Virus record (IMG/VR): IMGVR_UViG_3300047553_000257
Coordinates: 1-56,916 of that record
DNA: 56,916 nt
Origin: a virus
Taxonomy: Duplodnaviria; Caudoviricetes
Strand: one strand, 5' to 3'
In this document: positions 1 to 56,916 of the stretch, one piece after another
How positions within the stretch are numbered: the stretch's first letter is position 1
Layout of the letters: each line of letters opens with the position of its first letter
Notes under the pieces: model-generated
Database searches by the model: none
Seen by the model: the letters and a program-made list of their open reading frames with translations, nothing else
What the model was told of the DNA's origin: nothing
Translations under genes and position numbers: made by a program

Positions 1-180
1 CCTCCCCCCTCCCCCCTATGCACACAGGCACAGGCAGGGGCATGCCACCTACGATCCGCAGCCGTTTTCCGCTGGGAAAAAGCCCAAGGCCAAGGCAAAA
101 ACCAAAGCCCCAGAAAAAAACCCAAAAAAAACAAAGGGCAAACGACGACAACCTAGTCAGGGTCGTGGTCGGATGGGTAC

Positions 181-660
181 CTATTGCAGCGTATCGCTGT
201 CGTCTTCGTCGCTCATGTCTAGGTTTGCGAGGAAGTCGCCGCCATTGATGGTCTCGATCTGTTTCTTCTCAGGCGCGAAGATACCTTCTACCTTACCCAG
301 TAGCTCGAGAGCGCGGATGCGTGCGGCTGCGGGGCTGTCATCGTCCTTGGCTTCGTCCATGAGCTTCGAGACTATCCAGTCAGCATCGAGCGAGAGCCTC
401 TCCTTCTGCTCCGTCAATGTAGGTACCAGCCTCTTCTGTATCTTCTCCATCTTAAGCAGCTCACACGCCGTCACTCGCGAACCTTTCGGTGCATAACCTG
501 CGGTGATTGCTGCCTGCGAACCGTTGCCACCATTGGCGATGTAGGCGTGGATAAACGCCTGTTGCTTTGGCGTGATGTAGTCAGGGTTCTGGCTAGCCAT
601 GATGCGTGCTTTACCCTCTGGGCTCAGCTCTTTCTCTTTGGTCATTCTATTGATCCTCAT
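181..660 (-). CDS. terS: Terminase small subunit
   Basis: N-terminal HTH signature TPKQQAFIHAYIANGGNGSQAAITAGY...ACELLK and C-terminal ARIRALELLGK, typical of TerS. The true start may be the internal ATG of MTKEKE. Confidence 0.88.
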   Translation of the reverse strand: MRINRMTKEKELSPEGKARIMASQNPDYITPKQQAFIHAYIANGGNGSQAAITAGYAPKGSRVTACELLKMEKIQKRLVPTLTEQKERLSLDADWIVSKLMDEAKDDDSPAAARIRALELLGKVEGIFAPEKKQIETINGGDFLANLDMSDEDDSDTLQ

Positions 661-730
661 TGCAGTCTGTCCTCTCCCTATACAGTCTTATCCCTCTATT
701 GGAAACAAGAGTACGGGATCGCCGCCCTCT

Positions 731-751
731 GGGTTTTTCCGCCGAAATTTT
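731..751 (+). repeat. GGGTTTTTCCGCCGAAATTTT motif, copy 1
   Basis: Near-identical copies at 1101-1123, 1363-1383, 13103-13123 and (reverse) 54103-54125. Confidence 0.75.
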
Positions 752-770
752 GGGGCAGCCATGACGTGTC

Positions 771-799
771 TTGACGCCTTCATCATCCGTCCGTATTGG
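771..799 (+). promoter_or_regulatory. Putative sigma70-type promoter
   Basis: TTGACG-N17-TATTGG upstream of the ORF starting at 826. Confidence 0.45.
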
Positions 800-825
800 C
801 GGCGCGTTCACTACACAAAGGATCA

Positions 826-1047
826 ATGGACATGTACACAAAGAACGAGCCGATCATCGATAAGGTCGCCTCCAACCTCTACCTCATCGATATCAATGAA
901 AAGTCTTTTGAGCTGGGGCGCTGGCCTTACGGACACAAGCGTGGGTCGATCTGGAAAGCCTATGAGGTGACTGACGACGAAGTCCGGTACATCGAGACCT
1001 TCACCACCATGCGGGAAGCTATGACAGCCATGAAGGCTATGGCTTAG
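826..1047 (+). CDS. Hypothetical protein
   Basis: ORF with AAAGGA SD, upstream promoter-like sequence and downstream terminator. Confidence 0.65.
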   Translation: MDMYTKNEPIIDKVASNLYLIDINEKSFELGRWPYGHKRGSIWKAYEVTDDEVRYIETFTTMREAMTAMKAMA

Positions 1048-1073
1048 TCTCTCTCCCCTATATGGGAATTAAC

Positions 1074-1106
1074 GGGGGTCGGCATCGCTGGCCCCTTTTC
1101 TTTTTT
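1074..1106 (+). terminator. Intrinsic terminator
   Basis: GGGGTCGGC-ATC-GCTGGCCCC hairpin followed by a T-run. Confidence 0.65.
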
Positions 1107-1123
1107 CCGCCGAATTTTTGGGG
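1101..1123 (+). repeat. TTTTTCCGCCGAATTTTT motif, copy 2
   Basis: Direct repeat of the 731-751 core. Confidence 0.7.
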
Positions 1124-1362
1124 TGCAATCTAAGCGACCCCACTAGTGTGCTTCACTACTCAGTCGATCAAGCTTTTCACATCGAGAGGCCAGCGGGGTC
1201 TATGCCCTTCGCTTTACTCGCCGTCATCCTCATCGTCAACAGGCTGGGGCTTGCCTGTCCGTTCAGTGATGCACGGCTCGATCTCTTTGAAGGCTGCGTC
1301 TAGCCATCTCTCCAGCTCTTTATCCACTACATGACATCCACATGATGGGGTCGCTGCCTCTT

Positions 1363-1383
1363 GGGTTTTTCCGCCGAAATTTT
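1363..1383 (+). repeat. GGGTTTTTCCGCCGAAATTTT motif, copy 3
   Basis: 21-nt identity to 731-751. Confidence 0.75.
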
Positions 1384-1645
1384 AGGCTAAGTTGATGAGG
1401 GCGAGGCCCACTGTCACCGCTAACCAGATGAAACGCTCAGCCATCTTGATTGCACCAGATTGGTTAGTCGCTGACTTCTCCAGTGACCGCAGCCGCCCTT
1501 CGTGATCGTCGATGGCCTCCCTGTGACCGTGCAACCGTTCATCCACCCGCGACAGCAGCCGCAGCGCATCCGCTATGGATTTCATCTCTTCTTCGATCCG
1601 CCCAAGGCGGTGGTCAATGGCTGGCAAATCCACAATAGGTCTCAC
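1382..1645 (-). CDS. Coiled-coil protein with C-terminal TM helix (XhlA/holin-like)
   Basis: Heptad-rich N-terminus (RLGRIEEEMKSIADAL...HEGRLRSLE) followed by hydrophobic FIWLAVTVGLALINLA. Confidence 0.6.
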   Translation of the reverse strand: MRPIVDLPAIDHRLGRIEEEMKSIADALRLLSRVDERLHGHREAIDDHEGRLRSLEKSATNQSGAIKMAERFIWLAVTVGLALINLA

Positions 1646-1740
1646 TGGTTAATCACTACGATCTCCATATCATCGAGTGACGTTGTACGCGAGTGCAAAG
1701 AAAGTTTTATCGAAACTTTTTCAATACGTTATGGGCCATG

Positions 1741-1805
1741 AAGTAAAAAAACATAAAAAAATGTTTGGGGGTGGGTTGACACATCAAAATACCTTCGTCT
1801 ATTTA
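1741..1805 (+). promoter_or_regulatory. Probable strong early promoter with A-rich UP element
   Basis: TTGACA at 1776-1781, CTATTT/TATTTA at 17/18-nt spacing, A-tracts at 1741-1761; heads the early operon. Confidence 0.6.
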
Positions 1806-1838
1806 CTAGGTCGTCGGCAGCGACACAAAACACTGACC

Positions 1839-1855
1839 CGCTCTTTGACATTGTG
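1839..1855 (+). promoter_or_regulatory. boxA-like (Nus) antitermination element
   Basis: CGCTCTTTGACATTGTG, versus rrn boxA TGCTCTTTAACA and lambda nut boxA CGCTCTTA; about 30 nt after the predicted transcription start. Confidence 0.55.
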
Positions 1856-1947
1856 AAACGCTTGATACCTACGGGGGCTTCTGTCCCCGCTAGGATCATC
1901 ACACCGCAGTCCGCTGCCGTCTGGTGATTTTAGCAAGGAGAAAGTAC

Positions 1948-2169
1948 ATGAAAGACGTAAACATGATCATGGCAGTCGCCAACGCAATGGACGCTGCAGC
2001 AGACGGATATGCCGACGATGAAAAGGTCTTATTCGGCGGAGAGTTCTGGTTCGCTGGTCGGCTGCGGGAAGAGGCAGACGATCTGATCGACGCCAACATC
2101 GAGGAGTGGGCGGACGCTCAGATGGCAGAGATGGTCGAGGCCACTCGCGGCAAAGTCGTAAATTTCTGA
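1948..2169 (+). CDS. Small acidic hypothetical protein (first early gene)
   Basis: AAGGAG SD then ATG at 1948; D/E-rich 73 aa. Confidence 0.75.
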   Translation: MKDVNMIMAVANAMDAAADGYADDEKVLFGGEFWFAGRLREEADDLIDANIEEWADAQMAEMVEATRGKVVNF

Positions 2170-2215
2170 CTTCCCCAGACGGTGGGGTTCTGCTCCACCG
2201 CGAGGATGAATTCAG
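2166..2215 (+). ncRNA. Intergenic structured RNA motif (CC-AGA-C/G-CRA-GG family), copy R1
   Basis: Extended hairpin CTGA-C-TTC-C-CC-AGA-CGGTGG...CCACCG-CGA-GG-AT-GAA-T-TCAG from the stop codon to the next SD; repeated at 2407 and 4110. Confidence 0.65.
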
Positions 2216-2229
2216 CAAGGAGAAAAAAC

Positions 2230-2409
2230 ATGGCATATCTCAGCACCTACGCAGCCTTCGTTCGCTACGGCAACGATGAGCCAGAACAGCGCTGGACTGG
2301 CCTCACCAAGGGACAGGCCAAGTGGCGCTATCACTGGATAAAACGCAACTACTACAGCCGCTTTAGGAGCTTCCGCGAATATGGATGGGAGCGTGAGTGG
2401 CAAGCCTAA
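2230..2409 (+). CDS. Hypothetical protein
   Basis: AAGGAG SD; 59-aa aromatic/basic ORF. Confidence 0.7.
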   Translation: MAYLSTYAAFVRYGNDEPEQRWTGLTKGQAKWRYHWIKRNYYSRFRSFREYGWEREWQA

Positions 2410-2452
2410 CACCACCAGACGGCGGAGCAATCCGCCGCGAGGATGGCGCTAG
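2407..2452 (+). ncRNA. Intergenic structured RNA motif, copy R2
   Basis: CCA-CC-AGA-CGGCGGA-GCAA-TCCGCCG-CGA-GG-A-TGG; same internal loop as R1 with different stems and a GNRA tetraloop. Confidence 0.62.
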
Positions 2453-2475
2453 TGCCAAATACGAAAGGAATATTT

Positions 2476-2862
2476 ATGTCTTTGAATTGGAACGTATCGA
2501 ACATCGCGAACAGCGAAGAAGTCTGCTTCTTTCACTACACAGAGGAGGGTGAGCCTCAGCGCCGACTGACGCAGTCCACCGAAAACTTGATCTTCCTCAC
2601 GATGGTCGTTGGCTTGGGCCGGATCACCGAAAGCAACTACAAAGAGTTCTACAAGCGGATCGCGCTGTTCGAACGCCTTCGAGGTTGTGTGCGGGTCAAG
2701 CGGAGCGACAGCGGCAAGTTCGTTGATGATCCCTACACGCTCGAGGATATCCGCCAGCACATTGGCCTCACCGTTAACGTGTCGGACGAAAAGCCAGACG
2801 CATGGCGTAAACGGATTCTGAAGAGCTGGGAGCATGATCTGGTGACCGAGCGCCACCACTAA
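2476..2862 (+). CDS. Hypothetical protein
   Basis: AAAGGA SD, ATG at 2476, 128 aa. Confidence 0.75.
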   Translation: MSLNWNVSNIANSEEVCFFHYTEEGEPQRRLTQSTENLIFLTMVVGLGRITESNYKEFYKRIALFERLRGCVRVKRSDSGKFVDDPYTLEDIRQHIGLTVNVSDEKPDAWRKRILKSWEHDLVTERHH

Positions 2863-2922
2863 GTCGAAACCCCTTCGGGGGTCCGTTCCAGACTGACCGC
2901 TGGGCGCTGATGAGACAGGTCA
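2863..2922 (+). ncRNA. Type II hammerhead ribozyme HH1
   Basis: GTC-GAAA-CCCC(TTCG)GGGG-TC^ stem I CTGATGA-GAC; predicted cleavage after C2883; pseudoknot TGACC/GGTCA. Confidence 0.92.
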
Positions 2923-2937
2923 TTTAAGGAGACTGAC

Positions 2938-3342
2938 ATGAGAGAAGATCACCACACGTTCGAGCCGCACACTGAGAGCGCAGCAGATCACTTCTGCGAC
3001 CGCTGCTTCAGCTATCACGGCGGGTTTGAGGGCTGCGAAGAAGAAGAGGAAGAAGAAGAGATGATCAGCTTTGAGCAGGTCTCTGCCTCTCTCCCCCTTC
3101 GCGTCGAGGTAAACGGGGAAACCGTCCACAGGGTCACAGCTTGGAAGGTACCACGCGATGCCACTGAGGAGCAGGTGAAAGAGGCGATGCACTACTGGAT
3201 CGAAGCTGAATACTGCCAGCATGAGCATGATTGCTGTGGCTACTACTACGCCGGAACGCCGCAGCTTTTGGGTGGCCGCACCTACTGGGACAACGACACA
3301 GAGGTCGTTTTTGTCCTCCAAACCGACACACTGAACGTCTGA
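2938..3342 (+). CDS. Cys/His-rich hypothetical protein with poly-Glu linker
   Basis: AAGGAG SD; CDRC...H and CQHEHDCCG motifs. Confidence 0.7.
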   Translation: MREDHHTFEPHTESAADHFCDRCFSYHGGFEGCEEEEEEEEMISFEQVSASLPLRVEVNGETVHRVTAWKVPRDATEEQVKEAMHYWIEAEYCQHEHDCCGYYYAGTPQLLGGRTYWDNDTEVVFVLQTDTLNV

Positions 3343-3354
3343 AAGGTACAAAAC

Positions 3355-3522
3355 ATGGCAATCAATTACGGCGATCTTGAATGCAGCCCTTGGCACATCG
3401 CCAGACAGGAAGCTGCGGCAGAAGCTAGGTTCGAACGCTTGATCCGCGAAGACACTGAGCGCGAAGACAGGCTGCGCGAGTACGACATCTGGCAGCAAGA
3501 GATGCGCGACTTGGAAGACTGA
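3355..3522 (+). CDS. Small acidic hypothetical protein (55 aa, not in ORF track)
   Basis: AAAGG SD; MAINYGDLECSPWHIARQE...MRDLED; stop is 2 nt before HH2. Confidence 0.7.
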   Translation: MAINYGDLECSPWHIARQEAAAEARFERLIREDTEREDRLREYDIWQQEMRDLED

Positions 3523-3524
3523 TA

Positions 3525-3584
3525 GTCGAAACCCCTTCGGGGGTCTGGTTGGGACTGACCGCCCACCACTGATGAGACTGGTCA
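3525..3584 (+). ncRNA. Type II hammerhead ribozyme HH2
   Basis: Intact core (GAAA, GTC^ at 3545, CTGATGA at 3569-3575); stem I TGGT(T)GGG/CCCACCA; pseudoknot TGACC/GGTCA. Confidence 0.93.
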
Positions 3585-3597
3585 AATGGAGATCGAA

Positions 3598-3771
3598 ATG
3601 ATTGACGCAATAAAAACATTCTTTGCTGGCTTGGCCGTTCTGGTTGTTGCCAGCCTAATCATCGTCCAGCCCCGCTACATTGGCTATGGCTGCAAGAACG
3701 CAAATGTTCCGCTGCTCGCTAAGTACGAAAGCGACTTCCCCGCATGCTCGCGGATCGAACCAATTTTCTAA
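3598..3771 (+). CDS. Small membrane-anchored protein
   Basis: GGAG SD; N-terminal hydrophobic helix and two Cys. Confidence 0.65.
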   Translation: MIDAIKTFFAGLAVLVVASLIIVQPRYIGYGCKNANVPLLAKYESDFPACSRIEPIF

Positions 3772-3783
3772 GGGAGAGTACCA

Positions 3784-4113
3784 ATGACACAAGTTACCGA
3801 TCTTGACCGCTTCGCCACCAAGGGCGAGGCCGCAGTAGTGAAACGTCTAGTCCGCATCGTCCTCGAGCGCGGGTACATGGTCAGCATCAATGACGGCGAA
3901 GAGTGGACTGTTACCCTGAGCACTAACCGCAACGAAATCCTGTCCGCCCTCGCAACCACTGGCGAGGACATCCTCCGCCTTTACAAGGACGGCGAACGGG
4001 CTGGATCGCTCTGGCTGGTCTACGGCAATGCTGAGGACGGCAGCGAGCTGATCGCGGATCACAGTGACAACGATGCATGCCACAGCATCTGCTGGGAGCT
4101 GTACCCCGACTGA
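3784..4113 (+). CDS. Hypothetical phage protein
   Basis: GGGAG SD; 109 aa. Confidence 0.75.
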   Translation: MTQVTDLDRFATKGEAAVVKRLVRIVLERGYMVSINDGEEWTVTLSTNRNEILSALATTGEDILRLYKDGERAGSLWLVYGNAEDGSELIADHSDNDACHSICWELYPD

Positions 4114-4160
4114 CTTCCCCAGACTGCGGTTCTTCGGAGCCGCAGCAAGGACGAATTCAG
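4110..4160 (+). ncRNA. Intergenic structured RNA motif, copy R3
   Basis: CTGACTTCCCCAGAC-[TGCGGTTC(TTCG)GAGCCGCA]-GCAAGGACGAATTCAG; flanks nearly identical to R1, inner stem completely different. Confidence 0.65.
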
Positions 4161-4175
4161 CAAAGGAGAAAGTAA

Positions 4176-4370
4176 ATGGAACGATTTGAGGTTACTGCCC
4201 ACTACGCAACTTGGAGCGGCCACCACGCATCCTGTAGGCGCATCGTTGAGGCAGAAGATGCGGGACAGGCGCTCGACATCGTTGCTGGTCGGGTAAAGAG
4301 CTGGAAGCGGTACATGGGCAAGCTCGACTTGGACTGCATACAACTACGCGAAGGGAATGAAAATGACTGA
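4176..4370 (+). CDS. Hypothetical protein
   Basis: AAGGAG SD; 64 aa. Confidence 0.7.
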   Translation: MERFEVTAHYATWSGHHASCRRIVEAEDAGQALDIVAGRVKSWKRYMGKLDLDCIQLREGNEND

Positions 4371-4548
4371 AGAGAAACTGGATGACTACACCGCCGTCAT
4401 GATCGCTGAGGGCGTCGAAGATGCGGACTATGACCGCACCGTCGAAGCTTGGCAGTACCTGCATGACACTGGCCTTGCCTACCGCCTCCAAGGCTGGTTT
4501 GGCCGCACCGCACAGTCGCTGATCGATCAAGGGATCATTGGCGAATAG
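4357..4548 (+). CDS. Small phage protein (LQGWFGRTA motif)
   Basis: Coupled to the upstream ORF; stop TAG overlaps HH3. Confidence 0.75.
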   Translation: MKMTEEKLDDYTAVMIAEGVEDADYDRTVEAWQYLHDTGLAYRLQGWFGRTAQSLIDQGIIGE

Positions 4549-4607
4549 TCGAAACGCCTTCGGGCGTCTGCGAAGGGGTGGCCTCCCCGCACTGATGAGA
4601 CAGGCCA
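4548..4607 (+). ncRNA. Type II hammerhead ribozyme HH3
   Basis: Stem III covaried (CGCC-TTCG-GGCG); GTC^ at 4568; CTGATGA-GAC; pseudoknot TGGCCT/AGGCCA. Confidence 0.93.
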
Positions 4608-4624
4608 TGTAAGGAAAAAGAATA

Positions 4625-5002
4625 ATGAAGATCGTATCTATTACTTTTCAAGAAACAACCCGTTTCGTATCGAAGCCATACGCCTACCTCACCGACATCG
4701 ACGATATCAGTGTCGGCGATACCGTTGTCGTGGACTCTCCGCATAACGGCTTCGCATGCGTGAAGGTCGTCAGTATTGAGGAAAACGCTGAGCGGATCGA
4801 GAAGGCATACAAGTGGATCGTCTGCAGGGTCGATACGAAATCGTATGTCGAGCGTTTGGAGCGCGAAGAAAGGCGTCAGACCGTTATCGCTAAGCTCAAG
4901 AAGCTCGAACGGCACGTCCTCGAAGAAGATCGTTTCGCGATGCTGGCTAAGCACAGCCCAGAGGCATCTGCCCTACTCGAGGAGCTCAAGACGCTTAAGT
5001 AG
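4625..5002 (+). CDS. Hypothetical phage protein
   Basis: AAGGA SD; KPYAYLTD...VGDTVVV beta-rich N-terminus and helical C-terminus. Confidence 0.78.
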   Translation: MKIVSITFQETTRFVSKPYAYLTDIDDISVGDTVVVDSPHNGFACVKVVSIEENAERIEKAYKWIVCRVDTKSYVERLEREERRQTVIAKLKKLERHVLEEDRFAMLAKHSPEASALLEELKTLK

Positions 5003-5060
5003 TCGAAACCCCTTCGGGGGTCTGGCGAGGGTTGCCTCCCGCCACTGATGAGACAGGCAA
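5002..5060 (+). ncRNA. Type II hammerhead ribozyme HH4
   Basis: Intact core; GTC^ at 5022; stem I TGGCG(A)GG/CCCGCCA; pseudoknot TTGCCT/AGGCAA directly before the AGGAG SD. Confidence 0.93.
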
Positions 5061-5072
5061 AGGAGACTGAAA

Positions 5073-5369
5073 ATGAAAATTTCAACCGCACCTTGGCTTT
5101 TAGAGGTTAAGCCAACAAAGGACGGAACGAGCCTTCGGGTTATCGACCAAGACCACCGTGTCTTGGCTCTAATGAAGGGCAGCGGTCGGGAAAAGCTGGC
5201 TAACGCCTATCTGATGGCGGCTGCCCCCGAAATGCTCAAAGCGCTCGACCATGTACTGAGATTTAATCGGCGCAGTGAGGCATTAAATGAAAACGGCAAC
5301 CTGCACCCGTTTCTCATTAATGAGATCGATCAGGTAATCAACAAAGCAAAAGGGAAAGCCAATGACTGA
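5073..5369 (+). CDS. Hypothetical phage protein (ANAxLxAAAPEML motif)
   Basis: AGGAG SD; motif common in small phage early proteins. Confidence 0.75.
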   Translation: MKISTAPWLLEVKPTKDGTSLRVIDQDHRVLALMKGSGREKLANAYLMAAAPEMLKALDHVLRFNRRSEALNENGNLHPFLINEIDQVINKAKGKAND

Positions 5370-5615
5370 AGGACAACTACACCTAGCAATCCGCTGCGGC
5401 ATCTTCGCGATCATCGTGATCGCCGCCAACCTCTACGCATGACATGCAGTGGCGCGTGATCCTCATGGCGGATGGCAAGAGCGCTGTCCGCCACGTTAAA
5501 GCCATCAGTGCTGCACTCGCGAGATGGACAGCTATCAGCGATTACAAACTGGAAACCGGACTCGATGCCACTGTGGGACACATGGTGCGCACCAGCCGCT
5601 AATGTATTTATATGC

Positions 5616-5644
5616 TTGACGCATAAAACGAGCGTCATTAAGAG
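5616..5644 (+). promoter_or_regulatory. Putative promoter for ardC with overlapping inverted repeat
   Basis: TTGACG-N17-TAAGAG; TGACGC...GCGTCA palindrome. Confidence 0.45.
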
Positions 5645-5666
5645 CATTTATAGAAGGGAATCGATT

Positions 5667-6536
5667 ATGAAACAGGACGTTTACGAAACGGTCACCAACA
5701 AGGTGCTCGAGATGATGGAAACACATGGCGCGAACTGGATCAACCCGTTCGCTCGCAAGGGCAAGGCGCTTCTGCCGCACAACATCATCAGCAAGAAACC
5801 ATACCGTGGGATCAACCACCTCATGCTGCTCTGGTCGCCTTACGAAACGCCTGCTTGGGGAACCTTCAAGCAGTGGAACGATCAGGGCTGCTCAGTCCGT
5901 AAGGGCGAGAAGTCCACGCCAATCGTTTTCTGGCAGTTTATCGAGAAGGAAGACGACAAGGGGCAGAAGATCACTATTCCGTTCCTTCGTCAGTACCATG
6001 CATTCAACGTAGCTCAGGTGGAGGGTGATTTTGCTGAGCGTCTGTTGACCTGTACAGATACTGGTACAGGTGCAGAAGAGATCGCGGTGGCTGAGGATTT
6101 TTTCCGCCAAATCCCTGCGGAGGTACACCACACGTCCACTGGTCGTGCGTACTACAACCCCATGAAAGACTTCATCAGCATGCCAGCCAAGGACGTGTTC
6201 GAAGACACGCCGACAAGCAGCGCTACTGAATGCTACTACAGCACCCTGTCGCATGAGCTGACGCACTGGACTGGACACCCAGACCGTCTGGATCGTCTCG
6301 AGAAGTCTCGCTTCGGTGATGAGACCTATGCGCGTGAAGAGCTGGTCGCTGAGATCGGTGCTGCACTGCTTTGCGCTCACCTCGAGATCAGCGCGACCCC
6401 TCGCCCAGATCATGCCCAATACCTCAACGGCTGGATGAAGGCGCTGTCCGACCACAAGAAGGAATTCGTGTCAGCAGCGGCGGCTGCATCTAAGGCCGTC
6501 GATTTCGTTATTGAAGCAGCAGGAAAGGAAGCCTAA
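5667..6536 (+). CDS. ardC: ArdC-family antirestriction protein (ssDNA-binding domain plus zincin-like metallopeptidase)
   Basis: YETVTNKVL...W..PF, PYRGIN, WGTFKQW, VRKGEK, AYYNP..DFISMP, YYSTLSHELTHWTG..RLDR, YAREELVAEIGAA; likely start is ATG 5667. Confidence 0.92.
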   Translation: MKQDVYETVTNKVLEMMETHGANWINPFARKGKALLPHNIISKKPYRGINHLMLLWSPYETPAWGTFKQWNDQGCSVRKGEKSTPIVFWQFIEKEDDKGQKITIPFLRQYHAFNVAQVEGDFAERLLTCTDTGTGAEEIAVAEDFFRQIPAEVHHTSTGRAYYNPMKDFISMPAKDVFEDTPTSSATECYYSTLSHELTHWTGHPDRLDRLEKSRFGDETYAREELVAEIGAALLCAHLEISATPRPDHAQYLNGWMKALSDHKKEFVSAAAAASKAVDFVIEAAGKEA

Positions 6537-6931
6537 TGATTACCAGAATAACACCGCACAAAAGCAAGTTGCGCATCTCATCAGACAGCGTCTGGCCCCT
6601 ACGCAGTGCAACGGGGCAGACCTTCGCTGAGAAACAGAGGGACACGTTGAAAGGAAAGACCGTGACACTGAATGACCATGTCATCGCCGCCATAAGATCA
6701 CTTGAGGCCGCAAACGATATCAGATCCGCGCATGCGCACCTGCCCTACCGCGAGCAGCCACAGGTTCATGACGAACTACTGATCCAATTGCTGGAGGCGA
6801 TGATTGCCTTCGACGAAGAGCCGCAAGGCACGATAGAAGAGCTGACCCGCGAGGATGAGCAGTACATAACCCGCTTCCCCTTACCCAACGATGCTGAGTG
6901 GGATTACGCAGTCGCCATAGGTGCAGCATGA
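6536..6931 (+). CDS. Hypothetical protein
   Basis: Coupled TAATG overlap with ardC. Confidence 0.65.
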   Translation: MITRITPHKSKLRISSDSVWPLRSATGQTFAEKQRDTLKGKTVTLNDHVIAAIRSLEAANDIRSAHAHLPYREQPQVHDELLIQLLEAMIAFDEEPQGTIEELTREDEQYITRFPLPNDAEWDYAVAIGAA

Positions 6932-7058
6932 GCGACTACCTAAAGCTACTCGCCAAGAACGTGCCGCCAATGCCCGAAGAGCATCTGCTCAAGCTGAATT
7001 CAGAACAGCTACGGGCTTACGAGAAGTCACGCAATGAACGATCAAAGGAACAAAGCAA

Positions 7059-7499
7059 ATGACAGATGATAGATACGGAAAAATCCACACAGACGGGAGC
7101 CGCTCCGGTGGTCAGCCGTTAAACGATAGCATTGAAGCAAAAGCCTTGGCGCTGGTGAATGAGGTGCTGGCGGAGCGGGGCGTTCTCTACTATGAACTTG
7201 AATACGTTAGCGCCTTCCACACGCAAGAAGCACTATGCCGCGCCATCGAACAGCACGAAGCCTTCCGCCAAGAGGTGAGCGATGCGGTGGTGGAATATAA
7301 AGCGGACCAGCCTTACGTTTGGAAGCAAAGTGTGTCTGATTACTTTTGTCGCTTCATCATTTCCAAGCCTAAGCCTGACCCGCTGGTGGAGGTGTTGGAC
7401 GAAATAACATGGACAGGTGCCTACACCACGCCTTTTGCCGTCCGTATCCGCGCCGCACTGGAAGCGCGTGGGCTGGAGATACGGGAGAAGGGGCGGTGA
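7059..7499 (+). CDS. Hypothetical phage protein
   Basis: AAGGA SD; 146 aa. Confidence 0.7.
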   Translation: MTDDRYGKIHTDGSRSGGQPLNDSIEAKALALVNEVLAERGVLYYELEYVSAFHTQEALCRAIEQHEAFRQEVSDAVVEYKADQPYVWKQSVSDYFCRFIISKPKPDPLVEVLDEITWTGAYTTPFAVRIRAALEARGLEIREKGR

Positions 7500-7687
7500 C
7501 GCCAAATGAAATCACAATCGCCGTATTTTTCGGGATGTTATATTTCGCGTCGGTATATGTTGTGTGTCTGTCGTATATATTGAGCAACACCGACGATTGG
7601 GTTGACGCATTTTGGTGGCCCATCCATTTGGTAAAAGCCCTGACGAAATCGTTGCTACGGGCTTTGTTTACGGGGTGGCGGTTATGA
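7496..7687 (+). CDS. Small membrane protein
   Basis: GTGA overlap start; hydrophobic ITIAVFFGMLYFASVYVVCL. Confidence 0.6.
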   Translation: MTPNEITIAVFFGMLYFASVYVVCLSYILSNTDDWVDAFWWPIHLVKALTKSLLRALFTGWRL

Positions 7688-7761
7688 CCCTGCGCCAATT
7701 CCTGTTCGATAATTTCGGCTGGGATATTTACGACTGGGCCGACGATGAGATTAGATTTTAA
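7684..7761 (+). CDS. 25-aa micro-protein, copy 1 (MTLRQFLFDNFGWDIYDWADDEIRF)
   Basis: ATGA overlap; paralog at 8470-8547 with mostly synonymous changes. Confidence 0.75.
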   Translation: MTLRQFLFDNFGWDIYDWADDEIRF

Positions 7762-7772
7762 GGAGAAATTAA

Positions 7773-7982
7773 ATGACGAGAGGCCCAGCATCCGAATGGC
7801 AGTCAGGTTATAACGCTGGCATAGAAGCCGCCATCAATGCGTTGGAAGCCGACGCCAAGCTATGCGATTGCGCTGCACTTGAAGAGCGCGAGTGCGCTTG
7901 CGGGGCGTGGGCTGATTACAAGAACATAACGTCAGCAAGGGCTGTGGAGATTGTCCGTGCAGTAAAGGATCAAAAAGCATGA
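7773..7982 (+). CDS. Hypothetical protein with CxC motifs
   Basis: AAGGAG SD; N-terminus shared with the 8075 ORF. Confidence 0.7.
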   Translation: MTRGPASEWQSGYNAGIEAAINALEADAKLCDCAALEERECACGAWADYKNITSARAVEIVRAVKDQKA

Positions 7983-8074
7983 AGCGTTACACAATTAGCA
8001 AGGGCAAGGCGTCCAAGTGTCGCATTGTTGAAGGCGTTAAATTTGTCACCAGACTAGTATAAGGAACAAGGAAA

Positions 8075-8287
8075 ATGACAGACCCAGCATCCGAATGGCA
8101 GTCAGGTTATGACGCCGCCATTGATTCATGCATCGCTGCGATTGAAAAACAAAAGGCAAGCTTTGCATCTGAGCAATACGCTGTTGGTCAGCCACTGTCT
8201 TCGTTTCAAGAGCGGTTCGCTTGCGATCAATGCATCGATGCAATCGCAGCATTAAAGAAACCTGTTAAAGAAACGCCGTTTTCTTAA
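8075..8287 (+). CDS. Hypothetical protein
   Basis: AAGGA SD; PASEWQSGY N-terminus shared with the 7773 ORF. Confidence 0.7.
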   Translation: MTDPASEWQSGYDAAIDSCIAAIEKQKASFASEQYAVGQPLSSFQERFACDQCIDAIAALKKPVKETPFS

Positions 8288-8302
8288 CATGAAGGAAAGC
8301 CA

Positions 8303-8473
8303 ATGACTGAAAGCTACCGACTACTACAAGACGGACTGCCAGTAGCGTGGGTGGAAGGACGCAATGCCGTTGCCGAGATCGCTCACTACGCCGCTGTATA
8401 TGCCCAAGACGGGCCGGTTGTAATCCAGCACAAGGTCAACGGACGCTGGAAAGAATGGAAGGAAAACAAATGA
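8303..8473 (+). CDS. Hypothetical protein (56 aa, not in ORF track)
   Basis: AAGGA SD; MTESYRLLQDGLPVAWVEG...WKEWKENK; ATGA overlap with the next ORF. Confidence 0.65.
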   Translation: MTESYRLLQDGLPVAWVEGRNAVAEIAHYAAVYAQDGPVVIQHKVNGRWKEWKENK

Positions 8474-8547
8474 CCTTGCGTCAATTCCTCTTTGACAACT
8501 TCGGATGGGACATTTACGAGTGGTCGCCAGACGAAATTAGATTTTAA
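8470..8547 (+). CDS. 25-aa micro-protein, copy 2 (MTLRQFLFDNFGWDIYEWSPDEIRF)
   Basis: 22/25 aa identical to 7684-7761. Confidence 0.75.
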   Translation: MTLRQFLFDNFGWDIYEWSPDEIRF

Positions 8548-8582
8548 GAATACCCCACCCCAACTCCTTTTAATCTCGACAA

Positions 8583-8684
8583 CTACGGCGGGATCGACGG
8601 CTAGACAGCGGAAGTATCAAACACCTTTGGGATGGGGGGACATATTCGGGGTGTGAATGTCTAGCAACGTAGCAATTTTCGATC
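8583..8684 (+). ncRNA. Candidate structured RNA upstream of nrdJ
   Basis: Nested stems CTACG/CGTAG, GCTAGACA/TGTCTAGC and ACACC/GGTGT, plus a possible pseudoknot GATCGA/TCGATC. Confidence 0.45.
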
Positions 8685-8823
8685 AGCGGCGAACATAAAA
8701 AGAACAGCCGCAACTCTCTCTAAACACACAACTATTTTTTTCAACTGATGCAAACACATTAGTTGAAGCAACACTGCTTTAGCCGTATGGCTGAGGGTTC
8801 CACCTATGTAATGGAGAATTACA

Positions 8824-10761
8824 ATGCAACTACCGACTGACTACCAATCCTATATTCACAAGTCCCGTTACGCACGTTTCATTGACGAGAAAGGTCGTCG
8901 CGAACATTGGGATGAAACCGTCTCAAGATACTTCGACTTCTTCGAGGAAGAGCTTGAAACCCACAACGGACACAAGGTTTCCGCTGGTCTGCGCAGTGAG
9001 CTCGAGGACGCTGTCCTAAGTCTCGCCGTCATGCCATCCATGCGTGCGCTGATGACCGCAGGAGAGGCTCTGAAGCGCGAGAGCGTTGCTGGCTACAACT
9101 GTAGCTATCTACCCATAGATCGGCCCAAGGCGTTCGCTGAGGCGCTCTACGTTCTCATGTGCGGTACAGGCGTTGGCTTCTCTGTCGAGCGTCAAGAGAT
9201 CAGCAAGCTACCCGTTGTGCCTGAGCACTTCGACCGCACTGCATTCGACGTTATTGTGGGTGACAGTAAGCTTGGTTGGGCAGAGGCGTACCACACGCTA
9301 CTGACGTGCCTATACGCTGGCACTATTCCTAATGTGGACTACAGCCAGATTCGTCCTGCAGGTGAGCGCCTTCGCGTCTTCGGTGGTCGTGCGTCTGGCC
9401 CAGATCCTTTGCGTGACCTGTTCGAGTTCACGATCCGCACCATGCGCAATGCTGCTGGCCGTAAGCTGAACAGTCTCGAGGTACATGAGATCGTCTGCAA
9501 GATCGGTGAGATCGTGGTGGTTGGTGGTGTCCGCCGCTCCGCTGAGATCAGCCTTTCGAATCTGTCCGACCAGCGCATGCGTGACGCCAAGTCTGGCAAC
9601 TGGTGGATGGACAAACCATACCTTGCGCTAGCCAACAACTCCGCTGCCTATACAGAAAAGCCAGAGGTTGGTCAGTTCATGGATGAATGGTCTGCTTTGT
9701 ACCGCTCGAGATCTGGTGAGCGTGGCATCTTCAATCGTGAGGGAGCCATCAATAAGATCCTGCGTCTTGGTCGTCGTGACCACCGCTATGACTTTGGCAC
9801 TAACCCGTGCGGCGAGATCGTGCTGCGTCCTCGTGGCTTCTGCAACTTGACCGAAGCTGTGGTGCGTGAGAACGACAGCCTTGGTGACCTTAAAGAGAAG
9901 GTGCGTCTCGCATCAATCCTTGGAACTTGGCAGTCTACCCTCACCCGCTTCAACTTCATCGAGCCAGAGTGGCGTCGCAATGCAGAAGAAGAGCGCTTGC
10001 TTGGCGTGTCCCTCACCGGCATCTATGACAACCCACTGATGCGTGGTGACAACGGTCTTGATCGTTTGGGTACGGCACTGGAGAAGCTGAAGGCGACCGC
10101 CATTAAGGCTAACCGTCTCGAGGCTCACGACATTGGGATCAACCCATCTGTCGCCGTTACTACCGTCAAGCCATCCGGCACTGTGTCTCAGTTGGTGAAT
10201 AGCCCCAGCGGAATCCACCAAGGGCATGCGCAGTACTACATCCGTCGCGTCACTGGTGACAACAAGGATCCAATCACCGCCTTCATGGGTGATGCTGGCA
10301 TTCCTAACGAGCCGCACGCTTCCAAGCCTCAAGGCATGACGGTCTTCGCCTTTCCGGTGAAGCTTGGCGAGGGTACTACCACTCGCGATGACGTGACTGC
10401 ATTGCAGCACCTCGAGCTTGTTCGCGCCTACAACACGCATTGGTCTGAGCACGCCGTGTCTTGCACCATCAGCGTGAAAGAGAATGAATGGCCGACTGTG
10501 GGTGGCTGGGTCTTCGATCACTTCGATGACATCTGTGGCCTGTCGTTCCTGCCTCACTTCGAGGGTGATAGTTCGTACACGCAGATGCCTTACGAGACGA
10601 TCACTAAGGCTGAGTACGAGCAACGTCTCGCTGCAATGCCGAAGGAGATTGATTGGGCTGGCCTCGCCTTCTATGAGAAGGGTATCGACACAGTTACTGG
10701 CACACGCGAACTAGCGTGCGTTGGTAACACCTGCGAGATCGTAGACGCACAGTCTCTATAA
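8824..10761 (+). CDS. nrdJ: Class II (adenosylcobalamin-dependent) ribonucleotide reductase
   Basis: YNCS, LMCGTGVGFS, GGVRRSA, TNPCGEI, CNLTE, TVKPSGTVSQL and C-terminal CxxxxC redox tail; no nrdB present. Confidence 0.95.
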   Translation: MQLPTDYQSYIHKSRYARFIDEKGRREHWDETVSRYFDFFEEELETHNGHKVSAGLRSELEDAVLSLAVMPSMRALMTAGEALKRESVAGYNCSYLPIDRPKAFAEALYVLMCGTGVGFSVERQEISKLPVVPEHFDRTAFDVIVGDSKLGWAEAYHTLLTCLYAGTIPNVDYSQIRPAGERLRVFGGRASGPDPLRDLFEFTIRTMRNAAGRKLNSLEVHEIVCKIGEIVVVGGVRRSAEISLSNLSDQRMRDAKSGNWWMDKPYLALANNSAAYTEKPEVGQFMDEWSALYRSRSGERGIFNREGAINKILRLGRRDHRYDFGTNPCGEIVLRPRGFCNLTEAVVRENDSLGDLKEKVRLASILGTWQSTLTRFNFIEPEWRRNAEEERLLGVSLTGIYDNPLMRGDNGLDRLGTALEKLKATAIKANRLEAHDIGINPSVAVTTVKPSGTVSQLVNSPSGIHQGHAQYYIRRVTGDNKDPITAFMGDAGIPNEPHASKPQGMTVFAFPVKLGEGTTTRDDVTALQHLELVRAYNTHWSEHAVSCTISVKENEWPTVGGWVFDHFDDICGLSFLPHFEGDSSYTQMPYETITKAEYEQRLAAMPKEIDWAGLAFYEKGIDTVTGTRELACVGNTCEIVDAQSL

Positions 10762-10767
10762 CAACAA

Positions 10768-10787
10768 GGAGGGGCTTCGGCCCCTCC
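10768..10787 (+). terminator. Stem-loop after nrdJ
   Basis: GGAGGGGC-TTCG-GCCCCTCC; no U-tract, so it may be a stability or pause hairpin. Confidence 0.4.
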
Positions 10788-10804
10788 AATACAAGGAAGT
10801 ATGT

Positions 10805-11095
10805 ATGTTACTAGGTGAAATTAAAGCAGAAGCTCTTCGGATGTGGGACATATGCGAGAGGGATCTGATAGGCGATAATCGATTCGTCGAGATGACGCGC
10901 CCTCGCATGGCTTTGTACAAGACCTATCGGGATCGGGGCATGTCCCTGTCACAGATCGGTCGGTACTTGAAGCGCGACCACTCCACTGTCTTGAGTGGCT
11001 TGCGCAGGATCGAAATCGAAATGGCGAAAGACCCGACCTACAAAGAGCAGGTCGAGTCCCTCGTGTCATTTTCTATGAATGATCTTAAACTCTGA
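10805..11095 (+). CDS. DnaA domain IV-like HTH protein
   Basis: RPR...MSLSQIGRYLKRDHSTVLSGLRRIE matches the DnaA C-terminal signature S...IG..F..RDHTTV. Confidence 0.8.
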   Translation: MLLGEIKAEALRMWDICERDLIGDNRFVEMTRPRMALYKTYRDRGMSLSQIGRYLKRDHSTVLSGLRRIEIEMAKDPTYKEQVESLVSFSMNDLKL

Positions 11096-11527
11096 TATCG
11101 GAACCTCAATCATAGGTTCCTTATCCTCCCAGTCCCCGCGCTTTGTTGTTCCACCGAACACGATATTGATGGGGGCTGGGACATTAATATAACCAACGCA
11201 GTCCTGCCACTCCACGATGAGCATCGATCTGATGCCTGTGTCTCGAGATAGCGACAGCAGGTTCATGTATTTGTGCAGCGAGACTTGATAGGTGGGGTAC
11301 GTGTGTATCGGATTTCCCCGCGACTTGAGCTCAGCCCACGACATGATCTCTTTCCCACGCAGCAGCGCAAAGTCCGCTGAGTAGCGGCGCGGAAGCTTTA
11401 CAACCTCCACACCCCATTTGTCCGCCACCACAGTGATGACGGCACGTTCATTGGCTAGTGTCTTTTCATTCTCATAGATCAACGGATCGTCTTTCTCTGC
11501 TCTTTCCAAAGGGATAAAACTAAGCAC
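11066..11527 (-). CDS. Putative PD-(D/E)XK-fold protein
   Basis: YSADFAL...WAELKSR pattern; the start may be TTG near 11482. Confidence 0.55.
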   Translation of the reverse strand: MLSFIPLERAEKDDPLIYENEKTLANERAVITVVADKWGVEVVKLPRRYSADFALLRGKEIMSWAELKSRGNPIHTYPTYQVSLHKYMNLLSLSRDTGIRSMLIVEWQDCVGYINVPAPINIVFGGTTKRGDWEDKEPMIEVPISEFKIIHRK

Positions 11528-11787
11528 TCCACTAGTGAACGCGACCAGATAGGATCAGCATCAAGCGGTATGTCGTCGATAGCCGCTCGCCGTAGCTCTT
11601 TAGTAGGTATCTGAAATATGCGTGCCGCAAGGCAACCCACCATGTGATCTCTGACCAGAGCGCGGAAGTTTTCCGGAACCGACTCTTCAATCCACTGCAT
11701 TCTTTTTTCATGCGTTTCACCTTTTGCTGCCTGCTCTGCCCAAACCATCGACTGCAAACGAGTCGTCTTTGGTCCAGACTTCTTCAC
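11479..11787 (-). CDS. Hypothetical protein
   Basis: Coupled in operon (GTGA overlap). Confidence 0.65.
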   Translation of the reverse strand: MKKSGPKTTRLQSMVWAEQAAKGETHEKRMQWIEESVPENFRALVRDHMVGCLAARIFQIPTKELRRAAIDDIPLDADPIWSRSLVECLVLSLWKEQRKTIR

Positions 11788-12089
11788 TGCATAAGTTCCA
11801 GCAGCGTCGTGAGAGGAATGACGGCCACAGACTTTTCATTGTCGGCGCGTAGGATCAAGCCAGCATTATCGCCCAGTGCCTCGAGCATCCAAGCTGGCAG
11901 CTCCTTCCTGCGCTTGGCCTCAAACACCCAAGGCTTGTCGCTGAATGTCGGTGTGATCTCGACATCCCCTTTCGCGTAGCTAGTCGCTCCAGACAACGGC
12001 ACGCGCTGCGCCACTAGGCCGTACTCTTTGGCTTGGTTAACGAGCTCGCGCTCGTACACCGCACCCTTGGTTCTCGACATCTTTCCCAT
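11784..12089 (-). CDS. Holliday junction resolvase (Hjc-like PD-(D/E)XK)
   Basis: SRTKGAVYERE...RVPLSGA...GDV...FEAKRR. Confidence 0.8.
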   Translation of the reverse strand: MGKMSRTKGAVYERELVNQAKEYGLVAQRVPLSGATSYAKGDVEITPTFSDKPWVFEAKRRKELPAWMLEALGDNAGLILRADNEKSVAVIPLTTLLELMQ

Positions 12090-12092
12090 CAG

Positions 12093-12338
12093 TTACCCTT
12101 TCGCAAACGTGTATTTGATTTCCTGCCAGATCGTTCGACCATCGAAGATCCTGCGCAGGATGTAGCCCCTAGCTACAGAGACCACCGTAAAGATGCCAGT
12201 GATGATCAGGTTCTGGGTCCATGTGACGGGGATATCCATAGCCGATGCCACGAAGTACCAAGTGATCAGCGAGATAAAGAACCCCACCGTCGTGTTGGTC
12301 ACCGCCTCCATGAGGCTGTCCATCTTGTGTTGCTTCAT
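12093..12338 (-). CDS. Small two-TM phage membrane protein
   Basis: SLMEAVTNTTVGF...NLIITGIFTVVSVARGYILRRIF. Confidence 0.7.
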   Translation of the reverse strand: MKQHKMDSLMEAVTNTTVGFFISLITWYFVASAMDIPVTWTQNLIITGIFTVVSVARGYILRRIFDGRTIWQEIKYTFAKG

Positions 12339-12679
12339 GACTTCGACTCCAACAGATCACAGACCTTTAGAAGTGCATCCTCATGACGCACTCTGAGATC
12401 GTCTTCCCAAGCCCAATCGCCATTTGCGGACTCGACCATGCAACGCACAACCTCCGGCGACGATTCCTCCGGAACCCACTGCTCCTCCAAGCCATGACAA
12501 GAGCAGTGACTGCCATGAACCGTGAAGAGCTGCCCCTCACGCCGGAAGATCACCAAAGCTTCACCGCTGTAGTTCTCGTATTCGTAAGCAGCGAACAGAA
12601 CCTCTGGCTCTGGCTCACGCATGTCAAAATGTTCCTGCACTTCCTCCCAATTGGAGAAGATGTCAAAGTAAACGCTCAT
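12335..12679 (-). CDS. Hypothetical protein (HCSC motif)
   Basis: Likely start MSVYFDIF at 12679; YENYSGEA...GSHCSCHG. Confidence 0.7.
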   Translation of the reverse strand: MSVYFDIFSNWEEVQEHFDMREPEPEVLFAAYEYENYSGEALVIFRREGQLFTVHGSHCSCHGLEEQWVPEESSPEVVRCMVESANGDWAWEDDLRVRHEDALLKVCDLLESKS

Positions 12680-12680
12680 C

Positions 12681-13622
12681 TCAAATCCCCTCATCCTTGA
12701 TCGTGTAGTGGTGCGGGTTACGGTCACCGTAGATCTCGACGTTCTTCGCCGCCAGCTCGTTGAGCTGATCATAGAAGTTGGCACTGCGCGGGGGGCGATC
12801 ATCCTCACACTTGCCTTGGATCATTGCGTCACGCAGCACGACCAGCGAGCAGATTGCTTTGGTTACGTGGCTGAGCTGAGAGTCCGGATCAGTGTCTTCA
12901 CCTTCCCACCAACTAAACAGGTGGCGGATCGTTGCGTCGTAATAGACCGATGCCCTTACGCCTACACCGCGATAGTTGTGGCGACCGTACTTTAGTGCGC
13001 CTTCGAGCATCCCTACTCCTACCTCAGCTAGTACTGCTGCTGATACGGTGGACAGGGGAGCTTTCTTTATACCGACAGCGTCCTTCGGGTTCGTTGGCTT
13101 CTGGGTTTTTTCCGCCGATTTTTCACCGACTGTGGCACCGATAGTGGCACCGACGGTTATCGTTCTTCCACCGACGATTATCGGAAACGTATCGCCGTCC
13201 ATCTCTTGAGCATACCGCCAGTAAATGATGTCGCCATCTAAACCAGAGTGCTTCCAGTAAAGCTTCGACGCAGCTCTTTCCATAAGCGCGTTCCCTCCAC
13301 GCAGAACAACATCTACTAAGCCAGATGGTCGCCACTCCCCCTTCTTCGCACCATTCCACGCCGTCCAATTGGAGCTTGGCTCTTTGACGGAACGCCACGC
13401 AATAATGCTGGTATCCGATAAGCCATTGCCCCAAAAGAACGAACGAACATCACCCTCTTTTTTCTCGCCATTGCCATACAGCACCTCAACATTGCCCAAA
13501 AACGGACTTTCTGGTGCGGCTGTGTTCCAGCCATGAGGCACACACACATCCCAATCCTCTATAAGGTTGCCGTACATGTACGTGCGCTCGTTAGCCTTCA
13601 TTATTTTGTGATAATCATCCAT
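12681..13622 (-). CDS. dATP/dGTP diphosphohydrolase (DUF5664-like) with N-terminal tandem repeat domains
   Basis: NPKDAVGIKKAPL...GALKYGRHNYR...YYDATIRHL..WWEGEDTDPDSQLSH. Confidence 0.82.
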   Translation of the reverse strand: MDDYHKIMKANERTYMYGNLIEDWDVCVPHGWNTAAPESPFLGNVEVLYGNGEKKEGDVRSFFWGNGLSDTSIIAWRSVKEPSSNWTAWNGAKKGEWRPSGLVDVVLRGGNALMERAASKLYWKHSGLDGDIIYWRYAQEMDGDTFPIIVGGRTITVGATIGATVGEKSAEKTQKPTNPKDAVGIKKAPLSTVSAAVLAEVGVGMLEGALKYGRHNYRGVGVRASVYYDATIRHLFSWWEGEDTDPDSQLSHVTKAICSLVVLRDAMIQGKCEDDRPPRSANFYDQLNELAAKNVEIYGDRNPHHYTIKDEGI

Positions 13623-13926
13623 TGCTGTTCTCCTTAACTAGGAGCTGGCACTCAGCCAGCAACTCCTCTTGCGTCCCAAACATCTCTTCGAACCTGCGCT
13701 TCCACGGGTGGACAGAAACAAACTCACCCTTGCCATCACCACCTTGGTGATGCAGATAGCAAAGAGGAATCGTCTTGAAGTGAGCGCCAGTTTTCGTGCG
13801 CCCATCTATGTGATGGATCGAGATCTCCGGCTGATGCACGCCGATCTTCTTGCAGGCAACACAGCCAAGCTGGCCTACCGCATCCATCCATCGACGCTCT
13901 GCTGGTGTCGGTGTCCTACCCTTCAC
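13615..13926 (-). CDS. Ref-like (RecA-dependent) HNH nuclease
   Basis: AERRWMDAVGQLGCVAC...IHH...IPLCYLHH; likely GTG start at 13926. Confidence 0.72.
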   Translation of the reverse strand: MKGRTPTPAERRWMDAVGQLGCVACKKIGVHQPEISIHHIDGRTKTGAHFKTIPLCYLHHQGGDGKGEFVSVHPWKRRFEEMFGTQEELLAECQLLVKENSNG

Positions 13927-14512
13927 GCATCGACCTTTCACACTCTGCAAACATCTCGTCGATCAGCTCCTTTGTTAGAGGCTCACTCGAGTAGCTGTTA
14001 CGCAGCGGATACTTATACCAATCCAGCGTGAAGCCTGTTGGCTTAAACAAGAAGTTAGGCTGGATCAAAGCACACGTTTCCGCATGCTCGTTCTCTGACC
14101 TCCACGCAACCCAATCATTCTGGTAGTCACATGTGCAATGAACCGCGCATCCAGATGGGTAAGACAGGCCATACTTCCAGCAAAGAGCTTCGATTAATGC
14201 CTTCCCTTCTTTCGAAAAGAACTTGTGTGTGTCACCGATCTTGCGGTACTCAAACTGGTAACAGGTCTCTGAGTGCTTGTGATCCTCACACCACTGCCAC
14301 TCTTTCTTGTCGTAGCCACAGGTGCAATCGCCCCAGTAGTAGGTCTGCATGCGAAAGACGTCGTTCTCATAGAAACTCCACGCCCAGTCCCTTTTGTTGC
14401 CATATGAGTCAAAGCCTAGCTTCTCCATCCAGCGAACAAACTGCTCTTCTAGGTAGCGGTCGACCTCATACTCGCCGCGACTGTTGCCAAAGAGTAAATT
14501 ACCCAGTTCCAT
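13916..14512 (-). CDS. Cys/His-rich hypothetical protein
   Basis: Two CTC...H..TC motifs; AAGGAG SD before MELGNLLFG. Confidence 0.7.
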   Translation of the reverse strand: MELGNLLFGNSRGEYEVDRYLEEQFVRWMEKLGFDSYGNKRDWAWSFYENDVFRMQTYYWGDCTCGYDKKEWQWCEDHKHSETCYQFEYRKIGDTHKFFSKEGKALIEALCWKYGLSYPSGCAVHCTCDYQNDWVAWRSENEHAETCALIQPNFLFKPTGFTLDWYKYPLRNSYSSEPLTKELIDEMFAECERSMREG

Positions 14513-14522
14513 ACCCGTCTCC

Positions 14523-14942
14523 TTAGTATTTCTTGCCGCCATCCTTCATGCGGTTCTCGATCTTATGATCATCGCGGCTCATGTTGTAGAGGATCTTTTC
14601 GATAATAGCGTCACCAATGTTAAAGCCCTTTGCCGCAGCCAGATCAAAGATCCGGATGACGGCATCAGCGAGCTCGACCTCTAGGCCTGAGCGATGCGGA
14701 AGCTTGTCGTCCATCAATCCCTTGCGGTCCGCCTCCATTGCCTCTGCTACTTCACTGACGATGAGCATTAGCACTTCGCCGACATTGCGTGTCTCATGCG
14801 TTGACTGACCGGTCTTAAGATCCGTCCACCAGCCAGCGGCTTTGTTGATATCAAAGATCGTGCGTGACAGTGCCGTCACCACTGATGCGTAAAGGAAAAT
14901 AGCTTCATGCGACTTTCCGCCGTCAGTTAGTGGGTCAATCAT
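14523..14942 (-). CDS. MazG-like nucleotide pyrophosphohydrolase
   Basis: LIVSEVAEAMEADRK...EVELADAVIRIFD (ExxE...ExxD). Confidence 0.85.
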   Translation of the reverse strand: MIDPLTDGGKSHEAIFLYASVVTALSRTIFDINKAAGWWTDLKTGQSTHETRNVGEVLMLIVSEVAEAMEADRKGLMDDKLPHRSGLEVELADAVIRIFDLAAAKGFNIGDAIIEKILYNMSRDDHKIENRMKDGGKKY

Positions 14943-15271
14943 GTGTTATATGCCTTCCGTTCTAGACGCAGCGTTGCCGCCTTTGTTCTCCAATACTCGA
15001 ATGCGACCTCTCTCGCCTTCAGCTCTGCCTTGGCATAGGCAAGGTCACCCTTGGCTACGCCATGCTCTAGTCGCGCCGCATAGACCGCATCACTTTCGTC
15101 TGCGTACCTTGCTTGCGCGGCTGCACTCTTGTTGCCGTTCATCTCGCCCTCGAGCATCGCCTTAGCGATGACGCGCTTGACGTCAGCCTCTGTCTTAAGG
15201 ACGCGATACTCTGCATCCCTAAGCATGATGGCGACCTCGCGGATATCTTGTGCGAAGTTTTCTTCAGTCAT
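14939..15271 (-). CDS. Helical protein, possibly a UvsY-like recombination mediator
   Basis: Coiled-coil with C-terminal FEYWRT..A..R; function is a guess. Confidence 0.45.
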   Translation of the reverse strand: MTEENFAQDIREVAIMLRDAEYRVLKTEADVKRVIAKAMLEGEMNGNKSAAAQARYADESDAVYAARLEHGVAKGDLAYAKAELKAREVAFEYWRTKAATLRLERKAYNT

Positions 15272-15518
15272 CTTCGCCAACCATCATGCGGATGTGTTCC
15301 ATCTTCGCGATCTCGAGCGTCGAGATGATGTCGGGGATGTAGGCTTCCGTAGATGCCATGAACAGTCCGCCGTTCTTCCTCCAGCCGACAAGGAACAACG
15401 TGTCAAACGTCTGCGCCTCGTCGAGTGCTGCGGTCAGGATTACTTCTGGGGGTATTCTTTCGAAGGTGATGTCTGGCCCTCCCTTGGGAAAGCGGATCAC
15501 GTTGTCTTCATCGCTCAT
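15264..15518 (-). CDS. Hypothetical protein
   Basis: Coupled in operon; NVIRFP motif. Confidence 0.7.
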   Translation of the reverse strand: MSDEDNVIRFPKGGPDITFERIPPEVILTAALDEAQTFDTLFLVGWRKNGGLFMASTEAYIPDIISTLEIAKMEHIRMMVGEDD

Positions 15519-17347
15519 ATAAATTCCTCTTCCATATCAACAGCCACAACTGGCTGAGAAAAACTCACATACTTTCGCGGCTGCTCTCCGCGCTTACCAA
15601 TAAACTGCATTGCCTTCCCGCCCCAGTACGTTCCGACCCAACCTTCCCACTCACCATTGCGCTGCTTGCTGCAGGTGAGGCGTGAGTCGGGTGCGGCCAC
15701 AAGCTCAGGCGGAACTGGCTCATACTCGCTGAGCTCCGACATCTCGCGCTCTTTCTTTTTGTTGCGCCAGATCGTGAGGACAGTGTCCGCCAAGTCGGTA
15801 ATAGAGCCGGAGCCCTTCACATCCATCTTGCCGGTTGGGGTTTCCTCGTTCTCGCCCTTCCGCGAGTGAGTGACTAAGAACACTGTGGTTCCAGTCGTGT
15901 TCTTGAAATCGCATAGCTCCTCCATAAATCGTTTCTGAGCACTGTAATCGTCGTCGTCGATACCACATTTCGACATGTTGTCTATGAAGAAAACATCAAT
16001 GCCATACTTTTTCCGTGCATAACGGAACACCTCAAGCATCTTAGTTGTCTTCGCTGTGCCAACAAGATCAAAGAGCCACAGCTTCTGCGCATACCAGTCG
16101 ATGCATGCGTTGGCATATGCCAGCGTTGGGTCTCCTGTCGCTATGCCTGCGGCCTGTCTGGTTAGTCGTGTGAGCAAACGACGCGCTGGCATTTCCATCG
16201 ATGCGATGCACACGCGCTTGCTCTGAACCATTGCATCAAGAGCGAACTGACCAGCTAGCTGTGACTTACCGTGTCCGTTTACACCGTTCAGGATCACGAG
16301 CTCCGCATCGCGGAACCGCAAGTTGCCTTCAAGATCTTCGAGCAATGGCTGAAAGCCACGGCTGTCTTGGTCGTTGTTGTACAGCTCGCGAAGGATGTCC
16401 TCGCGATAGTCTGTTGCGCAACGCAGCTCTTCCGGATCGTAGCCAGCAGCCAAGTCGCGGATTGCTTTGATGTCCACGCCAGCTAAAAGGCACTCGTTGA
16501 GATCCTTATGCGGCAACGAAGCTCGTATACAGCGGTGGATGCCAAGCCTGTCAGCAATCTCTCGAGCCGCGAGCTCGCCCTCTTCATCCATGTCCAGCGC
16601 CAGCACGATAGTTTCGAAGCGCTCGAGGTTGTCGAACTCGTTCTCGATCCATTGCTGCTTCGCACCCTTACCGCCGCCGAAGGGAACAGACATCGCCGAC
16701 ACGCCCATCTGGTATGCGGCCATAGCGTCGAATTCACCCTCAGTGATCCATATCTCTCGAGCATTTGGATCAACTGCTTGCCAGCCGAAAAGGCATGGCA
16801 TCTGCCCTGCGGATGTCGGACCCTGCTTCTTCTTGTCCTTGGTGTCGCGGAACTTGATCATCTGCGCATCGCCCTTGGGGTCCAAGAACGGGAACAGGAT
16901 GCGAGATCCCTCCGCAGCCACCTTAAACGCCTTCAGGGTTTCTTCTGTCAGCCCCCGCTGTGCGCAGTAGTCCAAGACCTCGTTGCTGTCAGTGACCTTC
17001 TTCAGACCAGCGGGTTTTGCTGGTGCTTGGTATTCCTTCTGCGTTGTGACGAATGATGGGCGCTCGACACCAAGCCACAAGCGGATTTCATCCATCGCTT
17101 CGATCAAGCTCAAGTTATGTACTGCACGCCAGAGGTCGACCAAGTCGCCACCACTCTCTCCCGTTGAGAAGTCGCTCCACACACCAGCCTTTGGGCCAGA
17201 CATGTGGACGCGCAATGACTGCCCCTTCTCCCCGCCTAGTCCGCCGACGCAGTACTCAGCGCCGTTAATAACTCCTGCTGGCATGAGATGCCGCAGCGTT
17301 GGAAGCATGTTGCCGTTGAGGCGCTCCGATAGTTCCCGTAAATCCAT
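15515..17347 (-). CDS. Bifunctional primase-helicase (T7 gp4/Twinkle-like)
   Basis: TOPRIM ITEGEFDAM and LDMDEEG; SF4 helicase GVNGHGKS, FFIDN, LVTHSRK, KGSGSITDLAD, KQRNG. Confidence 0.92.
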   Translation of the reverse strand: MDLRELSERLNGNMLPTLRHLMPAGVINGAEYCVGGLGGEKGQSLRVHMSGPKAGVWSDFSTGESGGDLVDLWRAVHNLSLIEAMDEIRLWLGVERPSFVTTQKEYQAPAKPAGLKKVTDSNEVLDYCAQRGLTEETLKAFKVAAEGSRILFPFLDPKGDAQMIKFRDTKDKKKQGPTSAGQMPCLFGWQAVDPNAREIWITEGEFDAMAAYQMGVSAMSVPFGGGKGAKQQWIENEFDNLERFETIVLALDMDEEGELAAREIADRLGIHRCIRASLPHKDLNECLLAGVDIKAIRDLAAGYDPEELRCATDYREDILRELYNNDQDSRGFQPLLEDLEGNLRFRDAELVILNGVNGHGKSQLAGQFALDAMVQSKRVCIASMEMPARRLLTRLTRQAAGIATGDPTLAYANACIDWYAQKLWLFDLVGTAKTTKMLEVFRYARKKYGIDVFFIDNMSKCGIDDDDYSAQKRFMEELCDFKNTTGTTVFLVTHSRKGENEETPTGKMDVKGSGSITDLADTVLTIWRNKKKEREMSELSEYEPVPPELVAAPDSRLTCSKQRNGEWEGWVGTYWGGKAMQFIGKRGEQPRKYVSFSQPVVAVDMEEEFI

Positions 17348-17348
17348 T

Positions 17349-18209
17349 TCAGTAGCTCCGTTCGCTCTTACCGTTCACTGCTTGATCCAGTGCTTCGATC
17401 TCTGCCTTCATCGCCTTAAGCGAATCCCACAGCGCTTGATTGTCCTTCTCTCGCCGACATCTATCGAGAAGCATTTCTTTCTTGTAGCGAAGATCTTCTA
17501 GCTTCTCGCGTGCCTGCTTGAAAGACATGCCAGCCATTGGGTTTGTCATTGCGCTTGGCTTGCGGAAGCTGCGCCGTACCCAGTTGCGCCACGTAGCAAG
17601 CCAGTCGGTCTTCACACCCTTCGCTCCGCCGACAGCAATCCAGTAGTCGCGGAACTCATTAGCAGTCGCCGACACATCACTATCCGACCATCCCTTGTCC
17701 GCCTTCGCGAACTCTCGCCATTCCTCTGGAAGAACCCAATCAGCAGGTAGGCGCGTCCCACGCGCTATACCTTTCTTTTCTTCTTTCCCTTCTTTCCCTT
17801 CTTTCCCTTCTTCTGTAGTGGGTTGAGGCTGGGTTAGATCTGGGTTAGTTGTGGGTTGTTCACTGGGTTGCTCAGTGGGGGCGCAACCCTGAAAACGACT
17901 GTATTTACAGATGTTTAGCTGGGTTACCCCACGGGTTGGTACGCGGGTTATCTTTTGGTCCCGCTCGAGTTGCTTCAGAAACGTGCGAACACGCTGTCTC
18001 TCCCACTTCCATGTGTCGGCGAGCGAGCGTTCGGACAGCATTACCTGTCCGCGCTGCACGAAGAAGCGCTCACCGTTGAACCATTGATAATGATCTTCGA
18101 AAGCGGCCTCGTGGATTAACCACTCCCATGCCGCACGCTTACAGAAAGCCTCGTTGCGAAATAGATCATCGTCCATCCAGCCGCGATGCATCTTGTACCA
18201 ACCACTCAT
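17349..18209 (-). CDS. Phage replication initiator (wHTH N-terminus, DnaT-like C-terminal domain)
   Basis: MSGWYKMHR...RGQ...SLADTWKW..RVRTFLK; RGTRLPADW...EFRDYW...KTDWLATWRNWVR. Confidence 0.8.
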   Translation of the reverse strand: MSGWYKMHRGWMDDDLFRNEAFCKRAAWEWLIHEAAFEDHYQWFNGERFFVQRGQVMLSERSLADTWKWERQRVRTFLKQLERDQKITRVPTRGVTQLNICKYSRFQGCAPTEQPSEQPTTNPDLTQPQPTTEEGKEGKEGKEEKKGIARGTRLPADWVLPEEWREFAKADKGWSDSDVSATANEFRDYWIAVGGAKGVKTDWLATWRNWVRRSFRKPSAMTNPMAGMSFKQAREKLEDLRYKKEMLLDRCRREKDNQALWDSLKAMKAEIEALDQAVNGKSERSY

Positions 18210-18320
18210 AAAAATTCCTTTCGAACCTGTTTCGTTTGCCTAATACGACGGCAGGCCACGCGAAGGTTGAAAGGGTTTCGCAAGGCAAACATGGCTTTTC
18301 GGGAGCTACCCTAGCCGTCG
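18207..18320 (-). ncRNA. Candidate cis-regulatory leader RNA of the replication initiator
   Basis: Multi-stem core plus two potential pseudoknots, one covering the AAAGGA SD. Confidence 0.55.
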
Positions 18321-18474
18321 CAACGCTGTACATATTTCCGCTTTTCGAATTGCGCAAGAGGAAATGTGTTGGCGTTCTGCATGTGGTGTGCATAAGTTTT
18401 CTGCGCGGCTTTATATGTGTAGTGCAGAAATGACACAGCCGTAAACTTTTTCCACATGTTTCGGAACACAGGAA

Positions 18475-18502
18475 TTGACGTTGGAAAAATAGTCTCTATG
18501 TT
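18475..18502 (+). promoter_or_regulatory. Putative promoter of the recombination operon
   Basis: TTGACG-N16-TATGTT. Confidence 0.4.
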
Positions 18503-18544
18503 GTGCATCGACACGACGATGCGTGTTCGCAGAAAGGAATGTAT

Positions 18545-19180
18545 ATGGAGACTGCTTCAGATCCCAAGACGAAGACCGTTTGGGAAACTCTCTCAGCCAT
18601 CAACGTCAATGAGAACATCGAGAAGAAGAATGGCTTCTCGTATCTGTCATGGTCGTGGGCGTGGGCTACGCTGATGAATCACTACCCCGAAGCTGAGTTC
18701 TGGTTCGAGAACCAGCGGGTCGAGGAGATTGATCAGAATAACGAAGGTGTTATCCGCTATCCGGATGGCACCGCTGAGGTTCGTTGCACGCTTACTGTTG
18801 AAGACATCACCCACACAATGTGGTTGCCAGTGATGGACTACAAGAACCAAGCCATCAAGAACCCGAATGCACGCGACATCAATGACGCAAAGATGCGCTG
18901 CCTCGTAAAGGCGATGTCACTGTTTGGTCTTGGTCTCTACATCTACGCTGGTGAGGATCTTCCTGACGCCAGCAAGCAGAAGCCTGCTCCTGTTCCAGAG
19001 ACTGGTATGGTTGACGATAAGGTTCAGCTACTGAAGGCTGTCACTGATGCCGCAACCCTCGATGATCTGAAGGCGGCGTTCACCAAGGCTAGTAAGTACG
19101 CACGCAATCGCAATGATGACGTGCTCTTGGCGGAGATCACGAAGACTAAGGACGCACGCAAAGCCGCGCTGTCTAAGTAA
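18545..19180 (+). CDS. sak: Sak (Rad52-like, DUF1071) single-strand annealing protein
   Basis: EKKNGFSYLSWSWAW...LPVMD...MRCLVKA..LFGLGLYIYAGEDLP. Confidence 0.88.
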   Translation: METASDPKTKTVWETLSAINVNENIEKKNGFSYLSWSWAWATLMNHYPEAEFWFENQRVEEIDQNNEGVIRYPDGTAEVRCTLTVEDITHTMWLPVMDYKNQAIKNPNARDINDAKMRCLVKAMSLFGLGLYIYAGEDLPDASKQKPAPVPETGMVDDKVQLLKAVTDAATLDDLKAAFTKASKYARNRNDDVLLAEITKTKDARKAALSK

Positions 19181-19191
19181 GGATCGATTGA

Positions 19192-20094
19192 ATGGAACAG
19201 AGAAGTGACGAGTGGTTCAAGGCGCGTGTAGGCGTCATCACTGGAAGTCGTGTCGGCGGTATCCTTGGGGTTAACCCATTCCAGAAGGCTGAAGATGTGA
19301 TGCGCGACATGGTTCGTGAGCACTTCGGAGCTGATAAGGAATTCACTGGCAACGCCGCCACAAATCATGGCGAGCGGATGGAGCCTGTGGCCTTGGCTCA
19401 CTACGAGTCTGTGGCTGGTGTCACAGTTACGCAGACAGGCATTGTTAAGCACGATGACTACGAATGGCTTGGTGCATCACCTGATGGACTGATCGGTCTT
19501 GATGGTGGCTTGGAGATCAAATGTCCGTACTGGGCTAAGAAGCCCTACTCCGTACACGAAAAGCCAAGCTATTACGCGCAGTGCCAGCACGTCATGGAGG
19601 TGTGTGATCTGCAGTGGATGGACTTCTTCTGCTACATCAGAGAAGATCTGTACTTGCTAGAGCGACTGGAACGGAATCCGACTTGGTTCGCCGACAACTT
19701 TCCAAAGCTTGAAGCGTTCCACAAAAAGTACCTCGAGACAATCGCAGATGAATCTAAGGCAAAGGTTTATCTCGATACGGAACTTGCTGTCGTATCAAAC
19801 GTGCGCAGTGAGTTGATGTCTGATCTCTTTCTTCAGATCAAGGAGAAGGAGGCGGAGATTGCCCCATTGAAGGAGGCATACGAAGCTCTCAAAAAGGAAT
19901 TGGGCTCTGAGTTCGGCTCCTTCCGGACGGGCCGCATTGAGGTCTTGAAGGTAGAGAAGAAAGGGGCGGTAGATCATGCCGCCATTTATAAAGCCGTAGA
20001 CGTTGACAGTCTGCTAGCTGCAAAGGGTAAGTCCGTTGAAGCTTTCAGAAAAGATCCTGTCATCAGCTACATTGTCAAAAGCGCAAAGGATTGA
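19192..20094 (+). CDS. YqaJ/lambda-exonuclease family nuclease
   Basis: QRSDEWFKAR...ITGS...HG..MEP...LGASPDG...LEIKCP...YYAQCQ. Confidence 0.9.
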   Translation: MEQRSDEWFKARVGVITGSRVGGILGVNPFQKAEDVMRDMVREHFGADKEFTGNAATNHGERMEPVALAHYESVAGVTVTQTGIVKHDDYEWLGASPDGLIGLDGGLEIKCPYWAKKPYSVHEKPSYYAQCQHVMEVCDLQWMDFFCYIREDLYLLERLERNPTWFADNFPKLEAFHKKYLETIADESKAKVYLDTELAVVSNVRSELMSDLFLQIKEKEAEIAPLKEAYEALKKELGSEFGSFRTGRIEVLKVEKKGAVDHAAIYKAVDVDSLLAAKGKSVEAFRKDPVISYIVKSAKD

Positions 20095-20095
20095 C

Positions 20096-20278
20096 ATGGG
20101 ACGACCTAGAAAAGACCACCAGAACCGTCTGGTGCAAACAACGATTGACGACGTGATGTATCGCGCACTGTGCGAGATGTCCATTAAAGAAGACCGGCCT
20201 ATCGCAAGCGTCGTGCGACAGGCAATTAACCTATACATTGCTCACATAGATCGTGTGCGCAAAGTAGAACTACCATAA
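20096..20278 (+). CDS. Ribbon-helix-helix DNA-binding protein
   Basis: GRPR...VQTTIDDVMYRALCEMS...IASVVRQAINLY. Confidence 0.7.
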   Translation: MGRPRKDHQNRLVQTTIDDVMYRALCEMSIKEDRPIASVVRQAINLYIAHIDRVRKVELP

Positions 20279-20291
20279 GAAAGGCACAAGG

Positions 20292-20588
20292 ATGGCTTAC
20301 GAACAAAAACCAAATACGTTTTCTCTTTTCCGCGACAGCGATGAGCGCATCGAGGAACGCAAGAAGTTCTATCGCGAGAAGGATTGGGATCCAGAGGGCG
20401 TTCCTATCTACAGCGGCAGGATGCTGCTCGAGAACGGTGAAGAGCTGAACATCGAAGCTCGCGTAATCGACGGTGCGAAGGGCAAGTTCTTTGCCGGTCG
20501 TGTGTGGAAGAAGAAGCTTGTTGATGCACCAGCGCAGCGTCATGCTCCGCCAGCACAAGACGATCTTGAGGACGATGTTCCTTTTTAA
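20292..20588 (+). CDS. Single-stranded DNA-binding protein
   Basis: Follows sak and exo; beta-rich core; acidic DDLEDDVPF tail. Confidence 0.75.
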   Translation: MAYEQKPNTFSLFRDSDERIEERKKFYREKDWDPEGVPIYSGRMLLENGEELNIEARVIDGAKGKFFAGRVWKKKLVDAPAQRHAPPAQDDLEDDVPF

Positions 20589-20602
20589 TGAATAACAAAT
20601 TT

Positions 20603-20630
20603 GGAGGGGTGGCTTTGGTCACCCCTTCTT
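20603..20630 (+). terminator. Stem-loop after SSB
   Basis: GGAGGGGTGGC-TTTG-GTCACCCCTTC. Confidence 0.45.
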
Positions 20631-20731
20631 AGGTAAATGGAATGACACTGCTGATGCTCTCTTACTTAAAAATACAGTAACTTGGCTTTGGGCTAGAAGG
20701 CGTTTCCTTAAATATTGAGGTTCTTTAACTG

Positions 20732-21085
20732 ATGTTGGTGATTGTTAGAAACGAGGGATCTCTTGTTTATGGAGGCGAGAACCTGACGGAAAACTTGGAG
20801 CAGACCTTTGACCACGCAATTGGTGTGCGGAGGATCGGACATAGCGCGGCTGGTGAGTTTGCTGAGATCTCCGTTAAGCGTGCAGATGGATCAGAGGTAG
20901 TCTTCCAACTAGATCATGAACGCAAGGAGTATACCGTCGACGGTATCGTCGTGGTTGCGCTCGTTGGCTTTATAAAATGGAAGGCTGAGGAACGCGAGCG
21001 GCGGAAGCCAGCAGTTCGTCTGGGGTTTGATGCTCCCCGCTCCTACAGATTGGTACGGGATAACGCTATAAAACGAACCGAATAA
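20732..21085 (+). CDS. CsrA/RsmA-like protein, extended
   Basis: N-terminal MLVIVRNEG and C-terminal VRLGFDAPRSYRLVR resemble CsrA MLILTRRVG and VRIGVNAPKEVSVHR. Confidence 0.65.
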   Translation: MLVIVRNEGSLVYGGENLTENLEQTFDHAIGVRRIGHSAAGEFAEISVKRADGSEVVFQLDHERKEYTVDGIVVVALVGFIKWKAEERERRKPAVRLGFDAPRSYRLVRDNAIKRTE

Positions 21086-21120
21086 GTTTAATCATTTAGG
21101 TTGTGATCGGAATAGCTTGT

Positions 21121-21945
21121 ATGGAAAAGACTTGGAATGACGCCGCTGGGCGTTGGCTGAATGGACGGACCACTAAACACCTTAAGCAAGAGCAGCACTA
21201 TATAGAGGTGCTCTCGCATTACTTGGGTGGCCTGCCTCTTGGTCGTATCACAAAGGGGGTGTTGGCGGATCTTCGCGATGACATGCTGAAGACCCGCGCT
21301 GTATCTACCGTCAACCGTTACCTGACCGTGCTGCGGTCAGTGCTTAACATGGCGAGGGACGAGTGGGAATGGATCAACACTGTACCCAAGATCAAGAGAA
21401 TGGAAGAGACTTCGAGGGTTCGGTACATCGACAAGGACGAAGCCCGTCGCCTGATCAGAGAGCTGCCGTCACATCTGAAGGATAAGGTTATCTTCGCCCT
21501 CACCACTGGACTTCGGGACGCCAACGTCCGCGAGCTTCGCTGGGAAGAGGTTGACCTTGAGAACAGGATGGTGACGATTGTCGGCGAGAAAATGAAGAAC
21601 GGGAAGCCACTATCAATCCCTTTGAATGACACCGCATACGACGTTCTCTGGAAACGATTCAGGTCTAAGGACAAGAACGCTGAGTGGGTATTTGCATATG
21701 GCGGTAAGCCAGTGCAGCGTAGCAATACGAAAGCGTTTAGGAATGCTCTGAAGAGAGCTGGGATCGAGAACTTCAGATGGCACGACCTCCGGCATACGTG
21801 GGCCTCGTGGCATATCCAGAAGGGTACTCACACCGCCGCCGTTCGGGAGATGGGTGGTTGGTCTGATGACCGTATGGTTCAACGCTATGCGCATCTGTCT
21901 ACGGAGCACTTGCGCAAAGTGGCGGACAACGTCGGATCGCTGTAA
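21121..21945 (+). CDS. int: Tyrosine recombinase/integrase
   Basis: TTGLR, KMKNGK, HDLRHTWAS, GGW, VQRYAHL catalytic residues. Confidence 0.93.
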   Translation: MEKTWNDAAGRWLNGRTTKHLKQEQHYIEVLSHYLGGLPLGRITKGVLADLRDDMLKTRAVSTVNRYLTVLRSVLNMARDEWEWINTVPKIKRMEETSRVRYIDKDEARRLIRELPSHLKDKVIFALTTGLRDANVRELRWEEVDLENRMVTIVGEKMKNGKPLSIPLNDTAYDVLWKRFRSKDKNAEWVFAYGGKPVQRSNTKAFRNALKRAGIENFRWHDLRHTWASWHIQKGTHTAAVREMGGWSDDRMVQRYAHLSTEHLRKVADNVGSL

Positions 21946-21989
21946 GAAACAGCTTGCTGCTTTGGCGCTTGGACGATAAAACCTATGGG

Positions 21990-22024
21990 ACTGTGATACG
22001 CTTTGGAAGTCAGTGTATCACAGT
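21990..22024. repeat. 10-bp perfect inverted repeat downstream of the integrase
   Basis: ACTGTGATAC-N15-GTATCACAGT. Confidence 0.6.
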
Positions 22025-22035
22025 AACTTTTCAAG

Positions 22036-22080
22036 AATAAAAAGCCCCCGAACCATACTTGGAACGGGGGCTTTTTTATT
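22036..22080. terminator. Bidirectional intrinsic terminator
   Basis: AATAAAAAGCCCCCG...CGGGGGCTTTTTTATT between convergent genes. Confidence 0.8.
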
Positions 22081-25000
22081 ACTTCTTCTCCGCCTCTTCG
22101 GCGAGGTTGTTGAACTCCGTCATGAGGGCTGTGATCTCGTCATCAAGCTTCTGCGTCTCTGACGGCTTGGCCCCTTCAAGGATCATCTTACGGCGCTCCC
22201 TGCGCAGGTCTGAGACGTCACGGTAGTAAGACCCCACGTAGTCGATCAGCTCAGCCTTCGGGTTCTCGTCAAAGACCTCTGTGGTGTCCTGACCATTCTC
22301 TTCCCTCAGCTTGACTGTATTCTTGAGCTCGTTGACGGCCTTGACGTTGTCGTAGAATTTGCCACCTTCCGCAGTCTTTCCACCAACTTCTCCGTAGAAG
22401 CGTCTCACGAAGGCTATGTCGTTGGGCTCTATTTGCTCACCCCTAACCCCCTTCTCGAGGGTTGCTGTACTGCGGTACAGGAATTGCATAGGCGGCAACG
22501 TCTGCTCTACGAAGAACTTGACCTCTTCTGGGGTTGGTGAAAAGCCACCGACTTCATACTCGTCACCGCCAGTGACTGCGTTGATGACTTCAGCAGCCTT
22601 GCTGTACATGGCGTACATGACGGTCGTGTCACCTCGAGCGCGGCTCATGCCGGTGGTCGGGTTAAGGTCGTTGAAGTCCTTGTTATAGATACGACGACCC
22701 AGACCATCCTCGTTCTGCGTGTACTGGACGAACATGTCGAAGACTGATGGTGAGACAAACTCAATGAACCCAGCCCCGTAGGCAATTGGATTAACGGAGT
22801 TGATCATCACCTCTGCGGTGCCACCAATAAACTGTCCAGCCGTAAGCTGCCCCCTAGCCGCCTCGACCATGCGCCGCCCAATGGCTGGGAACATGTTGTA
22901 GAAGTACGGCATTGGGATAGGGACATACTTATTGGTGTCGGCAAACAAGCCTAGAGGAATGATGAAGGCGTGATCCTTCACCCACTCTGGTACATCGTCC
23001 TCATCATAGCCAGCGGCAGCAAGGACAAGACCTTGGATGACGCCCAGTCCAACGCCGCCAATCAAGATCTTCTTACCAGCCTTACCTAGCATGGTCTTAA
23101 TGTTACGGTCGGTCGATGCGATAGAAGCGTTGGAAAAGCCATACAGAGAATTGATCTCGCGTGTCCACTGGCCCTTCTGGTTGAAGTTCACCGTAATGTT
23201 CTTCGCGATCTCCGCTGCCTGCGCATCTGTCATTCCCTTGTCGACAGCTATCTTGAACGTGGCAAGGCGTGTGGCATTCTCCAGTGCGTCATTCCACGCC
23301 GTCACATAATCAACGACGACCTTGGGAGCACTTGTCTTTCCTGCAGACAATTGCTTGACTGCCTTCTGCAACTCCGCTTCCAGTTTTTCTGGGTCGCGGT
23401 CAAAGTTCTTAAAGAACGACTCTCTAATAGCTGTGCGTCCACCAGCCTTTTCGAATCTGTCGAATAGGTCAGCAACTTCCTGAGATCCAGCAGGCACAGG
23501 CTCACCACTGTCAGTGGCGCGGATGACCCGAACCAACTTCTTTGCGTACAAAGGAGCCTTCGTCATGACTTTGAACTGCTCACCGTCCAGCGGTGTGCTA
23601 GTTAGGTTAACCATCGCGCCCCATATGTCGCGTGCGAAGTTGACCGGTCCAAACTCTGGCATGTACTGGGTACGCAACTGCGACCACAGGCGCGTAATTC
23701 TTCCGACATTATCAATAAACGCGGCAGAGGCACCTTCGAGTGTTGGCAGATCGTCGTTCTTTAAGACGGTCGCGATGTCTACTGCCATCTTCTCGTCAGG
23801 ATTAAAGACGATGAACTTGTCCGTTCCGTCAACGCGAGTAGCGAAGACGTTCGGCTGACGCTTGAAGTTGGTGTCGGCGATTGTGTCTACGTTGCCAGTG
23901 CGTTTGTTGTATGCCCTCTTCGTCGGTGACTTGAAGATGTCGTCAGCAAGATCCGGATCCATGCCCATCGCAGCCAATTGCTTACGCACCTGATCAGGCG
24001 TAGCCGTCGAAGGATCGATGACCATCCAGAAGGCTTGATCCCCGTTTTCCAACGCAGCCTGAAACACTGTGTTGCCAAGACGGTTTGCCTCAGCGCGGTT
24101 AATAGCCGCTTCACGCTGCGTAACGATGTTGGCGATAATGCTGCTAACCGGTTTGCTTGAGCCGACAGCCGCCTTCAGTGCCGATCCCTCGACGCTTGCG
24201 CCACGAGTGCCAAGCGCATGACCACCGTCAACGCCTTCGCGGAACAGAGGGACGTAGAACTTATAAGCGTTACGCAAGTTACGGATCGTCTCTGCCGACT
24301 CTATGCCAGAGTCCTGCAGAACCTGCAGCGTTCCGTTTGTTATGACGTCCAGCTTCTTGGCTACCGCTTCAAGGCGGTTGCGCTTAGCAGGAGACAGTGC
24401 GGACAGATACGCTTTTGCAGCAGCATCATTGATGCCAGATCCACCATCTGGGAATGCGTCGTTACGCTCGCGGATGATGGCGTTGCGCTCTACCGCATGC
24501 CTGTTGTGCATGTAAGTTTCGACTTCATTGATCGACAGCGCTTGTTTGCCGATCTCCTTCAGCACTGGCTTAAGCTCATTGAGGTGGAACTCTTGCGTCG
24601 TATATGCGGCGCGACTACCCATCAACTGCTCAGCGCGGTCGATGTTTGTCTTGTCGTTATAGAAGTCGTCGATGTTCTTGGTGAGCTGCTTGAGAGAGCG
24701 CGTCCTGTTGACGAGCCTCTCGTACCAGTTAACCAGCCTTGGGTATTTTGCAGCCATTGGATCCACGCCAAGAACGGATGGACCGGTCTTGAACTTTGGT
24801 GCGTTTGGACGCAGAGCCTGTGGCCCAGTCTGGCGACCACCCCTTCCGCGACGGCCAGAATAGCTAATGCGCGGATCTTCTGGATCGAAGTTACCGTTAT
24901 TGCTCTCTGCGGATTTTATCTGCGTTGACTTAAACGCAACATACTCGGTTCCTATTCCAACTTGCTCTGGAAGGTTTCGAATGATTACTCCGTCGTGACC

Positions 25001-28000
25001 CTTTTTCTTGGCCTCCGCTATCAGCTTGTCCTTGGCTGCGTTGTCGTGCTCCCACCCACCATAGCCGTCTTTAACCATAACCCTCTTCGCGTCGACCGAC
25101 ATAGGGTTTTCGATTTTCAAAAAGACTTTGTATAGGGTTCCGTCACGAGCGTAACCGGTGAAGGCTCGCGCAATTTGCTCACTGTCGGAAAACGAGAAAC
25201 CATCCTGCGTACCCCAAGGTGCGGTATCAAAGACCTCAAAGGGACCGTCGGTTTCCTCATCGACCATTTCGGTTCCATGAAACACAACCAATGGGCGACC
25301 CTTAGCATCGACTACTTTGCTATTGCCAAACCACTTTTTGAATGACGGGCTATCGACGGTTCTGCCACGACGACCAGAGAAGCGCACATCCCCATCATCC
25401 ATCATCTCGCGAATACGGCCAGCGTTCGCATAGTTGAATGGAATCGCCTCAGATAGGACGGCATTAGTGTCGCCGCTGTTGTACTGATCACTGCGACCGC
25501 CACGTTGTGGGGCAAGCGTGAAGTTGTTCAGGTCTTCAAGCTGACCGCCTCGTCCATCCTGACGCCGCAGAATAACCGGAACCTGCTCAATGCCAGCGGC
25601 TTTGAATGCAGCCATGCGGTGACGGCCTTCATGACCCATGACTCGTCGAGGCTGCTCCTTGCCGGAAGCCATATATGGGTCTGCGATCTCGAGGAATAGT
25701 GGCTGGTCTACTCGACGTAGCTCATCAACATTCAATGGGCGAGCGCGAGTCTTCTCTGGATCCATTGTTGCAAGAAGATCACGCCCTTTGTTCGAAAGGG
25801 TGAGCCCCAAGAACTGATCCGGAGACATGAAGGTGATCCAAGCCTTTGTCTTGTTATCGTCATCAGGATAGGACAGATCCTGCAGCAGTAGGTCGGTGCG
25901 CTCTGGCGTGTAGACCGCACGACCGGTGCGACCAGAGTACTGGACGTTACCGGCTTTACCCGATTGAGCTGCTACAGCGTCATTGTACTGGTCGAAGTAC
26001 TCGCCCTCGCCCTTCGTATAGAAGTCGCTGCGTGCGGGATCGTGGTACATGAAGACAACATCTGGCTCGCCGTTATTGAAGGCGGAGAACTCAGTCTTGT
26101 CCCAGATTTTTGGTGCCTGTTCATTGTCCCACTTCATCCTCGCCGCGACTTTGAAGCCAGCCGTTGAGTACAAATAAGGGAGGACGGTGTCGTATGCGTC
26201 CAACCGGCGAGCGCCCAGCCACACCGCCATACGTGCGAGAGGGATAGCGACACCCCTAGTTTCTGACGATGGGTGCTTGAACACCGACACAAGATCGTCG
26301 CCCTTGAGGGCAAATCCAGTGAGCCCGTCCTCAGTGAGGAACAGGCGCATGTCGGCGTAATCTTTCTTGTCGTAGACGTAGACTGCAGCGCCAGCCTTAT
26401 TGGCCTTCTGCGCTTCAGAGATCAGTCGATGGTACAGCTTGGCCGAAGCTGGGCCGGTGGTCAGCTCGAGGAACTTGGGAGCATCAACACCTGCTACAGC
26501 AAGTGCGTTCTTTACCTTTACTGAGTGGCTGTATGTAGCGACTACAGGTGTGCGGCCCTCTAAGCTCCGCGCAAGGTTTCCGCCAGCTTTTCGGCTGACA
26601 TGTTCGGATGGTCTTCCAGAAGTTGCTGACCCAGCGCCATCAAGAATGGGGAACTCTTTATTGAGTCTGGTAATGACTGAATCTTGGATGAAGCGTCTGG
26701 CGTCTCTGGGCGCGAATTCATTAGCGGCCCCAGATTGTCTGTTAGCGTTTTGATTGACGGCTTTTCCGCCCAGAACGCTTCCTGATCCTTGTCCCCGTCC
26801 CCCCTTGGGTTGAACGGCGGTACTGATTTGCTCATCGGTAAATCCTCGCTTCTTAGCAATGCGAACGAACTCGTCGTAGTAGCTGGTTTCGCCAGCGCTA
26901 CCCGCATCGTCTGCGCCTTTGCCCTTTTCCCGTACACCAAACTTCTTAGACCACAACCGCTTTTCTGGATACCAGAGTATGGCCTGAAGATCGGCATTAG
27001 TAATGTTAATGCCATCGCCTTGCAAGATCTGTTGCGACTTAGCAACAATATCACGTATCCAAGTGCGCTGCCAATCAGCCTTCGGTGCGTCCTTTGTGTC
27101 TTCAAAGCTAGCAAGAAGACGCTGTGCAGCCAGCGCCGTCTCTGGCTTAACCTTCTCTCCGCTGTCGTAGGCGGCGCGGTTAACCTTAAAGTCTTTCTCG
27201 AAAGCCTTGGACTCAGCCTGCGCAACCTCAAGCAGCTCTGCTCCATATGCGTTTGTTGGACGACCGTCATCTGCCAGCGCTTTAGTAAGGCGCTCTTCCT
27301 GCTGCTGGATAAGCTCAGGATCTGCACCAATAAGGTCGCCAGTCATGCGGCCCCACGTCCGCATAAACCACATGTCGATTGTTACGGGATCGTAGCGACC
27401 ATTGAGGTTTGAGTAGAAGCCAAAGCCAATCTTTGGACCAAGCACTGCACTGCCGTAGACCATCTCTTCAGATGCGCCAGACACATTTCTAAAGCCAGCG
27501 GCACGCAGCTCGCGGACTGTGAACTTGGTGGCAAAGAACTTCGAGACCGCCTCAGCGCCATACTTTTCAACGATTGAGTTGAAGAGTTTCGCGTTGGAAA
27601 TAATCGAGGATGCGGCCTTGCCCCAACCTTCGTTTTCAGGAAACTTACCATTCTTCTTATAGTGCTCGTACCAGCGCTCAGCAAACACAGCGTTGGCATC
27701 GACAGATTGATTCTGCGAAGTAATAGCAAGAGCTGCAGTAAAGTGCAGTTGAGCACCTACATCAGTAGCGATCTCAGGGTGGATCATAGATGCGACAGCA
27801 GTAGCCTTGCGCATCTCCTCTGTGTACCAGCCAGAAGCGTTGCGCTTGCCGGAACGTGCCAGCTCAGACTTCACCTCATGGGCTACGGTCTGTGCAAGAA
27901 GGTCATCCTTTTGACCGGCTGCAGTGATGGGCCTGCCAAGAATAGAAAGCGTGCGCTTCTGGATTTCCATGGCCGCTTCGGTGACACCCATCGTTCCTTG

Positions 28001-31000
28001 CTTAACGTCTGGCTGAGCAAATAGCTCGTCAGCGGAAAGCTTAGATGCTTTGATGTTCTTCTTGAACTCGCCCGTGGCGCTATCTTTCTTCCGACCAGAG
28101 TACTGGACACCGCTATCCTGCTCCGCAAGCGGCGCAGGCTCAGTAAATCCTTTAGATGTCTCGCCGGTACGGAAGCCTTCAAAGATATCAGCAACAGAAT
28201 CAACGCGATTTGCGCGGAAGATATTGCGGAAGCCACGAAGCATATCGCTGACAAAGTCGACGAAGCGGATGAAGCTAGCCTTCATGCCCTTCATGTCAAC
28301 GCCGCGATCCTTGGCATCTACGAGAGCGCCAAATGCCACAGCCTGCGCCTCAAAGCCAGACAGTGGGGTATCACCGAAGCTGTTGATAAGGCTGTCGTAT
28401 ACGCTGCCCTCACCATCCGTATCCAAGGTCTTCAGTTTACGGATAATGCTTGGGTCAAGATCCTTGATCCGCATGCCGTCGTAGAATGATGAATTGATAG
28501 TCTTGTAGAGATCTGGAGCGTCGACGCGAAGGAAGTCTTGAATGACGTGGAACGCTTCATGCGCCGCATTCTCTCGAGCAACTTCCGTAAGCTTATCGCT
28601 AAGCGACAACGTGATCAGACCACGAAAGCCGTTCTGACTTAAGCTGTAGGCGCGATATGCTCCGCTGGCTTCTGCACCCAGATCAATACCGCTGGCTGCT
28701 GCCGCACCGGCATCAGTTGCTGTGATTGATGGAACAAAGAGAACGTCAACCTTTGAATTGCTAGGCAATACACGAGACACGACCTCGCCCATCTGGAACG
28801 CATAGTAGAGCTGTGTTGGGTTGTAGTCGTTCTTCTTCAGCAGAGAGCGTAGGCGGTTGGCAACAATCCTGCCTTGACCACCACGAGCGGCAATCTTGTC
28901 GAGACGGTCTTGGATAACTGCCTCGTAATCAATCTCAGGTTTTGCTTCAGTTTCAGGAGCTGCCTTAGCGTCCTTCGTCAGCGGTGTATCGCGGACAACG
29001 TCGCTAGCTTTCTTTGCCTTGGGGCGGACAACGTCGCGACGGCCAGAGTATTGAGTACCACCATCACCGCGCTTGGTATTGAGCTGACTGATAAGCTCTG
29101 GCCCAATATCCTCAGCCCCCATGTCCTTGTCTTTGGACATGCGCTTGATCTCAGCAAGATCTGCGTCGTCGATCAGACCCTCTTTATGAACCTTATTGGC
29201 GTAGCGAACGACGCCATTGCGGTCATCGTTAAGAATCTTGTCCTCGATATTCTCGACGTGCTTTTCAACCTTGCGACCAGCATCTTGAGTAGGAGATTCA
29301 GCCTCCGCCTCTTCTTGAGCCGGAGCTGGTGCCTCTTCCTTAGCTTCTGGAGCTGGAGCCTCTTCCTTAGCTGGAGCTGGCAAAGCATTCTGGGCAGGCG
29401 CTTGGATCTGGGCGGGTGCGCCGCTGATCTCGTTCGGCGCCTCTACATTGCCCTCTACGTTTGGCGCAGGCTCTTGCTGTGGGTTTGCCTGTGCGTTCTG
29501 CGTCACCGGCATTTGGTCTGTATTGTCTTCAAAGCCAGTCATACGTGTAGGCGAGATCGTGGCAGGCAAGCCGCTCTCAGTCGGTACTAAAGCTCGCGTG
29601 CTGGTGCGGTCTACTGACTGACGTGGGTTCAGGTCGGTACCCGTCCCCTTACGTGGTTTACGCACGTCGCCAGCGAGCTCCTGCGTCATGCGTGCTGTGC
29701 CACGAACGACACGATCAAACATTGCAGTTGGGTCTACGTCCTCTGAGATGATCACGGGTGCGCCGTTGCCATCTAGTTCTGTGGGAGACTCGTATTGAAT
29801 GCGGACCTTGCCGCCTTCTGCGCCGACAATCGTTGCAGCAATGCCGCCAAGATCTTCGCCATAGACTGCTGGGTTGAGGAAGAACTGGGCCTCTGGCTCT
29901 GGAGCACCGGCACGCAGATCTTCGCGCTGTGTGAGCTCGCCTGTGGCTGTGTCAAACCGGCGTTGACGCACATCTGCCAAGCGGAAAGCTTGCTGTGCTT
30001 CGCGCTCACGCTGAGCTTCGTTTGTCACATCCTCTTGCGACATGATGACGCTGCCTTCGCCGCCACGTTCTGGGCGTGCGAATAGAGTGCCGGTCTGTGC
30101 GGTCGGCTGGTAATTGCTGACGGCGTTACGCAAGCCGCTGACGAACTGCTTGCCAGTCGACTCTAGCGACTGAGCTATGGCTGAAAGAGTTGGGCTCTCA
30201 GCAATGATTTCAGGACTGATCTTTGAAAGCTCGTCGGCAATCATCTGCTTAGAATTGCTGACGGAATTTGTGCCGCCAAACATTCCAGAGATACGGCGAA
30301 CGGCTTCAGGCTCGACTCGAGCAACCTCTTCCTGATTAAGGATGCGAGCAACCTGCTGGACCTTCGCCACGTCGCTCACTGGTTGCGACATGATGTCGGC
30401 AATGCGTGGGTTCGACTCGTTGTTACGAGCAATATCAAGGATCTGCGCAGGCGTGTAATTCATACCGCCAGCGGAGATGTTGCCCATACCGCGAAGCGCT
30501 ACAGCATTCTGGTCTTCAAGTAGACCGCCACCCTCGCGAACAGGGTTAGCCTCCCCTCGAGCAGCAAGTGCTGTGGCGAGCTCTTCGTCTTCCATTGCAT
30601 TGGGTTGGCTAGCAGTGTCTTTGCGAATGTACTCCGCGCCTGTACCAACCGTCGCTTCGATAGCGCCCGTCGGTAACTCACCAGCAAATTCAGCAACGAT
30701 ATCCTGTGGGCTAGTAATGCGACCTTCCGACAACAACTGGGCGGAGGCTTCACCACCGGCACCAAGAGCGCCTTGGCTTACAGTTTCAGCAGCACCACCA
30801 GCAAGCACTGCTCCTGCACGTCTACCGGCACTTGCTTCTGCGATATCACCGCCGACGCGCCGCGCAATCTGACTACCACCAAGCTTACCGGCTAATCCGA
30901 CAGAGAGCGCGTCGAATGCAGCGACAGCAATACCACGACGAAGACCGCGCTCCTTAGCCTCTTCCATAATCTTTGGATCATCTATAGCTGCCTTAAGGGC

Positions 31001-31849
31001 TTCTGGATCGTCAAGATCAATGCCGTTGCGCTCGAACGTCTCGAGCATTGCGCTGCCGTATTCTGTAGCAAAGCTACCTACACCAGACCCAACGCCTCCA
31101 CCGACACGTCCGCCAATCACCGTACCTGCGGGACCGCCTACAGCGGTTCCTGCAAATGCGCCGCCAACGCCGCCAACTGCACCACCCACCATCGAGTACA
31201 TCGATGACGGAATGCTTTCTATGGCTACGTTTGCAAGAAGAAGACCGTTTGTAAATATCTCGCGAGCTGAAGCAAAGAAGCCGTCCGCCGCTTGGAAGCG
31301 CTCGTAGGCTTCCTGCTCACTCTTGTTTCTGGCATTGTTCTGTACACGAGCTCGACCAGCAACGATGCCTTCTAGGTCTTCCTGCTCGACATCGCCGATT
31401 AATGCCTCAAGTGCGTTCTGAGTAGACTGAGCCTGTCCTATGCCACGTTGGAAGGCAGCTCCAATTCCGCCTTTCCCATAGCCGCCGCTTTTGTTTATCT
31501 CCTGCCTAGAGCGCTTGATGTCCTCGATGTCGGCAGCAATGCTGTCGCGATCAGCCTTTAGCTGCTCACGGCGGCTTTCAAGAATAGGAAGGTAATCACC
31601 GACTGCCGACACAGCGTTGTATACGCCGCTTTTTTTGCGAGACCTGTTGTCATCAGCTATTCTTTTATCCGCTTCCGCCAAACGGCGCTGAAGAGAACTG
31701 ATAGTTGAGTCACTTGCTGACTGGCTTGAGGATCTGGAAGGCGCTTCAATTTGCGTGCGTGCGCTGCTCTGTGATGCAGGCTTCGCTTGTCCAGACCGAA
31801 CTTCAGACAGAAGACGATCCATCGCGGACATATTATTATTAACAGCCAT
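22079..31849 (-). CDS. Giant polyvalent internal virion/ejection protein (zincin peptidase, glycosylase-like, GNAT-like, ParB-like, ART-PolyVal and LPD38-like domains)
   Basis: 3256 aa at the end of the virion operon; motifs HEAFH, VTIDMW, RLDAYD, EGRHR..A...G...VPV and FKKWFG.SKVVD..G.PLVVFHGT...IKS...N.G.FD. Confidence 0.82.
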   Translation of the reverse strand: MAVNNNMSAMDRLLSEVRSGQAKPASQSSARTQIEAPSRSSSQSASDSTISSLQRRLAEADKRIADDNRSRKKSGVYNAVSAVGDYLPILESRREQLKADRDSIAADIEDIKRSRQEINKSGGYGKGGIGAAFQRGIGQAQSTQNALEALIGDVEQEDLEGIVAGRARVQNNARNKSEQEAYERFQAADGFFASAREIFTNGLLLANVAIESIPSSMYSMVGGAVGGVGGAFAGTAVGGPAGTVIGGRVGGGVGSGVGSFATEYGSAMLETFERNGIDLDDPEALKAAIDDPKIMEEAKERGLRRGIAVAAFDALSVGLAGKLGGSQIARRVGGDIAEASAGRRAGAVLAGGAAETVSQGALGAGGEASAQLLSEGRITSPQDIVAEFAGELPTGAIEATVGTGAEYIRKDTASQPNAMEDEELATALAARGEANPVREGGGLLEDQNAVALRGMGNISAGGMNYTPAQILDIARNNESNPRIADIMSQPVSDVAKVQQVARILNQEEVARVEPEAVRRISGMFGGTNSVSNSKQMIADELSKISPEIIAESPTLSAIAQSLESTGKQFVSGLRNAVSNYQPTAQTGTLFARPERGGEGSVIMSQEDVTNEAQREREAQQAFRLADVRQRRFDTATGELTQREDLRAGAPEPEAQFFLNPAVYGEDLGGIAATIVGAEGGKVRIQYESPTELDGNGAPVIISEDVDPTAMFDRVVRGTARMTQELAGDVRKPRKGTGTDLNPRQSVDRTSTRALVPTESGLPATISPTRMTGFEDNTDQMPVTQNAQANPQQEPAPNVEGNVEAPNEISGAPAQIQAPAQNALPAPAKEEAPAPEAKEEAPAPAQEEAEAESPTQDAGRKVEKHVENIEDKILNDDRNGVVRYANKVHKEGLIDDADLAEIKRMSKDKDMGAEDIGPELISQLNTKRGDGGTQYSGRRDVVRPKAKKASDVVRDTPLTKDAKAAPETEAKPEIDYEAVIQDRLDKIAARGGQGRIVANRLRSLLKKNDYNPTQLYYAFQMGEVVSRVLPSNSKVDVLFVPSITATDAGAAAASGIDLGAEASGAYRAYSLSQNGFRGLITLSLSDKLTEVARENAAHEAFHVIQDFLRVDAPDLYKTINSSFYDGMRIKDLDPSIIRKLKTLDTDGEGSVYDSLINSFGDTPLSGFEAQAVAFGALVDAKDRGVDMKGMKASFIRFVDFVSDMLRGFRNIFRANRVDSVADIFEGFRTGETSKGFTEPAPLAEQDSGVQYSGRKKDSATGEFKKNIKASKLSADELFAQPDVKQGTMGVTEAAMEIQKRTLSILGRPITAAGQKDDLLAQTVAHEVKSELARSGKRNASGWYTEEMRKATAVASMIHPEIATDVGAQLHFTAALAITSQNQSVDANAVFAERWYEHYKKNGKFPENEGWGKAASSIISNAKLFNSIVEKYGAEAVSKFFATKFTVRELRAAGFRNVSGASEEMVYGSAVLGPKIGFGFYSNLNGRYDPVTIDMWFMRTWGRMTGDLIGADPELIQQQEERLTKALADDGRPTNAYGAELLEVAQAESKAFEKDFKVNRAAYDSGEKVKPETALAAQRLLASFEDTKDAPKADWQRTWIRDIVAKSQQILQGDGINITNADLQAILWYPEKRLWSKKFGVREKGKGADDAGSAGETSYYDEFVRIAKKRGFTDEQISTAVQPKGGRGQGSGSVLGGKAVNQNANRQSGAANEFAPRDARRFIQDSVITRLNKEFPILDGAGSATSGRPSEHVSRKAGGNLARSLEGRTPVVATYSHSVKVKNALAVAGVDAPKFLELTTGPASAKLYHRLISEAQKANKAGAAVYVYDKKDYADMRLFLTEDGLTGFALKGDDLVSVFKHPSSETRGVAIPLARMAVWLGARRLDAYDTVLPYLYSTAGFKVAARMKWDNEQAPKIWDKTEFSAFNNGEPDVVFMYHDPARSDFYTKGEGEYFDQYNDAVAAQSGKAGNVQYSGRTGRAVYTPERTDLLLQDLSYPDDDNKTKAWITFMSPDQFLGLTLSNKGRDLLATMDPEKTRARPLNVDELRRVDQPLFLEIADPYMASGKEQPRRVMGHEGRHRMAAFKAAGIEQVPVILRRQDGRGGQLEDLNNFTLAPQRGGRSDQYNSGDTNAVLSEAIPFNYANAGRIREMMDDGDVRFSGRRGRTVDSPSFKKWFGNSKVVDAKGRPLVVFHGTEMVDEETDGPFEVFDTAPWGTQDGFSFSDSEQIARAFTGYARDGTLYKVFLKIENPMSVDAKRVMVKDGYGGWEHDNAAKDKLIAEAKKKGHDGVIIRNLPEQVGIGTEYVAFKSTQIKSAESNNGNFDPEDPRISYSGRRGRGGRQTGPQALRPNAPKFKTGPSVLGVDPMAAKYPRLVNWYERLVNRTRSLKQLTKNIDDFYNDKTNIDRAEQLMGSRAAYTTQEFHLNELKPVLKEIGKQALSINEVETYMHNRHAVERNAIIRERNDAFPDGGSGINDAAAKAYLSALSPAKRNRLEAVAKKLDVITNGTLQVLQDSGIESAETIRNLRNAYKFYVPLFREGVDGGHALGTRGASVEGSALKAAVGSSKPVSSIIANIVTQREAAINRAEANRLGNTVFQAALENGDQAFWMVIDPSTATPDQVRKQLAAMGMDPDLADDIFKSPTKRAYNKRTGNVDTIADTNFKRQPNVFATRVDGTDKFIVFNPDEKMAVDIATVLKNDDLPTLEGASAAFIDNVGRITRLWSQLRTQYMPEFGPVNFARDIWGAMVNLTSTPLDGEQFKVMTKAPLYAKKLVRVIRATDSGEPVPAGSQEVADLFDRFEKAGGRTAIRESFFKNFDRDPEKLEAELQKAVKQLSAGKTSAPKVVVDYVTAWNDALENATRLATFKIAVDKGMTDAQAAEIAKNITVNFNQKGQWTREINSLYGFSNASIASTDRNIKTMLGKAGKKILIGGVGLGVIQGLVLAAAGYDEDDVPEWVKDHAFIIPLGLFADTNKYVPIPMPYFYNMFPAIGRRMVEAARGQLTAGQFIGGTAEVMINSVNPIAYGAGFIEFVSPSVFDMFVQYTQNEDGLGRRIYNKDFNDLNPTTGMSRARGDTTVMYAMYSKAAEVINAVTGGDEYEVGGFSPTPEEVKFFVEQTLPPMQFLYRSTATLEKGVRGEQIEPNDIAFVRRFYGEVGGKTAEGGKFYDNVKAVNELKNTVKLREENGQDTTEVFDENPKAELIDYVGSYYRDVSDLRRERRKMILEGAKPSETQKLDDEITALMTEFNNLAEEAEKK

Positions 31850-31884
31850 TTAATATCCCAAAGCCAAAAAGAATGAGAGCAGTA

Positions 31885-33213
31885 CTACCTGCCAATCGCC
31901 TGCAGTACCTTGTTTGGATCGTATCCGCCAGATGAAGAGATGCCAGCACCTTTTAATATGGATGCGTAGTATTTTGGGTCTCTAGCCGCTCTATCGAGCA
32001 CGCCATTAATGCCTTTAACAATAGCGTCTGGATTACCACGTACTGCATTAGATGACTTTGATTCCACGTTGTCGTATGCGCGTGAGGTGTTAGATTGAAC
32101 AAACTCACGACCAACTTTTTGCATGCGCGGAAATATGATGCTGCCAATCGTGTTGCTGTCGTTGTTTTGCAGAAGCGTTACTTCCCTCTGCAACTCAGTC
32201 ATATAAGCCTGCGGGTCTGCTACTTTAATTGTGCGGTCTTTAAGACCCTTGATAGCTGACTCACGGCGGCTAATTTCAAAGCTCACCATATCTTTATATA
32301 TGTCGGGTTCTGAGGAACGAAGTGCGCTGACCAAAGATGAACGTGCCTGCGGATCATTCGTGATCTTTTGCATTGTGTTGGCAAAGACTGCCGTCTTATC
32401 AAACAGACGTGCTGCGTCCATGTTTCCGACACGCTTTTCAAGCTTGCCAGTCTTTGGATTAACCCCGACAAAGTCCATATCCAGCTTACCCTTGATCTTT
32501 GACGGGCGAATGTCCGCGATAGACACTGACCCGCGACGAAATCCAAGGCCGTCTGCAGTTTTCCCAAGATCGATGGCGGCTACGTTAAGTACGGCACGCT
32601 TCTGCTTTGGATCTCTCAACCATGAGCCAGTCGGGTCTTGCATTGCGGCAAGAAGCGCAGGAGCTCCAGCGGCAGCTCCAGCCATGCGAAGCACTGCAGA
32701 TCCTGCTTTTGGATTGTTGGCAATGGCGTTAAAGTCACTGGTTTGTACAGCACTCACCAGCATGCGGAAAGCATTACGGCTTTCGCGATCTTCTCGTTCA
32801 GCCGCAGCCTGTTGTTTAGCAAGGTTTATGCGCTCACGATCTAAACCAACCTGCGCCCATCCCCTAGCAGAAGTGTCTTTACTCGACCGAATGTTTTCCG
32901 CCTGTATCTTTGGATACCATTCATTCTGCTGCTTCTGGCCTTCGTTGTTGAGTTCAAAGCCGGTAAGCTGAGTCTGCTCAACCTTCTCCTTAAATGGGCG
33001 GCGACCAATTTCGTATTTGTTTGCTTCAAGAAGAATTTCTTGATTTTGGGCAGCACGCACATCGGCGTTTTTAGCACGCTCCTCCGCACTTAAGGCTAGC
33101 TTGCGGTTAAATGTAGTCTCCTCATCCAAACGCGCTTCATCGCGATAGGACTTCATGATCCCAAGGCCTTGACCAAGGGCGTTAGAGAAAGACTGTGCTG
33201 GATCTACTGCCAT
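31885..33213 (-). CDS. Putative internal virion (ejection) protein
   Basis: Position in the ejection cluster; N-terminal amphipathic segment then coiled coil. Confidence 0.6.
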   Translation of the reverse strand: MAVDPAQSFSNALGQGLGIMKSYRDEARLDEETTFNRKLALSAEERAKNADVRAAQNQEILLEANKYEIGRRPFKEKVEQTQLTGFELNNEGQKQQNEWYPKIQAENIRSSKDTSARGWAQVGLDRERINLAKQQAAAEREDRESRNAFRMLVSAVQTSDFNAIANNPKAGSAVLRMAGAAAGAPALLAAMQDPTGSWLRDPKQKRAVLNVAAIDLGKTADGLGFRRGSVSIADIRPSKIKGKLDMDFVGVNPKTGKLEKRVGNMDAARLFDKTAVFANTMQKITNDPQARSSLVSALRSSEPDIYKDMVSFEISRRESAIKGLKDRTIKVADPQAYMTELQREVTLLQNNDSNTIGSIIFPRMQKVGREFVQSNTSRAYDNVESKSSNAVRGNPDAIVKGINGVLDRAARDPKYYASILKGAGISSSGGYDPNKVLQAIGR

Positions 33214-33224
33214 AACTAAAAGCC

Positions 33225-33872
33225 TTAAAAGATATCGAACATGGAGTCGAGAAGAAGTGCAGCGCCTGCACCAATTAGTAGAGGCGTTGCGATTGCGCCG
33301 ATAGTAGCCATAGCGCCGGTCGCCGCTGTTCCACCTGCCGCTGCGGTAGTACCCGCCGCCGTCGTTCCTGCGGCAATGCCGGATGTCGGCGCGGTCAGCG
33401 TGCCAAGGGTTCCGGCAAGTTCACCAGCAACAGGAACAGCCCCCTCTAGAGCTACCGTAGGAACAGCCGTCGATGTAGCTTCTGCCAACAACAATTCTGG
33501 TGTGGTCGAAGCTAGTGAATTTATTCCTGTTCCGGTAATTTCAGATACTGGTATCGGGACTGACCCAAGTTGCGTACCCACGCTTGTCGCGACATCAGCA
33601 GGTGCAGACAAAACAGCTACTGGAGGTGCAGCAGCAGATGTAGCCCCAGTCCCTGCTTTAGCTGCAGCAGCTTTTGCCGCCATATAGTTGTTCACACCAA
33701 TGGATCCGCCAAGGCCTGCTCCAGTAGTCACCATGCTTGAACGCTGTGCGGCGCGAGCTGCATCAAGCTGTTGCTGTGCAGCGTTGCGGTTTGCTTCGAG
33801 TCCTGCGCTTTGCTGGAAACCAACAGACGCCTGCCCAAGAGTGTTACGGCCTACGCCAATAAGACCAGCCAT
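33225..33872 (-). CDS. Ala/Gly/Thr-rich putative pilot/ejection protein
   Basis: Low complexity with a hydrophobic C-terminus; position. Confidence 0.58.
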   Translation of the reverse strand: MAGLIGVGRNTLGQASVGFQQSAGLEANRNAAQQQLDAARAAQRSSMVTTGAGLGGSIGVNNYMAAKAAAAKAGTGATSAAAPPVAVLSAPADVATSVGTQLGSVPIPVSEITGTGINSLASTTPELLLAEATSTAVPTVALEGAVPVAGELAGTLGTLTAPTSGIAAGTTAAGTTAAAGGTAATGAMATIGAIATPLLIGAGAALLLDSMFDIF

Positions 33873-34579
33873 TATTGACCTCCTGCTGCGGTTTGCCCCG
33901 AACCAGACATGAGTGAAAGAGCACGCTCTTCATCTGCCAGACGGGCTTGGTTCATTGCGGCCACTCGACCGCCAGTAATATCATTCGAGTTTGCGATAGA
34001 TGGTCCGCTGTATTGAAGTCCGTAGCGACCCATTGAACGCTGTTGCTGACCTTGCATGTTTACGCCTGCGTTCGTTACTGACTGGTTTGCTCGAGCGATG
34101 TCAAAACCAAGATCTCTGGTATTGCGGCCATCAATTTGCCCAACAAGATAATCTTCTACGGGAGCAAAGCGGTTCAGGTAATCCTGATACTGAGCTCGCG
34201 TAACAGCAGCGCTCAAGTTTGACGCACCTTCCTTCTTGTCCATTAAGTAGTTTGCGGGATTGATGCTGCCATACGCGCTACTTGTTGGGTTATAACTTAC
34301 GTTGCCACCGTAAAGTCCACCGCCAGCACCAGTAGTGATGGTGTTTGGATTAGCCGCAGTAAAATTAGTTGTTGGGTATTCAAATTGACCATCTCCAATT
34401 CCAAAGAAGCCACGACGCACCTGATTAGGTGCGGAGCTCATCGTAACTGGAACATTATTCGATGCTGCCGCAGTAGTGCTTGCTGGCATTGGAGCAAACG
34501 ACTCATAAGTTTGCCGCATAGCTGGGGTGATATCTGCATCACCGCCCATCACAAATGCAAGGTTGTCAAAAAAGCTCAT
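33872..34579 (-). CDS. Putative internal virion protein
   Basis: Q/N/G-rich; RFAPVED motif shared with the next ORF (VFAPLED). Confidence 0.6.
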   Translation of the reverse strand: MSFFDNLAFVMGGDADITPAMRQTYESFAPMPASTTAAASNNVPVTMSSAPNQVRRGFFGIGDGQFEYPTTNFTAANPNTITTGAGGGLYGGNVSYNPTSSAYGSINPANYLMDKKEGASNLSAAVTRAQYQDYLNRFAPVEDYLVGQIDGRNTRDLGFDIARANQSVTNAGVNMQGQQQRSMGRYGLQYSGPSIANSNDITGGRVAAMNQARLADEERALSLMSGSGQTAAGGQ

Positions 34580-34582
34580 CTG

Positions 34583-35200
34583 TTATCCACCCGTTGTATT
34601 AGTGGTGCCGCTGAATGTCGGCGAAGGAGAACGTGGTCTCTGGAGCCTACTGTCTACAGCCGGTGCTGCAGCGTAACCAAGACCAGCCGACACGCCAGAT
34701 CTTATTGCGCTACTTTTATTGAAGGCAGTCTCTGCTGAGGCATTTGCCCTTTCCTGTGATTGACGAGCAAGACCAGCCATGCCTTCGATTGCGTCAGCCG
34801 ACTGTCCCTGCCCAATCGCCATCACGCCACGCAGGCCTTGATAGAAGCGATCTGTGTTGGCAACCTTTGCACCAGATACACCAAGACCCTGCCCAACTGC
34901 TTGAGCACGACGTAGAGCTGCACTGTTTTCTTGGAATGCACCAGATGATGGGTCAACGCCCTGCTGGAACATCTGATCGGTAAGCTTGTCCTGACCTGTC
35001 TGGAACTCTTTCTGGAACTGCGCAGCAGCAATGCCGCCAGCGTTCTCGTAGTTCGATTGATTGCGAACATCGAAGACCTGTTGAATGTACTGGTCCTCGA
35101 GCGGAGCGAAGACTTCCTTATACCGATTGAACCGCTGTGCAGCGATTTCAGCGAGAGCTCTTTCTTGCTCTGTCTCGTCTACTTTGGAACCTTTACCCAT
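34583..35200 (-). CDS. Putative internal virion protein
   Basis: MGKGS N-terminus; Q/A-rich helical sequence. Confidence 0.6.
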   Translation of the reverse strand: MGKGSKVDETEQERALAEIAAQRFNRYKEVFAPLEDQYIQQVFDVRNQSNYENAGGIAAAQFQKEFQTGQDKLTDQMFQQGVDPSSGAFQENSAALRRAQAVGQGLGVSGAKVANTDRFYQGLRGVMAIGQGQSADAIEGMAGLARQSQERANASAETAFNKSSAIRSGVSAGLGYAAAPAVDSRLQRPRSPSPTFSGTTNTTGG

Positions 35201-35598
35201 TACAGTTTCTTCCTATACGTCGTGCAGACATTTTGGTAACCATGTTTTTCGGCTACTCTCTTGAATCCCGCACGCGGGGAAGAGAACTCGATATAACCTG
35301 ATTCCGCAGCTTTTGCTAGCTCTTCTAGCTCTTGCTGGTGCAGGTCTATCGCATTGCCCGTTTTACTGTACGCAACGTCAACAACAAGTACGGTACGGTC
35401 CAGATACGGGTGTTTGTATTGGCTTAATACAACAAAACTCTCACTATCAAAAGAATGCATAAACAAAAATGCCTTCCCTGCCAAGAGCGCGTTATAGATA
35501 TCTTCCGGCGTCCACTCAGCGTCCGTCTTTTCGGCAACCTCAAGTAGGGCAGAAAGAACGAATTCGCGGCATTCGCGGACATCAATGCTGCTCATCAT
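35200..35598 (-). CDS. GNAT-like virion assembly protein
   Basis: LVVDVAY...LEELAK...IEFSSPRAGF pattern; typical position before podovirus ejection genes. Confidence 0.5.
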   Translation of the reverse strand: MMSSIDVRECREFVLSALLEVAEKTDAEWTPEDIYNALLAGKAFLFMHSFDSESFVVLSQYKHPYLDRTVLVVDVAYSKTGNAIDLHQQELEELAKAAESGYIEFSSPRAGFKRVAEKHGYQNVCTTYRKKL

Positions 35599-36296
35599 AG
35601 GTAAGTCACATCCACAATTAATGCTTGGCCGTTATTATCGATGGCGGCGTTGTTATCTCGAGACGCAAGTGACCGTTGATCAACCGTCAACGTCACAGAT
35701 CCGGTGTTGTTCTTCACGTATATCGATGACGTTGGTATTTCATACAGGGCTTCGCCTTGGTTATTGACGCCCAAAAACACAGATGCATCTTCCCATCCAA
35801 GTTGAGCAGATGGGATGACTGCGTAGTTTCTGCTCGCGCTTAACCCTATGGTTCCGCCGCCATAGCCACGGGTGATGTTGATCAGCTCCCTAATTGCCAT
35901 TGGCTTTGTACTGAGGCTGAAGGCAATTGCACCGGCTGGCGTGTAGATATCGAAGCCAGCGCCGTTGCTTTGCCCTTGAGTAGCAGGCTCAAACCGATAC
36001 CAGTTAATAACCGTACCAATAGGACCAAGCACCCACAGTCGGTAGTTGCGAGTAGATCCGCCCACCGGTAACCATTGGCGGCGCACATGCACACCGGCTG
36101 TGTCACAGCGGAATGCGTAGAGAGAATAAGCATCGACGGTAAACGATGCCACCACAGCGCTGCCGTATATAACTCCTTGGGCGATTATGTTGCTACTCGT
36201 CGTAACAGTCCCAGAGCCGGTGCAGTTGTAGTGAATTCCTTCGCCGTCAATTTGGATTGCGCCAGAATTGTTATAGATCGTCATCCCTGCTGGCAT
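35595..36296 (-). CDS. Tail tip accessory protein
   Basis: Duplicated G.xIYN..G...(D/S) motif; beta-rich. Confidence 0.6.
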   Translation of the reverse strand: MPAGMTIYNNSGAIQIDGEGIHYNCTGSGTVTTSSNIIAQGVIYGSAVVASFTVDAYSLYAFRCDTAGVHVRRQWLPVGGSTRNYRLWVLGPIGTVINWYRFEPATQGQSNGAGFDIYTPAGAIAFSLSTKPMAIRELINITRGYGGGTIGLSASRNYAVIPSAQLGWEDASVFLGVNNQGEALYEIPTSSIYVKNNTGSVTLTVDQRSLASRDNNAAIDNNGQALIVDVTYL

Positions 36297-36577
36297 CAGC
36301 GCACTCCGTAGATAAGTGTTCCAGATACAGGAACTGATGACCAGCTCATGGTCGATCCACTAAATGTCACAGATGGCATTGTAGTAGGGCCAGTAACAGC
36401 CTCCTCTGTCGACGGCACCCACACAAAAAAAGGTGTTCCGCTTTGCAGTAGGCTGTTTGTTGTAGAGCCAGCGGTATTTATAGTAACGGCTGCAGATCCA
36501 GCCAAGCGTCCTAGCCAGTCTCCGAGATCCACCAGCAAGCGTCCCTGATCATCCCAAACCTGCAGACCTTGCGGCAT
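36296..36577 (-). CDS. Tail tip accessory protein
   Basis: MPQGLQVWDDQGRLLVDL...LIYGVR, typical of small genes after gpJ-like tips. Confidence 0.62.
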   Translation of the reverse strand: MPQGLQVWDDQGRLLVDLGDWLGRLAGSAAVTINTAGSTTNSLLQSGTPFFVWVPSTEEAVTGPTTMPSVTFSGSTMSWSSVPVSGTLIYGVR

Positions 36578-37890
36578 TACCAGACACCCATTCGCACACG
36601 CATCGTGCCAGCAGAGTCATAGACCCTGATCTGATTGCTCTCAATCTCCAGCCTTGCACCGGTTGTTGCGGTACGAAGCAGGCCTATGTTCGCTGTGATG
36701 GCGGACAGACTGTTTGCGACAATCTTGTCTGCGTTAAGGCTAACGATCTTTGCGGACTCAATTGTGGCATCGCCGATCTTAGCATTCGTGATCGAGCCGT
36801 TTTGAATCGTTGCAGAGTCTATGTAAACGCCAGCAGGAACGCTGACGCCATTCACTATTGTCGTCGTTGTTGTAACGATGAACGGCGTCTTTGGCGGAAT
36901 GCTTGGCCCACTTGGGCTGGAGATAGAAAAGCGATCTGCGCGAACAATAAAACTTGAGAATGGCGTTGCATTGTTTGCTGTCGATGCAAGGCCAAAACCC
37001 GAGACGTATCCGTTGGTGTCTATCTTTACTGTGTACTGAGCATTGAGTCCGTTAGTCGTTGAAGTCAGCGTCTGGATTGAAGTTGTGTTTCCATTGACCG
37101 TTGAGGTCAATTGGCTGATCGACGTTGCCTGATTAGCGGTTGTTGTCTGAAGGTTAAAAATGTTGCTTTCAGCAGTTCCGGTGCGTGTACCAAGCGCAGT
37201 GATCTGCGTAGCCTGCGATGAGTTCACATCCTGAACACTTATAATGGCAGAGCCGTTTGCGGTTATCTGTGACTGCAAGTCTGTCTGCACTGCGTTAAGT
37301 CGTGCGTTTACGCTTCCTGTTAGCGTGCTCGCCCCATCAATCAGATTAATGCGAGTGCCAAGCGTTGAATAAAGCTGCGACTCCGTAATGGAACCAGTCA
37401 GTGTATCCAGAATGAACTGCGTATTTGGCAGCGTCACTCCCATCACTCCAGCAGATTGGCTTGTGGCAGACTCAATCCCGTTGTCGTTTACGTTCGAAAC
37501 CCAGTAGTAGTACGTCTTATTAGATCCAACTAAGTCCGCATAAATGCGACCCTCGATGTTTGCCAACACCTCTGCATCAGCAAAGACGTTTGTGTTTGAG
37601 CGATAGATGCGAGTGTTGCTGTGACCTACGTAGTCTACGTAGTCCCATGAAATTACGATGTTTTCGAACGCACCATCAGCCTGCAGGTTGGATGGTATTG
37701 TAGGAGCCTGCACTTGGCCTGTGGTATTACTAGTCCCGACATTGATTCCATTGCGCTCAAAGAAACCAGCGCTGCGCATGTCTGCAACGGTGACAGCATT
37801 ATCCTCAACGCTCTCAACCCTCTGGCGGACAGCCTCAAGAAAACGCCTAGTCTCCGGATCTCCCTTAATAGGAGTCTTGGGTAAGCTCAC
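36577..37890 (-). CDS. Tail tip/fibre protein with FN3-like, coiled-coil and DUF1983 (gpJ C-terminal-like) regions
   Basis: YYYWV; AQYTVKIDTNGYVSGFGL; FIVRADRF; VYIDSATIQNGSITNAKIG; RVRMGVW. Confidence 0.78.
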   Translation of the reverse strand: MSLPKTPIKGDPETRRFLEAVRQRVESVEDNAVTVADMRSAGFFERNGINVGTSNTTGQVQAPTIPSNLQADGAFENIVISWDYVDYVGHSNTRIYRSNTNVFADAEVLANIEGRIYADLVGSNKTYYYWVSNVNDNGIESATSQSAGVMGVTLPNTQFILDTLTGSITESQLYSTLGTRINLIDGASTLTGSVNARLNAVQTDLQSQITANGSAIISVQDVNSSQATQITALGTRTGTAESNIFNLQTTTANQATSISQLTSTVNGNTTSIQTLTSTTNGLNAQYTVKIDTNGYVSGFGLASTANNATPFSSFIVRADRFSISSPSGPSIPPKTPFIVTTTTTIVNGVSVPAGVYIDSATIQNGSITNAKIGDATIESAKIVSLNADKIVANSLSAITANIGLLRTATTGARLEIESNQIRVYDSAGTMRVRMGVW

Positions 37891-39566
37891 TGAAATTCCT
37901 CCGGCGACTCCGCAATCAGCACTTGGTTCACATCGTTGGAACCGGTGATGCGGAACTGGAACTCCTTTGAAAGGTAGCCAGATGGAAGGCGGAACAACGA
38001 TCCGCTTGTTACGGACTGGGTGTGCTTCAATACACCGTCTGCGTATAAATCAAACGTGACGGGATAAGCTTCTGCGTCGACAATGGCGCATGATGGGTTG
38101 ATTGGTTTTTCCATCCGCACTTCTTTTGACTGCCATATATATGGCGAAGCAGTGCCTCCATCGAACTTGCGAACGGTACTTACACCTGCAGTTTCGATAA
38201 CTAGATACAGAGCATCGTCGGCGGGATCGTTATAACCAGCCTTGGCGTAGTAATTCAGGGTGGAGATCTGTGGGTACTCACCACGACCATCAAAGACGTA
38301 GCCACCGCTCTGAGCCCCGTTCAGCCAAAAGAAGATGTACCGACCTTCGTAGTGATAGCCGTGAATGCTCGACGGGTTCAGGGCCTGCCACTGGTCGCGT
38401 GTGAAGATGCCTTCAGTGATTAGGTTAACACCGTTCTCTCCCGCCGCCACAAGCCCGTCAGGGGATGCGTACAGAGCAACCTCACCCATGTCGGCTATAG
38501 ACCTACCAGACACGCACGCTTGGTTGTTGTCGATCTCTGTAGCCGTCATTGCAGCCGGTGATGATCCAGTCATCAAAACGGGCTTACCTGTCGTCATAAC
38601 CATCAAGCCAATGCTGATGCTGGCAAGACCAACTACTCGAGACTTGGTGGTCAATGAGTAGGATTTAGGAAACGCGTGCGGAAGGTATGCTTCCGAGAAA
38701 AATACGGACCGTCCAGAGAAGCCTGCAAGAATGCCATTGGGCATCGACGTCAGCCCAAGCATGGGGCCGTCAGGGTGGTTACCAGTGTTCTCGTCAGGCG
38801 GAGGATTCCAATTGGTCGATGGAATTATTTCTCCCAGATCTTCGTCTAGGATTGCGTCTGTAGTCGACGTGGCGCTGTACGCCATATCCTTAACGAACTG
38901 GAACTCACCATTGATGTTGGTGCGATATATGCGGCGCAGCGCTGGCTTAGAAACAGTATTAAAGATGTGGGCTGGAACAGATCCCGTCATCGTTATAGTT
39001 ACAGTCTCACCCGTCTTTACTTCTATGATCCCAGATGCAGGAGAAGGCGCTGACTCTTCGCCAAGCCCTGACACCCATGTGTAGACATAGGATCGCGACA
39101 ATGCAGTGACTGTGGCGTCGGTGACTGGCGTTGTAACTACAGCGGTTGGCTGATCCGTAGGCGCAGGAACGCCAAGTTTGCGAGTTACCGAAGGCTCGTA
39201 TGTAGGCGCAACAGATCCAGTAACTTCTGTACCAATCGCCATTCGTGGGTACTGCTGGCCCGTCCAGTACAGACGGTCGTATGGATCTTCAGCAATCGGA
39301 GATGAAACAGCGTGGACGTCTGTGGTCCACACAAGCCAGTAGGAATTGTTCTGCCGGTCACGATGCTTGTAAATCGTGCGAGTGTTGTTTGGAACAACAA
39401 AGGCGACGTTGTTGTGGTCAAGTCCAGCAATAGGAGCTCGCCAAGCAGATAGACGGCCAGAATCAAAGCGTGCGTTCTCAGCAATGGTCGCCGCTGTATC
39501 CGGCAAAAGGCGCGAAGAAACTTGGGGTAACACACCACCAAATGTCTGCAGTTTGATACTAGCCAT
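37887..39566 (-). CDS. Tail nozzle/stabilisation protein (podovirus-type)
   Basis: FGGVLP..SSRLLP...A..AEN; YVYTWV...GEES.PSP; FSEAYLPHAFP; YASPDGLV. Confidence 0.72.
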   Translation of the reverse strand: MASIKLQTFGGVLPQVSSRLLPDTAATIAENARFDSGRLSAWRAPIAGLDHNNVAFVVPNNTRTIYKHRDRQNNSYWLVWTTDVHAVSSPIAEDPYDRLYWTGQQYPRMAIGTEVTGSVAPTYEPSVTRKLGVPAPTDQPTAVVTTPVTDATVTALSRSYVYTWVSGLGEESAPSPASGIIEVKTGETVTITMTGSVPAHIFNTVSKPALRRIYRTNINGEFQFVKDMAYSATSTTDAILDEDLGEIIPSTNWNPPPDENTGNHPDGPMLGLTSMPNGILAGFSGRSVFFSEAYLPHAFPKSYSLTTKSRVVGLASISIGLMVMTTGKPVLMTGSSPAAMTATEIDNNQACVSGRSIADMGEVALYASPDGLVAAGENGVNLITEGIFTRDQWQALNPSSIHGYHYEGRYIFFWLNGAQSGGYVFDGRGEYPQISTLNYYAKAGYNDPADDALYLVIETAGVSTVRKFDGGTASPYIWQSKEVRMEKPINPSCAIVDAEAYPVTFDLYADGVLKHTQSVTSGSLFRLPSGYLSKEFQFRITGSNDVNQVLIAESPEEFQ

Positions 39567-39666
39567 CTGTAAGCCTATCTGCTTACCTCCTCACCTCCGT
39601 ACATGGAGAGGCGTTAAATTAAAATTTATGCTTCATCGCTAATGATGAGCGAAAAAGCAAGTTAGA

Positions 39667-40023
39667 TCACTTCTCTACTTCAGTGACCTGTTTCCATGCC
39701 AATGTAGCTTCGTCCCAAAGATACAGCTTGCCGTCATCGGGCTTCTCTGTTGGCGCTTCCCACAGGCAGGTATCTTCGTTCAACACCCATGAAGCAAACG
39801 GTTGTGGCGCAATAAACGCATCGCGCTCTGCGTCATAAGTGTAACCGATGCCAGCGTAGTTCTTACGCAGCGGACGGCCTTCGGGATGCTGACCACCATA
39901 AGTGTTGTATGATGTCTGCACCCATAGCGATGGGTCGCCGAATGCGCCCGTGTCGATAACGTCTTGGTCAATGACCAGAACCTCTGTGACAACCCCGTGA
40001 ATAACTTTAGCGAAATGAGCCAT
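39667..40023 (-). CDS. Fibre-associated phage protein
   Basis: MAHFAK...WVQTSYN...RKNYAGIGYTYD..RDAFI.PQP..SW; follows Gly-rich fibres. Confidence 0.72.
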   Translation of the reverse strand: MAHFAKVIHGVVTEVLVIDQDVIDTGAFGDPSLWVQTSYNTYGGQHPEGRPLRKNYAGIGYTYDAERDAFIAPQPFASWVLNEDTCLWEAPTEKPDDGKLYLWDEATLAWKQVTEVEK

Positions 40024-40032
40024 ATAATATCC

Positions 40033-41346
40033 TTAGAATGCAATCGTGCCAGATGATGTAAACTTGTAAATTGTATTGCCACCAGAAGTCGTTACAACAG
40101 GAGAACCAGTTGTATAAATGGCAGCAACGGGTGATGATATAATCACAACTCCTGAACCGCCGTTTGCGTTGGAACCAGCGCCGCCTCCTGTGTTCGCGCC
40201 TCCATTTGTTCCAACGAATGCGGAGCCATTACCTCCGCCGCCAACGCCGCCCACACCCGAACCAGTTGTGTTGCCTCCAGCGCCACCGCCAGCGTAGAAA
40301 ACTGATGAGCCTGTTATCGTGCTTTCTTTACCAGCACCGCCGTTTTGTGGAAGTCCATTAGCCGAATTGACAGCGGCAGCGCCAGCGCCGCCACCACTAC
40401 CTCCCGCTAAACGAGTAAAGTCGCTTTTGTAAGAGCCAGCGCCGCCAGCATTACCAAACCCGCCAGAAGTAGATGTTGGTTGTTGCGCCGCACCGCCTGC
40501 GGCCAGCCACCAACCGCCACCTCCTGAACCACCGATAGAACCGGCTTGACCACCTCCGCCAGCGCCACCACCAATGGCAATGACGTTGTTAAAAGTGCTG
40601 TTCTGACCATTTGTTCCAGACAAATCACCAGTGCCAGTAGCGGCAGTTCCACCAGCACCGACAGCGATTGAGTAGACGGTAAGTCCTTTTAAAGTAGAGC
40701 TTCCTGTTACAAAGCCACCGCCACCGCCACCGCCTCCACCAGCACCGGCACTGCTATACCGCCCACCACCGCCTCCGCCGCCCACAAGCAGATAAGTAAT
40801 GGTGGCATCATTTGAAACAAAATCGCCAAATGTAACAACCCACGAATTTTCCGCAGTCTTTACTATTTGAATTGAACTATTGGGGGCGATTGAAGGTGAA
40901 GATAGGTTAACCGGAAAGCCGTTCGTAAAAACAGAAACGCCCGTGTTACCCAAAACTATGGAGTTAGTTCCCCTATTAACAATGGTAATCACCGCCCCAA
41001 TCTCAAACGGAACCGATGAGTTCGTCGGGATTGTGATGGTTTGTGCGCCAGTGTTAGCCGAATAGATTTGCTTGCCAGCGTCAGCCAGCACAAGCGTGTA
41101 ATTCCCTGACTGCACGTTCTGTGGATATTCCACCGCGCCTGATGGTGCTGCGCCGGACACCCAACCCGTGCCATCGCTGGTCAACACATTTCCAGCAGCG
41201 CCTGATGATGTCAGCCCAGTGCCGCCTGAAGTTGCTGGCGTGACGTTGCCACCAACCCAAACAGTGCCATCCCATATCCAAGAGCTACCATTGGCAGTGT
41301 AAACTTGGCCTACCGTTGGGCTTGCGGGAAAGTTTAATGCGGTCAT
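40033..41346 (-). CDS. Glycine-rich tail fibre
   Basis: LNFPASPTVGQ..W.WDG..W attachment motif; poly-Gly C-terminal domain. Confidence 0.78.
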   Translation of the reverse strand: MTALNFPASPTVGQVYTANGSSWIWDGTVWVGGNVTPATSGGTGLTSSGAAGNVLTSDGTGWVSGAAPSGAVEYPQNVQSGNYTLVLADAGKQIYSANTGAQTITIPTNSSVPFEIGAVITIVNRGTNSIVLGNTGVSVFTNGFPVNLSSPSIAPNSSIQIVKTAENSWVVTFGDFVSNDATITYLLVGGGGGGGRYSSAGAGGGGGGGGGFVTGSSTLKGLTVYSIAVGAGGTAATGTGDLSGTNGQNSTFNNVIAIGGGAGGGGQAGSIGGSGGGGWWLAAGGAAQQPTSTSGGFGNAGGAGSYKSDFTRLAGGSGGGAGAAAVNSANGLPQNGGAGKESTITGSSVFYAGGGAGGNTTGSGVGGVGGGGNGSAFVGTNGGANTGGGAGSNANGGSGVVIISSPVAAIYTTGSPVVTTSGGNTIYKFTSSGTIAF

Positions 41347-43835
41347 GCTGTGTAAGTCCCAGACGAATTAAATTGCAAAATGGTATTGCTGCCGCTTGTC
41401 GTAACAACTGGAGATCCTGTGGTTGTTCCGCTGTAGTCGGCTGTTGGGATAGAAAGGATGACAACACCAGAGCCACCCGCACCGCCTGTGCGAATTACAC
41501 CGCCACCACCAGTGCCAGCACCGCCACCGCCACCGCCACGGTTTGCAGTCCCTGCGCTACCGTTGGCATCTGCACCACCATTACCGCCGCCGCCAGCGCC
41601 GCCAGTTCCAGCCGTTCCAGCGGTTCGCTTGCCACCGCCCCCGCCACCAGCATAAGTTACCGATGAACCAGTGATTGAACTTGCTGTACCGGTACCACCG
41701 TTACCACCAGCAAGCCCAGCGTTGACACCGCTTGTGCTTGCGCCACCACCGCCACCACCGCACTGCGCGTTCGCGTCAGATGTGCTGTTTTGTCCAGTGC
41801 CGCCAGCATTGCCTTGCCCCGATGTGCCAGATCCTCCAGCAGTTGTTCCAGAAGCAAATGAGCCAGAGCCGCCGCCACCAGATGCGCCGGATACACCTGC
41901 GCCGGTGCTTACACCGCTACCGCCACCACCACCGTTTGCGGTAACGCTTAGTGCCGAAGAGGCGACACCAGAATTCCCGTTGCCGTTACCTGATTGAGCA
42001 GCGCCACCAGCGCCAACTGTAATTGTGTAGGTTGTGCCAATGGCTAAAGTCGAAGTGCCTGACAGCAATCCGCCAGCGCCACCACCGCCGGTTCCCATGT
42101 TGGTGTCGTTTGAACCACCAGAGCCACCACCGCCAACAATCAGATAAGATGCTGTCGTTGAAGTTACCGTCGTTCCAATAAGTATGTTCCACGAATTTGT
42201 AGCAGTTTTTATTAGCTGCATAGATGTGCCTGAACCGACCCGTGCGCTAGATAAAGCAGTCAGGCTTCCGGTTGGGAAAATCGAAACACCCGCTGCACTC
42301 AATGTAATGGCGTTTGTTCCCATGTTCACAATGGTAATTACCGCACCGACGGGGAATGCAACAGACGCATTTGTCGGGATCGTTATTGTTTGCGAGGCCG
42401 TGTTGCTGGAATAGATATGCTTGCCAGCATCGCTTAATTGCAGCGTGTAGTTTCCGCTTTGAATGTTTTGCGGATAAACGGCTATCCCATCAGTCCCGTT
42501 TGTCCCATTAGAGCCAGAAGGCCCCATAGCAAACGTAACCCACTGCGAGGTATCGCCGTCGTCATAATAAATATATGGGATGCCAGTGGTGCTATTCCAC
42601 CAAACCGAACCCTCTGTTGGAGATGATGGTGGCGCTTCACCAATAGTAACGCTTGCACCGCCGCCAGCCGCAGGGCTTGATACCCAGCCCGTGCCGTCAC
42701 TGGTAAGGACGTTACCCGCAGTGCCAGCCGACGTTAAGCCTGTGCCACCCTTAGTAGCAGGAAGCGTCCCGTTTACACCATCGGTCAGCGATACTGTGTT
42801 CTTTTCCCAAAGGCCCGTCGTGCTGTTAAATACGATTGTTTGCCCGTTGCTTGGCGAAACAGCAGCAACGTCGTGTAGTTCATCGAGCTCGTATCCGTTC
42901 TGCACGGTGACGAACAAGCGGCCAGACGAAGCGTTACTCTTAATACAACGCGCAACATAGACCATGTGAAGCGGGGCCACGGGCTTGGTCGCCGTCAACC
43001 CGCCAGCCGTTGTGCCAGAAAGGTAAAGTTGTGCGCCAGCAGCGAATGCGGATGTATCGATGTTTTCAACAATCCCAAGCGTCGATACCCAACCCTCCGC
43101 TCCGTTGGCGATAGGTTCTGCAACAATGCCAAGCGTCCGTGCAGATGTTGCATCGCCCGTAGCAAGCGCCAAAGCAACCGTAGGACGCTGCCCCTGCGCT
43201 CCATTGCTGTAAACGACCTGCCCTTTGGACAAGGCTGAACCTGTGCCGTTATAGACCAGCACTTGCTGCGATTGCCCTACCTCTTGAACGACATTGCCGC
43301 CCTTAAGTGTGTAGGACAAGCCGCCTTCAGCATCGTTGAAATAAAGGCGTCCAGTAGCGGGTGTTACAGTAGCAGTGATGTCGAACTGTACAAAATCAGG
43401 CGATGATATGCCGCCCGTGATGCCCGTCATGGATGTGATGTCAGAGTTAGGACCAGATGCTGCTGGCGTGTAGCCTAGAGCCGTTGTAATCTGACCCGAC
43501 GTGATGCCGGTGAGGTATCCCGCAGATGCGTGGTTACCCCAGCCAAACGCCGTGTTCCAGTTACTGATGTTTGTCGTCGTGATTGCCTTGACGTGCGACG
43601 GTACAGTCGGATCGGCTTCGGTGAAACTGGTTAGATAGCCGCTGTCATTAGTAAACGATGAGACGTTTGTCGGCCTACCAGAAAGATCGGCATACGCACC
43701 AGAGGTTGCGACAGCCGCTAGAGACGAGGCATTAACCTTCGTCCCCAGCTCAGTATTCAAATTTATGAAGTTGGCGTCAACTTCATTGTTGGTAAGGGGC
43801 GAGCCTTTTCCGGACCGCGTAACAATAGTTGCCAT
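41343..43835 (-). CDS. Glycine-rich tail fibre (long)
   Basis: TRSGKGSPLTNNEVDANF N-terminus; LDELHDV; Gly-rich C-terminal domain paralogous to 40033-41346. Confidence 0.8.
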   Translation of the reverse strand: MATIVTRSGKGSPLTNNEVDANFINLNTELGTKVNASSLAAVATSGAYADLSGRPTNVSSFTNDSGYLTSFTEADPTVPSHVKAITTTNISNWNTAFGWGNHASAGYLTGITSGQITTALGYTPAASGPNSDITSMTGITGGISSPDFVQFDITATVTPATGRLYFNDAEGGLSYTLKGGNVVQEVGQSQQVLVYNGTGSALSKGQVVYSNGAQGQRPTVALALATGDATSARTLGIVAEPIANGAEGWVSTLGIVENIDTSAFAAGAQLYLSGTTAGGLTATKPVAPLHMVYVARCIKSNASSGRLFVTVQNGYELDELHDVAAVSPSNGQTIVFNSTTGLWEKNTVSLTDGVNGTLPATKGGTGLTSAGTAGNVLTSDGTGWVSSPAAGGGASVTIGEAPPSSPTEGSVWWNSTTGIPYIYYDDGDTSQWVTFAMGPSGSNGTNGTDGIAVYPQNIQSGNYTLQLSDAGKHIYSSNTASQTITIPTNASVAFPVGAVITIVNMGTNAITLSAAGVSIFPTGSLTALSSARVGSGTSMQLIKTATNSWNILIGTTVTSTTASYLIVGGGGSGGSNDTNMGTGGGGAGGLLSGTSTLAIGTTYTITVGAGGAAQSGNGNGNSGVASSALSVTANGGGGGSGVSTGAGVSGASGGGGSGSFASGTTAGGSGTSGQGNAGGTGQNSTSDANAQCGGGGGGASTSGVNAGLAGGNGGTGTASSITGSSVTYAGGGGGGKRTAGTAGTGGAGGGGNGGADANGSAGTANRGGGGGGAGTGGGGVIRTGGAGGSGVVILSIPTADYSGTTTGSPVVTTSGSNTILQFNSSGTYTA

Positions 43836-43856
43836 CTTAGACTCGCCTCAGAGGAA

Positions 43857-44306
43857 TTACGCAGCGCCGATAGTGACGGTCCAAGTGATCGACATCGTAT
43901 CAGTTGCCTCCTTATTAACGACACCAAAGACGGTGCGGCAAAGCATCGTTCCGTTAGAGGCAGCGTTAAACAAGCCTGCTTCAGTTACCGCACCAGTGCC
44001 TACACCAGCACCAAACGTAGCGACATACGCAACAGAGTTGTTGGTTACAGTTGTCGACACCAGAGCGACACGACCAAGCTCAGTGCCAAGTGCTGTGTTC
44101 CCACTTGCTGCAGCAGCAGTGCCTGAACCAACGGCCATGTGTGACATAGCGGCAGCGGTTGCATCTTTAATGCGGCTTGCGATGAAGTCCAGACCAACGC
44201 TGACAACGAGGTTGTCTACAGTCTGTTCTTCCTTGATCACGCCATCAGTGCCGATAACTTGGATATTCAGTCGGCCAGTGGCCTTGATCATTTCGTTCGT
44301 ATTCAT
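43857..44306 (-). CDS. Virion structural protein (tail/fibre subunit)
   Basis: NLVVSVG...HMAVGSG...TALGTELGR...TEAGLFNA..GTMLCRTVF. Confidence 0.68.
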   Translation of the reverse strand: MNTNEMIKATGRLNIQVIGTDGVIKEEQTVDNLVVSVGLDFIASRIKDATAAAMSHMAVGSGTAAAASGNTALGTELGRVALVSTTVTNNSVAYVATFGAGVGTGAVTEAGLFNAASNGTMLCRTVFGVVNKEATDTMSITWTVTIGAA

Positions 44307-44314
44307 GTTAACCC

Positions 44315-45337
44315 TCAGAATGTTCGTATAGCGCCCACGTAATCCTCCATGAAGTAACTTATATCGCAGTACCCTTGGCTCTTAACAAAGCCTGAGTCCG
44401 ATGTCACCGCCTGATCTTCACGCGATTTGTCGAAAGCCTTTGCCGACACCTCTGAGGTATACGCCGTATCGCTATACACTCTTGAGAAGGTAGAAACAAT
44501 CGCGATGATGTCTTGAGATAATACTGCGTCAGATCTCGACTTGAAGAACTGAATTGTCTGGTCGTCACCCGCAGAAGCGCCGTTAACGTCATCAGTTGCG
44601 TAAGCAATGTCCGATAGAACTTTATTCACGCTCAGCAGGCGAGTATCCAATGACTGCACACTATCTACTGCATTTTTGCCAAACGATTTCGATGAAGCAT
44701 CAACGACAACTGATGCATCAGATAGCGCCCGTATAAAGCTCGTTGTCTTTGAAAGAACGTCTGTTGCAGCCACTGATTCAGTGGACACTTTCCCAATCGA
44801 TTTGATTGAGATGTCCGACGCCGACAGCATGTCGTTGGGATTCTTGCCAGATGATTTACTTAAAAAGTCCGCACCAGTCACAAGCTCAGTTAAGGCCTTG
44901 CCTGTTCCTCGAGATACAACTTCGCTTACTACAGCGGCATCGCTTCTCGAGCGGCTAAGTGACTTGGATTGAGTATCAGTTGTGGCGGCGTTGTCCGACA
45001 ATCCCTTGCCAAAGACGCGACGAATCTGATCTGTAATCCCTACTGCATCCGCAAGCCCACGGAAGATTAAAAATATACCAAGCGCGGTTGTGATTACTGG
45101 ACGGATCGAGGCCGTGCTAGCGAATAGGCGCACATAAGCCCTCTGCGCGGCAAGCGCGACGTACTTACTCGCGGATGATAAGAACCTGTATTGCGTCTGC
45201 GCATCAAGCTCTACGTAACCCGTAGATGCTGACAGCTCTGTGTACTCGAGCGGCGCAACCTCTAACTTTCTGACGTCCGTCGAGGCATCCATAGGGCCTT
45301 CACCAGTACCACCAGTTTCGATACCGGCTATTGCCAT
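44315..45337 (-). CDS. Structural protein with ~18-aa periodic repeats
   Basis: Recurrent (G/N)K.(L/S)(S/T)(D/E).....D units. Confidence 0.6.
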   Translation of the reverse strand: MAIAGIETGGTGEGPMDASTDVRKLEVAPLEYTELSASTGYVELDAQTQYRFLSSASKYVALAAQRAYVRLFASTASIRPVITTALGIFLIFRGLADAVGITDQIRRVFGKGLSDNAATTDTQSKSLSRSRSDAAVVSEVVSRGTGKALTELVTGADFLSKSSGKNPNDMLSASDISIKSIGKVSTESVAATDVLSKTTSFIRALSDASVVVDASSKSFGKNAVDSVQSLDTRLLSVNKVLSDIAYATDDVNGASAGDDQTIQFFKSRSDAVLSQDIIAIVSTFSRVYSDTAYTSEVSAKAFDKSREDQAVTSDSGFVKSQGYCDISYFMEDYVGAIRTF

Positions 45338-45347
45338 TGGCGGCTCC

Positions 45348-45722
45348 TTAAGCGAACTGCTCGCGAATCTGGAGCTTGATCAAGTCGTATACTGTCTGCT
45401 TTCCACCGCCAGCTTCTGTGTATTCAATCTCGCCCTCGAAAACACCAGAAGTGTCTAGCGTGGTCGCGTCGAACACAAATACAACTTCACCGCCAACAGC
45501 GTTGGTATTGGTGCCTACAAGCGTTGACTTGACAGTAGATCCACCAATCTCGCGAACGCGCAAGCGAACAGTCCCGCCGGTAAGGTTCACCAGAGCCCAT
45601 GTAGTCGGATCTTCTGGGTCGAGCACCTTGCCAGCCGCAGCTAGATTGCGGTCACGCACAGTGACTTTAAGCTGAGGCAACGTGTCGCCTTGAACAAGGT
45701 ATAGAGTTTCTGAGTAAGCCAT
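45348..45722 (-). CDS. BppU-N-like structural protein
   Basis: LVQGDTLPQL..T...NLTG.TV...G.FEGEIE...G.KQTV. Confidence 0.65.
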   Translation of the reverse strand: MAYSETLYLVQGDTLPQLKVTVRDRNLAAAGKVLDPEDPTTWALVNLTGGTVRLRVREIGGSTVKSTLVGTNTNAVGGEVVFVFDATTLDTSGVFEGEIEYTEAGGGKQTVYDLIKLQIREQFA

Positions 45723-46342
45723 TAGATGAACTCTCTTGATTTGACGGTAAGGGCTGCTCCTCCGTGACCGTACTTGGCCTGCCGCATGGCTGCAGCAACG
45801 CCGCGCTCATAAAGCTGCCTATTTGCACCGGCAGCAGCGCCATCCATCCAAGGCTGACCAGACATCATCTGCAGGCGGAATAGAGCTCCAGCCACCAGCG
45901 TCTCGCGATGCTCTAGGCCAATCGTATCCGGAATCGTTGTAGATGTCTGCGTAGGCTTCAGCGTGTACAGAACCTTCAGACTTGCCTTGCCCTCTGGTTT
46001 CGGCCCCACCAAGACAGTGCGATTATCGTATTGCGAGAAGTATGTAGGCGCTCCAAAGTCCGACAGCTCGATCTTCATGAAGGCATCTTCATAAGGAACC
46101 GACTCAAGAGCACGACCATCAAGCATGATCGCCTTCACATGGTTCGGTTCAGTGCCGCTAGGAGCATCAATCTCGTAGTCCGTTACACCGCGTGAAACAA
46201 CGAGCGTTTGTGGCTCTGCGCGATACAAGTCTGTGCGTGCGCAGAAGTCGATGCAAGCGTCTCTGATAGCCCTCTCAGCGGTGAACTCAGGGCAGGACGG
46301 AGCCTCACTCAGGACGTAGACGAAGAGATCGCTGTACTTCAC
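45722..46342 (-). CDS. Head-tail adaptor/tail tubular protein
   Basis: AIRDACIDFC...LKPT...GALFRL..M.GQPW; position. Confidence 0.68.
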   Translation of the reverse strand: MKYSDLFVYVLSEAPSCPEFTAERAIRDACIDFCARTDLYRAEPQTLVVSRGVTDYEIDAPSGTEPNHVKAIMLDGRALESVPYEDAFMKIELSDFGAPTYFSQYDNRTVLVGPKPEGKASLKVLYTLKPTQTSTTIPDTIGLEHRETLVAGALFRLQMMSGQPWMDGAAAGANRQLYERGVAAAMRQAKYGHGGAALTVKSREFI

Positions 46343-47010
46343 TGGGCAGTACGCCGTGGCTGTTGAGCGACCATGCTTTCAAGCAAGCCACCATCAGCCT
46401 GCGACTTGATGCCAAGAGACGTAGTGAACGCCTGATAGTACACAGCGGCGCGGTTGAGGTTAGCGAACTCGCTGTCCTTCTGGTAAGCGCGGTACATCAT
46501 GTAGTCCATCAACGCATTAGCGTAGATGTCGTCGATGCCGATTACCTGCACGTCGGTGGTGTAGTTCGAGATTACGATATTGACCGGTGCCGTCGCATAC
46601 ACGATATCAATCTCGTGATCTGCAGCAGGCTTTGGAAATACGTAGAAGTTCTTCGGATCGAGAGCGTCGTATACATAGTGCTTCACGCCGTCCGCTGCCG
46701 CAGCCGTCTCGTACCATGTAGGTAGTTGCACATCGAGGATGCTGCGGTCGACCTTGGTAACAGCTCGACCTTCAGTGTTCCTTAAGACGTTGATGAGGCG
46801 AAGGCCATCCGCAGGGAGCGTCTGCTTTGCGGTGTTAGTGCAAGCAAACGCAGCGTTAATAGCCTTCGCGTCTGGACGAAACAAGACGACCTGCCGCTGG
46901 GCATCGTTGAGGTAGTTCAGCAGCTCACTCTGAGTCCAACGCACAAACGTGGGGTCTTGGAGTGTGATGCTAACCCGATTGATTAGATCAACAGCTTTGG
47001 TCGTCGCCAT
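46339..47010 (-). CDS. Head-tail adaptor (DUF6682-like)
   Basis: LQD...RWTQSELLNYLNDAQR...RPDA; YRAYQKDSE. Confidence 0.7.
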   Translation of the reverse strand: MATTKAVDLINRVSITLQDPTFVRWTQSELLNYLNDAQRQVVLFRPDAKAINAAFACTNTAKQTLPADGLRLINVLRNTEGRAVTKVDRSILDVQLPTWYETAAAADGVKHYVYDALDPKNFYVFPKPAADHEIDIVYATAPVNIVISNYTTDVQVIGIDDIYANALMDYMMYRAYQKDSEFANLNRAAVYYQAFTTSLGIKSQADGGLLESMVAQQPRRTAQ

Positions 47011-47015
47011 TTAGT

Positions 47016-47285
47016 TTATTCCCACTCAATAACTTCAAGGTCTGGATTGCCCTTATATAGAGGACTCCAGAACCATTCTACACCAGTTTTCAAATGGCGC
47101 ACGATTTTTGGTTTGCGCTCAGCCTTGACTGCAGCTTCAACAACTTTGCCCTTGTTGTTTACGAGCGTTTTTACGTGCTCAACAAGATCCTCAATGCGCC
47201 GACGCTTGTCGAGCTCTACGGCGAACTTGTCTCGTGCATAGATGTCGAGCTCATCTTTGCTCATATCTTCGATAGCTTTTTCCAC
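47016..47285 (-). CDS. Hypothetical protein
   Basis: GAGGA SD before GTG at 47285; MSKDEL..YA...F.VELDKR. Confidence 0.65.
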   Translation of the reverse strand: MEKAIEDMSKDELDIYARDKFAVELDKRRRIEDLVEHVKTLVNNKGKVVEAAVKAERKPKIVRHLKTGVEWFWSPLYKGNPDLEVIEWE

Positions 47286-47346
47286 GGTGTTCCTCGTTCT
47301 CTGCATAGTAGAAGGCACAGTTGCATGCCTTCACCTATAAAGAGTT

Positions 47347-47370
47347 GGGGGCGAAGTTTCCCTCGCCCCC
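47347..47370 (-). terminator. Stem-loop after the major capsid gene
   Basis: GGGGGCGA/TCGCCCCC. Confidence 0.5.
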
Positions 47371-47377
47371 GCTTCTA

Positions 47378-48238
47378 TTAGGCTGTCGTCTTCAGCTTCA
47401 AGGTGACGAGGGCGTTAGGAACAACGACCTTGTAACCGTAAACCTTCAGACCGCGAATGCCGTCGCCGAACGTGTCGGTCAAGCGAACTGTTTCGGTCTT
47501 CACGAACTGCGAAGCGAAGCAGGTAGCTTTAGGGTGACCAGCAAGGCAGAACGTCTTGCCAGCATCGCCGCCGGAACCAATCGAAAGCAAGTTCGACTGA
47601 TAGATGGTGAAGCGGTCAACCTGACCAACCTTACCGTTGCGGAGTGGCGAAGCAGCGTCACCGGTCAAGTAAGCTTGACGCAGTTCCGACTTCTTCAACA
47701 TCTCGATGTAGAGCGGCGAGAGAACGAGGAAACGATCCGAATCAGGGATGTTCAATTCGTCCAGCTTGCGGCCAGCTTCGAGGATGTGGTTCAGAAGGGT
47801 TGTTTCTGAAACCGACGCCTTGTCCAAAATGGTCGTTGCAGCGGTAGGGATGTTGCCGAGAACGTCGGTCTCAACAGCAATACGCATCTGTTCAGCAGCA
47901 TCCTTCGATGCTTCATTCTGGAACGCGATGTCGGCCTGAACCTTGAGGATGTCGTCTACCTTGAAGGCATACGACTTCGCCTTGTCGATGTTCAGTTCGA
48001 CAACTTGGGTGGTGACATCAGCATACGAAACTGAGCCAGTGTAGTCGCCTACAGTGACGTTAGGAACGGTGCGGATGTTTACCTTGTTACCCTGACCCGA
48101 GATTTCACCTTCATAGTCGGTGTTCGAGATCGAGGGGAGTACTGACGAGGCATAAAACTTCGCTTGAAGCTTCTTTGAGAAAATCTCAGGAATGAAGTTC
48201 GCAGCGGAGTTAGTACCAGCGGTAGGAAAAGCAGGCAT
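47378..48238 (-). CDS. Major capsid protein
   Basis: NFIPEIFSKKL...NTDYEGEI...G.KVNI; R.LV.SP; F.D.IRGL.VYG.KVV.P; follows the scaffold gene. Confidence 0.9.
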   Translation of the reverse strand: MPAFPTAGTNSAANFIPEIFSKKLQAKFYASSVLPSISNTDYEGEISGQGNKVNIRTVPNVTVGDYTGSVSYADVTTQVVELNIDKAKSYAFKVDDILKVQADIAFQNEASKDAAEQMRIAVETDVLGNIPTAATTILDKASVSETTLLNHILEAGRKLDELNIPDSDRFLVLSPLYIEMLKKSELRQAYLTGDAASPLRNGKVGQVDRFTIYQSNLLSIGSGGDAGKTFCLAGHPKATCFASQFVKTETVRLTDTFGDGIRGLKVYGYKVVVPNALVTLKLKTTA

Positions 48239-48269
48239 GTTAAATAAACCTTATTACAACAGGATTGGA

Positions 48270-49184
48270 CTAACGGACTCGTCCATCCAGATACGCCTGA
48301 TCGATCTCTGCCGAACGTCGCTCGAATTCATCGAGTGGCATACGGGTGATCTCTTGGCGGCTCCAGATTCGCTTGCCCGAGCTTGGGTCCGGTCGTCGAG
48401 CTTTGGGGAGCGTAGGTTCTGCAACCCGTCGCGCCTTATCAACCTTTGAGACCGGCTGTTGCGGCTGTGTATCGAAGACCTCCTTATAACGATTGATGAG
48501 CTCAACTACCTCATGGGCGCTGCCGTCATTGGCTACACGCTGCCATACAGGCGTCTGACGCTCGAGCCATCCAACAAAGTCATCTGACGTGACGATATCG
48601 TCCATGTCAGGGTGCGACTGACGGATGGTGTCAAAGTGCTCAGTAAGAGTGCTCTGACTTTCATTCGTTCTCACTTGGTCCCTATACTGGGTGACTGTCT
48701 GTTCTAACTTTGCCAGCTTCTTCAGAAGCGGCGCAGCGATGTCTGGGTATTCCTCAGCAAAGGTTTTCAGATCATCATCTTCACCGTCTCGTTCGTTCTG
48801 GGCATTAGCCAGTTCAGAACTCAGCTCCGCATTATGCTGACGTAGCGCTATTACTTCTTTGCGCAGATCCGCCGCTTCTTGCGTCGCCTTTGTCATTCGA
48901 GCCTGAGCATTCTTGATACGCTCGTTCGCGAGTTTGATCTGCTGTTGCAGGTCGCCTTCGCTTTCATCAGGATCTTGATCGCCGCGATCTTCTTCCTGTG
49001 GAATCTCTTCGCCGTCTTCCCCAGTGTCCGCCGATTCTGCGGGTGGGTTTTCATCTTCCTCTGGCTGCGGCGGGGTGTCGGTCTCTTCAGCCTTGGGCTG
49101 GGATTCCGGTCCGTCCTGCTCTGCCATCATCTGTTTCAAAAGTTCGTCGGCTTCTTGCTCAAGCTTCTCAGGGTCTACCTTCAT
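48270..49184 (-). CDS. Capsid scaffolding protein
   Basis: Acidic disordered N-terminus, coiled coil, HPD motif and C-terminal IDQAYLDGRVR; lies between portal and MCP. Confidence 0.8.
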   Translation of the reverse strand: MKVDPEKLEQEADELLKQMMAEQDGPESQPKAEETDTPPQPEEDENPPAESADTGEDGEEIPQEEDRGDQDPDESEGDLQQQIKLANERIKNAQARMTKATQEAADLRKEVIALRQHNAELSSELANAQNERDGEDDDLKTFAEEYPDIAAPLLKKLAKLEQTVTQYRDQVRTNESQSTLTEHFDTIRQSHPDMDDIVTSDDFVGWLERQTPVWQRVANDGSAHEVVELINRYKEVFDTQPQQPVSKVDKARRVAEPTLPKARRPDPSSGKRIWSRQEITRMPLDEFERRSAEIDQAYLDGRVR

Positions 49185-49230
49185 ATCTCACCAATGTTTG
49201 CGGGTCCGCTACGGAGTGTCCGCGTTTCGT

Positions 49231-49494
49231 TTAGAAGACGGGTGTCTCTTTCGAGGTCGTCTTCGCGCTTAAAACCGCTTGCGCGGTATCTTCTAGTTCA
49301 AGGATGAAGCGCAGTTCTGCTGCTCTACCTTGATCAAATTTGTGGTCCGGAACGGTCTCCAACTTGTCCCTGCAAGCCTCCAGCCGCTCCGTTAGAAAGA
49401 TCATCAAGTCCTTCCACTGGGGCTGAGCCATCAGTTGGAGCACCGCCTGCGCCGTTTGCGGCGAGCATCTGCTGCTGTTGTGCTTGCGCTTCAA
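49231..49494 (-). CDS. Small protein overlapping the portal 3' end
   Basis: AAGGAG SD 7 nt before TTG at 49494; W......ERL...DQGRAAELR. Confidence 0.6.
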   Translation of the reverse strand: MKRKHNSSRCSPQTAQAVLQLMAQPQWKDLMIFLTERLEACRDKLETVPDHKFDQGRAAELRFILELEDTAQAVLSAKTTSKETPVF

Positions 49495-51370
49495 GTTGAA
49501 GCTCCTTATCCGTCTTAATTACTTCGTCTGGATTAATGTCCATACTCTTTGCAATCTCAGTAAGCAACTCTTTACGTTTTGTTATAGCAACATCCATAGG
49601 ATTGCTTATCAAAGACATAAACTGTAGCAAACGCTGTGAACGAACTTCACGCTGAATAAGTGAAGTACTGCCACGAGCTGTCACGTTCAGATCGCCCTTC
49701 GCCTTCTCGTTGTCGCTCCACTCCATATTCCAATGGTAGAGAGACTTAATCAGCGGAATGATCAGATAGTCGTCGACGTTCTTAAGCGTCGACTTCAGTG
49801 CAACATTAGCGTTGCCCATCAGGATGGACATGCCGGTTGCGGTCTTGTTGAGCTGCTGGCCTGCATCGCCATGCGTGTATGACGGCAGAGAGGTGGTCTC
49901 GTCCGCGAACTTACGGAACATCTCGATGATGCTGGTCAGTCCATTAGCGTTTGCCACTGGCTGGTTAAAGCGGACGGCTGGTGCATTGGGATCGCCGCCG
50001 CTACGCAGGAAGACTTTCCAAGGATGCAGGTCGGTTGGATCTTCACCGGCCTCGAGGAAGTCCATATTGACTTCGACCATTGGGCCAGAGGAGATTGCCA
50101 TGTTGTCGATGAAAATGCGGGTCGCCGCGTTCATGGTCGACTGCGAGTCGCGCATCATGCGAGGCACGCCTGTACCCCAGAACTGGTGCGGGTTACGCTC
50201 GTATGGGAAGCAGTTGTAAGGAATGCGGCCATCCGGAATCGGGTTCAGCGTGGCGCGGATAACCTTGCCTGCGCAGATCCAGATGTTGGCGTCGTAGTCG
50301 TCGTCTTCTTCTGAATCCTCTGGGAGCTCAGCGCCTGCCTCGAGAAGGTCGGTTCCGTTGATCGATCCCCAGTACTCGAGTACTTCGAACCGGTTATTGG
50401 GACCGGACTGCAGCTTGATGTTGGCGACTTCACGACGGATACGCTCGTGGTCTTCTTCAACGTGGTTGCCGCGAGGACTATCAGAGAGGATCTCCTCAAT
50501 CGCATCGCTGTCAAAACCGTCAAGGTCACGCAGGTCGCGGAACTGGCGGCGGGTAAGAACGTGACGGCGGAACAAACCGTGAAGGTCTTCGTTCGACGTT
50601 GCGTAAGGGTCTGGATAGATGTCGAAAATCGATACCGACTCGATGTCTGGCTTGACCTGTTCAACGACCGTAAGCGAGTGAGCCTGCACACCATTCTGGT
50701 AGCTGCGCTTCCAGCGCTTGCTGCGTTCGATTCGAACTGTACCGCCCTTGATGCAGCCAGTACCGAAGATGCAGGACTCCATGATGGCTTCCTTGATCTT
50801 CTGTTCAGCGTTAGCTTCGCCTAGCTGATCGCGGACAAGGATGGTCATTTCAGACGCAGCCATCTTGGCGCGGCGTCTAACCTCGTCGCGCACCTGATCC
50901 ATCAGCTCATCACGGCGCTCATTGATGATGTCGAGCACCATCGTAGGTGAAGCTGCACCGGAAGCCTGCATGATCTCAGCAGTAGCTTCTTTGGTGATCG
51001 CAGCCATCTCGAGTGGGTCGAGCTCAGGTATTGCGGTTGGATCGATGCTGTAGAAGTCCTGTCCACTCTGGAACAAGAGGTCGACAAGACGCGAAAACGC
51101 CGACATCACCTTAGTGCGGGTGAGGCCGACGAATACTTTCGAGCGTGTTCCGGTTAATTTTGCGAGGACTTCAGGATCGTATTCCCCCAAAAATTGGCGG
51201 AAACTCGAAAGCCACTCATCCTCTATGTCGTTACGGGCATCCTTGTACTCAGTGAACAAAGACTGCAGACGTGGACCCAGACCCTGAAACTCTTCAAGAT
51301 CTTCCTCACGTTTTTCTACTGGTGCGAATTCTCCATTGTCTTCGTCTTCTATCTCGTCTTCGTACATCAA
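49334..51370 (-). CDS. Portal protein
   Basis: Follows terL; SKVFVGLTRTKV, FDIYPDP, EVLEYWG, FWGTGVP, TATGMS. Confidence 0.88.
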   Translation of the reverse strand: MMYEDEIEDEDNGEFAPVEKREEDLEEFQGLGPRLQSLFTEYKDARNDIEDEWLSSFRQFLGEYDPEVLAKLTGTRSKVFVGLTRTKVMSAFSRLVDLLFQSGQDFYSIDPTAIPELDPLEMAAITKEATAEIMQASGAASPTMVLDIINERRDELMDQVRDEVRRRAKMAASEMTILVRDQLGEANAEQKIKEAIMESCIFGTGCIKGGTVRIERSKRWKRSYQNGVQAHSLTVVEQVKPDIESVSIFDIYPDPYATSNEDLHGLFRRHVLTRRQFRDLRDLDGFDSDAIEEILSDSPRGNHVEEDHERIRREVANIKLQSGPNNRFEVLEYWGSINGTDLLEAGAELPEDSEEDDDYDANIWICAGKVIRATLNPIPDGRIPYNCFPYERNPHQFWGTGVPRMMRDSQSTMNAATRIFIDNMAISSGPMVEVNMDFLEAGEDPTDLHPWKVFLRSGGDPNAPAVRFNQPVANANGLTSIIEMFRKFADETTSLPSYTHGDAGQQLNKTATGMSILMGNANVALKSTLKNVDDYLIIPLIKSLYHWNMEWSDNEKAKGDLNVTARGSTSLIQREVRSQRLLQFMSLISNPMDVAITKRKELLTEIAKSMDINPDEVIKTDKELQLEAQAQQQQMLAANGAGGAPTDGSAPVEGLDDLSNGAAGGLQGQVGDRSGPQI

Positions 51371-52953
51371 TACCCCACGACACTATCGAACGGCTCGTAC
51401 TTAGTTGCTACGGTTTTCGTTCTACGATTACGTGGCATTGAGTTAAGTCCGAATAGAGCTATTGCGTATGCCATTACTCTGTCATCAAAGCAACCCGCCT
51501 TCGCATTCGTAATGCCTTTGTCATCAATAACGTAGTTACGCAACTCTTTTACAAGTTCTGTGTCTGATATTCCACTATCGCGCTTACGCAGCAATGCAGC
51601 GAGGTTATCGATAATCAATGGCTTTGTCTTACTGGACGTGTAGAAACCAGCACGCTTAGTCATTCTATCTGCATACGCATCATCTACTGTGTGCTCTACA
51701 TAAAGATTGGGGTAACCTAGATCCTGCATCCGCCGGATCGTGGTAAGACCGTGGTTGTTTCGCTCTGGAATGATGTAGGCGCGGTTGAACATCTTGCCCA
51801 AAGCGCAGAGCTGGTCACCAAGCTCGTATGGATCGATGTGCAAATGCCATGATGCCACCTGTCGACCAAGGGAATCCAGTACCTGAGCCACTGTGTAGTC
51901 GCCGTGCGCCAAGCCCTCAGCGACGTCGACGCCGATGCAATAGCGCTCATCCGGATCAACGCGCTTGATCCACTGCTTGTAAGATCCCTTCTCGTGCGGC
52001 GTGATTATGCCGTCCTTAAAGCTGCCCTCGATGTCTGGGCTGTAGCAGTTACGCTCTGCATCCATGAGGCAGTCTTCTTCAACAAAGCTGCGACCAGAGA
52101 ACAGGAACGCTTCTTCTGGTGTGCATGGGTATTCCTGCTTGAACAGATCCAAAGATCCAAGCTCGTCGATCTTGGACCTGCGCCAGTTCAACTTATCGTT
52201 GGATAGGTTGTACAGTGCAGCCAGCTTTTCTTCTTCCGTTGTGCGGGTGAAATACGGATCGCACTTCTTCTCGTACTCTGGGAGCCAGAACCAAGGAATA
52301 AAGATCACGATCCAGTCGCCGTCTCCTCTGAGCGCCTTCATCACTTGGTCGTAGAACCATCCACCGGCACCGTTAGCTGTAGACTCAACGATAACTTCGG
52401 AGTCTTCGGCGGGGACCGACTGCAGTAGACCTGCCACAATCTCGCCACTATTTGGATAAAAAGCAGCCTCAGATGCGTGGACGTAGCGGTTGGTCATGCC
52501 CCGACCAATGTTCGTGGATCGCGCCGTACCAATTCGGTATTGGGAGTTTAGCTTCTCGAAGACCATCGTGGTGGTCGTGCTGGTCGCAAGCGGCGGCTTA
52601 AAGATCGGGTGAGCCGCATTGTCGTAGAAGTAGCGTACCATTCGGAAGATGGCGGTGGTCGACTCTGCAAGGTGGGAGAGCACGAAGGCGTTTGCGTTCT
52701 TGGTCTTGGTCGTCTTCCAGAAGAACCGACCCTCGACGTAGGTTGAGATCCCCATCTGCCGCCCTTTAATCACGAGAGCGCGGATACGACCGGTGTCGGC
52801 GAGCTGCTTCTCTAACTTCTCGTGGAGGATCATCTGACCGTAGTTGAGCTTGAAGCGCTTTTCTTCACCGCGCTTGTCGACGATGCGCAGCACGTTTTTC
52901 GCATACAGGGGGAAGTCCCCCATAAGCTTTTTAGCTACTGCCTCTATTTCCAC
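51367..52953 (-). CDS. terL: Terminase large subunit
   Basis: IKGRQMGIST (Walker A), HASEAAF (Walker B), ESTANG, IGVDVAEG..GDY, FDDRVMA. Confidence 0.95.
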   Translation of the reverse strand: MEIEAVAKKLMGDFPLYAKNVLRIVDKRGEEKRFKLNYGQMILHEKLEKQLADTGRIRALVIKGRQMGISTYVEGRFFWKTTKTKNANAFVLSHLAESTTAIFRMVRYFYDNAAHPIFKPPLATSTTTTMVFEKLNSQYRIGTARSTNIGRGMTNRYVHASEAAFYPNSGEIVAGLLQSVPAEDSEVIVESTANGAGGWFYDQVMKALRGDGDWIVIFIPWFWLPEYEKKCDPYFTRTTEEEKLAALYNLSNDKLNWRRSKIDELGSLDLFKQEYPCTPEEAFLFSGRSFVEEDCLMDAERNCYSPDIEGSFKDGIITPHEKGSYKQWIKRVDPDERYCIGVDVAEGLAHGDYTVAQVLDSLGRQVASWHLHIDPYELGDQLCALGKMFNRAYIIPERNNHGLTTIRRMQDLGYPNLYVEHTVDDAYADRMTKRAGFYTSSKTKPLIIDNLAALLRKRDSGISDTELVKELRNYVIDDKGITNAKAGCFDDRVMAYAIALFGLNSMPRNRRTKTVATKYEPFDSVVGY

Positions 52954-53408
52954 AAACCCATACCCTTAACAATATCTAAGCACCAGTCGACAAGCTCGTC
53001 ATCACTCATGCGGCGCTTCATATGATTTACTGCGACACACACCAGCCTTACATTGCCTGCGGAGTACGGCTTATTCGAGTCGATCCGGTCAATACTGATG
53101 TTGGTGCCGACATCGTCTCCTCCAAAGGTGAATGTTTTTCCGGTGACCGCGCAGCGTCTATTCTGTTTATCAAGAAGATCGAGCAGGTAATCAAACGTAA
53201 AGCAATCAGTTGAAAAGCTTCCGCCTTTTGACTTCCTTGTTGCGTCATTAAAGCGAGCCCTGAGATAGGACTCGAGGCATTTGTACTTTGATGCCATCTT
53301 TGTAGGCGGACACGACATGCAACGTAAAGAGTACCGCCCCGTCATAGGATTGAGGCGGTACTCTGATTTAGGCTTCAATTGGCCGCAGTGGGTGCAGTTC
53401 TTCTGCAC
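52944..53408 (-). CDS. HNH-like endonuclease
   Basis: CTHC...CMSC zinc finger; CAVTG...SIDRIDS.K.Y..GNV.LVC..VN.MK. Confidence 0.75.
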   Translation of the reverse strand: MQKNCTHCGQLKPKSEYRLNPMTGRYSLRCMSCPPTKMASKYKCLESYLRARFNDATRKSKGGSFSTDCFTFDYLLDLLDKQNRRCAVTGKTFTFGGDDVGTNISIDRIDSNKPYSAGNVRLVCVAVNHMKRRMSDDELVDWCLDIVKGMGLWK

Positions 53409-53420
53409 CTATCCACTTTC

Positions 53421-53555
53421 TTACTTCTTCTTTGCTTTCATGAGCATCTTCATCTTGCCCATCATGTCTTTAGCTTTTGGATCGGCGTCCTTGGCTTTGC
53501 CCTTGCCCTTTGGCATCTTATCCATCTTATCCATCTTCTTACCGTTCATCTTCAT
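53421..53555 (-). CDS. Met/Lys-rich 44-aa basic protein (not in ORF track)
   Basis: GGAG SD; ATGA overlap; MKMNGKKMDKMDKMPKGKGK...KAKKK. Confidence 0.6.
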   Translation of the reverse strand: MKMNGKKMDKMDKMPKGKGKAKDADPKAKDMMGKMKMLMKAKKK

Positions 53556-53800
53556 TTGATTTCTCCACAAGCGGCCAACATGGCCTGTAACTTAGCTTCG
53601 TACCCCTTGCGGAGTTCACGCTCAGCAAGCAGTACCTTCACTCTTTCGAATATTCCAGCGCTTTCTGCAACTGTCGGATAGATCGGCGCGACCGGCTGCT
53701 CCTTGATGCACGGCACCGGCACAGGGATCTTGATCTCGATTGGAGGTTTGGTCGCACAGCCCAGCAAGAGCATGACTGGCAGCAGGGCTAGGACGCGCAT
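53552..53800 (-). CDS. o-spanin (lipoprotein)
   Basis: Lipobox MRVLALLPVMLLLG-C; Pro-rich; follows the i-spanin. Confidence 0.78.
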   Translation of the reverse strand: MRVLALLPVMLLLGCATKPPIEIKIPVPVPCIKEQPVAPIYPTVAESAGIFERVKVLLAERELRKGYEAKLQAMLAACGEIK

Positions 53801-54150
53801 TACTGGTACTCCTTCAGCAGATCGAGGGCGGCAATGCACTCATCGCTGTTTGCTGGAACCGAAACGAGGATGCGGGTTGCCTTATTGGCGTGGAACTTTT
53901 CCACGACTCGAGCTTCCTTAAGCGCCTTCTCTGCGGCAGCAGCCGATTTTTTTGCAACTGATTCGTAGGCTTCGATGCGATTATTTTGTTTATCCACCAG
54001 ATCAGCGAGTTTGCTGTTTGCGAGCTCCTGCTCAAGGAGGTCGTTCTCGAGACCTGCTTTAGAGAACATCAACCAGCCGATGACGGCGAGAAGAATGGCA
54101 TACCCAAAAAATCGGCGGAAAACCCAAACACCTTTTAACACTTCAATCAT
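53800..54150 (-). CDS. i-spanin
   Basis: N-terminal TM plus periplasmic coiled coil with a C-terminal Cys. Confidence 0.72.
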   Translation of the reverse strand: MIEVLKGVWVFRRFFGYAILLAVIGWLMFSKAGLENDLLEQELANSKLADLVDKQNNRIEAYESVAKKSAAAAEKALKEARVVEKFHANKATRILVSVPANSDECIAALDLLKEYQ

Positions 54151-54397
54151 TACTAGATCCCTTGATCTTGCCCCACTCCCTCACTGCAAACGCAGCGGCA
54201 ATGGCGGTGACTAGAAGAGACAGCCCAGTCATGTCGCTAGGAGCCTCGTTTTTAACGAAGAGCATGTAGAGCGGAGCGACGACTCCGTGGACCGCCATAG
54301 TTCCCGCGATCCAGACGCAGGTCATAGGCCTCCACCACTTACGGATCATGCAGAGTGCGACGGCTTCAAAGTCCAGTAGGCGCTGCTTTAGGCTCAA
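54143..54397 (-). CDS. Holin (3TM/GTA-holin-like)
   Basis: WRP...W plus TM helices and basic C-terminus; TTGA overlap with the endolysin stop. Confidence 0.7.
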   Translation of the reverse strand: MSLKQRLLDFEAVALCMIRKWWRPMTCVWIAGTMAVHGVVAPLYMLFVKNEAPSDMTGLSLLVTAIAAAFAVREWGKIKGSSND

Positions 54398-54867
54398 GCC
54401 TCGTTCTCCGAGACGGGAGCATTGGATGCAACGTGGACGGGACCGCCGGTTACCGGCACGCCCTTCGGCCAGCGGATGGCAATGCAACGGTTCTTAGCGA
54501 TGCGCATGACGTTGACGGCGTTCGACTGGTTACCGCCAAGCACGCGATAGTAGAAGCGATCTTCGCCGACGTAGAAGCCAACGTGACCGCCACCCTCTCG
54601 AGCAAAGACTAGGATCGCGCCTTCACATACGTGAGTGGGCCGCAGATTGGATCCATAATCTTTCCACGCCAGTGCGCGATACCAGTGCTGAGGAACGGGG
54701 AGACCGTTCTCACGCAAGCAGTGGGCAACGAATGTGCCGCACCAAGGGGTCTCATCGTCCTTCCACCAAGCGCCAAGATAGGAGAGCCATGCCTGAATCT
54801 TTGTATTGTGTTTCGGTCCAGCGACTTCCTTTAGGCCAATAGACTCGCGAGCAGTCTTCATCCACAT
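54394..54867 (-). CDS. Endolysin, TIGR02594/NlpC-P60-like
   Basis: DDETPWCGTFV...GGHVGF...LGGNQ. Confidence 0.85.
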   Translation of the reverse strand: MWMKTARESIGLKEVAGPKHNTKIQAWLSYLGAWWKDDETPWCGTFVAHCLRENGLPVPQHWYRALAWKDYGSNLRPTHVCEGAILVFAREGGGHVGFYVGEDRFYYRVLGGNQSNAVNVMRIAKNRCIAIRWPKGVPVTGGPVHVASNAPVSENEA

Positions 54868-55019
54868 TACTTTTTCTTTCTTGCAGCTCGCATGTTGTCC
54901 ACGAGGTTCGGGTATGGGCGACCAGCCTTCTTGGCTGCAGCCTTAGCGCTAGCCTTCTTTGCTGGCGAAAGCGGCGTCGACTTCTTCTTTGGATTAGGTT
55001 TGTCCCATACTTTCTTCAT
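54867..55019 (-). CDS. Small basic protein (50 aa, not in ORF track)
   Basis: GAGG SD; MKKVWDKPNPKKKS...AGRPYPNLVDNM. Confidence 0.68.
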   Translation of the reverse strand: MKKVWDKPNPKKKSTPLSPAKKASAKAAAKKAGRPYPNLVDNMRAARKKK

Positions 55020-55028
55020 GTCTTCACC

Positions 55029-55658
55029 TCAGTAGTGGTATTCGTCCACATCTCCATAGCGCGTGAAGTCATGATTTTCCACAGCAAAGAATTCCCCAGA
55101 TGCCTTAAAGTCTGGAGTGAGGACTTCCTTTGGCGTCAGCGAGATGTCGTAAACGCGCATCCGATTATTGGGGTAGGCGCAGAACTGTCCGTTCTCGAGC
55201 GCGAGGACATTCATCGCCTTGTGCTCTGACGGGATCTCAGAGGTGCCGCAATCCACCACATCGTTGTCTGGGTGGTAGTTGTCTAGCGTGAAGAGATACT
55301 CAGCCTTGACTGTGTCCCCGCTACGCAGACGCGCCTCGTACTGCATGCTGGCGATAAACTGTTTGCAGATCGCAACAACGCCGTAGTCCATGCAGTTCCA
55401 GAACTGGAGATCTGAGAGCGGGTAATCTGGTGTAGGAGTTTCGGGCCGCGACACAAAGGCCGAGATCGGCAGCTTGTCGAAGAAGGCACCGTACTCTGGA
55501 AGGTACGTTTCAAAATACAGGGCGCGGCCAGCAATTGACTTAGCCGTAACCCATACGCCTTTGACGAACTCGCCATGACCGTCCTGCATGTCGCGCAGAT
55601 ATTCCTTGCGCACCCACACAGCTTGAGAAGGGACGTTGACGAGTAGCGTACTCACCAC
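55029..55658 (-). CDS. Hypothetical phage protein
   Basis: GAGGTG SD; VRKEYL..HGEF...KLPISAF...NGQFCAYPNNR. Confidence 0.75.
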   Translation of the reverse strand: MVSTLLVNVPSQAVWVRKEYLRDMQDGHGEFVKGVWVTAKSIAGRALYFETYLPEYGAFFDKLPISAFVSRPETPTPDYPLSDLQFWNCMDYGVVAICKQFIASMQYEARLRSGDTVKAEYLFTLDNYHPDNDVVDCGTSEIPSEHKAMNVLALENGQFCAYPNNRMRVYDISLTPKEVLTPDFKASGEFFAVENHDFTRYGDVDEYHY

Positions 55659-56173
55659 TTCACCTCTTTATCCGTATTGTTTGCCACCAGCCAACACATG
55701 GTTACAAAGTAGTCGTCAGAAAAAGCCTGCTTCATCATGTTCAAATCCTTGTGAAGCAATTGGACGTTGCTTAGGACGTAACCAACGCTGCTATCAACTC
55801 TATCGATTGAGGCTGTATGGATTTGCCCAACCTCACTCCAACCAATCGGAAGTCCCGATAACGCACACGCCCCATCCTGTCGAACATATATTGACCAGAC
55901 GTCTTCTACCGAAAGTCTCCATTCCAGCCCTCTCGTCTGTGCGCCGACCCTAAACTTCTCAAACCATGAGAGTCGAATAGCCTCATGGAAACCGCGACCA
56001 GAGTTATCTGTGCTCTTATTTGCGCAGGCCTTGCAGACCTTTTGGTTTAGATATGAAAGGACGGCGTAATTCCGGCGTAGGTAGTCCTGATCCTCTCCGC
56101 ACCTAGGGCAAGGCTTGACGTACCTACCGTCGTCGCGTCGAGTGACGGCATCGCATTTGATGGCACTCACCAT
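55652..56173 (-). CDS. HNH-like endonuclease
   Basis: CPRC...CKAC; QDGACALSG...ASIDRVDSS.GY..SNVQL.H...N.MK. Confidence 0.72.
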   Translation of the reverse strand: MVSAIKCDAVTRRDDGRYVKPCPRCGEDQDYLRRNYAVLSYLNQKVCKACANKSTDNSGRGFHEAIRLSWFEKFRVGAQTRGLEWRLSVEDVWSIYVRQDGACALSGLPIGWSEVGQIHTASIDRVDSSVGYVLSNVQLLHKDLNMMKQAFSDDYFVTMCWLVANNTDKEVKW

Positions 56174-56433
56174 TTTTCGCGATTAGCCCAATAAGCCGCC
56201 GACATCTTTCCCTTGGCAATGTTACTGGCGTGGCGAGCCTTGAATGCTTCATTGCGCTTGGAGCCGTCAGGAGATCCCTTAGCGCCTTGCTGGCCGAAGC
56301 GGATCGTCTTTACCTTGTCGCCAGACTTGGCAACCACGACGTGAGACTTGGTCGGATGAGACGGAGTGGCCTTCGGCTTGTTATAACCAGAGACGCCTGC
56401 TCGCTCGAGACGGGGATCTTTCTTACTCACCAC
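56167..56433 (-). CDS. Small basic phage protein
   Basis: GYNKPK.TPSHPTKSHVVVAK.G..VKTIRFGQQG...FKARH...SAAYWA. Confidence 0.75.
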   Translation of the reverse strand: MVSKKDPRLERAGVSGYNKPKATPSHPTKSHVVVAKSGDKVKTIRFGQQGAKGSPDGSKRNEAFKARHASNIAKGKMSAAYWANREKW

Positions 56434-56916
56434 AATCCTCTTTCTACTGCCATTGCTTCTTTATGGCCTGTGACTCAACCAGCACCCGCTCCAGTGGGTA
56501 CTTCTCTCGCAGCTCCTTACGGGGCTTCTTCTTCTTTATCTTTCGATCCATGCCACTACGCACCCAAAGCGGATGAGGAAGGCTCCCTCGTAGATCTCAA
56601 TGCCGAAGCTGAAGACGTTGAAGGACAGACAAAGGTTCACACTGAACGAACCATTGTCGATTGACAGACCAGAAAGCTTTTCACGCATGCAGCGTAATTA
56701 CTGACATTGTGAGGTATAGGCAACAGTCAATCATTCTTCGCATAACTCTTATGGGGGAAACATGATTTGGTTATTTTTATTTTTTTTGGTTTCGTTTCCT
56801 AAAAAGACCCACCCGTCTGTTATGGATGGGGTTGGGGAGTAGGGGTACGAAACATAGAGCTACACAGTGAGATAGGCCTTATGGAACCGCACGAGCGAGG
56901 GCGGGGTCGCTGCACC

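Follow-up and report, generated by a model that had tools for sequence, protein, structure and literature searches.

A covarying intercistronic hairpin motif shares its positions with type II hammerhead motifs in the putative early operon of a temperate phage

This study was based on the complete 56.9-kb record of a temperate phage (56,916 bases, referred to here as the window) and on a comparison of its first 11 plus-strand genes with those of related phages. From the sequence and the list of open reading frames, these genes are separated by ten junctions, seven of which are filled from the stop codon to the next Shine-Dalgarno (SD) sequence by an RNA element. The genes and the leader features are as follows.

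1776..1804, plus strand: putative host RNA polymerase promoter of the early operon, read from the sequence (TTGACA at 1776-1781, 17 nt, CTATTT at 1799-1804)
1840..1889, plus strand: boxA-like GCTCTTTGACA (exact match at 1840-1850), then a leader hairpin (1872-1889), in a nut-like arrangement
1948..2169, plus strand: gene 1, 73 aa, no family
2230..2409, plus strand: gene 2, 59 aa
2476..2862, plus strand: gene 3, 128 aa, orthologous family F1
2938..3342, plus strand: gene 4, 134 aa, element-free gap of 12 nt to gene 5
3355..3522, plus strand: gene 5, 55 aa
3598..3771, plus strand: gene 6, 57 aa, element-free gap of 12 nt to gene 7
3784..4113, plus strand: gene 7, 109 aa
4176..4370, plus strand: gene 8, 64 aa, 8-nt overlap with gene 9
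4363..4548, plus strand: gene 9, 61 aa, DUF7417
4625..5002, plus strand: gene 10, 125 aa, its sole Pfam match (ProQ-C-like) under the Pfam cut-off
5073..5369, plus strand: gene 11, 98 aa, absent or replaced in several relatives

The junctions measure, in order, 60, 66, 75, 12, 75, 12, 62, -8, 76 and 70 nt. Each of the seven long ones contains one element and the three short ones (12 nt, 12 nt and the 8-nt overlap) contain none. The seven elements are four type II hammerheads (HH1-HH4) and three copies of a motif that we call R (R1-R3). Genes that run into R1-R3 have their stop codons (TGA, TAA and TGA) within the outer helix, and those that run into a hammerhead end with a TAA or TAG that adjoins or overlaps stem II at its first base. 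The outer helix of R1 ends at 2215 and the SD AAGGAG begins at 2217, while in R2 the SD is located about 10 nt beyond the helix, further than in R1. A preliminary description of this DNA had reported that seven of the ten junctions are filled in this manner, which was borne out by the coordinates, the core-pattern counts and the covariance-model scores.

The putative promoter, which we take to resemble the alphaproteobacterial promoter consensus, is near-identical in the relative L006. It was missed by a scan with the sigma-70 consensus, and between positions 600 and 9000 both promoter-like sites (4 vs 5.3 expected) and terminator-like sites (7 vs 7.7) were found at chance level, so that a single early transcript is an assumption. 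The boxA-like sequence, with one mismatch allowed, has four matches in the window against 2.1 expected, which is not significant. Its 15-mer is kept in the leaders of five loci on three other contigs (L006/L136, L137/L190/L201 and L224); two further matches are not counted, namely the window itself (L003) and L136, which duplicates the contig of L006. To judge from its sequence, it may have a nut-like function. None of the scanned proteins was identified as a phage RNA polymerase. A 3256-aa protein considered as an N4-type polymerase was rejected, as it is a polyvalent protein.

The four hammerheads were scored against the Rfam model RF02276 (type II hammerhead), the gathering score of which is 37 bits.

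2862..2924, plus strand: HH1, 31.5 bits, below the gathering score (E 0.0022 in 7 kb), core intact, predicted cleavage at 2883/2884
3524..3586, plus strand: HH2, 29.2 bits, below the gathering score, core intact, predicted cleavage at 3545/3546
4547..4609, plus strand: HH3, 43.8 bits, above the gathering score, predicted cleavage at 4568/4569
5001..5062, plus strand: HH4, 47.3 bits, above the gathering score, predicted cleavage at 5022/5023

Two of the four (HH3 and HH4) are thus above the gathering score and two (HH1 and HH2) below it, with E values that range from 1.5e-7 to 0.0084. The core pattern CGAAAC..GTC..CTGATGAG has four matches in the window compared to 0.00 expected from 100 shuffles. 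CUGAUGA, GAAA and GUC are present in all four hammerheads of the window, and no core change was found among the 29 copies of the phage group. The elements have three stems and their open ends in stem II (order GAAA, cleavage site, CUGANGA), with model positions 1-66 of 66 aligned. Among the 29 distinct copies from the window phage and its relatives, 98.9% of 435 cells pair; for stems II and III and the outer part of stem I the values are 95.7-100%. The tertiary contact of stems I and II is a pseudoknot of five pairs that joins loop I to the 3' tail (UGACC/GGUCA in HH1); these are paired in 100% of cells and show double changes in two of the five. The covariation score of the hammerheads was reached by none of 500 shuffles. 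By motif, HH1-HH4 are bona fide type II hammerheads, and their intact cores together with the structural covariation point to self-cleavage activity. Hammerhead cleavage leaves a 2',3'-cyclic phosphate on the upstream piece and a 5'-OH on the downstream piece. The product ends that had been predicted for this operon, i.e., an upstream piece ending in the C(UUCG)G hairpin of stem III and a 5'-OH downstream piece beginning with the stem I hairpin, follow from this established chemistry.

The R motif is a rod of about 50 nt with the consensus cUGA-NNU-CCCCAGAC-[variable hairpin]-GCGAGGAUGA-NNUCAG, in which an 8-bp outer helix with the stop codon (P1) and a variable GC-rich hairpin (P2) enclose a near-invariant internal loop. 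The duplex comprises the 8 bp of P1, then 2 bp, a 3x3 loop and 7-11 bp of P2. A covariance model of R retrieved 68 copies, 56 of them distinct, from phage and metagenome DNA and gave the following scores in the window.

2166..2215, plus strand: R1, 68.9 bits, E 6e-19, P1 holds the TGA of gene 1
2406..2452, plus strand: R2, 54.5 bits, E 2e-14, P1 holds the TAA of gene 2
4110..4160, plus strand: R3, 69.4 bits, E 4e-19, P1 holds the TGA of gene 7

The pattern CCAGAC-N14-30-AGGAYG has four matches in the window vs 0.34 expected, three of which are the R elements (2175-2208, 2415-2445 and 4119-4153). The remaining match, on the minus strand at 52011-52038, is without a hairpin and was dismissed as chance. 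R1 has the core CCCCAGAC / GCGAGGATGA and a 9-bp P2, and its minimum-free-energy fold is the same rod; R2 has a variant core, CTAACACCACCAGAC...GCGAGGATGGCGCTAG, and a fold z-score of -3.67. The core of R3 deviates from the consensus at two otherwise invariant positions (GCAAGGACGA), whereas relatives have the consensus GCGAGGATGA at this site. In an alignment of 20 R sequences, 93.7% of cells pair and 13 of the 19 pairs show double changes, which was reached by none of 500 shuffles; with the 56 distinct sequences, the values are 91.0% and 14 of 19. When the partners were slid by 1-3 columns as a control, only 29-45% of cells paired (56 sequences). The closing C-G pair is flipped to G-C in two sequences, and minimum-free-energy folds confirm the rod with z-scores of -2.1 to -4.5. 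G-U and U-G pairs are common in the helices (e.g., 22 cells at one P2 pair in the 56 sequences), which favours plus-strand RNA over a DNA hairpin. R is therefore a real RNA structure, both helices of which covary strongly. In 48 of 55 copies, the P1 stop terminates an upstream reading frame of 51 or more open codons, and the internal loop, with about 18 nearly invariant bases, is common to phages of 53-70% G+C.

R matches no described Rfam family. In a scan of 7 kb with Rfam 15, no family overlapped R at E <= 10, and scans of short stretches gave only sub-threshold, chance-level matches on R, none of which reached a gathering score. The best overlap, of 17 bits (E 2.6 in 321 bases), was with RF02980 (freshwater-2), whose cut-off is 49.9. 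Both have the translation-initiation stretch AAGGAGAAAAnAAAUG after a hairpin, but the match is far under the threshold and its hairpin part is unaligned, which rules out membership. R also resembles the twister-sister, pistol, hatchet and RAGATH RNAs, which were found next to ribozymes (Weinberg 2015 and 2017), in being a conserved structured RNA in hammerhead neighbourhoods of phage DNA; however, it falls below their Rfam 15 gathering scores.

The comparison with relatives showed that R and the hammerheads exchange places. Directly upstream of the family F1 gene, R2 was found in five records (the window, G001, G002, G004 and G006) and a hammerhead in two (G003 and G005). All six related records carry both kinds of element, with 2-4 R copies and 2-4 hammerheads each when two matches at E above 0.1 are left out. 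Among 13 further records scanned for RF02276, 12 had R once or twice and yielded no type II hammerhead at E <= 0.01; the remaining one is the related record G006. R is thus independent of hammerheads. L006 is without HH1-gene 4-gene 5, gene 8 and gene 11, and has one additional hammerhead-flanked gene. Metagenome contigs joined the window positions 1940>2224, 2225>4361, 2861>3524, 4173>4361 and 5070>5361, with 22 hammerhead letters in common at the joint 2861>3524. RNA runs with relatives consist of contigs, for which no molecule ends are recorded. It had been suggested earlier that the repeats could serve for swapping gene cassettes and that breakpoints among related genomes would fall at the elements. 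This is supported by the six related records and the metagenome contigs, in which gene gain and loss is bounded by the elements or by their shared SD.

Our explanation of these observations, in which hammerheads cut the early transcript, R is an equivalent processing site and the elements bound gene cassettes, has in our estimation an even chance of holding as a whole. The leftmost plus-strand operon would be read by the host RNA polymerase into one long early transcript, which the four hammerheads would cut after GUC at 2883, 3545, 4568 and 5022. Each upstream mRNA would end just 3' of its stop with the UUCG-capped stem III hairpin and a 2',3'-cyclic phosphate, and each downstream mRNA would start with a 5'-OH stem I hairpin immediately before a standard SD. 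Because it occupies the same stop-to-SD slot and is exchanged with hammerheads in relatives, R is taken to be their functional equivalent, i.e., probably a processing or stabilising site that would also protect the ends. By analogy with the early sites of T7, the enzyme most likely to nick R, within the conserved internal loop, would be an RNase III-type endonuclease of the host that is specific for double strands. At the T7 early RNase III sites, an irregular hairpin spans about two helical turns and contains an internal loop; such sites recur between the genes of an early operon that is transcribed by the host, and the mRNA upstream of each site retains a 3' hairpin. R, for which cleavage is only predicted, has a comparable shape and intercistronic position: it is an irregular duplex of about 20 bp or more with an internal loop, and a rod of 8 + 2 + about 9-11 pairs is in the size class of RNase III substrates. 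Unlike the T7 sites, R retains its internal loop in unrelated phages that differ in G+C and carries a stop codon at a fixed place within its helix. A module would consist of an element, an SD, an open reading frame and a stop inside the next element, and the identical boundaries of every module suggest that phages exchange genes by recombining within the elements. As for the self-segmenting transcript of the preliminary description, its type II motifs are supported by their intact cores and the covarying pseudoknot, and the swapping of cassettes by the breakpoints of relatives; the segmentation itself is a prediction.

The departure of R3 at two otherwise invariant core positions, the two hammerheads below the gathering score and the records with R and no type II hammerhead speak against this explanation. 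About 18 nearly invariant loop bases exceed the known needs of RNase III sites, which argues against an RNase III-like enzyme and for a specific protein or catalysis. It is doubtful, though worth weighing, that R stays uncut and is bound by an RNA-binding protein of the host or the phage, or serves as a structural insulator; in this role it would set how the downstream gene is translated and would stop exonucleases or RNase E that scans from the 5' end. An invariant loop between variable helices fits a protein operator; P1 ends 1-10 nt upstream of the SD, an SD-like GAGG in the core faces a CCCC stretch and, by reading and without statistics, the frame of the core AUG often enters the next gene's start or stops overlapping it. 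The occurrence of R as a single copy in 10 of 12 unrelated records, with two copies in each of the other two, agrees with such a role. However, R swaps with hammerheads of intact catalytic core, which argues that the slot is about cleavage, and R3 of the window has ACG where the AUG is expected.

Catalysis by R itself, as a new class of self-cleaving ribozyme of about 50 nt that does the job of the hammerheads without a host enzyme, appears unlikely. Near-invariant internal-loop bases between two freely covarying helices are the conservation pattern of small ribozymes, R takes and exchanges the hammerhead slot and reaches no Rfam gathering score, and its core AGA-C[hairpin]G-CG-AGGAUGA is loosely like a stem I-less hammerhead, GAAA-C[hairpin]G-UC-[stem I]-CUGAUGA. 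The small ribozymes known so far rely on junctions or pseudoknots, whereas R is predicted to fold into a simple rod that has neither a junction nor a conserved loop through which a tertiary contact could form; its P2 loop varies in length and sequence, and no hammerhead model matched R at E <= 10. Twister-sister, pistol and hatchet were discovered by searching near hammerheads (Weinberg 2015, as cited in PMC5737381), which is a precedent for this possibility; if it were true, the phages would use R interchangeably with hammerheads to cut their early transcripts. It is very improbable that the elements act mainly as DNA, i.e., as recombination or operator sequences or phage-polymerase promoters, with incidental RNA folds. 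Their coincidence with the indel breakpoints of relatives and their repetition in one orientation ahead of genes would fit, but the covariation largely refutes this idea: compensatory changes preserve both helices, and many pairs are G-U, which do not match in DNA and would read C-A on the opposite strand. Additionally, the invariance of the hammerhead cores and the lack of a phage RNA polymerase among the scanned proteins stand against it.

Returning to processing by hammerheads and R, the segmentation of transcripts by hammerheads is not new and the hammerhead layout has been known since 2011. Perreault et al. 2011 (PMC3088659) described clustered hammerheads that flank single genes in prophages. 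The cutting of long phage transcripts into single-gene or operon-length mRNAs was proposed and partly tested there, and three tandem hammerhead arrangements cleaved polycistronic RNAs of about 2 kb in vitro (PMC3088659). The ribozyme type, the pseudoknot of loop I with the stem II tail and the intergenic same-strand placement in phage operons are as in our phage. Similar too are the anti-restriction neighbours, ardA in Agrobacterium there and an ArdC-like gene after the operon here. For the four hammerheads there is no essential difference, except that here they alternate with a second, non-hammerhead element. The four hammerheads are ordinary, and R is the more interesting part. What is new is R: a conserved intercistronic hairpin motif outside the described families that swaps places with hammerheads in related phages.

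As the preliminary description had proposed, and as the ORF list together with the sequence bears out, seven of the 10 junctions among the 11 plus-strand genes of the early operon (1948-5369) are filled from the stop codon to the next Shine-Dalgarno sequence (SD) by an RNA element. These junctions are 60-76 nt long with one element apiece, while the other three (12 nt, 12 nt and an 8-nt overlap) hold none. Four of the elements are type II hammerheads (HH1-HH4) and three are copies of a second motif, R (R1-R3). The operon would be read by the host polymerase as a single early transcript with its start near 1810. Its putative TTGACA/CTATTT promoter was not picked up by the promoter scanner that was run on the window, and a boxA-like 15-mer of the leader is kept in the leaders of the relatives. 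The leader also matches R weakly and in degenerate form on the minus strand, in inverted orientation (1885-1937, 13.6 bits, E 0.13); the leader RNA therefore contains CCGUCUGGUG, the perfect complement of CACCAGACGG on the 5' side of R2, approximately 500 nt downstream. A second promoter-like site (5616-5644; TTGACG, 17 nt, TAAGAG) precedes an ArdC-like anti-restriction gene (5667-6536), and its TTGACG is conserved in the closest relative, L006.

All four hammerheads are full-length matches to the Rfam type II family RF02276, for which the gathering score is 37:

2862-2924, plus strand, HH1, 31.5 bits
3524-3586, plus strand, HH2, 29.2 bits
4547-4609, plus strand, HH3, 43.8 bits
5001-5062, plus strand, HH4, 47.3 bits

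Across the window, the hammerhead core pattern has exactly these four matches against 0.00 expected. In every copy the 5' boundary is the upstream stop codon (uAA-GUC or uAG-UC), which is followed by an element with a 3-bp stem II, a UUCG-capped stem III and a GUC cleavage triplet. Five nucleotides of loop I pair with the 3' tail immediately before the SD, forming a pseudoknot (UGACC/GGUCA twice, UGGCC/GGCCA and UUGCC/GGCAA). When 29 distinct copies from the window phage and its relatives were aligned, 98.9% of the 435 cells were paired, and the pseudoknot was paired in 29/29 sequences with compensatory changes at two of its five pairs; the covariation score was matched by none of 500 shuffles. 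This pairing and covariation show that the four motifs are genuine and that their structure is under selection. From the sequence we infer that they are active, with predicted cuts after 2883, 3545, 4568 and 5022. Cleavage would leave upstream 3' ends that consist of a UUCG hairpin with a cyclic phosphate, and downstream 5' ends that consist of a 5'-OH hairpin.

Such arrangements have been described before. Excerpts of Perreault et al. (2011, PMC3088659) report several hammerheads on either side of single genes, or of short blocks of genes, in prophages, with stems I and II joined by pseudoknots, and propose that processing turns the long transcripts of a phage into mRNAs that span one operon or one gene. 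The same excerpts report that three tandem arrangements cut polycistronic RNAs of about 2 kb in vitro and that one was active in vivo. The hammerhead half of our finding is therefore a clean but ordinary case of what has been known since 2011. The earlier reading of a self-segmenting transcript is partly supported, and for the hammerheads it was already in print; what the data show are the motifs, their structures, their placement, the exchange of R and hammerheads, and the indel boundaries.

The R motif is a rod of about 50 nt with an outer helix (P1) that holds the stop codon, a conserved internal loop and a variable hairpin (P2), and its consensus is cUGA-NNU-CCCCAGAC-(P2 hairpin)-GCGAGGAUGA-NNUCAG. 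A first, loose pattern gave at least 120 matches in viral contigs, mostly by chance; among the loose-pattern matches listed with a hairpin of at least five pairs there were five new sequences, and only those of L099 and L116 were R-like. A tighter pattern gave 65 stretches with 58 distinct matched sequences, of which 22 had a gap that formed a hairpin of at least five pairs with flanks of the same form, and the remaining 36 were rejected as chance matches inside coding sequence. In a 20-sequence alignment (P1, the CC/GG step and P2), 93.7% of the cells were paired and double changes occurred at 13 of the 19 pairs; no shuffle out of 500 scored as high, and sliding the partners by 1-3 columns left only 31-43% paired. 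The covariance model built on this alignment scored R1-R3 at 54-69 bits and found 68 copies (56 distinct) across 49 sources, including six weak and doubtful ones (20-30 bits). In the 56-copy set 91.0% of the cells were paired with double changes at 14/19 pairs, although a model-fitted alignment leans towards structure. Minimum-free-energy folding gave the same rod (-22 to -34 kcal/mol, z-scores -2.1 to -4.5), and in 48 of the 55 copies examined the preceding gene truly ended at the UGA or UAA within P1. The approximately 18 bases between the helices are nearly constant, the exceptions being C13>A, A16>G and R3 with GCAAGGACGA. With its 56 distinct copies, R is a well-supported structured RNA, and the sequence favours its acting as plus-strand RNA because the closing C-G pair of P2 is turned to G-C in two sequences and G-U pairs are frequent.

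None of the three window copies matched a family of Rfam 15 at its gathering score. Literature searches on the R core sequences, and on hammerheads together with RNase III in the early transcripts of phages, brought up no relevant work, and a 2026 ribozyme-discovery preprint had no phage content; R thus appears to be undescribed. The AUG of the R core (GGAUGA; 2203-2208 and 2440-2445 in the window, and in relatives) is often in frame with the start of the next gene or begins a mini-ORF whose end overlaps that start as ATGA/TGA-ATG, and R3 has ACG at this position. The Rfam family freshwater-2 gave a weak match at 2172-2232 (17 bits against a cut-off of 49.9) owing to the AAGGAGAAAAnAAAUG initiation stretch present in both; this family, too, may serve freshwater phages as a junction module.

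The early regions of seven related records, the window and G001-G006, were compared slot by slot. The slot immediately ahead of the orthologous family F1 gene (window gene 3, MSLNW...) is taken by R2 in five records and by a type II hammerhead in the other two, and the layout of stop, element and SD is identical in 7/7. R occupies the hammerhead slot and, in sister phages, stands in for hammerheads before one and the same gene. Ahead of the family F5 gene (window gene 9) lie R3 in three records, R2 in one metagenome contig, and other genes elsewhere. A junction of L006 (4057-4077) is filled in a third way, by a plain GGGGGGG-CUUC-GGCCCCC hairpin. Relative to the window, HH1-gene4-gene5, gene 8 and gene 11 are missing from L006, its first genes differ, and one extra gene lies between two near-identical hammerheads. 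Joints in the contigs of relatives (1940>2224, 2225>4361/4362/4386, 4173>4361, 5070>5361 and 2861>3524, the last at 22 letters common to HH1 and HH2), which are DNA-level differences among phages and not RNA joints, all lie at an element or at the elements' common SD stretch. Both the L006 layout and these joints agree with the suggestion that genes are gained and lost with breakpoints at the elements, and the comparison of the seven phages shows that the junction elements double as seams for gene-cassette exchange.

Each of G001-G006 carries 2-4 R copies and 2-4 hammerheads (two matches at E >0.1 left out), and in 12 further viral records, including three proviruses, there are one or two R copies while type II hammerheads are absent at E <= 0.01. 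At Rfam gathering scores, no other ribozyme family was found near R in 20 R-bearing loci, the sole matches being one hammerhead (L214) and two tRNA matches (L215). R is rare in the cellular genomes sampled: among 185,579 species genomes the exact pattern was found in only four contigs, one from Sphingomonas laterariae and three from MAGs, and within that species' class the model matched 1/151 sampled genomes, the centre genome itself, in a weak comparison with 36 candidates scored per genome.

At 56,916 bases, the window covers an entire IMG/VR virus record (CheckV completeness 100%), and most of the sequencing runs with its DNA are metagenomes from freshwater and lakes. RNA sequencing runs, stored as contigs, contained 5-11% of the sequence words. 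The protein scan identified a primase/helicase, ribonucleotide reductase, portal, terminase and internal virion protein, and no phage RNA polymerase among the proteins scanned, along with the following:

12681-13622, minus strand, protein with the N-terminal domain of dATP/dGTP diphosphohydrolases (PF18909, E 9.5e-24)
21103-21945, tyrosine integrase (PF00589, E 5.4e-32)
22079-31849, minus strand, polyvalent protein of 3256 aa with ADP-ribosyltransferase (ART-PolyVal) and LPD38 domains

The integrase suggests that the phage is probably temperate, and the PF18909 protein hints at nucleotide-pool manipulation. A C-rich direct repeat, CCTCCCCCCTCCCCCCT, lies at the genome end (1-17). Left of the operon, a GC hairpin or T-run with TTTTTCCGCCGAAATTTTGGG behind it occurs three times (715-754, 1083-1122 and 1347-1386) between divergent small genes, and one associated site (1074-1096) scored as terminator-like. 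No close cultured phage was found at the DNA level. The nearest terminase is the TerL of Roseobacter phage CRP-7 (35% identity), whose genome (MK613349.1) has a single type II hammerhead (570-633, 50.1 bits) just ahead of gp02 and no R; Roseobacter phage CRP-804 has neither. Being the nearest cultured phage, CRP-7 might be used for experiments on the hammerheads.

Alongside the hammerheads, R would serve as a further site of processing and end protection. Nicking by an RNase III-like host enzyme is the reading that we tentatively favour as a possibility, since the rod spans about two helical turns and can be likened to the RNase III precedent of T7; that the internal loop is so very strongly conserved, however, speaks against a plain RNase III site. 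That R is bound uncleaved, as a protein operator or insulator, seems rather unlikely, and that it is a new self-cleaving ribozyme is improbable, as the rod lacks any junction or conserved tertiary partner. Several known classes were rejected. CUGA and GGAUGA are present as in a K-turn or C/D-box-like element, but their registers clash with the covarying P1. A SECIS or read-through signal does not fit the UAA stop of R2 or downstream genes with their own SD, an N-type boxB does not fit the variable hairpin loops, and an intrinsic terminator would have a U tract, which R lacks. G-U pairs in the helices, together with the lack of a virion polymerase among the proteins scanned, disfavour an N4-type hairpin promoter. 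A CsrA site, the consensus of which ARGGAUG of R presumably resembles, was also considered and rejected.

R is a good candidate for bench work and a concrete, cheap test case, for which a 60-nt transcript suffices, for a new ribozyme class, a portable nuclease-processing signal or a protein operator. In synthetic biology, ribozyme insulators are built by hand to standardise the 5' and 3' ends of cistrons; natural junction elements that standardise both ends of each cistron would be a parallel to them.

What the first reader, a model, noticed from the sequence alone, without database searches (positions are those of the whole stretch)
2166..4160. Unnamed RNA motif in the same niche as the hammerheads: candidate new ribozyme or processing signal
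Seen: three copies (2166-2215, 2407-2452, 4110-4160) share CC-AGA-C-[stem-loop]-G-C(G/A)A-GG-A(T/C). The inner stems differ completely yet still pair (CGGTGG/CCACCG; CGGCGGA-GCAA-TCCGCCG; CTGCGGTTC-TTCG-GAGCCGCAG), and the outer stem also varies (TTC/GAA versus CCA/TGG). Structure and internal-loop nucleotides are therefore conserved while stem sequence is not. Each sits stop-to-SD, interleaved with the hammerheads. It does not match hammerhead, twister, twister-sister, pistol, hatchet, HDV or hairpin consensus as I recall them. Established: several ribozyme classes were discovered through this kind of genetic-context association. Inference: a functional equivalent of the hammerheads, such as a self-cleaving RNA, an RNase III site or a protein-binding element.
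Basis: partly seen in the sequence, partly recalled or inferred. Interest (0 to 1): 0.85.

Follow-up and report, generated by a model that had tools for sequence, protein, structure and literature searches.

The report
Conserved intercistronic RNA hairpin in phages
Three gaps between early genes of this phage hold the same folded RNA hairpin with a fixed pair of internal loops; related phages put it exactly where others put a self-cutting hammerhead RNA, so it is probably an uncatalogued signal for cutting or insulating the long early messenger RNA.

Summary
Three copies (2166-2215, 2406-2452, 4110-4160, + strand) match one pattern, against 0.12 expected by chance.

A covariance model and three collection scans extended the family to 80 matches (79 distinct) in 50 loci. 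96.4% of pair cells are paired, all 16 modelled pairs show compensatory changes, and 0 of 500 shuffles reach the observed score.

Consensus: CUGA-y-nYC-m-CC-RGA-S[perfect 6-11 bp hairpin, any loop]S-CGA-GG-AU-GRn-n-YCAG. The loop letters stay fixed when the search pattern leaves them free.

The upstream gene's stop codon sits inside CUGA in 38 of 48 copies. A start codon follows within about 40 nt in 47 of 48.

No Rfam 15 family matches.

At orthologous gene junctions in related phages the hairpin and type II hammerheads replace each other.

Mechanism is unresolved. My estimates:
- Cut by a host double-strand RNase (T7-like RNase III site): about 0.33.
- New self-cleaving ribozyme: about 0.25.
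- Uncut protein-binding or stabilising hairpin: about 0.27.

No RNA-end data could be obtained.

The parts
2166..2215 (+). Motif copy 1 (type A). CUGA holds the stop codon 2167-2169 of ORF 1948-2169. The inner hairpin GGTGGGGTT-CTG-CTCCACC has 9 bp. SD and ATG 2230 follow.
   Evidence: (78.1 bits)
2406..2452 (+). Motif copy 2 (type B, outer stem CUAA-C-ACC.../...GGCG-CUAG). The stop TAA 2407-2409 of ORF 2230-2409 lies inside it. The inner hairpin has 7 bp and a GCAA loop. ATG 2476 follows.
   Evidence: (68.7 bits). In one search this unit, about 2404-2458, has high contig depth with loose ends on both sides.
4110..4160 (+). Motif copy 3 (type A). The stop 4111-4113 of ORF 3784-4113 lies inside CUGA. 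The inner hairpin has 9 bp and a UUCG loop. This copy has CAA for CGA and AC for AU. ATG 4176 follows.
   Evidence: (74.0 bits)
2862..2924 (+). Type II hammerhead between ORF 2476-2862 and ORF 2938-3342 (same niche).
   Evidence: RF02276, 31.5 bits, below the gathering score of 37, E 0.0013
3524..3586 (+). Type II hammerhead after ORF 3355-3522.
   Evidence: RF02276, 29.2 bits, below gathering, E 0.0049
4547..4609 (+). Type II hammerhead after ORF 4357-4548.
   Evidence: RF02276, 43.8 bits
5001..5062 (+). Type II hammerhead after ORF 4625-5002.
   Evidence: RF02276, 47.3 bits
1948..5369 (+). Early operon of small same-strand ORFs that carries all seven elements. No promoter-like or terminator-like site coincides with any motif copy.
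   Evidence: The ArdC-like gene follows at 5667-6533.

Best explanation
The element is a real structured RNA, uncatalogued as far as I could check, on the sense strand of phage early polycistronic mRNA. It fills the gap from the stop codon of one small gene to the ribosome-binding site of the next. It is an irregular hairpin of 20-25 rungs. The lower stem is CUGA...YCAG plus a covarying 3-bp block. A 1x2 loop (m / AU) follows, then two C-G pairs, then a 3x3 loop (RGA / CGA). On top sits a perfect GC-rich stem of 6-11 bp whose sequence and loop are free. Shown: the structure is under selection, the loop letters are fixed, the position relative to stop and start is fixed, and related phages use it or a type II hammerhead at the same gene junction. 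Inferred: it therefore does what the hammerhead does, which is to cut the long early transcript into separate messages. The cut would most likely lie on the 3' side of the conserved loops, so the upstream message keeps a protective 3' hairpin and the downstream message starts just before its ribosome-binding site. My committed guess for the cutting agent is a host double-strand-specific endoribonuclease of the RNase III kind, as at the five processing signals of the phage T7 early transcript. I put 'it is a cleavage site of some kind' at about 0.58 and 'the agent is a host RNase III-type enzyme' at about 0.33. The confidence given here is for the latter, full statement.
For: Real and structured: 80 matches (79 distinct) in 50 loci. 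96.4% of 1252 pair cells are paired, 16 of 16 pairs show changes on both sides, 0 of 500 shuffles reach the score, and sliding the partners drops pairing to 28-48%. The smaller first set gave the same result.

Sense-strand RNA: 47 G-U cells would be A-C mismatches on the other strand. Stable RNA tetraloops (GCAA, GCGA, GAAA, UUCG, UACG, UCCG) cap many inner stems.

Loop letters fixed without being forced: a scan left both 3-nt loops free. Among its 46 distinct hits with an inner stem of 5 bp or more, the loops were AGA/CGA 26, GGA/CGA 17, AGA/CGC 2 and CAA/AAC 1. The 19 hits without a stem had unrelated letters.

Fixed niche: the motif's UGA/UAA closes an open frame of 50 or more codons in 38 of 48 copies, and 2 more are cut by a locus end. 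A start with an ORF of 30 or more codons follows in 47 of 48.

Interchange with hammerheads:
- Upstream of gene family 0: the motif in 6 loci, a hammerhead in 3.
- Upstream of family 7: a hammerhead in 3, the motif in 2.
- Upstream of family 2: a hammerhead in 6, the motif in 1.
- Downstream of family 0: usually a hammerhead, the motif in L048.
Hammerheads in that script were called by a core regex. Rfam confirms those of the window, L008, L010, L012 and L073 in part.

RNase III-like geometry: 11 lower rungs, 3 loop rungs and 6-11 upper base pairs give 20-25. Nicholson's review gives 22 bp as the ideal substrate and about 20 bp or less for many cellular ones. It says internal loops give single-strand cuts that leave stabilising 3' hairpins, and that E. 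coli RNase III cuts five signals in the T7 polycistronic early RNA (PMC3867540, passages).

Inner stems are never shorter than 6 bp and never mismatched in 32 of 32 distinct hairpins. The same phages' hammerheads make do with 4-bp stems (alignments).

No protein family is shared by the motif-bearing loci, which points to a host factor or to none. The largest cluster is in 19 of 131 loci, and this is a weak test.
Against: No RNA end was seen. The four runs laid were assembled contigs, and the one true RNA run covered only pieces inside genes.

All helices beside the conserved loops are G-C or C-G. For E. coli RNase III, GC/CG pairs at proximal-box positions 2 and 4 inhibit binding or cleavage, and AU pairs are preferred (PMC1540722, abstract and passages). 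The rules may differ in other hosts.

About 13 near-invariant unpaired or loop-flanking letters, kept across phages of 52-79% G+C, are more typical of a ribozyme core or a specific protein site than of RNase III substrates.

Upper stems of 6-7 bp are too short to hold a full proximal-plus-distal box set.

Outside the window's clade the motif mostly occurs without hammerheads, so the equivalence argument rests on one lineage.
Confidence: 0.33

Rival explanations
1. A new class of small self-cleaving ribozyme. The block of conserved letters around the two internal loops forms the active site. The variable hairpin and lower stem only hold it together.
For: The motif takes exactly the place of a self-cleaving ribozyme at orthologous junctions. 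Genetic association of this kind is how twister-sister, pistol and hatchet were found (recalled: Weinberg et al. 2015, not read here). Size (47-70 nt) and the number of near-invariant letters resemble known small ribozymes: C13 C14 R15 G16 A17 / C63 G64 A65 G66 G67 A68 U69 G70. The stems covary freely. No shared phage protein was found, and the G+C range is wide, which fits independence from the host. [quoted passage not shown]
Against: I found no junction, pseudoknot or loop-loop contact. Terminal loops are free and flanks are unconserved, whereas every established natural self-cleaving class has such tertiary structure (established knowledge). The inner stems are long (6-11 bp, GC-rich, never mismatched), which a ribozyme would not need. 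There is no match to any Rfam ribozyme model. No biochemical or RNA-end evidence exists.
Confidence: 0.25
2. An uncut regulatory or protective hairpin. It would be a specific binding site for a host or phage RNA-binding protein or for the ribosome, or a barrier to exonucleases and RNase E. It would insulate neighbouring cistrons or couple termination to re-initiation without being cleaved.
For: Fixed loop letters with an invariant possibly bulged A17 and A68 are typical of protein operators (inference). The hairpin starts at the stop codon and ends just before the ribosome-binding site, which would bring stop and start together in space. A GAGG-AUG string is near-invariant in the 3' arm: AUG is intact in 45 of the 48 copies of the first set, and by column A68 is 79/79, U69 74/79 and G70 77/79. 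The window encodes a weak ProQ-C-like protein next to the elements: 4625-4999, E 0.0072, below the family cut-off.
Against: Replacing a hammerhead, whose only known activity is cutting, is harder to explain. No candidate protein is shared among loci. The motif's AUG is in frame and open to the next gene in only 20 of 44 cases. A mere exonuclease barrier needs no conserved loops.
Confidence: 0.27
3. A DNA-level element. It would be a recombination hotspot or cassette boundary, comparable to integron attC hairpins or the PeSL cassettes of T4-type phages, kept because it lets small early genes be shuffled.
For: Relatives differ by whole-gene insertions and deletions whose joints lie in the repeated SD segment next to the motif or in hammerheads: 1940>2224, 2225>4361/4362, 2861>3524 and 4173>4361. 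Gene order differs between loci. The layout (conserved lower stem with unpaired letters, variable top, one per promoterless cassette) resembles attC (recalled). PeSL papers were seen in the search listing only.
Against: G-U pairs and RNA tetraloops point to RNA. The strand is always that of the flanking genes. Hammerheads, which are RNA devices, fill the same slots. The attC R-box consensus is absent from the sequence. No promoter-like site lies in the motif. Homologous recombination at any conserved repeat would give the same joints as a by-product.
Confidence: 0.05

Closest known systems
RNase III processing signals of the phage T7 early polycistronic mRNA
   Same: Both are irregular hairpins of about two helical turns with an internal loop, placed between cistrons of an early phage transcript. 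In T7 a single cut leaves a stabilising 3' hairpin (PMC3867540, passages). The motif has 20-25 rungs and the same placement.
   Different: There is no sequence relation. The motif's helices next to the loops are all G-C, which is unfavourable by the E. coli rules (PMC1540722). Its loop letters are conserved far more strictly and across many unrelated contigs. Cleavage is untested.
Tandem type II hammerhead ribozymes in phage and prophage polycistronic RNAs (Rfam RF02276; Perreault et al. 2011)
   Same: The niche is the same: stop codon at the 5' edge, ribosome-binding site at the 3' edge, several per operon, near anti-restriction genes. PMC3088659 (passages) describes tandem hammerheads flanking ardA that cleave in vitro and in vivo. 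Here they are interchangeable at orthologous junctions.
   Different: The motif has no CUGANGA/GAAA core, no three-way junction and no Rfam match. It is a single hairpin.
PeSL mobile regulatory cassettes of T4-type phages
   Same: Both are repeated intergenic stem-loop units that flank small variable early genes and mark the borders of gene shuffling (search listing only; joints).
   Different: PeSLs combine an early promoter with a terminator-like stem-loop. This motif has neither a promoter-like nor a terminator-like site, and it has conserved internal loops.
Integron attC sites
   Same: Both are imperfect hairpins with a conserved lower part, unpaired letters and a variable top, one after each promoterless cassette (recalled).
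   Different: The attC R-box consensus is not in the sequence. No integrase was looked for or seen. RNA-type evidence (G-U pairs, tetraloops) argues against a DNA hairpin.
Small internal-loop ribozyme elements (VS ribozyme substrate stem-loop; minimal two-helix self-cleavers of a 2026 preprint)
   Same: Both have a purine-rich symmetric internal loop between two helices. The VS substrate loop is recalled as a similar 3x3 purine-rich loop with the same 3'-strand letters. The preprint describes 28-29 nt two-helix self-cleavers (passages).
   Different: VS needs a large separate catalytic domain that is not present here. The preprint's classes are from human and other genomes, and no sequence comparison was possible.

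Membership tests
Hammerhead ribozyme (all permutations) | Conserved CUGANGA and GAAA cores around a three-stem junction | tested here: not met
   cmscan at E<=10 over 1700-5800 gives hammerhead hits only at the four known sites and none over the motif copies. The motif has two coaxial helices and no third stem. The permuted forms read about in PMC10085705 keep the same three blocks, which are absent here.
Twister, twister-sister, pistol, hatchet, hairpin, HDV-like ribozymes and other Rfam 15 families | Match to the family covariance model | tested here: not met
   No match at the gathering score in the whole window. No match at E<=10 in 1700-5800 apart from 4 hammerheads and 3 chance hits elsewhere.
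Bacterial RNase III processing signal | Double-helical hairpin of about 20-22 bp, often with an internal loop at the cut site | tested here: met
   11 lower rungs + 3 + 6-11 upper bp = 20-25. Criteria are from PMC3867540.
Bacterial RNase III processing signal | Proximal/distal box base-pair preferences (E. coli: AU-rich proximal box, GC/CG antideterminants) | tested here: not met
   Pairs flanking both loops are C-G or G-C in 77-79 of 79 sequences. Rules are from PMC1540722. They may not apply to other hosts.
Bacterial RNase III processing signal | Cleavage by RNase III in vitro or in vivo | not testable with these tools
   The only runs available were assembled contigs, which give no RNA ends.
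Kink-turn / box C/D-like element (CUGA plus GAUGA) | Tandem sheared G-A pairs with invariant A next to a 3-nt bulge | tested here: not met
   The would-be invariant A (column 71) is G in 27 of 79, always with the compensating U-to-C change at column 10 (UA 52, CG 27, 0 unpaired). So it is a Watson-Crick pair.
Intrinsic terminator | GC-rich hairpin followed by a U run | tested here: not met
   The terminator scan of 1600-5800 finds 2 sites, neither at a motif copy. The hairpin is followed by a ribosome-binding site.
Integron attC | R and L boxes with the conserved R-box core, used by an adjacent integron integrase | tested here: inconclusive
   The R-box core (recalled) is not in the consensus. 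I did not search for an integrase. G-U pairs argue for RNA.
New self-cleaving ribozyme class | Site-specific self-scission without protein | not testable with these tools
   This needs in vitro transcription. Nothing here bears on it directly.

The most novel reading that the evidence does not exclude
The hairpin is a new class of small self-cleaving ribozyme, built from one hairpin with two adjacent conserved internal loops. Phages would use it interchangeably with type II hammerheads to cut early polycistronic mRNA at the stop-to-start gap.
Probability: 0.25. Interest if true: 0.9.

Novelty: new variant of a known kind. Interest (0 to 1): 0.68.

Why it matters
Why phages place hammerheads between early genes is still unexplained. 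A second, unrelated RNA in exactly the same slot, swapping with the hammerhead at orthologous junctions, suggests that the function is needed at the slot itself and not tied to the hammerhead fold. It also gives a simple test system of three natural copies and seven elements in one 3.4-kb operon. If the motif cuts itself, it would be a new and unusually simple natural ribozyme class. If host RNase III cuts it, it shows that ribozymes and enzyme sites are exchangeable modules in phage mRNA design, and it supplies a compact insulator part. Either way, the alignment of 79 distinct sequences is ready to become a family model.

Tried and rejected
- **Known family.** Rfam 15 at the gathering score over the whole window and at E<=10 over 1700-5800 gave nothing on the motif.
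- **Literature.** Four full-text searches found no description of such a motif. Candidate lists of the RAGATH and HRIMA studies are in supplements that were closed, so an unnamed earlier sighting cannot be excluded.
- **K-turn / box C/D reading of CUGA plus GAUGA.** Rejected by the 10-71 covariation.
- **Alternative pairing of the 5' CYUC with GAGG.** Rejected because column 65 is A while column 10 varies.
- **Upstream reading or start codon.** The motif AUG is in frame and open in 20 of 44, in frame with a stop in 3, and out of frame in 21. Inner hairpin lengths cover all three frame classes, so stop-codon read-through fusions are not general.
- **Virion-RNA-polymerase hairpin promoter.** I first took the 3256-aa ORF for an N4-type polymerase. 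It is a polyvalent protein with ART-PolyVal and LPD38 domains, and the motif's loops vary from 3 to 16 nt.
- **Terminator or promoter.** Not supported.
- **RNA ends from public runs.** One search listed 24 runs, with RNA runs holding only 0.08-0.11 of the words. All four runs laid were contigs, table 6 was empty, and the true RNA run covered only pieces inside genes. This says nothing for or against cleavage.
- **Shared partner protein.** All-against-all BLAST of ORFs from 131 loci found no family in more than 19 loci. The locus set was defined by a loose regex and includes chance pattern hits and duplicate contigs, so the test is weak.
- **Flanking genes of distant copies.** They are diverse: pentapeptide repeats in 2 of 10, DUF7666 in 1, a DNA pol III beta-like domain in 1 and 6 without a family. 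In PHROGs 1 of 10 matched a family of unknown function.
- **More distant relatives.** The ArdC-like gene's more distant relatives (L011, L013-L020) have neither the motif nor hammerheads.
- **Limnohabitans phage DC33.** The blastn hit H1 covered only part of one gene and led nowhere.
- **Bacterial genomes.** A strict AGA-only pattern found 1 stretch, in Sphingomonas laterariae. Its genome holds one copy.
- **Metagenome collection.** A strict pattern found 56 stretches. I did not analyse these loci further.
Full report
**What is in the window**

The window is a complete 56,916-base virus record. After a promoter-like region its left end carries one + strand operon of small ORFs, about 1948-5369. 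An ArdC-like anti-restriction gene follows at 5667-6533 (ArdcN plus MPTase-PolyVal). Only two of the ten small ORFs searched match a Pfam family: DUF7417, and a weak ProQ-C-like hit below the family cut-off.

Seven intercistronic gaps hold a structured element. Four hold type II hammerheads. Those at 4547-4609 and 5001-5062 are above Rfam's gathering score. Those at 2862-2924 and 3524-3586 are below it. The other three gaps hold the motif in question.

**Checking the observation**

The pattern CCAGAC-N8-34-GCRAGGA occurs three times, all on the + strand at the reported places. 0.12 hits are expected by chance, and 0 of 100 shuffles give three. In motif coordinates the copies run 2166-2215, 2406-2452 and 4110-4160.

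Each copy folds into one long irregular hairpin. The energies are only 1.2-2.4 sd better than shuffles, so energy alone would not carry the claim. The inner stems are unrelated in sequence and all pair. The stop codon of the upstream ORF (TGA, TAA, TGA) lies at the same place in the 5' base of the hairpin. The ribosome-binding site and ATG follow the 3' base.

**Extending the family**

The ArdC-like protein fetched 17 related viral loci. I built a covariance model, R1, from nine distinct copies. It found 26 strong matches (E <= 6e-12) in the window and its closer relatives, all on the gene strand. It found none in the more distant loci L011 and L013-L020.

These matches included variants my first pattern could not have found: the closing pair flipped from C-G to G-C, and GGA in place of AGA.

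A collection scan with a looser pattern gave 102 stretches, of which 80 loci were listed. 51 of the model hits in them had E <= 2e-5, many in contigs with 60-75% G+C that share nothing else obvious with the window.

To test whether the loop letters were conserved or merely imposed by my pattern, I scanned again with both 3-nt loops left as N. I then counted every distinct match to that pattern in all loci held at that point.
- Of the 65 distinct matches, 46 had an inner stem of at least 5 bp. Their loops were AGA/CGA 26, GGA/CGA 17, AGA/CGC 2 and CAA/AAC 1.
- The 19 matches without a stem had unrelated letters.
So the loops are truly fixed as RGA / CG(A>C).

A final model search over 50 sources gave 80 matches, 79 of them distinct.

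A strict pattern found 56 stretches in the metagenome collection. An AGA-only strict pattern found a single stretch in one genome per bacterial species, in Sphingomonas laterariae. The family is therefore modest in size and essentially viral.

**Anatomy**

From, in alignment columns, the motif runs from base to tip as follows:
- C4 U5 G6 A7 pair with Y74 C75 A77 G78.
- A usually mismatched position follows (y8 / n73).
- Three covarying pairs come next: 9-72, 10-71 and 11-70. Pair 10-71 is UA in 52 and CG in 27 of 79, with no exception.
- A 1x2 loop follows: m12 (C 49, A 30) opposite A68 (79/79) and U69 (74/79).
- Then come two pairs, C13-G67 (78/79, once U-A) and C14-G66 (77/79, twice G-C).
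- A 3x3 loop follows: R15 (A 50, G 28), G16 (78/79) and A17 (79/79) opposite C63 (78/79), G64 (77/79) and A65 (74/79).
- The closing pair is C-G (55) or G-C (23).
- On top is a perfect stem of 6-11 bp in 32 of 32 distinct inner hairpins of the first set. It is capped by GNRA or UNCG tetraloops, triloops, or longer, often C-rich loops.

Overall, 96.4% of 1252 pair cells are standard pairs. All 16 modelled pairs show changes on both sides. 0 of 500 column shuffles reach the observed covariation score, and sliding the 3' partners by 1-3 columns drops pairing to 28-48%. The alignment was fitted to the model, which favours the structure somewhat. Even so, the inner stems were never constrained by any search pattern.

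47 G-U cells and the RNA-type tetraloops indicate that the sense-strand RNA is the functional form, not DNA or the antisense strand.

**Niche**

In the first set of 48 distinct copies, the motif's UGA/UAA closes an open frame of at least 50 codons in 38 copies. Two more copies are cut by the end of the locus. In most of the other eight, a stop lies a few bases upstream. A start with an ORF of at least 30 codons follows in 47 of 48.

The element is thus a precise stop-to-start spacer. The hammerheads here are placed the same way, with their 5' end overlapping the stop codon.

**Interchange with hammerheads**

I mapped motifs, hammerheads (by a core regex) and ORF families in nine related regions.

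| Junction | Motif | Hammerhead |
|---|---|---|
| Upstream of family 0 (window ORF 2476-2862) | window, L012, L008, L009, L004, L048 | L010, L045, L086 |
| Upstream of family 7 (ORF 2938-3342) | L010, L086 | window, L008, L045 |
| Upstream of family 2 | L048 | six loci |
| Downstream of family 0 | L048 | the other loci |

Rfam confirms hammerheads in the window and in L008, L010, L012 and L073 (the same contig sequence as L086). Those of L045, and one each in L010 and L048, rest on the regex alone.

This is the strongest functional clue: selection accepts either element in the same slot. It holds for one clade only. In 35 further locus entries with the motif that I scanned, Rfam found hammerheads only in L073 (which belongs to that clade) and L110. 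It also found a DUF3800-VII RNA in L134.

**What it most likely does**

[quoted passage not shown] An element that substitutes for them is most simply another way of cutting, or at least separating, the cistrons.

Phage T7 does this with five host RNase III signals in its early transcript. Internal loops in such signals give a single-strand cut that leaves a stabilising 3' hairpin (PMC3867540, passages). The motif's 20-25 rungs, its constant lower half, its obligatory long perfect upper stem and its placement fit that picture. A cut on the 3' side of the loops would leave the hairpin on the upstream message and a short leader on the downstream one. These steps are inference.

Three things count against RNase III:
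- The pairs beside the loops are all G-C, which the E. coli enzyme disfavours (PMC1540722).
- The shortest upper stems cannot hold a full box set.
- The strict conservation of about 13 letters across phages of very different G+C looks more like a catalytic core or a specific protein site.

**Rival readings**

A self-cleaving ribozyme remains a serious rival, at about 0.25. The niche logic is the one that has found ribozymes before. [quoted passage not shown] Against it, I found no sign of tertiary contacts, and the stems are longer than a ribozyme needs.

An uncut protein-binding or stabilising hairpin (about 0.27) and a DNA-level recombination site (about 0.05) are the other rivals. Contigs from relatives do show gene-cassette insertions and deletions with joints in the repeated ribosome-binding segment and in hammerheads. 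Any conserved repeat would cause that, so it is probably a by-product.

**Direct evidence sought and not obtained**

The runs that hold this sequence are kept as assembled contigs. The one true RNA run covers only pieces inside genes, and no table of molecule ends was produced. This is neither for nor against cleavage.

**Comparison and novelty**

The motif is not a member of any Rfam 15 family. My four text searches found no description. Supplementary candidate lists (RAGATH, HRIMA) could not be opened. In kind it belongs with intercistronic mRNA processing and insulating elements (T7 RNase III signals, phage hammerheads). It has its own conserved core, so I rate it a new variant of a known kind. 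It would be categorically new if it proves self-cleaving.

**Verdict**

The element is a well-defined, testable candidate that merits a bench assay. Interest 0.68.

Noticed in passing
window 2862-2924 and 3524-3586: Two of the four type II hammerheads score below Rfam's gathering threshold (31.5 and 29.2 versus 37 bits) because stem I is irregular. They would be missed by standard annotation.
   Followed up: partly
window 1883-1936 (and the same place in 7 related loci): A conserved hairpin lies in the 5' leader of the first early gene (inner stem GCAG-UCCG-CUGC). The model gives it a weak hit on the opposite strand (18.6 bits). It is followed by the same AGCAAGGAGAAAGTA ribosome-binding segment as the type A motif copies.
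   Followed up: no
window 1940/2224, 2225/4361-4362, 2861/3524, 4173/4361: Contigs from relatives join these points, that is, whole small genes are inserted or deleted. The borders lie in the repeated ribosome-binding segment or in hammerheads. Gene order also differs among related loci.
   Followed up: partly
window 22082-31849 (-): A 3256-aa ORF is a 'polyvalent' protein with an ADP-ribosyltransferase domain (ART-PolyVal) and LPD38, not a virion RNA polymerase.
   Followed up: partly
L134 4029-4115 (-): Rfam DUF3800-VII RNA (59.7 bits) lies on the same strand as two motif copies about 1.2-2 kb away. It is another orphan structured RNA in the same kind of operon.
   Followed up: no
motif columns 64-71 (window 2202-2209, 2439-2446, 4147-4154): The 3' arm reads GAGG-AUG-R in nearly all copies, a ribosome-binding-like string abutting an AUG. 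The AUG is in frame and open to the next gene in 20 of 44 cases, slightly above one third but not consistent.
   Followed up: yes
L071, L077, L081/L042, L084, L091, L094, L036, L113, L123 inner hairpins: The longer inner hairpins (9-11 bp) tend to carry C-rich apical loops (CCCC or CCCCC). The short ones carry GNRA or UNCG tetraloops. A partner for the C-rich loops was not looked for.
   Followed up: no
L165 1108-3109 (-): Five motif copies lie within 2 kb of one contig, four of them with AC instead of AU in the small loop. This is an array without any Rfam hammerhead.
   Followed up: no
L154 5731-5791 (-) and L143 2156-2216 (-): Two matches lie on the strand opposite to the other copy in their locus. 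They carry G14-C66, a compensatory flip of the otherwise invariant C-G pair. Their gene context was not checked.
   Followed up: no
window 1776-1805: By eye, TTGACA-18 nt-TATTTA lies upstream of the operon. It does not pass the promoter scan's rule for the last base. A similar TTGAC box stands before the operon in L011.
   Followed up: no

Follow-up and report, generated by a model that had tools for sequence, protein, structure and literature searches.

Clustered type II hammerhead ribozymes in the intercistronic gaps of a phage early operon and their predicted role in self-processing of early mRNA

Introduction

Pseudoknotted type II hammerhead ribozymes clustered around prophage genes were described by Perreault et al. 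in 2011 (PMC3088659), who reported that multi-ribozyme prophage transcripts were cut at every site in vitro, with the A. tumefaciens triple also cut in E. coli, and who proposed that clustered prophage hammerheads process long phage transcripts. In that study, a pseudoknotted type II hammerhead cleaved at more than 1.2 per min at 0.5 mM Mg2+; pseudoknot mutants lost this activity, and compensatory mutants regained it. Three type II hammerheads of Desulfovibrio vulgaris were reported to cleave in vivo by cyPhyRNA-seq (PMC8782182). RiboJ, a synthetic insulator that was derived from the ribozyme of a plant satellite RNA, given an extra hairpin and placed after a promoter, removes the upstream context and leaves a terminal 5' hairpin; it raised transcript levels about 2-fold and protein levels 2- to 10-fold in E. 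coli, giving higher, context-independent expression (PMC6206723). A 2019 review still called the function of the hundreds of hammerheads in bacteria and phages largely elusive, an assessment with which the sequence-only reading of the present locus agreed.

The window analysed here is a stretch of 56,916 nt that comprises one whole 57-kb phage record (IMGVR_UViG_3300047553_000257). Its ribozymes are no new kind, clustered phage hammerheads having been known since 2011. Like the A. tumefaciens ardA triple and the C. scindens and A. caulinodans tandems reported by Perreault et al., they lie on one strand and flank variable genes or blocks, and, as in the A. tumefaciens triple, an anti-restriction gene is nearby (ardA there, an ArdC-like gene at 5472–6536 here). 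Unlike the tested cases in that report, which had three copies, the window has four, and relatives have up to nine. The D. vulgaris type II hammerheads likewise lie next to phage-like or hypothetical genes, two of them about 300 nt apart, but they are chromosomal loci of a cultured bacterium with cleavage shown both in vivo and in vitro (PMC8782182), whereas cleavage in the window is predicted. We consider it about 60% probable that the window's four ribozymes are functional and self-process one long polycistronic + strand early mRNA into hairpin-ended pieces.

Results

Phage genes in the window include those for a terminase, a portal, an integrase and a primase-helicase, and the phage is probably temperate. 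All four ribozymes were located on the gene strand within a run of small ORFs, where each takes up one intercistronic gap, starting at the preceding stop codon and reaching to the following Shine-Dalgarno site. Single genes or short blocks are thereby bordered by hammerheads of the coding strand. Upstream of hammerhead 1 (2863–2922) lies a gene for a 139-aa protein (2443–2862) with no PHROG match, whose TAA stop codon, with its last base at 2862, lies directly against the ribozyme. Translation of this gene may in fact begin at an in-frame ATG at 2476, which has a better ribosome-binding site. Cassette A (2938–3522), between hammerheads 1 and 2 (3525–3584), holds two genes (2938–3342, 134 aa; 3355–3522, 55 aa). 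It is followed by a four-gene block (3586–4548; genes at 3586 or 3598–3771, 3784–4113, 4176–4370 and 4357–4548), hammerhead 3 (4548–4607), the single gene of cassette B (4625–5002; 125 aa, phrog_3489, function unknown) and hammerhead 4 (5002–5060). Downstream of hammerhead 4 are a gene for a 98-aa protein (5073–5369; phrog_1273, function unknown), the presence of which varies among relatives, and, next in the operon, the ArdC-like gene (5472–6536), encoding an ArdC N-terminal domain and a zincin-like peptidase. All of these features are on the + strand.

A second kind of intercistronic element was found on the same strand at three other gene junctions. The first copy (2166–2218) is a long, interrupted hairpin with about 19 pairs, beginning at the upstream stop codon and finishing before the ribosome-binding site, and it may be an RNase III-type processing site; the second (2406–2445) is shorter and has a GCAA-looped hairpin, and the third (4110–4163) has a TTCG-looped hairpin. 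These three interrupted hairpins are consistent with an operon that is processed at most junctions. Within 1–11500, neither terminator-like sites (8 versus 10.9 in shuffles) nor promoter-like sites (4 versus 6.9) were in excess, and no operon promoter was found there.

The sequence-only reading had proposed four complete type II hammerheads, starting at 2863, 3525, 4548 and 5002, with a full core, an open stem II of 3 bp and a pseudoknot that pairs loop I with the 3' tail, and all of these elements were recovered. At every site the order of parts is GTC, GAAA, stem III with a TTCG loop, GTC, stem I, CTGATGA and GAC. The exact pattern matched the window four times, always on the + strand (2863–2916, 3525–3578, 4548–4601 and 5002–5054), and never in any of 100 dinucleotide-preserving shuffles; the rest of the window contained no further hammerhead and no other ribozyme family. 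The predicted cleavage sites also held, each being the C of the second GTC, 20 nt past the first G (C2883, C3545, C4568 and C5022).

Hammerhead 1 consists of the 3' strand of stem II (2863–2865), GAAA (2866–2869), stem III with its TTCG loop (2869–2882), stem I (2884–2906), CTGATGA (2907–2913) and the 5' strand of stem II (2914–2916). In hammerhead 2, stem I (3546–3568) is followed by CTGATGA (3569–3575) and GAC (3576–3578), and stem II could be extended to 4 bp (A3524-T3579). Stem I spans 4569–4591 in hammerhead 3 and 5023–5044 in hammerhead 4, and in both copies the first G of the ribozyme is also the final base of the upstream TAG stop. When the acceptance criteria for the core and its adjacent pairs listed in Perreault et al. 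2011 (PMC3088659) were applied, all four copies had the residues C3 U4 G5 A6 N7 G8 A9, G12 A13 A14, A15.1-U16.1 and H17, together with the G10.1-C11.1 and A15.1-T16.1 pairs and an N1.1-N2.1 pair (C2884-G2906, T3546-A3568, T4569-A4591 and T5023-A5044). As in the Rfam alignments, and as the order of parts indicates, loops close stems I and III while stem II is open to the flanks.

The compensatory changes described earlier were confirmed. Stem III reads CCCC/GGGG in three copies and CGCC/GGCG in the copy at 4548, and stem I differs in sequence in all four. Pairing of loop I with the nucleotides that directly follow stem II, for which at least four pairs were required, amounted to five, five, six and six pairs: TGACC/GGTCA in hammerheads 1 (2894–2898 with 2918–2922) and 2 (3556–3560 with 3580–3584), TGGCCT/AGGCCA in hammerhead 3 (4579–4584 with 4602–4607) and TTGCCT/AGGCAA in hammerhead 4 (5032–5037 with 5055–5060). 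The 3' strand of the pseudoknot ends 3, 3, 3 and 0 nt before the next site of the AGGAG, GGAG or AGGAA type, as had been noted, that of hammerhead 4 abutting AGGAG at 5061. We are nearly certain that the four motifs are true hammerheads.

Rfam scored two of the four copies above its curated threshold and two below it. With RF02276 (Hammerhead_II; gathering score 37 bits), hammerheads 4 (5001–5062) and 3 (4547–4609) scored 47.3 and 43.8 bits, whereas hammerheads 1 (2862–2924; 31.5 bits, E=0.0037 in a 12-kb search) and 2 (3524–3586; 29.2 bits, E=0.014) fell below the threshold because of bulges in stem I and not because of the core. Our own model, R1, scored hammerhead 1 at 75.3 bits, that copy being itself part of the R1 seed. 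Nested minimum free energy (MFE) folding, to which the pseudoknot is invisible, did not single out the ribozyme fold (z-scores +0.89, +0.28, +0.10 and −0.14), and the three-way junction was the MFE structure for the 3525 copy only. Sub-threshold scores for two copies and folding no better than that of shuffles would fit the motifs being inactive relics or chance matches. We nevertheless give this explanation almost no credence, as the pattern was absent from all shuffles, all four cores are intact, and three helices carry compensatory changes, both between the four copies and over 115 relatives.

The same ribozyme subtype was matched 145 times in the window plus 82 IMG/VR loci. Its exact pattern, present in those 82 loci, gave no match in the species-representative genomes of bacteria and archaea. 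The subtype shares with the pseudoknotted type II ribozymes of RF02276, as described in PMC3088659, the core, the circular permutation, the short stem II, a pseudoknot of at least four pairs involving the bases that directly follow stem II, and the phage or prophage setting. It is unlike RF02276 in general in its fixed 5-bp stem III, UUCG loop and mostly GUC/GAC stem II, the constancy of stem II and of the stem III loop among relatives being due to the search pattern, which fixed both when loci were chosen. Across 115 distinct relatives, 93.4% of cells were paired, compared with 70.4% in shuffles and 28–50% in slid controls, and 19 of 21 pairs showed changes on both sides. The pseudoknot, which lay outside the search model, was 83.7% paired with two-sided changes in 6/6 pairs, bearing out the claim that it covaries; all four helices covary strongly. 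The longest complement between loop I and the tail averaged 4.71 nt against 2.98 ± 0.09 nt with tails permuted, and 88 of 104 family members had a pseudoknot of at least four pairs.

The architecture was conserved along with the structure. Of 119 distinct copies, many of which are orthologues in related phages and not independent events, 97 had the stop codon of an upstream ORF of at least 40 codons at −1 to +3 nt relative to the ribozyme; after clustering by upstream flank, the figure was 80/100, against 6/298 for control anchors. A ribosome-binding site and the start of an ORF of at least 30 codons followed within 7–55 nt downstream in 103/118. All copies within a source shared one strand (83/83 sources). 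Two or more copies occurred in 36 of the 83, with a median spacing of 607 nt, and the largest arrays had nine (L071), eight (Streptomyces phage Tefunt) and seven (L047) copies; those of Tefunt, a cultured phage, lie within 5.5 kb.

This tight fit raises the alternative that cleavage is conditional: a terminating ribosome, or a 30S subunit at the ribosome-binding site, would unfold the ribozyme, so that the cut fraction, and with it the balance of polycistronic and monocistronic mRNA, would follow translation. The stop codon overlaps or abuts the first base of stem II in 65 of 119 distinct copies, the ribosome-binding site begins a median of 5 nt past the pseudoknot (at most 10 nt in 64/86 family-wide), and regulated cleavage of phage hammerheads was raised by Perreault et al. 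(PMC3088659). Genome compaction, however, explains the spacing equally well, no ligand-binding or switch element is visible, and related ribozymes were reported to cut nearly to completion during in vitro transcription (PMC3088659). Predicted accessibility of the ribosome-binding site, computed from nested folds only, was the same in cleaved and uncleaved RNA, which counts against conditional cleavage and likewise leaves the earlier suggestion that folding tunes translation unsupported. We regard conditional cleavage as improbable.

Ribozymes coincided with the breakpoints of gene-cassette gain, loss and shuffling in two phage lineages. Some relatives are without cassette A and have one hybrid ribozyme in its place, exactly the 662-bp unit from hammerhead 1 to hammerhead 2 being gone; an independent contig from run X1 joins 2861 to 3524 with 22 shared letters. 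Cassette B is present in L011 and missing from L037, L014, L073, L057 and L029, the last three having identical coordinates at the site; the empty site again holds one hybrid ribozyme, and exactly the 454-bp unit from hammerhead 3 to hammerhead 4 is gone. In the second lineage, L071 and L047 carry two cassettes in swapped order, with 8 of 9 block ends at most 25 nt from a ribozyme edge.

These breakpoints could mean that the main selected role lies at the DNA level, the repeated ribozyme sequence being a portable recombination joint and RNA cleavage secondary or, in a variant of this explanation, useful only in that each cassette can be expressed wherever it lies. The homology could come from the 5' end of the ribozymes, which is identical over about 22 nt, and the empty sites, the X1 contig and the L071–L047 swap all fit. 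The phage also encodes Sak, YqaJ, a RecA-dependent nuclease and PDDEXK nucleases, and the 101 distinct proteins encoded downstream of ribozymes show great diversity, with a median length of 91 aa and at most two members in any PHROG family. Recombination is, however, expected as a by-product at any repeat, and block ends in BLAST comparisons may be drawn to ribozymes as the most conserved stretches. Short exact repeats can also mislead metagenome assemblers, yet empty sites recur in contigs from several samples. A joint would need no intact core, covarying stems or pseudoknot, all of which have nonetheless been kept. We consider a primarily DNA-level role unlikely.

Discussion

Our preferred reading is that the early mRNA processes itself. 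Each ribozyme would fold on leaving the polymerase, with stems I and II held next to each other by the pseudoknot that pairs loop I with the 3' tail, and self-cleavage would take place 3' of the C in the second GUC. The closed hairpin stems III and I flank the cut, so both products would end in a hairpin. The upstream piece would carry its stop codon and a 21-nt tail ending in the stem III hairpin (UUCG loop) with a 2',3'-cyclic phosphate, and the downstream piece would have its 5'-hydroxyl immediately at the stem I hairpin, with the ribosome-binding site within a few nucleotides. Since the pieces would be joined only by the 3-bp stem II, they should separate, yielding mRNAs of one, two and four genes that would be degraded and translated independently of their neighbours. 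The motifs, their placement, their covariation and the family-wide architecture are direct observations; that this phage's RNA is cleaved, what becomes of the ends and what is gained are inferences. In hosts relying on RNase J1, a 5'-hydroxyl can reportedly make RNA less stable, as is the case for glmS. Contigs bridge two of the predicted cut sites (X3 record 14 across 2883; X1 record 6 across 4568) but are not decisive on cleavage because the libraries may be DNA; the sequencing runs with matching contigs contributed small shares and were mostly probably DNA.

The four copies share core and stem II, so that the ends of an excised piece could rebuild a complete hybrid ribozyme, and inter-ribozyme RNAs might then be re-joined, circular or spliced, through the reverse hammerhead reaction or a host RtcB-type ligase, for which the end chemistry of hammerhead cleavage is suited. 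A 3-bp stem II grips the ends weakly, however, no ligase or end-healing gene was present among the ORFs scanned, and Perreault et al. report having sought circular or spliced products and found none (PMC3088659). We judge such re-joining very unlikely.

Self-processing as proposed here would resemble the RNase III cutting of phage T7 transcripts, a functional likeness and not kinship. In T7 early mRNA, intercistronic RNase III cuts produce gene-length mRNAs that end in protective hairpins; the cuts are made by a host enzyme and leave 5'-phosphate and 3'-hydroxyl ends, unlike the window's RNA, which is predicted to cut itself and to leave 5'-hydroxyl and cyclic-phosphate ends. The three long interrupted hairpins in the window's operon resemble T7 RNase III sites. 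As in RiboJ (PMC6206723), the hammerhead stands just 5' of a ribosome-binding site; unlike RiboJ, the phage elements are natural, of type II, and located between genes.

The window and the 82 loci together present a sharply defined, testable architecture, repeated up to nine times in an array: the first ribozyme base is fused to a stop codon, the predicted cut has hairpins on both new ends, a ribosome-binding site follows after a few more bases, and cassette breakpoints coincide with the ribozymes. Neither the fit from stop codon to ribosome-binding site nor the match to cassette breakpoints was found described in the passages of Perreault et al. 2011 covered here or in the literature searched. 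Because Tefunt is cultured and has eight matches, an actual infection could serve to test the processing and insulation ideas. The elements would also be ready-made natural parts for operon building, provided that the insulator reading is true.

Tentatively, hammerhead arrays might also be a ribozyme-bounded gene-cassette system of phage early regions with a dual role in RNA and DNA, a possibility we would not yet favour. Its unit would run from stem I through the ribosome-binding site, the gene or genes and the stop codon to stem III. In RNA, the element of about 60 nt would free this unit with a hairpin at both ends, so that any gene would be expressed alike wherever it is inserted; in DNA, the conserved halves of the element would offer homology with which phage recombinases add, drop and reorder units. 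Such a system, if true, would explain why bacterial and phage hammerheads adjoin ever-changing small genes.

Type II hammerhead ribozymes in the early operon

Four elements on the plus strand of the window, at 2863, 3525, 4548 and 5002, share one order of parts: GTC, GAAA, a 5-bp stem with a TTCG loop, GTC, a 22–23-nt hairpin, CTGATGA, and GAC. The exact hammerhead pattern matched four times in the window versus zero times in 100 shuffles, and all core nucleotides and core-adjacent pairs agree with the acceptance rules of Perreault et al. 2011 (PMC3088659). Among the four copies, stem III differs by one compensated pair and stem I is different throughout, while both strands of the pseudoknot (loop I paired with the 3' tail after stem II) change together. 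The sequence-only reading, which had described four intact type II hammerheads with covarying pseudoknots, was accurate. The check that it proposed with the Rfam type II model (Hammerhead_II, RF02276) split the set: hammerheads 3 and 4 scored 43.8 and 47.3 bits, above the gathering score of 37, whereas hammerheads 1 and 2 scored 31.5 and 29.2 bits, below it. When the four 63-nt RNAs were folded by nested MFE, a method blind to the pseudoknot, the ribozyme fold did not stand out, and an Rfam scan of the window found no other ribozyme families.

The ribozymes are located in a run of small plus-strand ORFs (about 1900–10770), and a scan of 1–11500 detected no convincing internal terminator or promoter of this early operon. 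Two genes lie between hammerheads 1 and 2 (2938–3522, plus strand), four between hammerheads 2 and 3 (3586–4548, plus strand), and one between hammerheads 3 and 4 (4625–5002, plus strand); an ArdC-like anti-restriction gene carrying an MPTase-PolyVal peptidase domain is found downstream of the ribozymes (5472–6536, plus strand). Every ribozyme starts where the upstream ORF stops: in two copies the G of the TAG stop doubles as the initial base of stem II, and in the other two 0 or 2 nt separate stop and ribozyme. All four end 0–3 nt short of the following ribosome-binding site. The suggestion that folding also tunes translation was not supported: the predicted unpaired probabilities of the ribosome site in uncleaved RNA and 3' product were about equal (0.65/0.64, 0.42/0.44, 0.54/0.60, and 0.31/0.21), as calculated from nested folds only and with the hammerhead 2 start coordinate off by one.

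A second repeated element occupies three other junctions of this operon on the plus strand (2166–2218, 2406–2445, and 4110–4163). Its long, interrupted hairpin has about 19 pairs, a central stem that covaries, and conserved sequence on either side. The element has no Rfam family, spans the interval from the upstream stop codon to just before the ribosome site, and is restricted to close relatives of the window phage. Because ribozymes cluster, we considered whether it could be an undetected member of a known ribozyme class; this idea was rejected, as a permissive Rfam scan of 2150–2480 returned only a 17-bit freshwater-2 match, which was produced by the ribosome-site tail. The second element may instead be an RNase III-type processing site or hairpin.

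Further repeats were observed on the plus strand. A 40-nt repeat in three copies (715–754, 1083–1122, and 1347–1386) adjoins the small terminase gene upstream of the early operon and is built of a GC-rich hairpin, a T-run and a conserved tail, in that order; two of its copies also scored as terminator-like. Within the small early ORFs, repeat pairs of 70–79 nt with approximately 80% identity (7684–7762/8470–8548 and 7778–7847/8077–8146) suggest duplicated small genes.

Distribution and conservation of the ribozyme family

Scanning IMG/VR with the exact pattern, which requires an invariant stem II and stem III loop, yielded 82 loci, whereas the same pattern gave no matches in species-representative bacterial and archaeal genome contigs. 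A covariance model built from 12 copies produced 145 matches in the window plus the 82 loci, many of them orthologues rather than independent events, and recovered just the four known copies in the window itself. Across 115 distinct rows, 93.4% of cells were paired, compared with 70.4% after shuffling and 28–50% when partners were slid, and two-sided changes occurred at 19 of 21 pairs. The pseudoknot, which is absent from the model, was 83.7% paired in these rows with two-sided changes at all six pairs; a column-free test agreed (4.71 complementary bases versus 2.98 ± 0.09).

At least two copies were present in 36 of the 83 sources (the window and the 82 loci), on one strand in every case and with a median copy-to-copy spacing of 607 nt. 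The largest arrays comprised nine type II hammerheads within 3.4 kb (L071, 10000–13416, minus strand) and seven within 2.5 kb (L047, 9828–12351, plus strand), in two related IMG/VR contigs. The cultured Streptomyces phage Tefunt (NC_054665.1; loci L088 and W01) carries eight model matches in 5.5 kb on the minus strand (about 43.5–49.0 kb); the one match inspected, at 43506–43570, is intergenic in the annotation. Similar BLAST matches were obtained for phages Nishikigoi and Diane.

The position between stop codon and ribosome site is a property of the family. Of 119 distinct copies, 97 had an upstream ORF of at least 40 codons whose stop fell at −1 to +3 nt relative to the ribozyme, and clustering by upstream flank left 80 of 100 with this fit versus 6 of 298 control anchors. 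Downstream, 103 of 118 copies were followed within 7–55 nt by a ribosome site and the beginning of an ORF of at least 30 codons, the median distance from pseudoknot to ribosome-site start being 5 nt. The downstream proteins are short (median 91 aa), almost all without a known family; no gene-content enrichment was detected among 101 of them, with every PHROG family represented by two members at most and the commonest Pfam family, DUF932, by three. Among the scanned ORFs there was neither an RNA ligase nor an end-healing gene.

Cassette breakpoints

Some relatives of the window phage are missing precisely the 662-bp unit that runs from hammerhead 1 to 2, and others precisely the 454-bp unit that runs from hammerhead 3 to 4; a single hybrid ribozyme remains where the unit is absent. 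In a contig obtained from an independent run, position 2861 is joined to 3524, with 22 letters shared at the joint. In an unrelated pair of arrays, L071 and L047, the cassette order differs, two cassettes being swapped, and eight of nine block ends map no more than 25 nt from the edge of a ribozyme. Assembly errors are possible at short repeats, and these breakpoints should be read accordingly.

Genome of the window phage

The window is a complete IMG/VR virus record of 56,916 nt with a CheckV completeness of 100%. Its products include both terminase subunits (small and large), a portal protein, tail fibre proteins, an internal virion protein, a T7-like primase-helicase, a ribonucleotide reductase, the recombination proteins Sak and YqaJ, and a tyrosine integrase; it is probably a temperate tailed phage. 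The small terminase subunit (181–660) sits at the left end of the record and the large one at 51367–52953, both on the minus strand. The late operon therefore crosses the ends of the record, which means either a circularly permuted genome or one opened at an arbitrary position.

A 3,256-aa polyvalent protein (22079–31849, minus strand) contains ART-PolyVal (ADP-ribosyltransferase) and LPD38 domains; the MPTase-PolyVal domain of the ArdC-like gene is related to its domains. The ORF at 12681–13622 (minus strand) has a dATP/dGTP diphosphohydrolase N-terminal domain (PF18909), a hint of editing of the nucleotide pool or of modified bases in the DNA. A match to the int-alpA RNA family below threshold (32.2 bits; gathering score 35.8) lies at 18233–18321 on the minus strand, upstream of the ORF at 17349–18209.

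The best TerL match among cultured phages was to Roseobacter phage CRP-7 (35% identity), and megablast of 1–12000 against cultured phages gave no match. The single TerL match in genome contigs (61% identity) was to a Flavobacteriales MAG contig of 7.5 kb, too short for a trustworthy host assignment.

Discussion

Perreault et al. 2011 (PMC3088659) described pseudoknotted type II hammerheads clustered around changing prophage genes, with anti-restriction genes nearby, and proposed transcript processing; because the clustering, neighbours, and processing idea were all described there, the window ribozymes belong to an already described kind. A 2019 review still calls hammerhead roles elusive. In the main text of open-access papers, we found no quantified stop-codon-to-ribosome-site fit or stop-codon fusion, no hammerhead arrays of seven to nine copies, no hammerhead arrays in Streptomyces phages, and no account of hammerheads as recombination joints or of the breakpoint pattern.

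Judged from the anatomy, the early polycistronic mRNA most likely processes itself via the ribozymes. In the type II layout, each predicted cut (after C2883, C3545, C4568, and C5022) would be flanked by two closed hairpins. The upstream product would keep its stop codon and finish with the stem III hairpin and a cyclic phosphate. The downstream product would open with the first paired base of stem I, which would bear a 5'-hydroxyl, and its ribosome site would follow closely; the two products would be joined by no more than three stem II pairs. Such processing would resemble the RNase III cuts of T7 early mRNA, as well as the synthetic RiboJ insulator, which increases both transcript and protein in E. 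coli (PMC6206723). In published work on close relatives, a pseudoknotted type II hammerhead cleaves fast at 0.5 mM Mg2+ in a pseudoknot-dependent manner, prophage transcripts with several ribozymes are cut completely in vitro and in one arrangement also in E. coli (PMC3088659), and in vivo cleavage has been shown for three type II hammerheads of D. vulgaris (PMC8782182). Seven sequencing runs correspond to the window, all with shares of at most 0.12 and all in the form of contigs, and four of them (X1–X4) were aligned to it; in the one recorded as RNA (X2), no contig spans the predicted cut sites, its cover being patchy and contigs being unable to show RNA ends.

Whether the new RNA ends stabilise or destabilise the products depends on the host RNases. 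The breakpoint pattern may be a by-product of repeats in a phage that encodes recombinases, or it may help to explain why the arrays persist.
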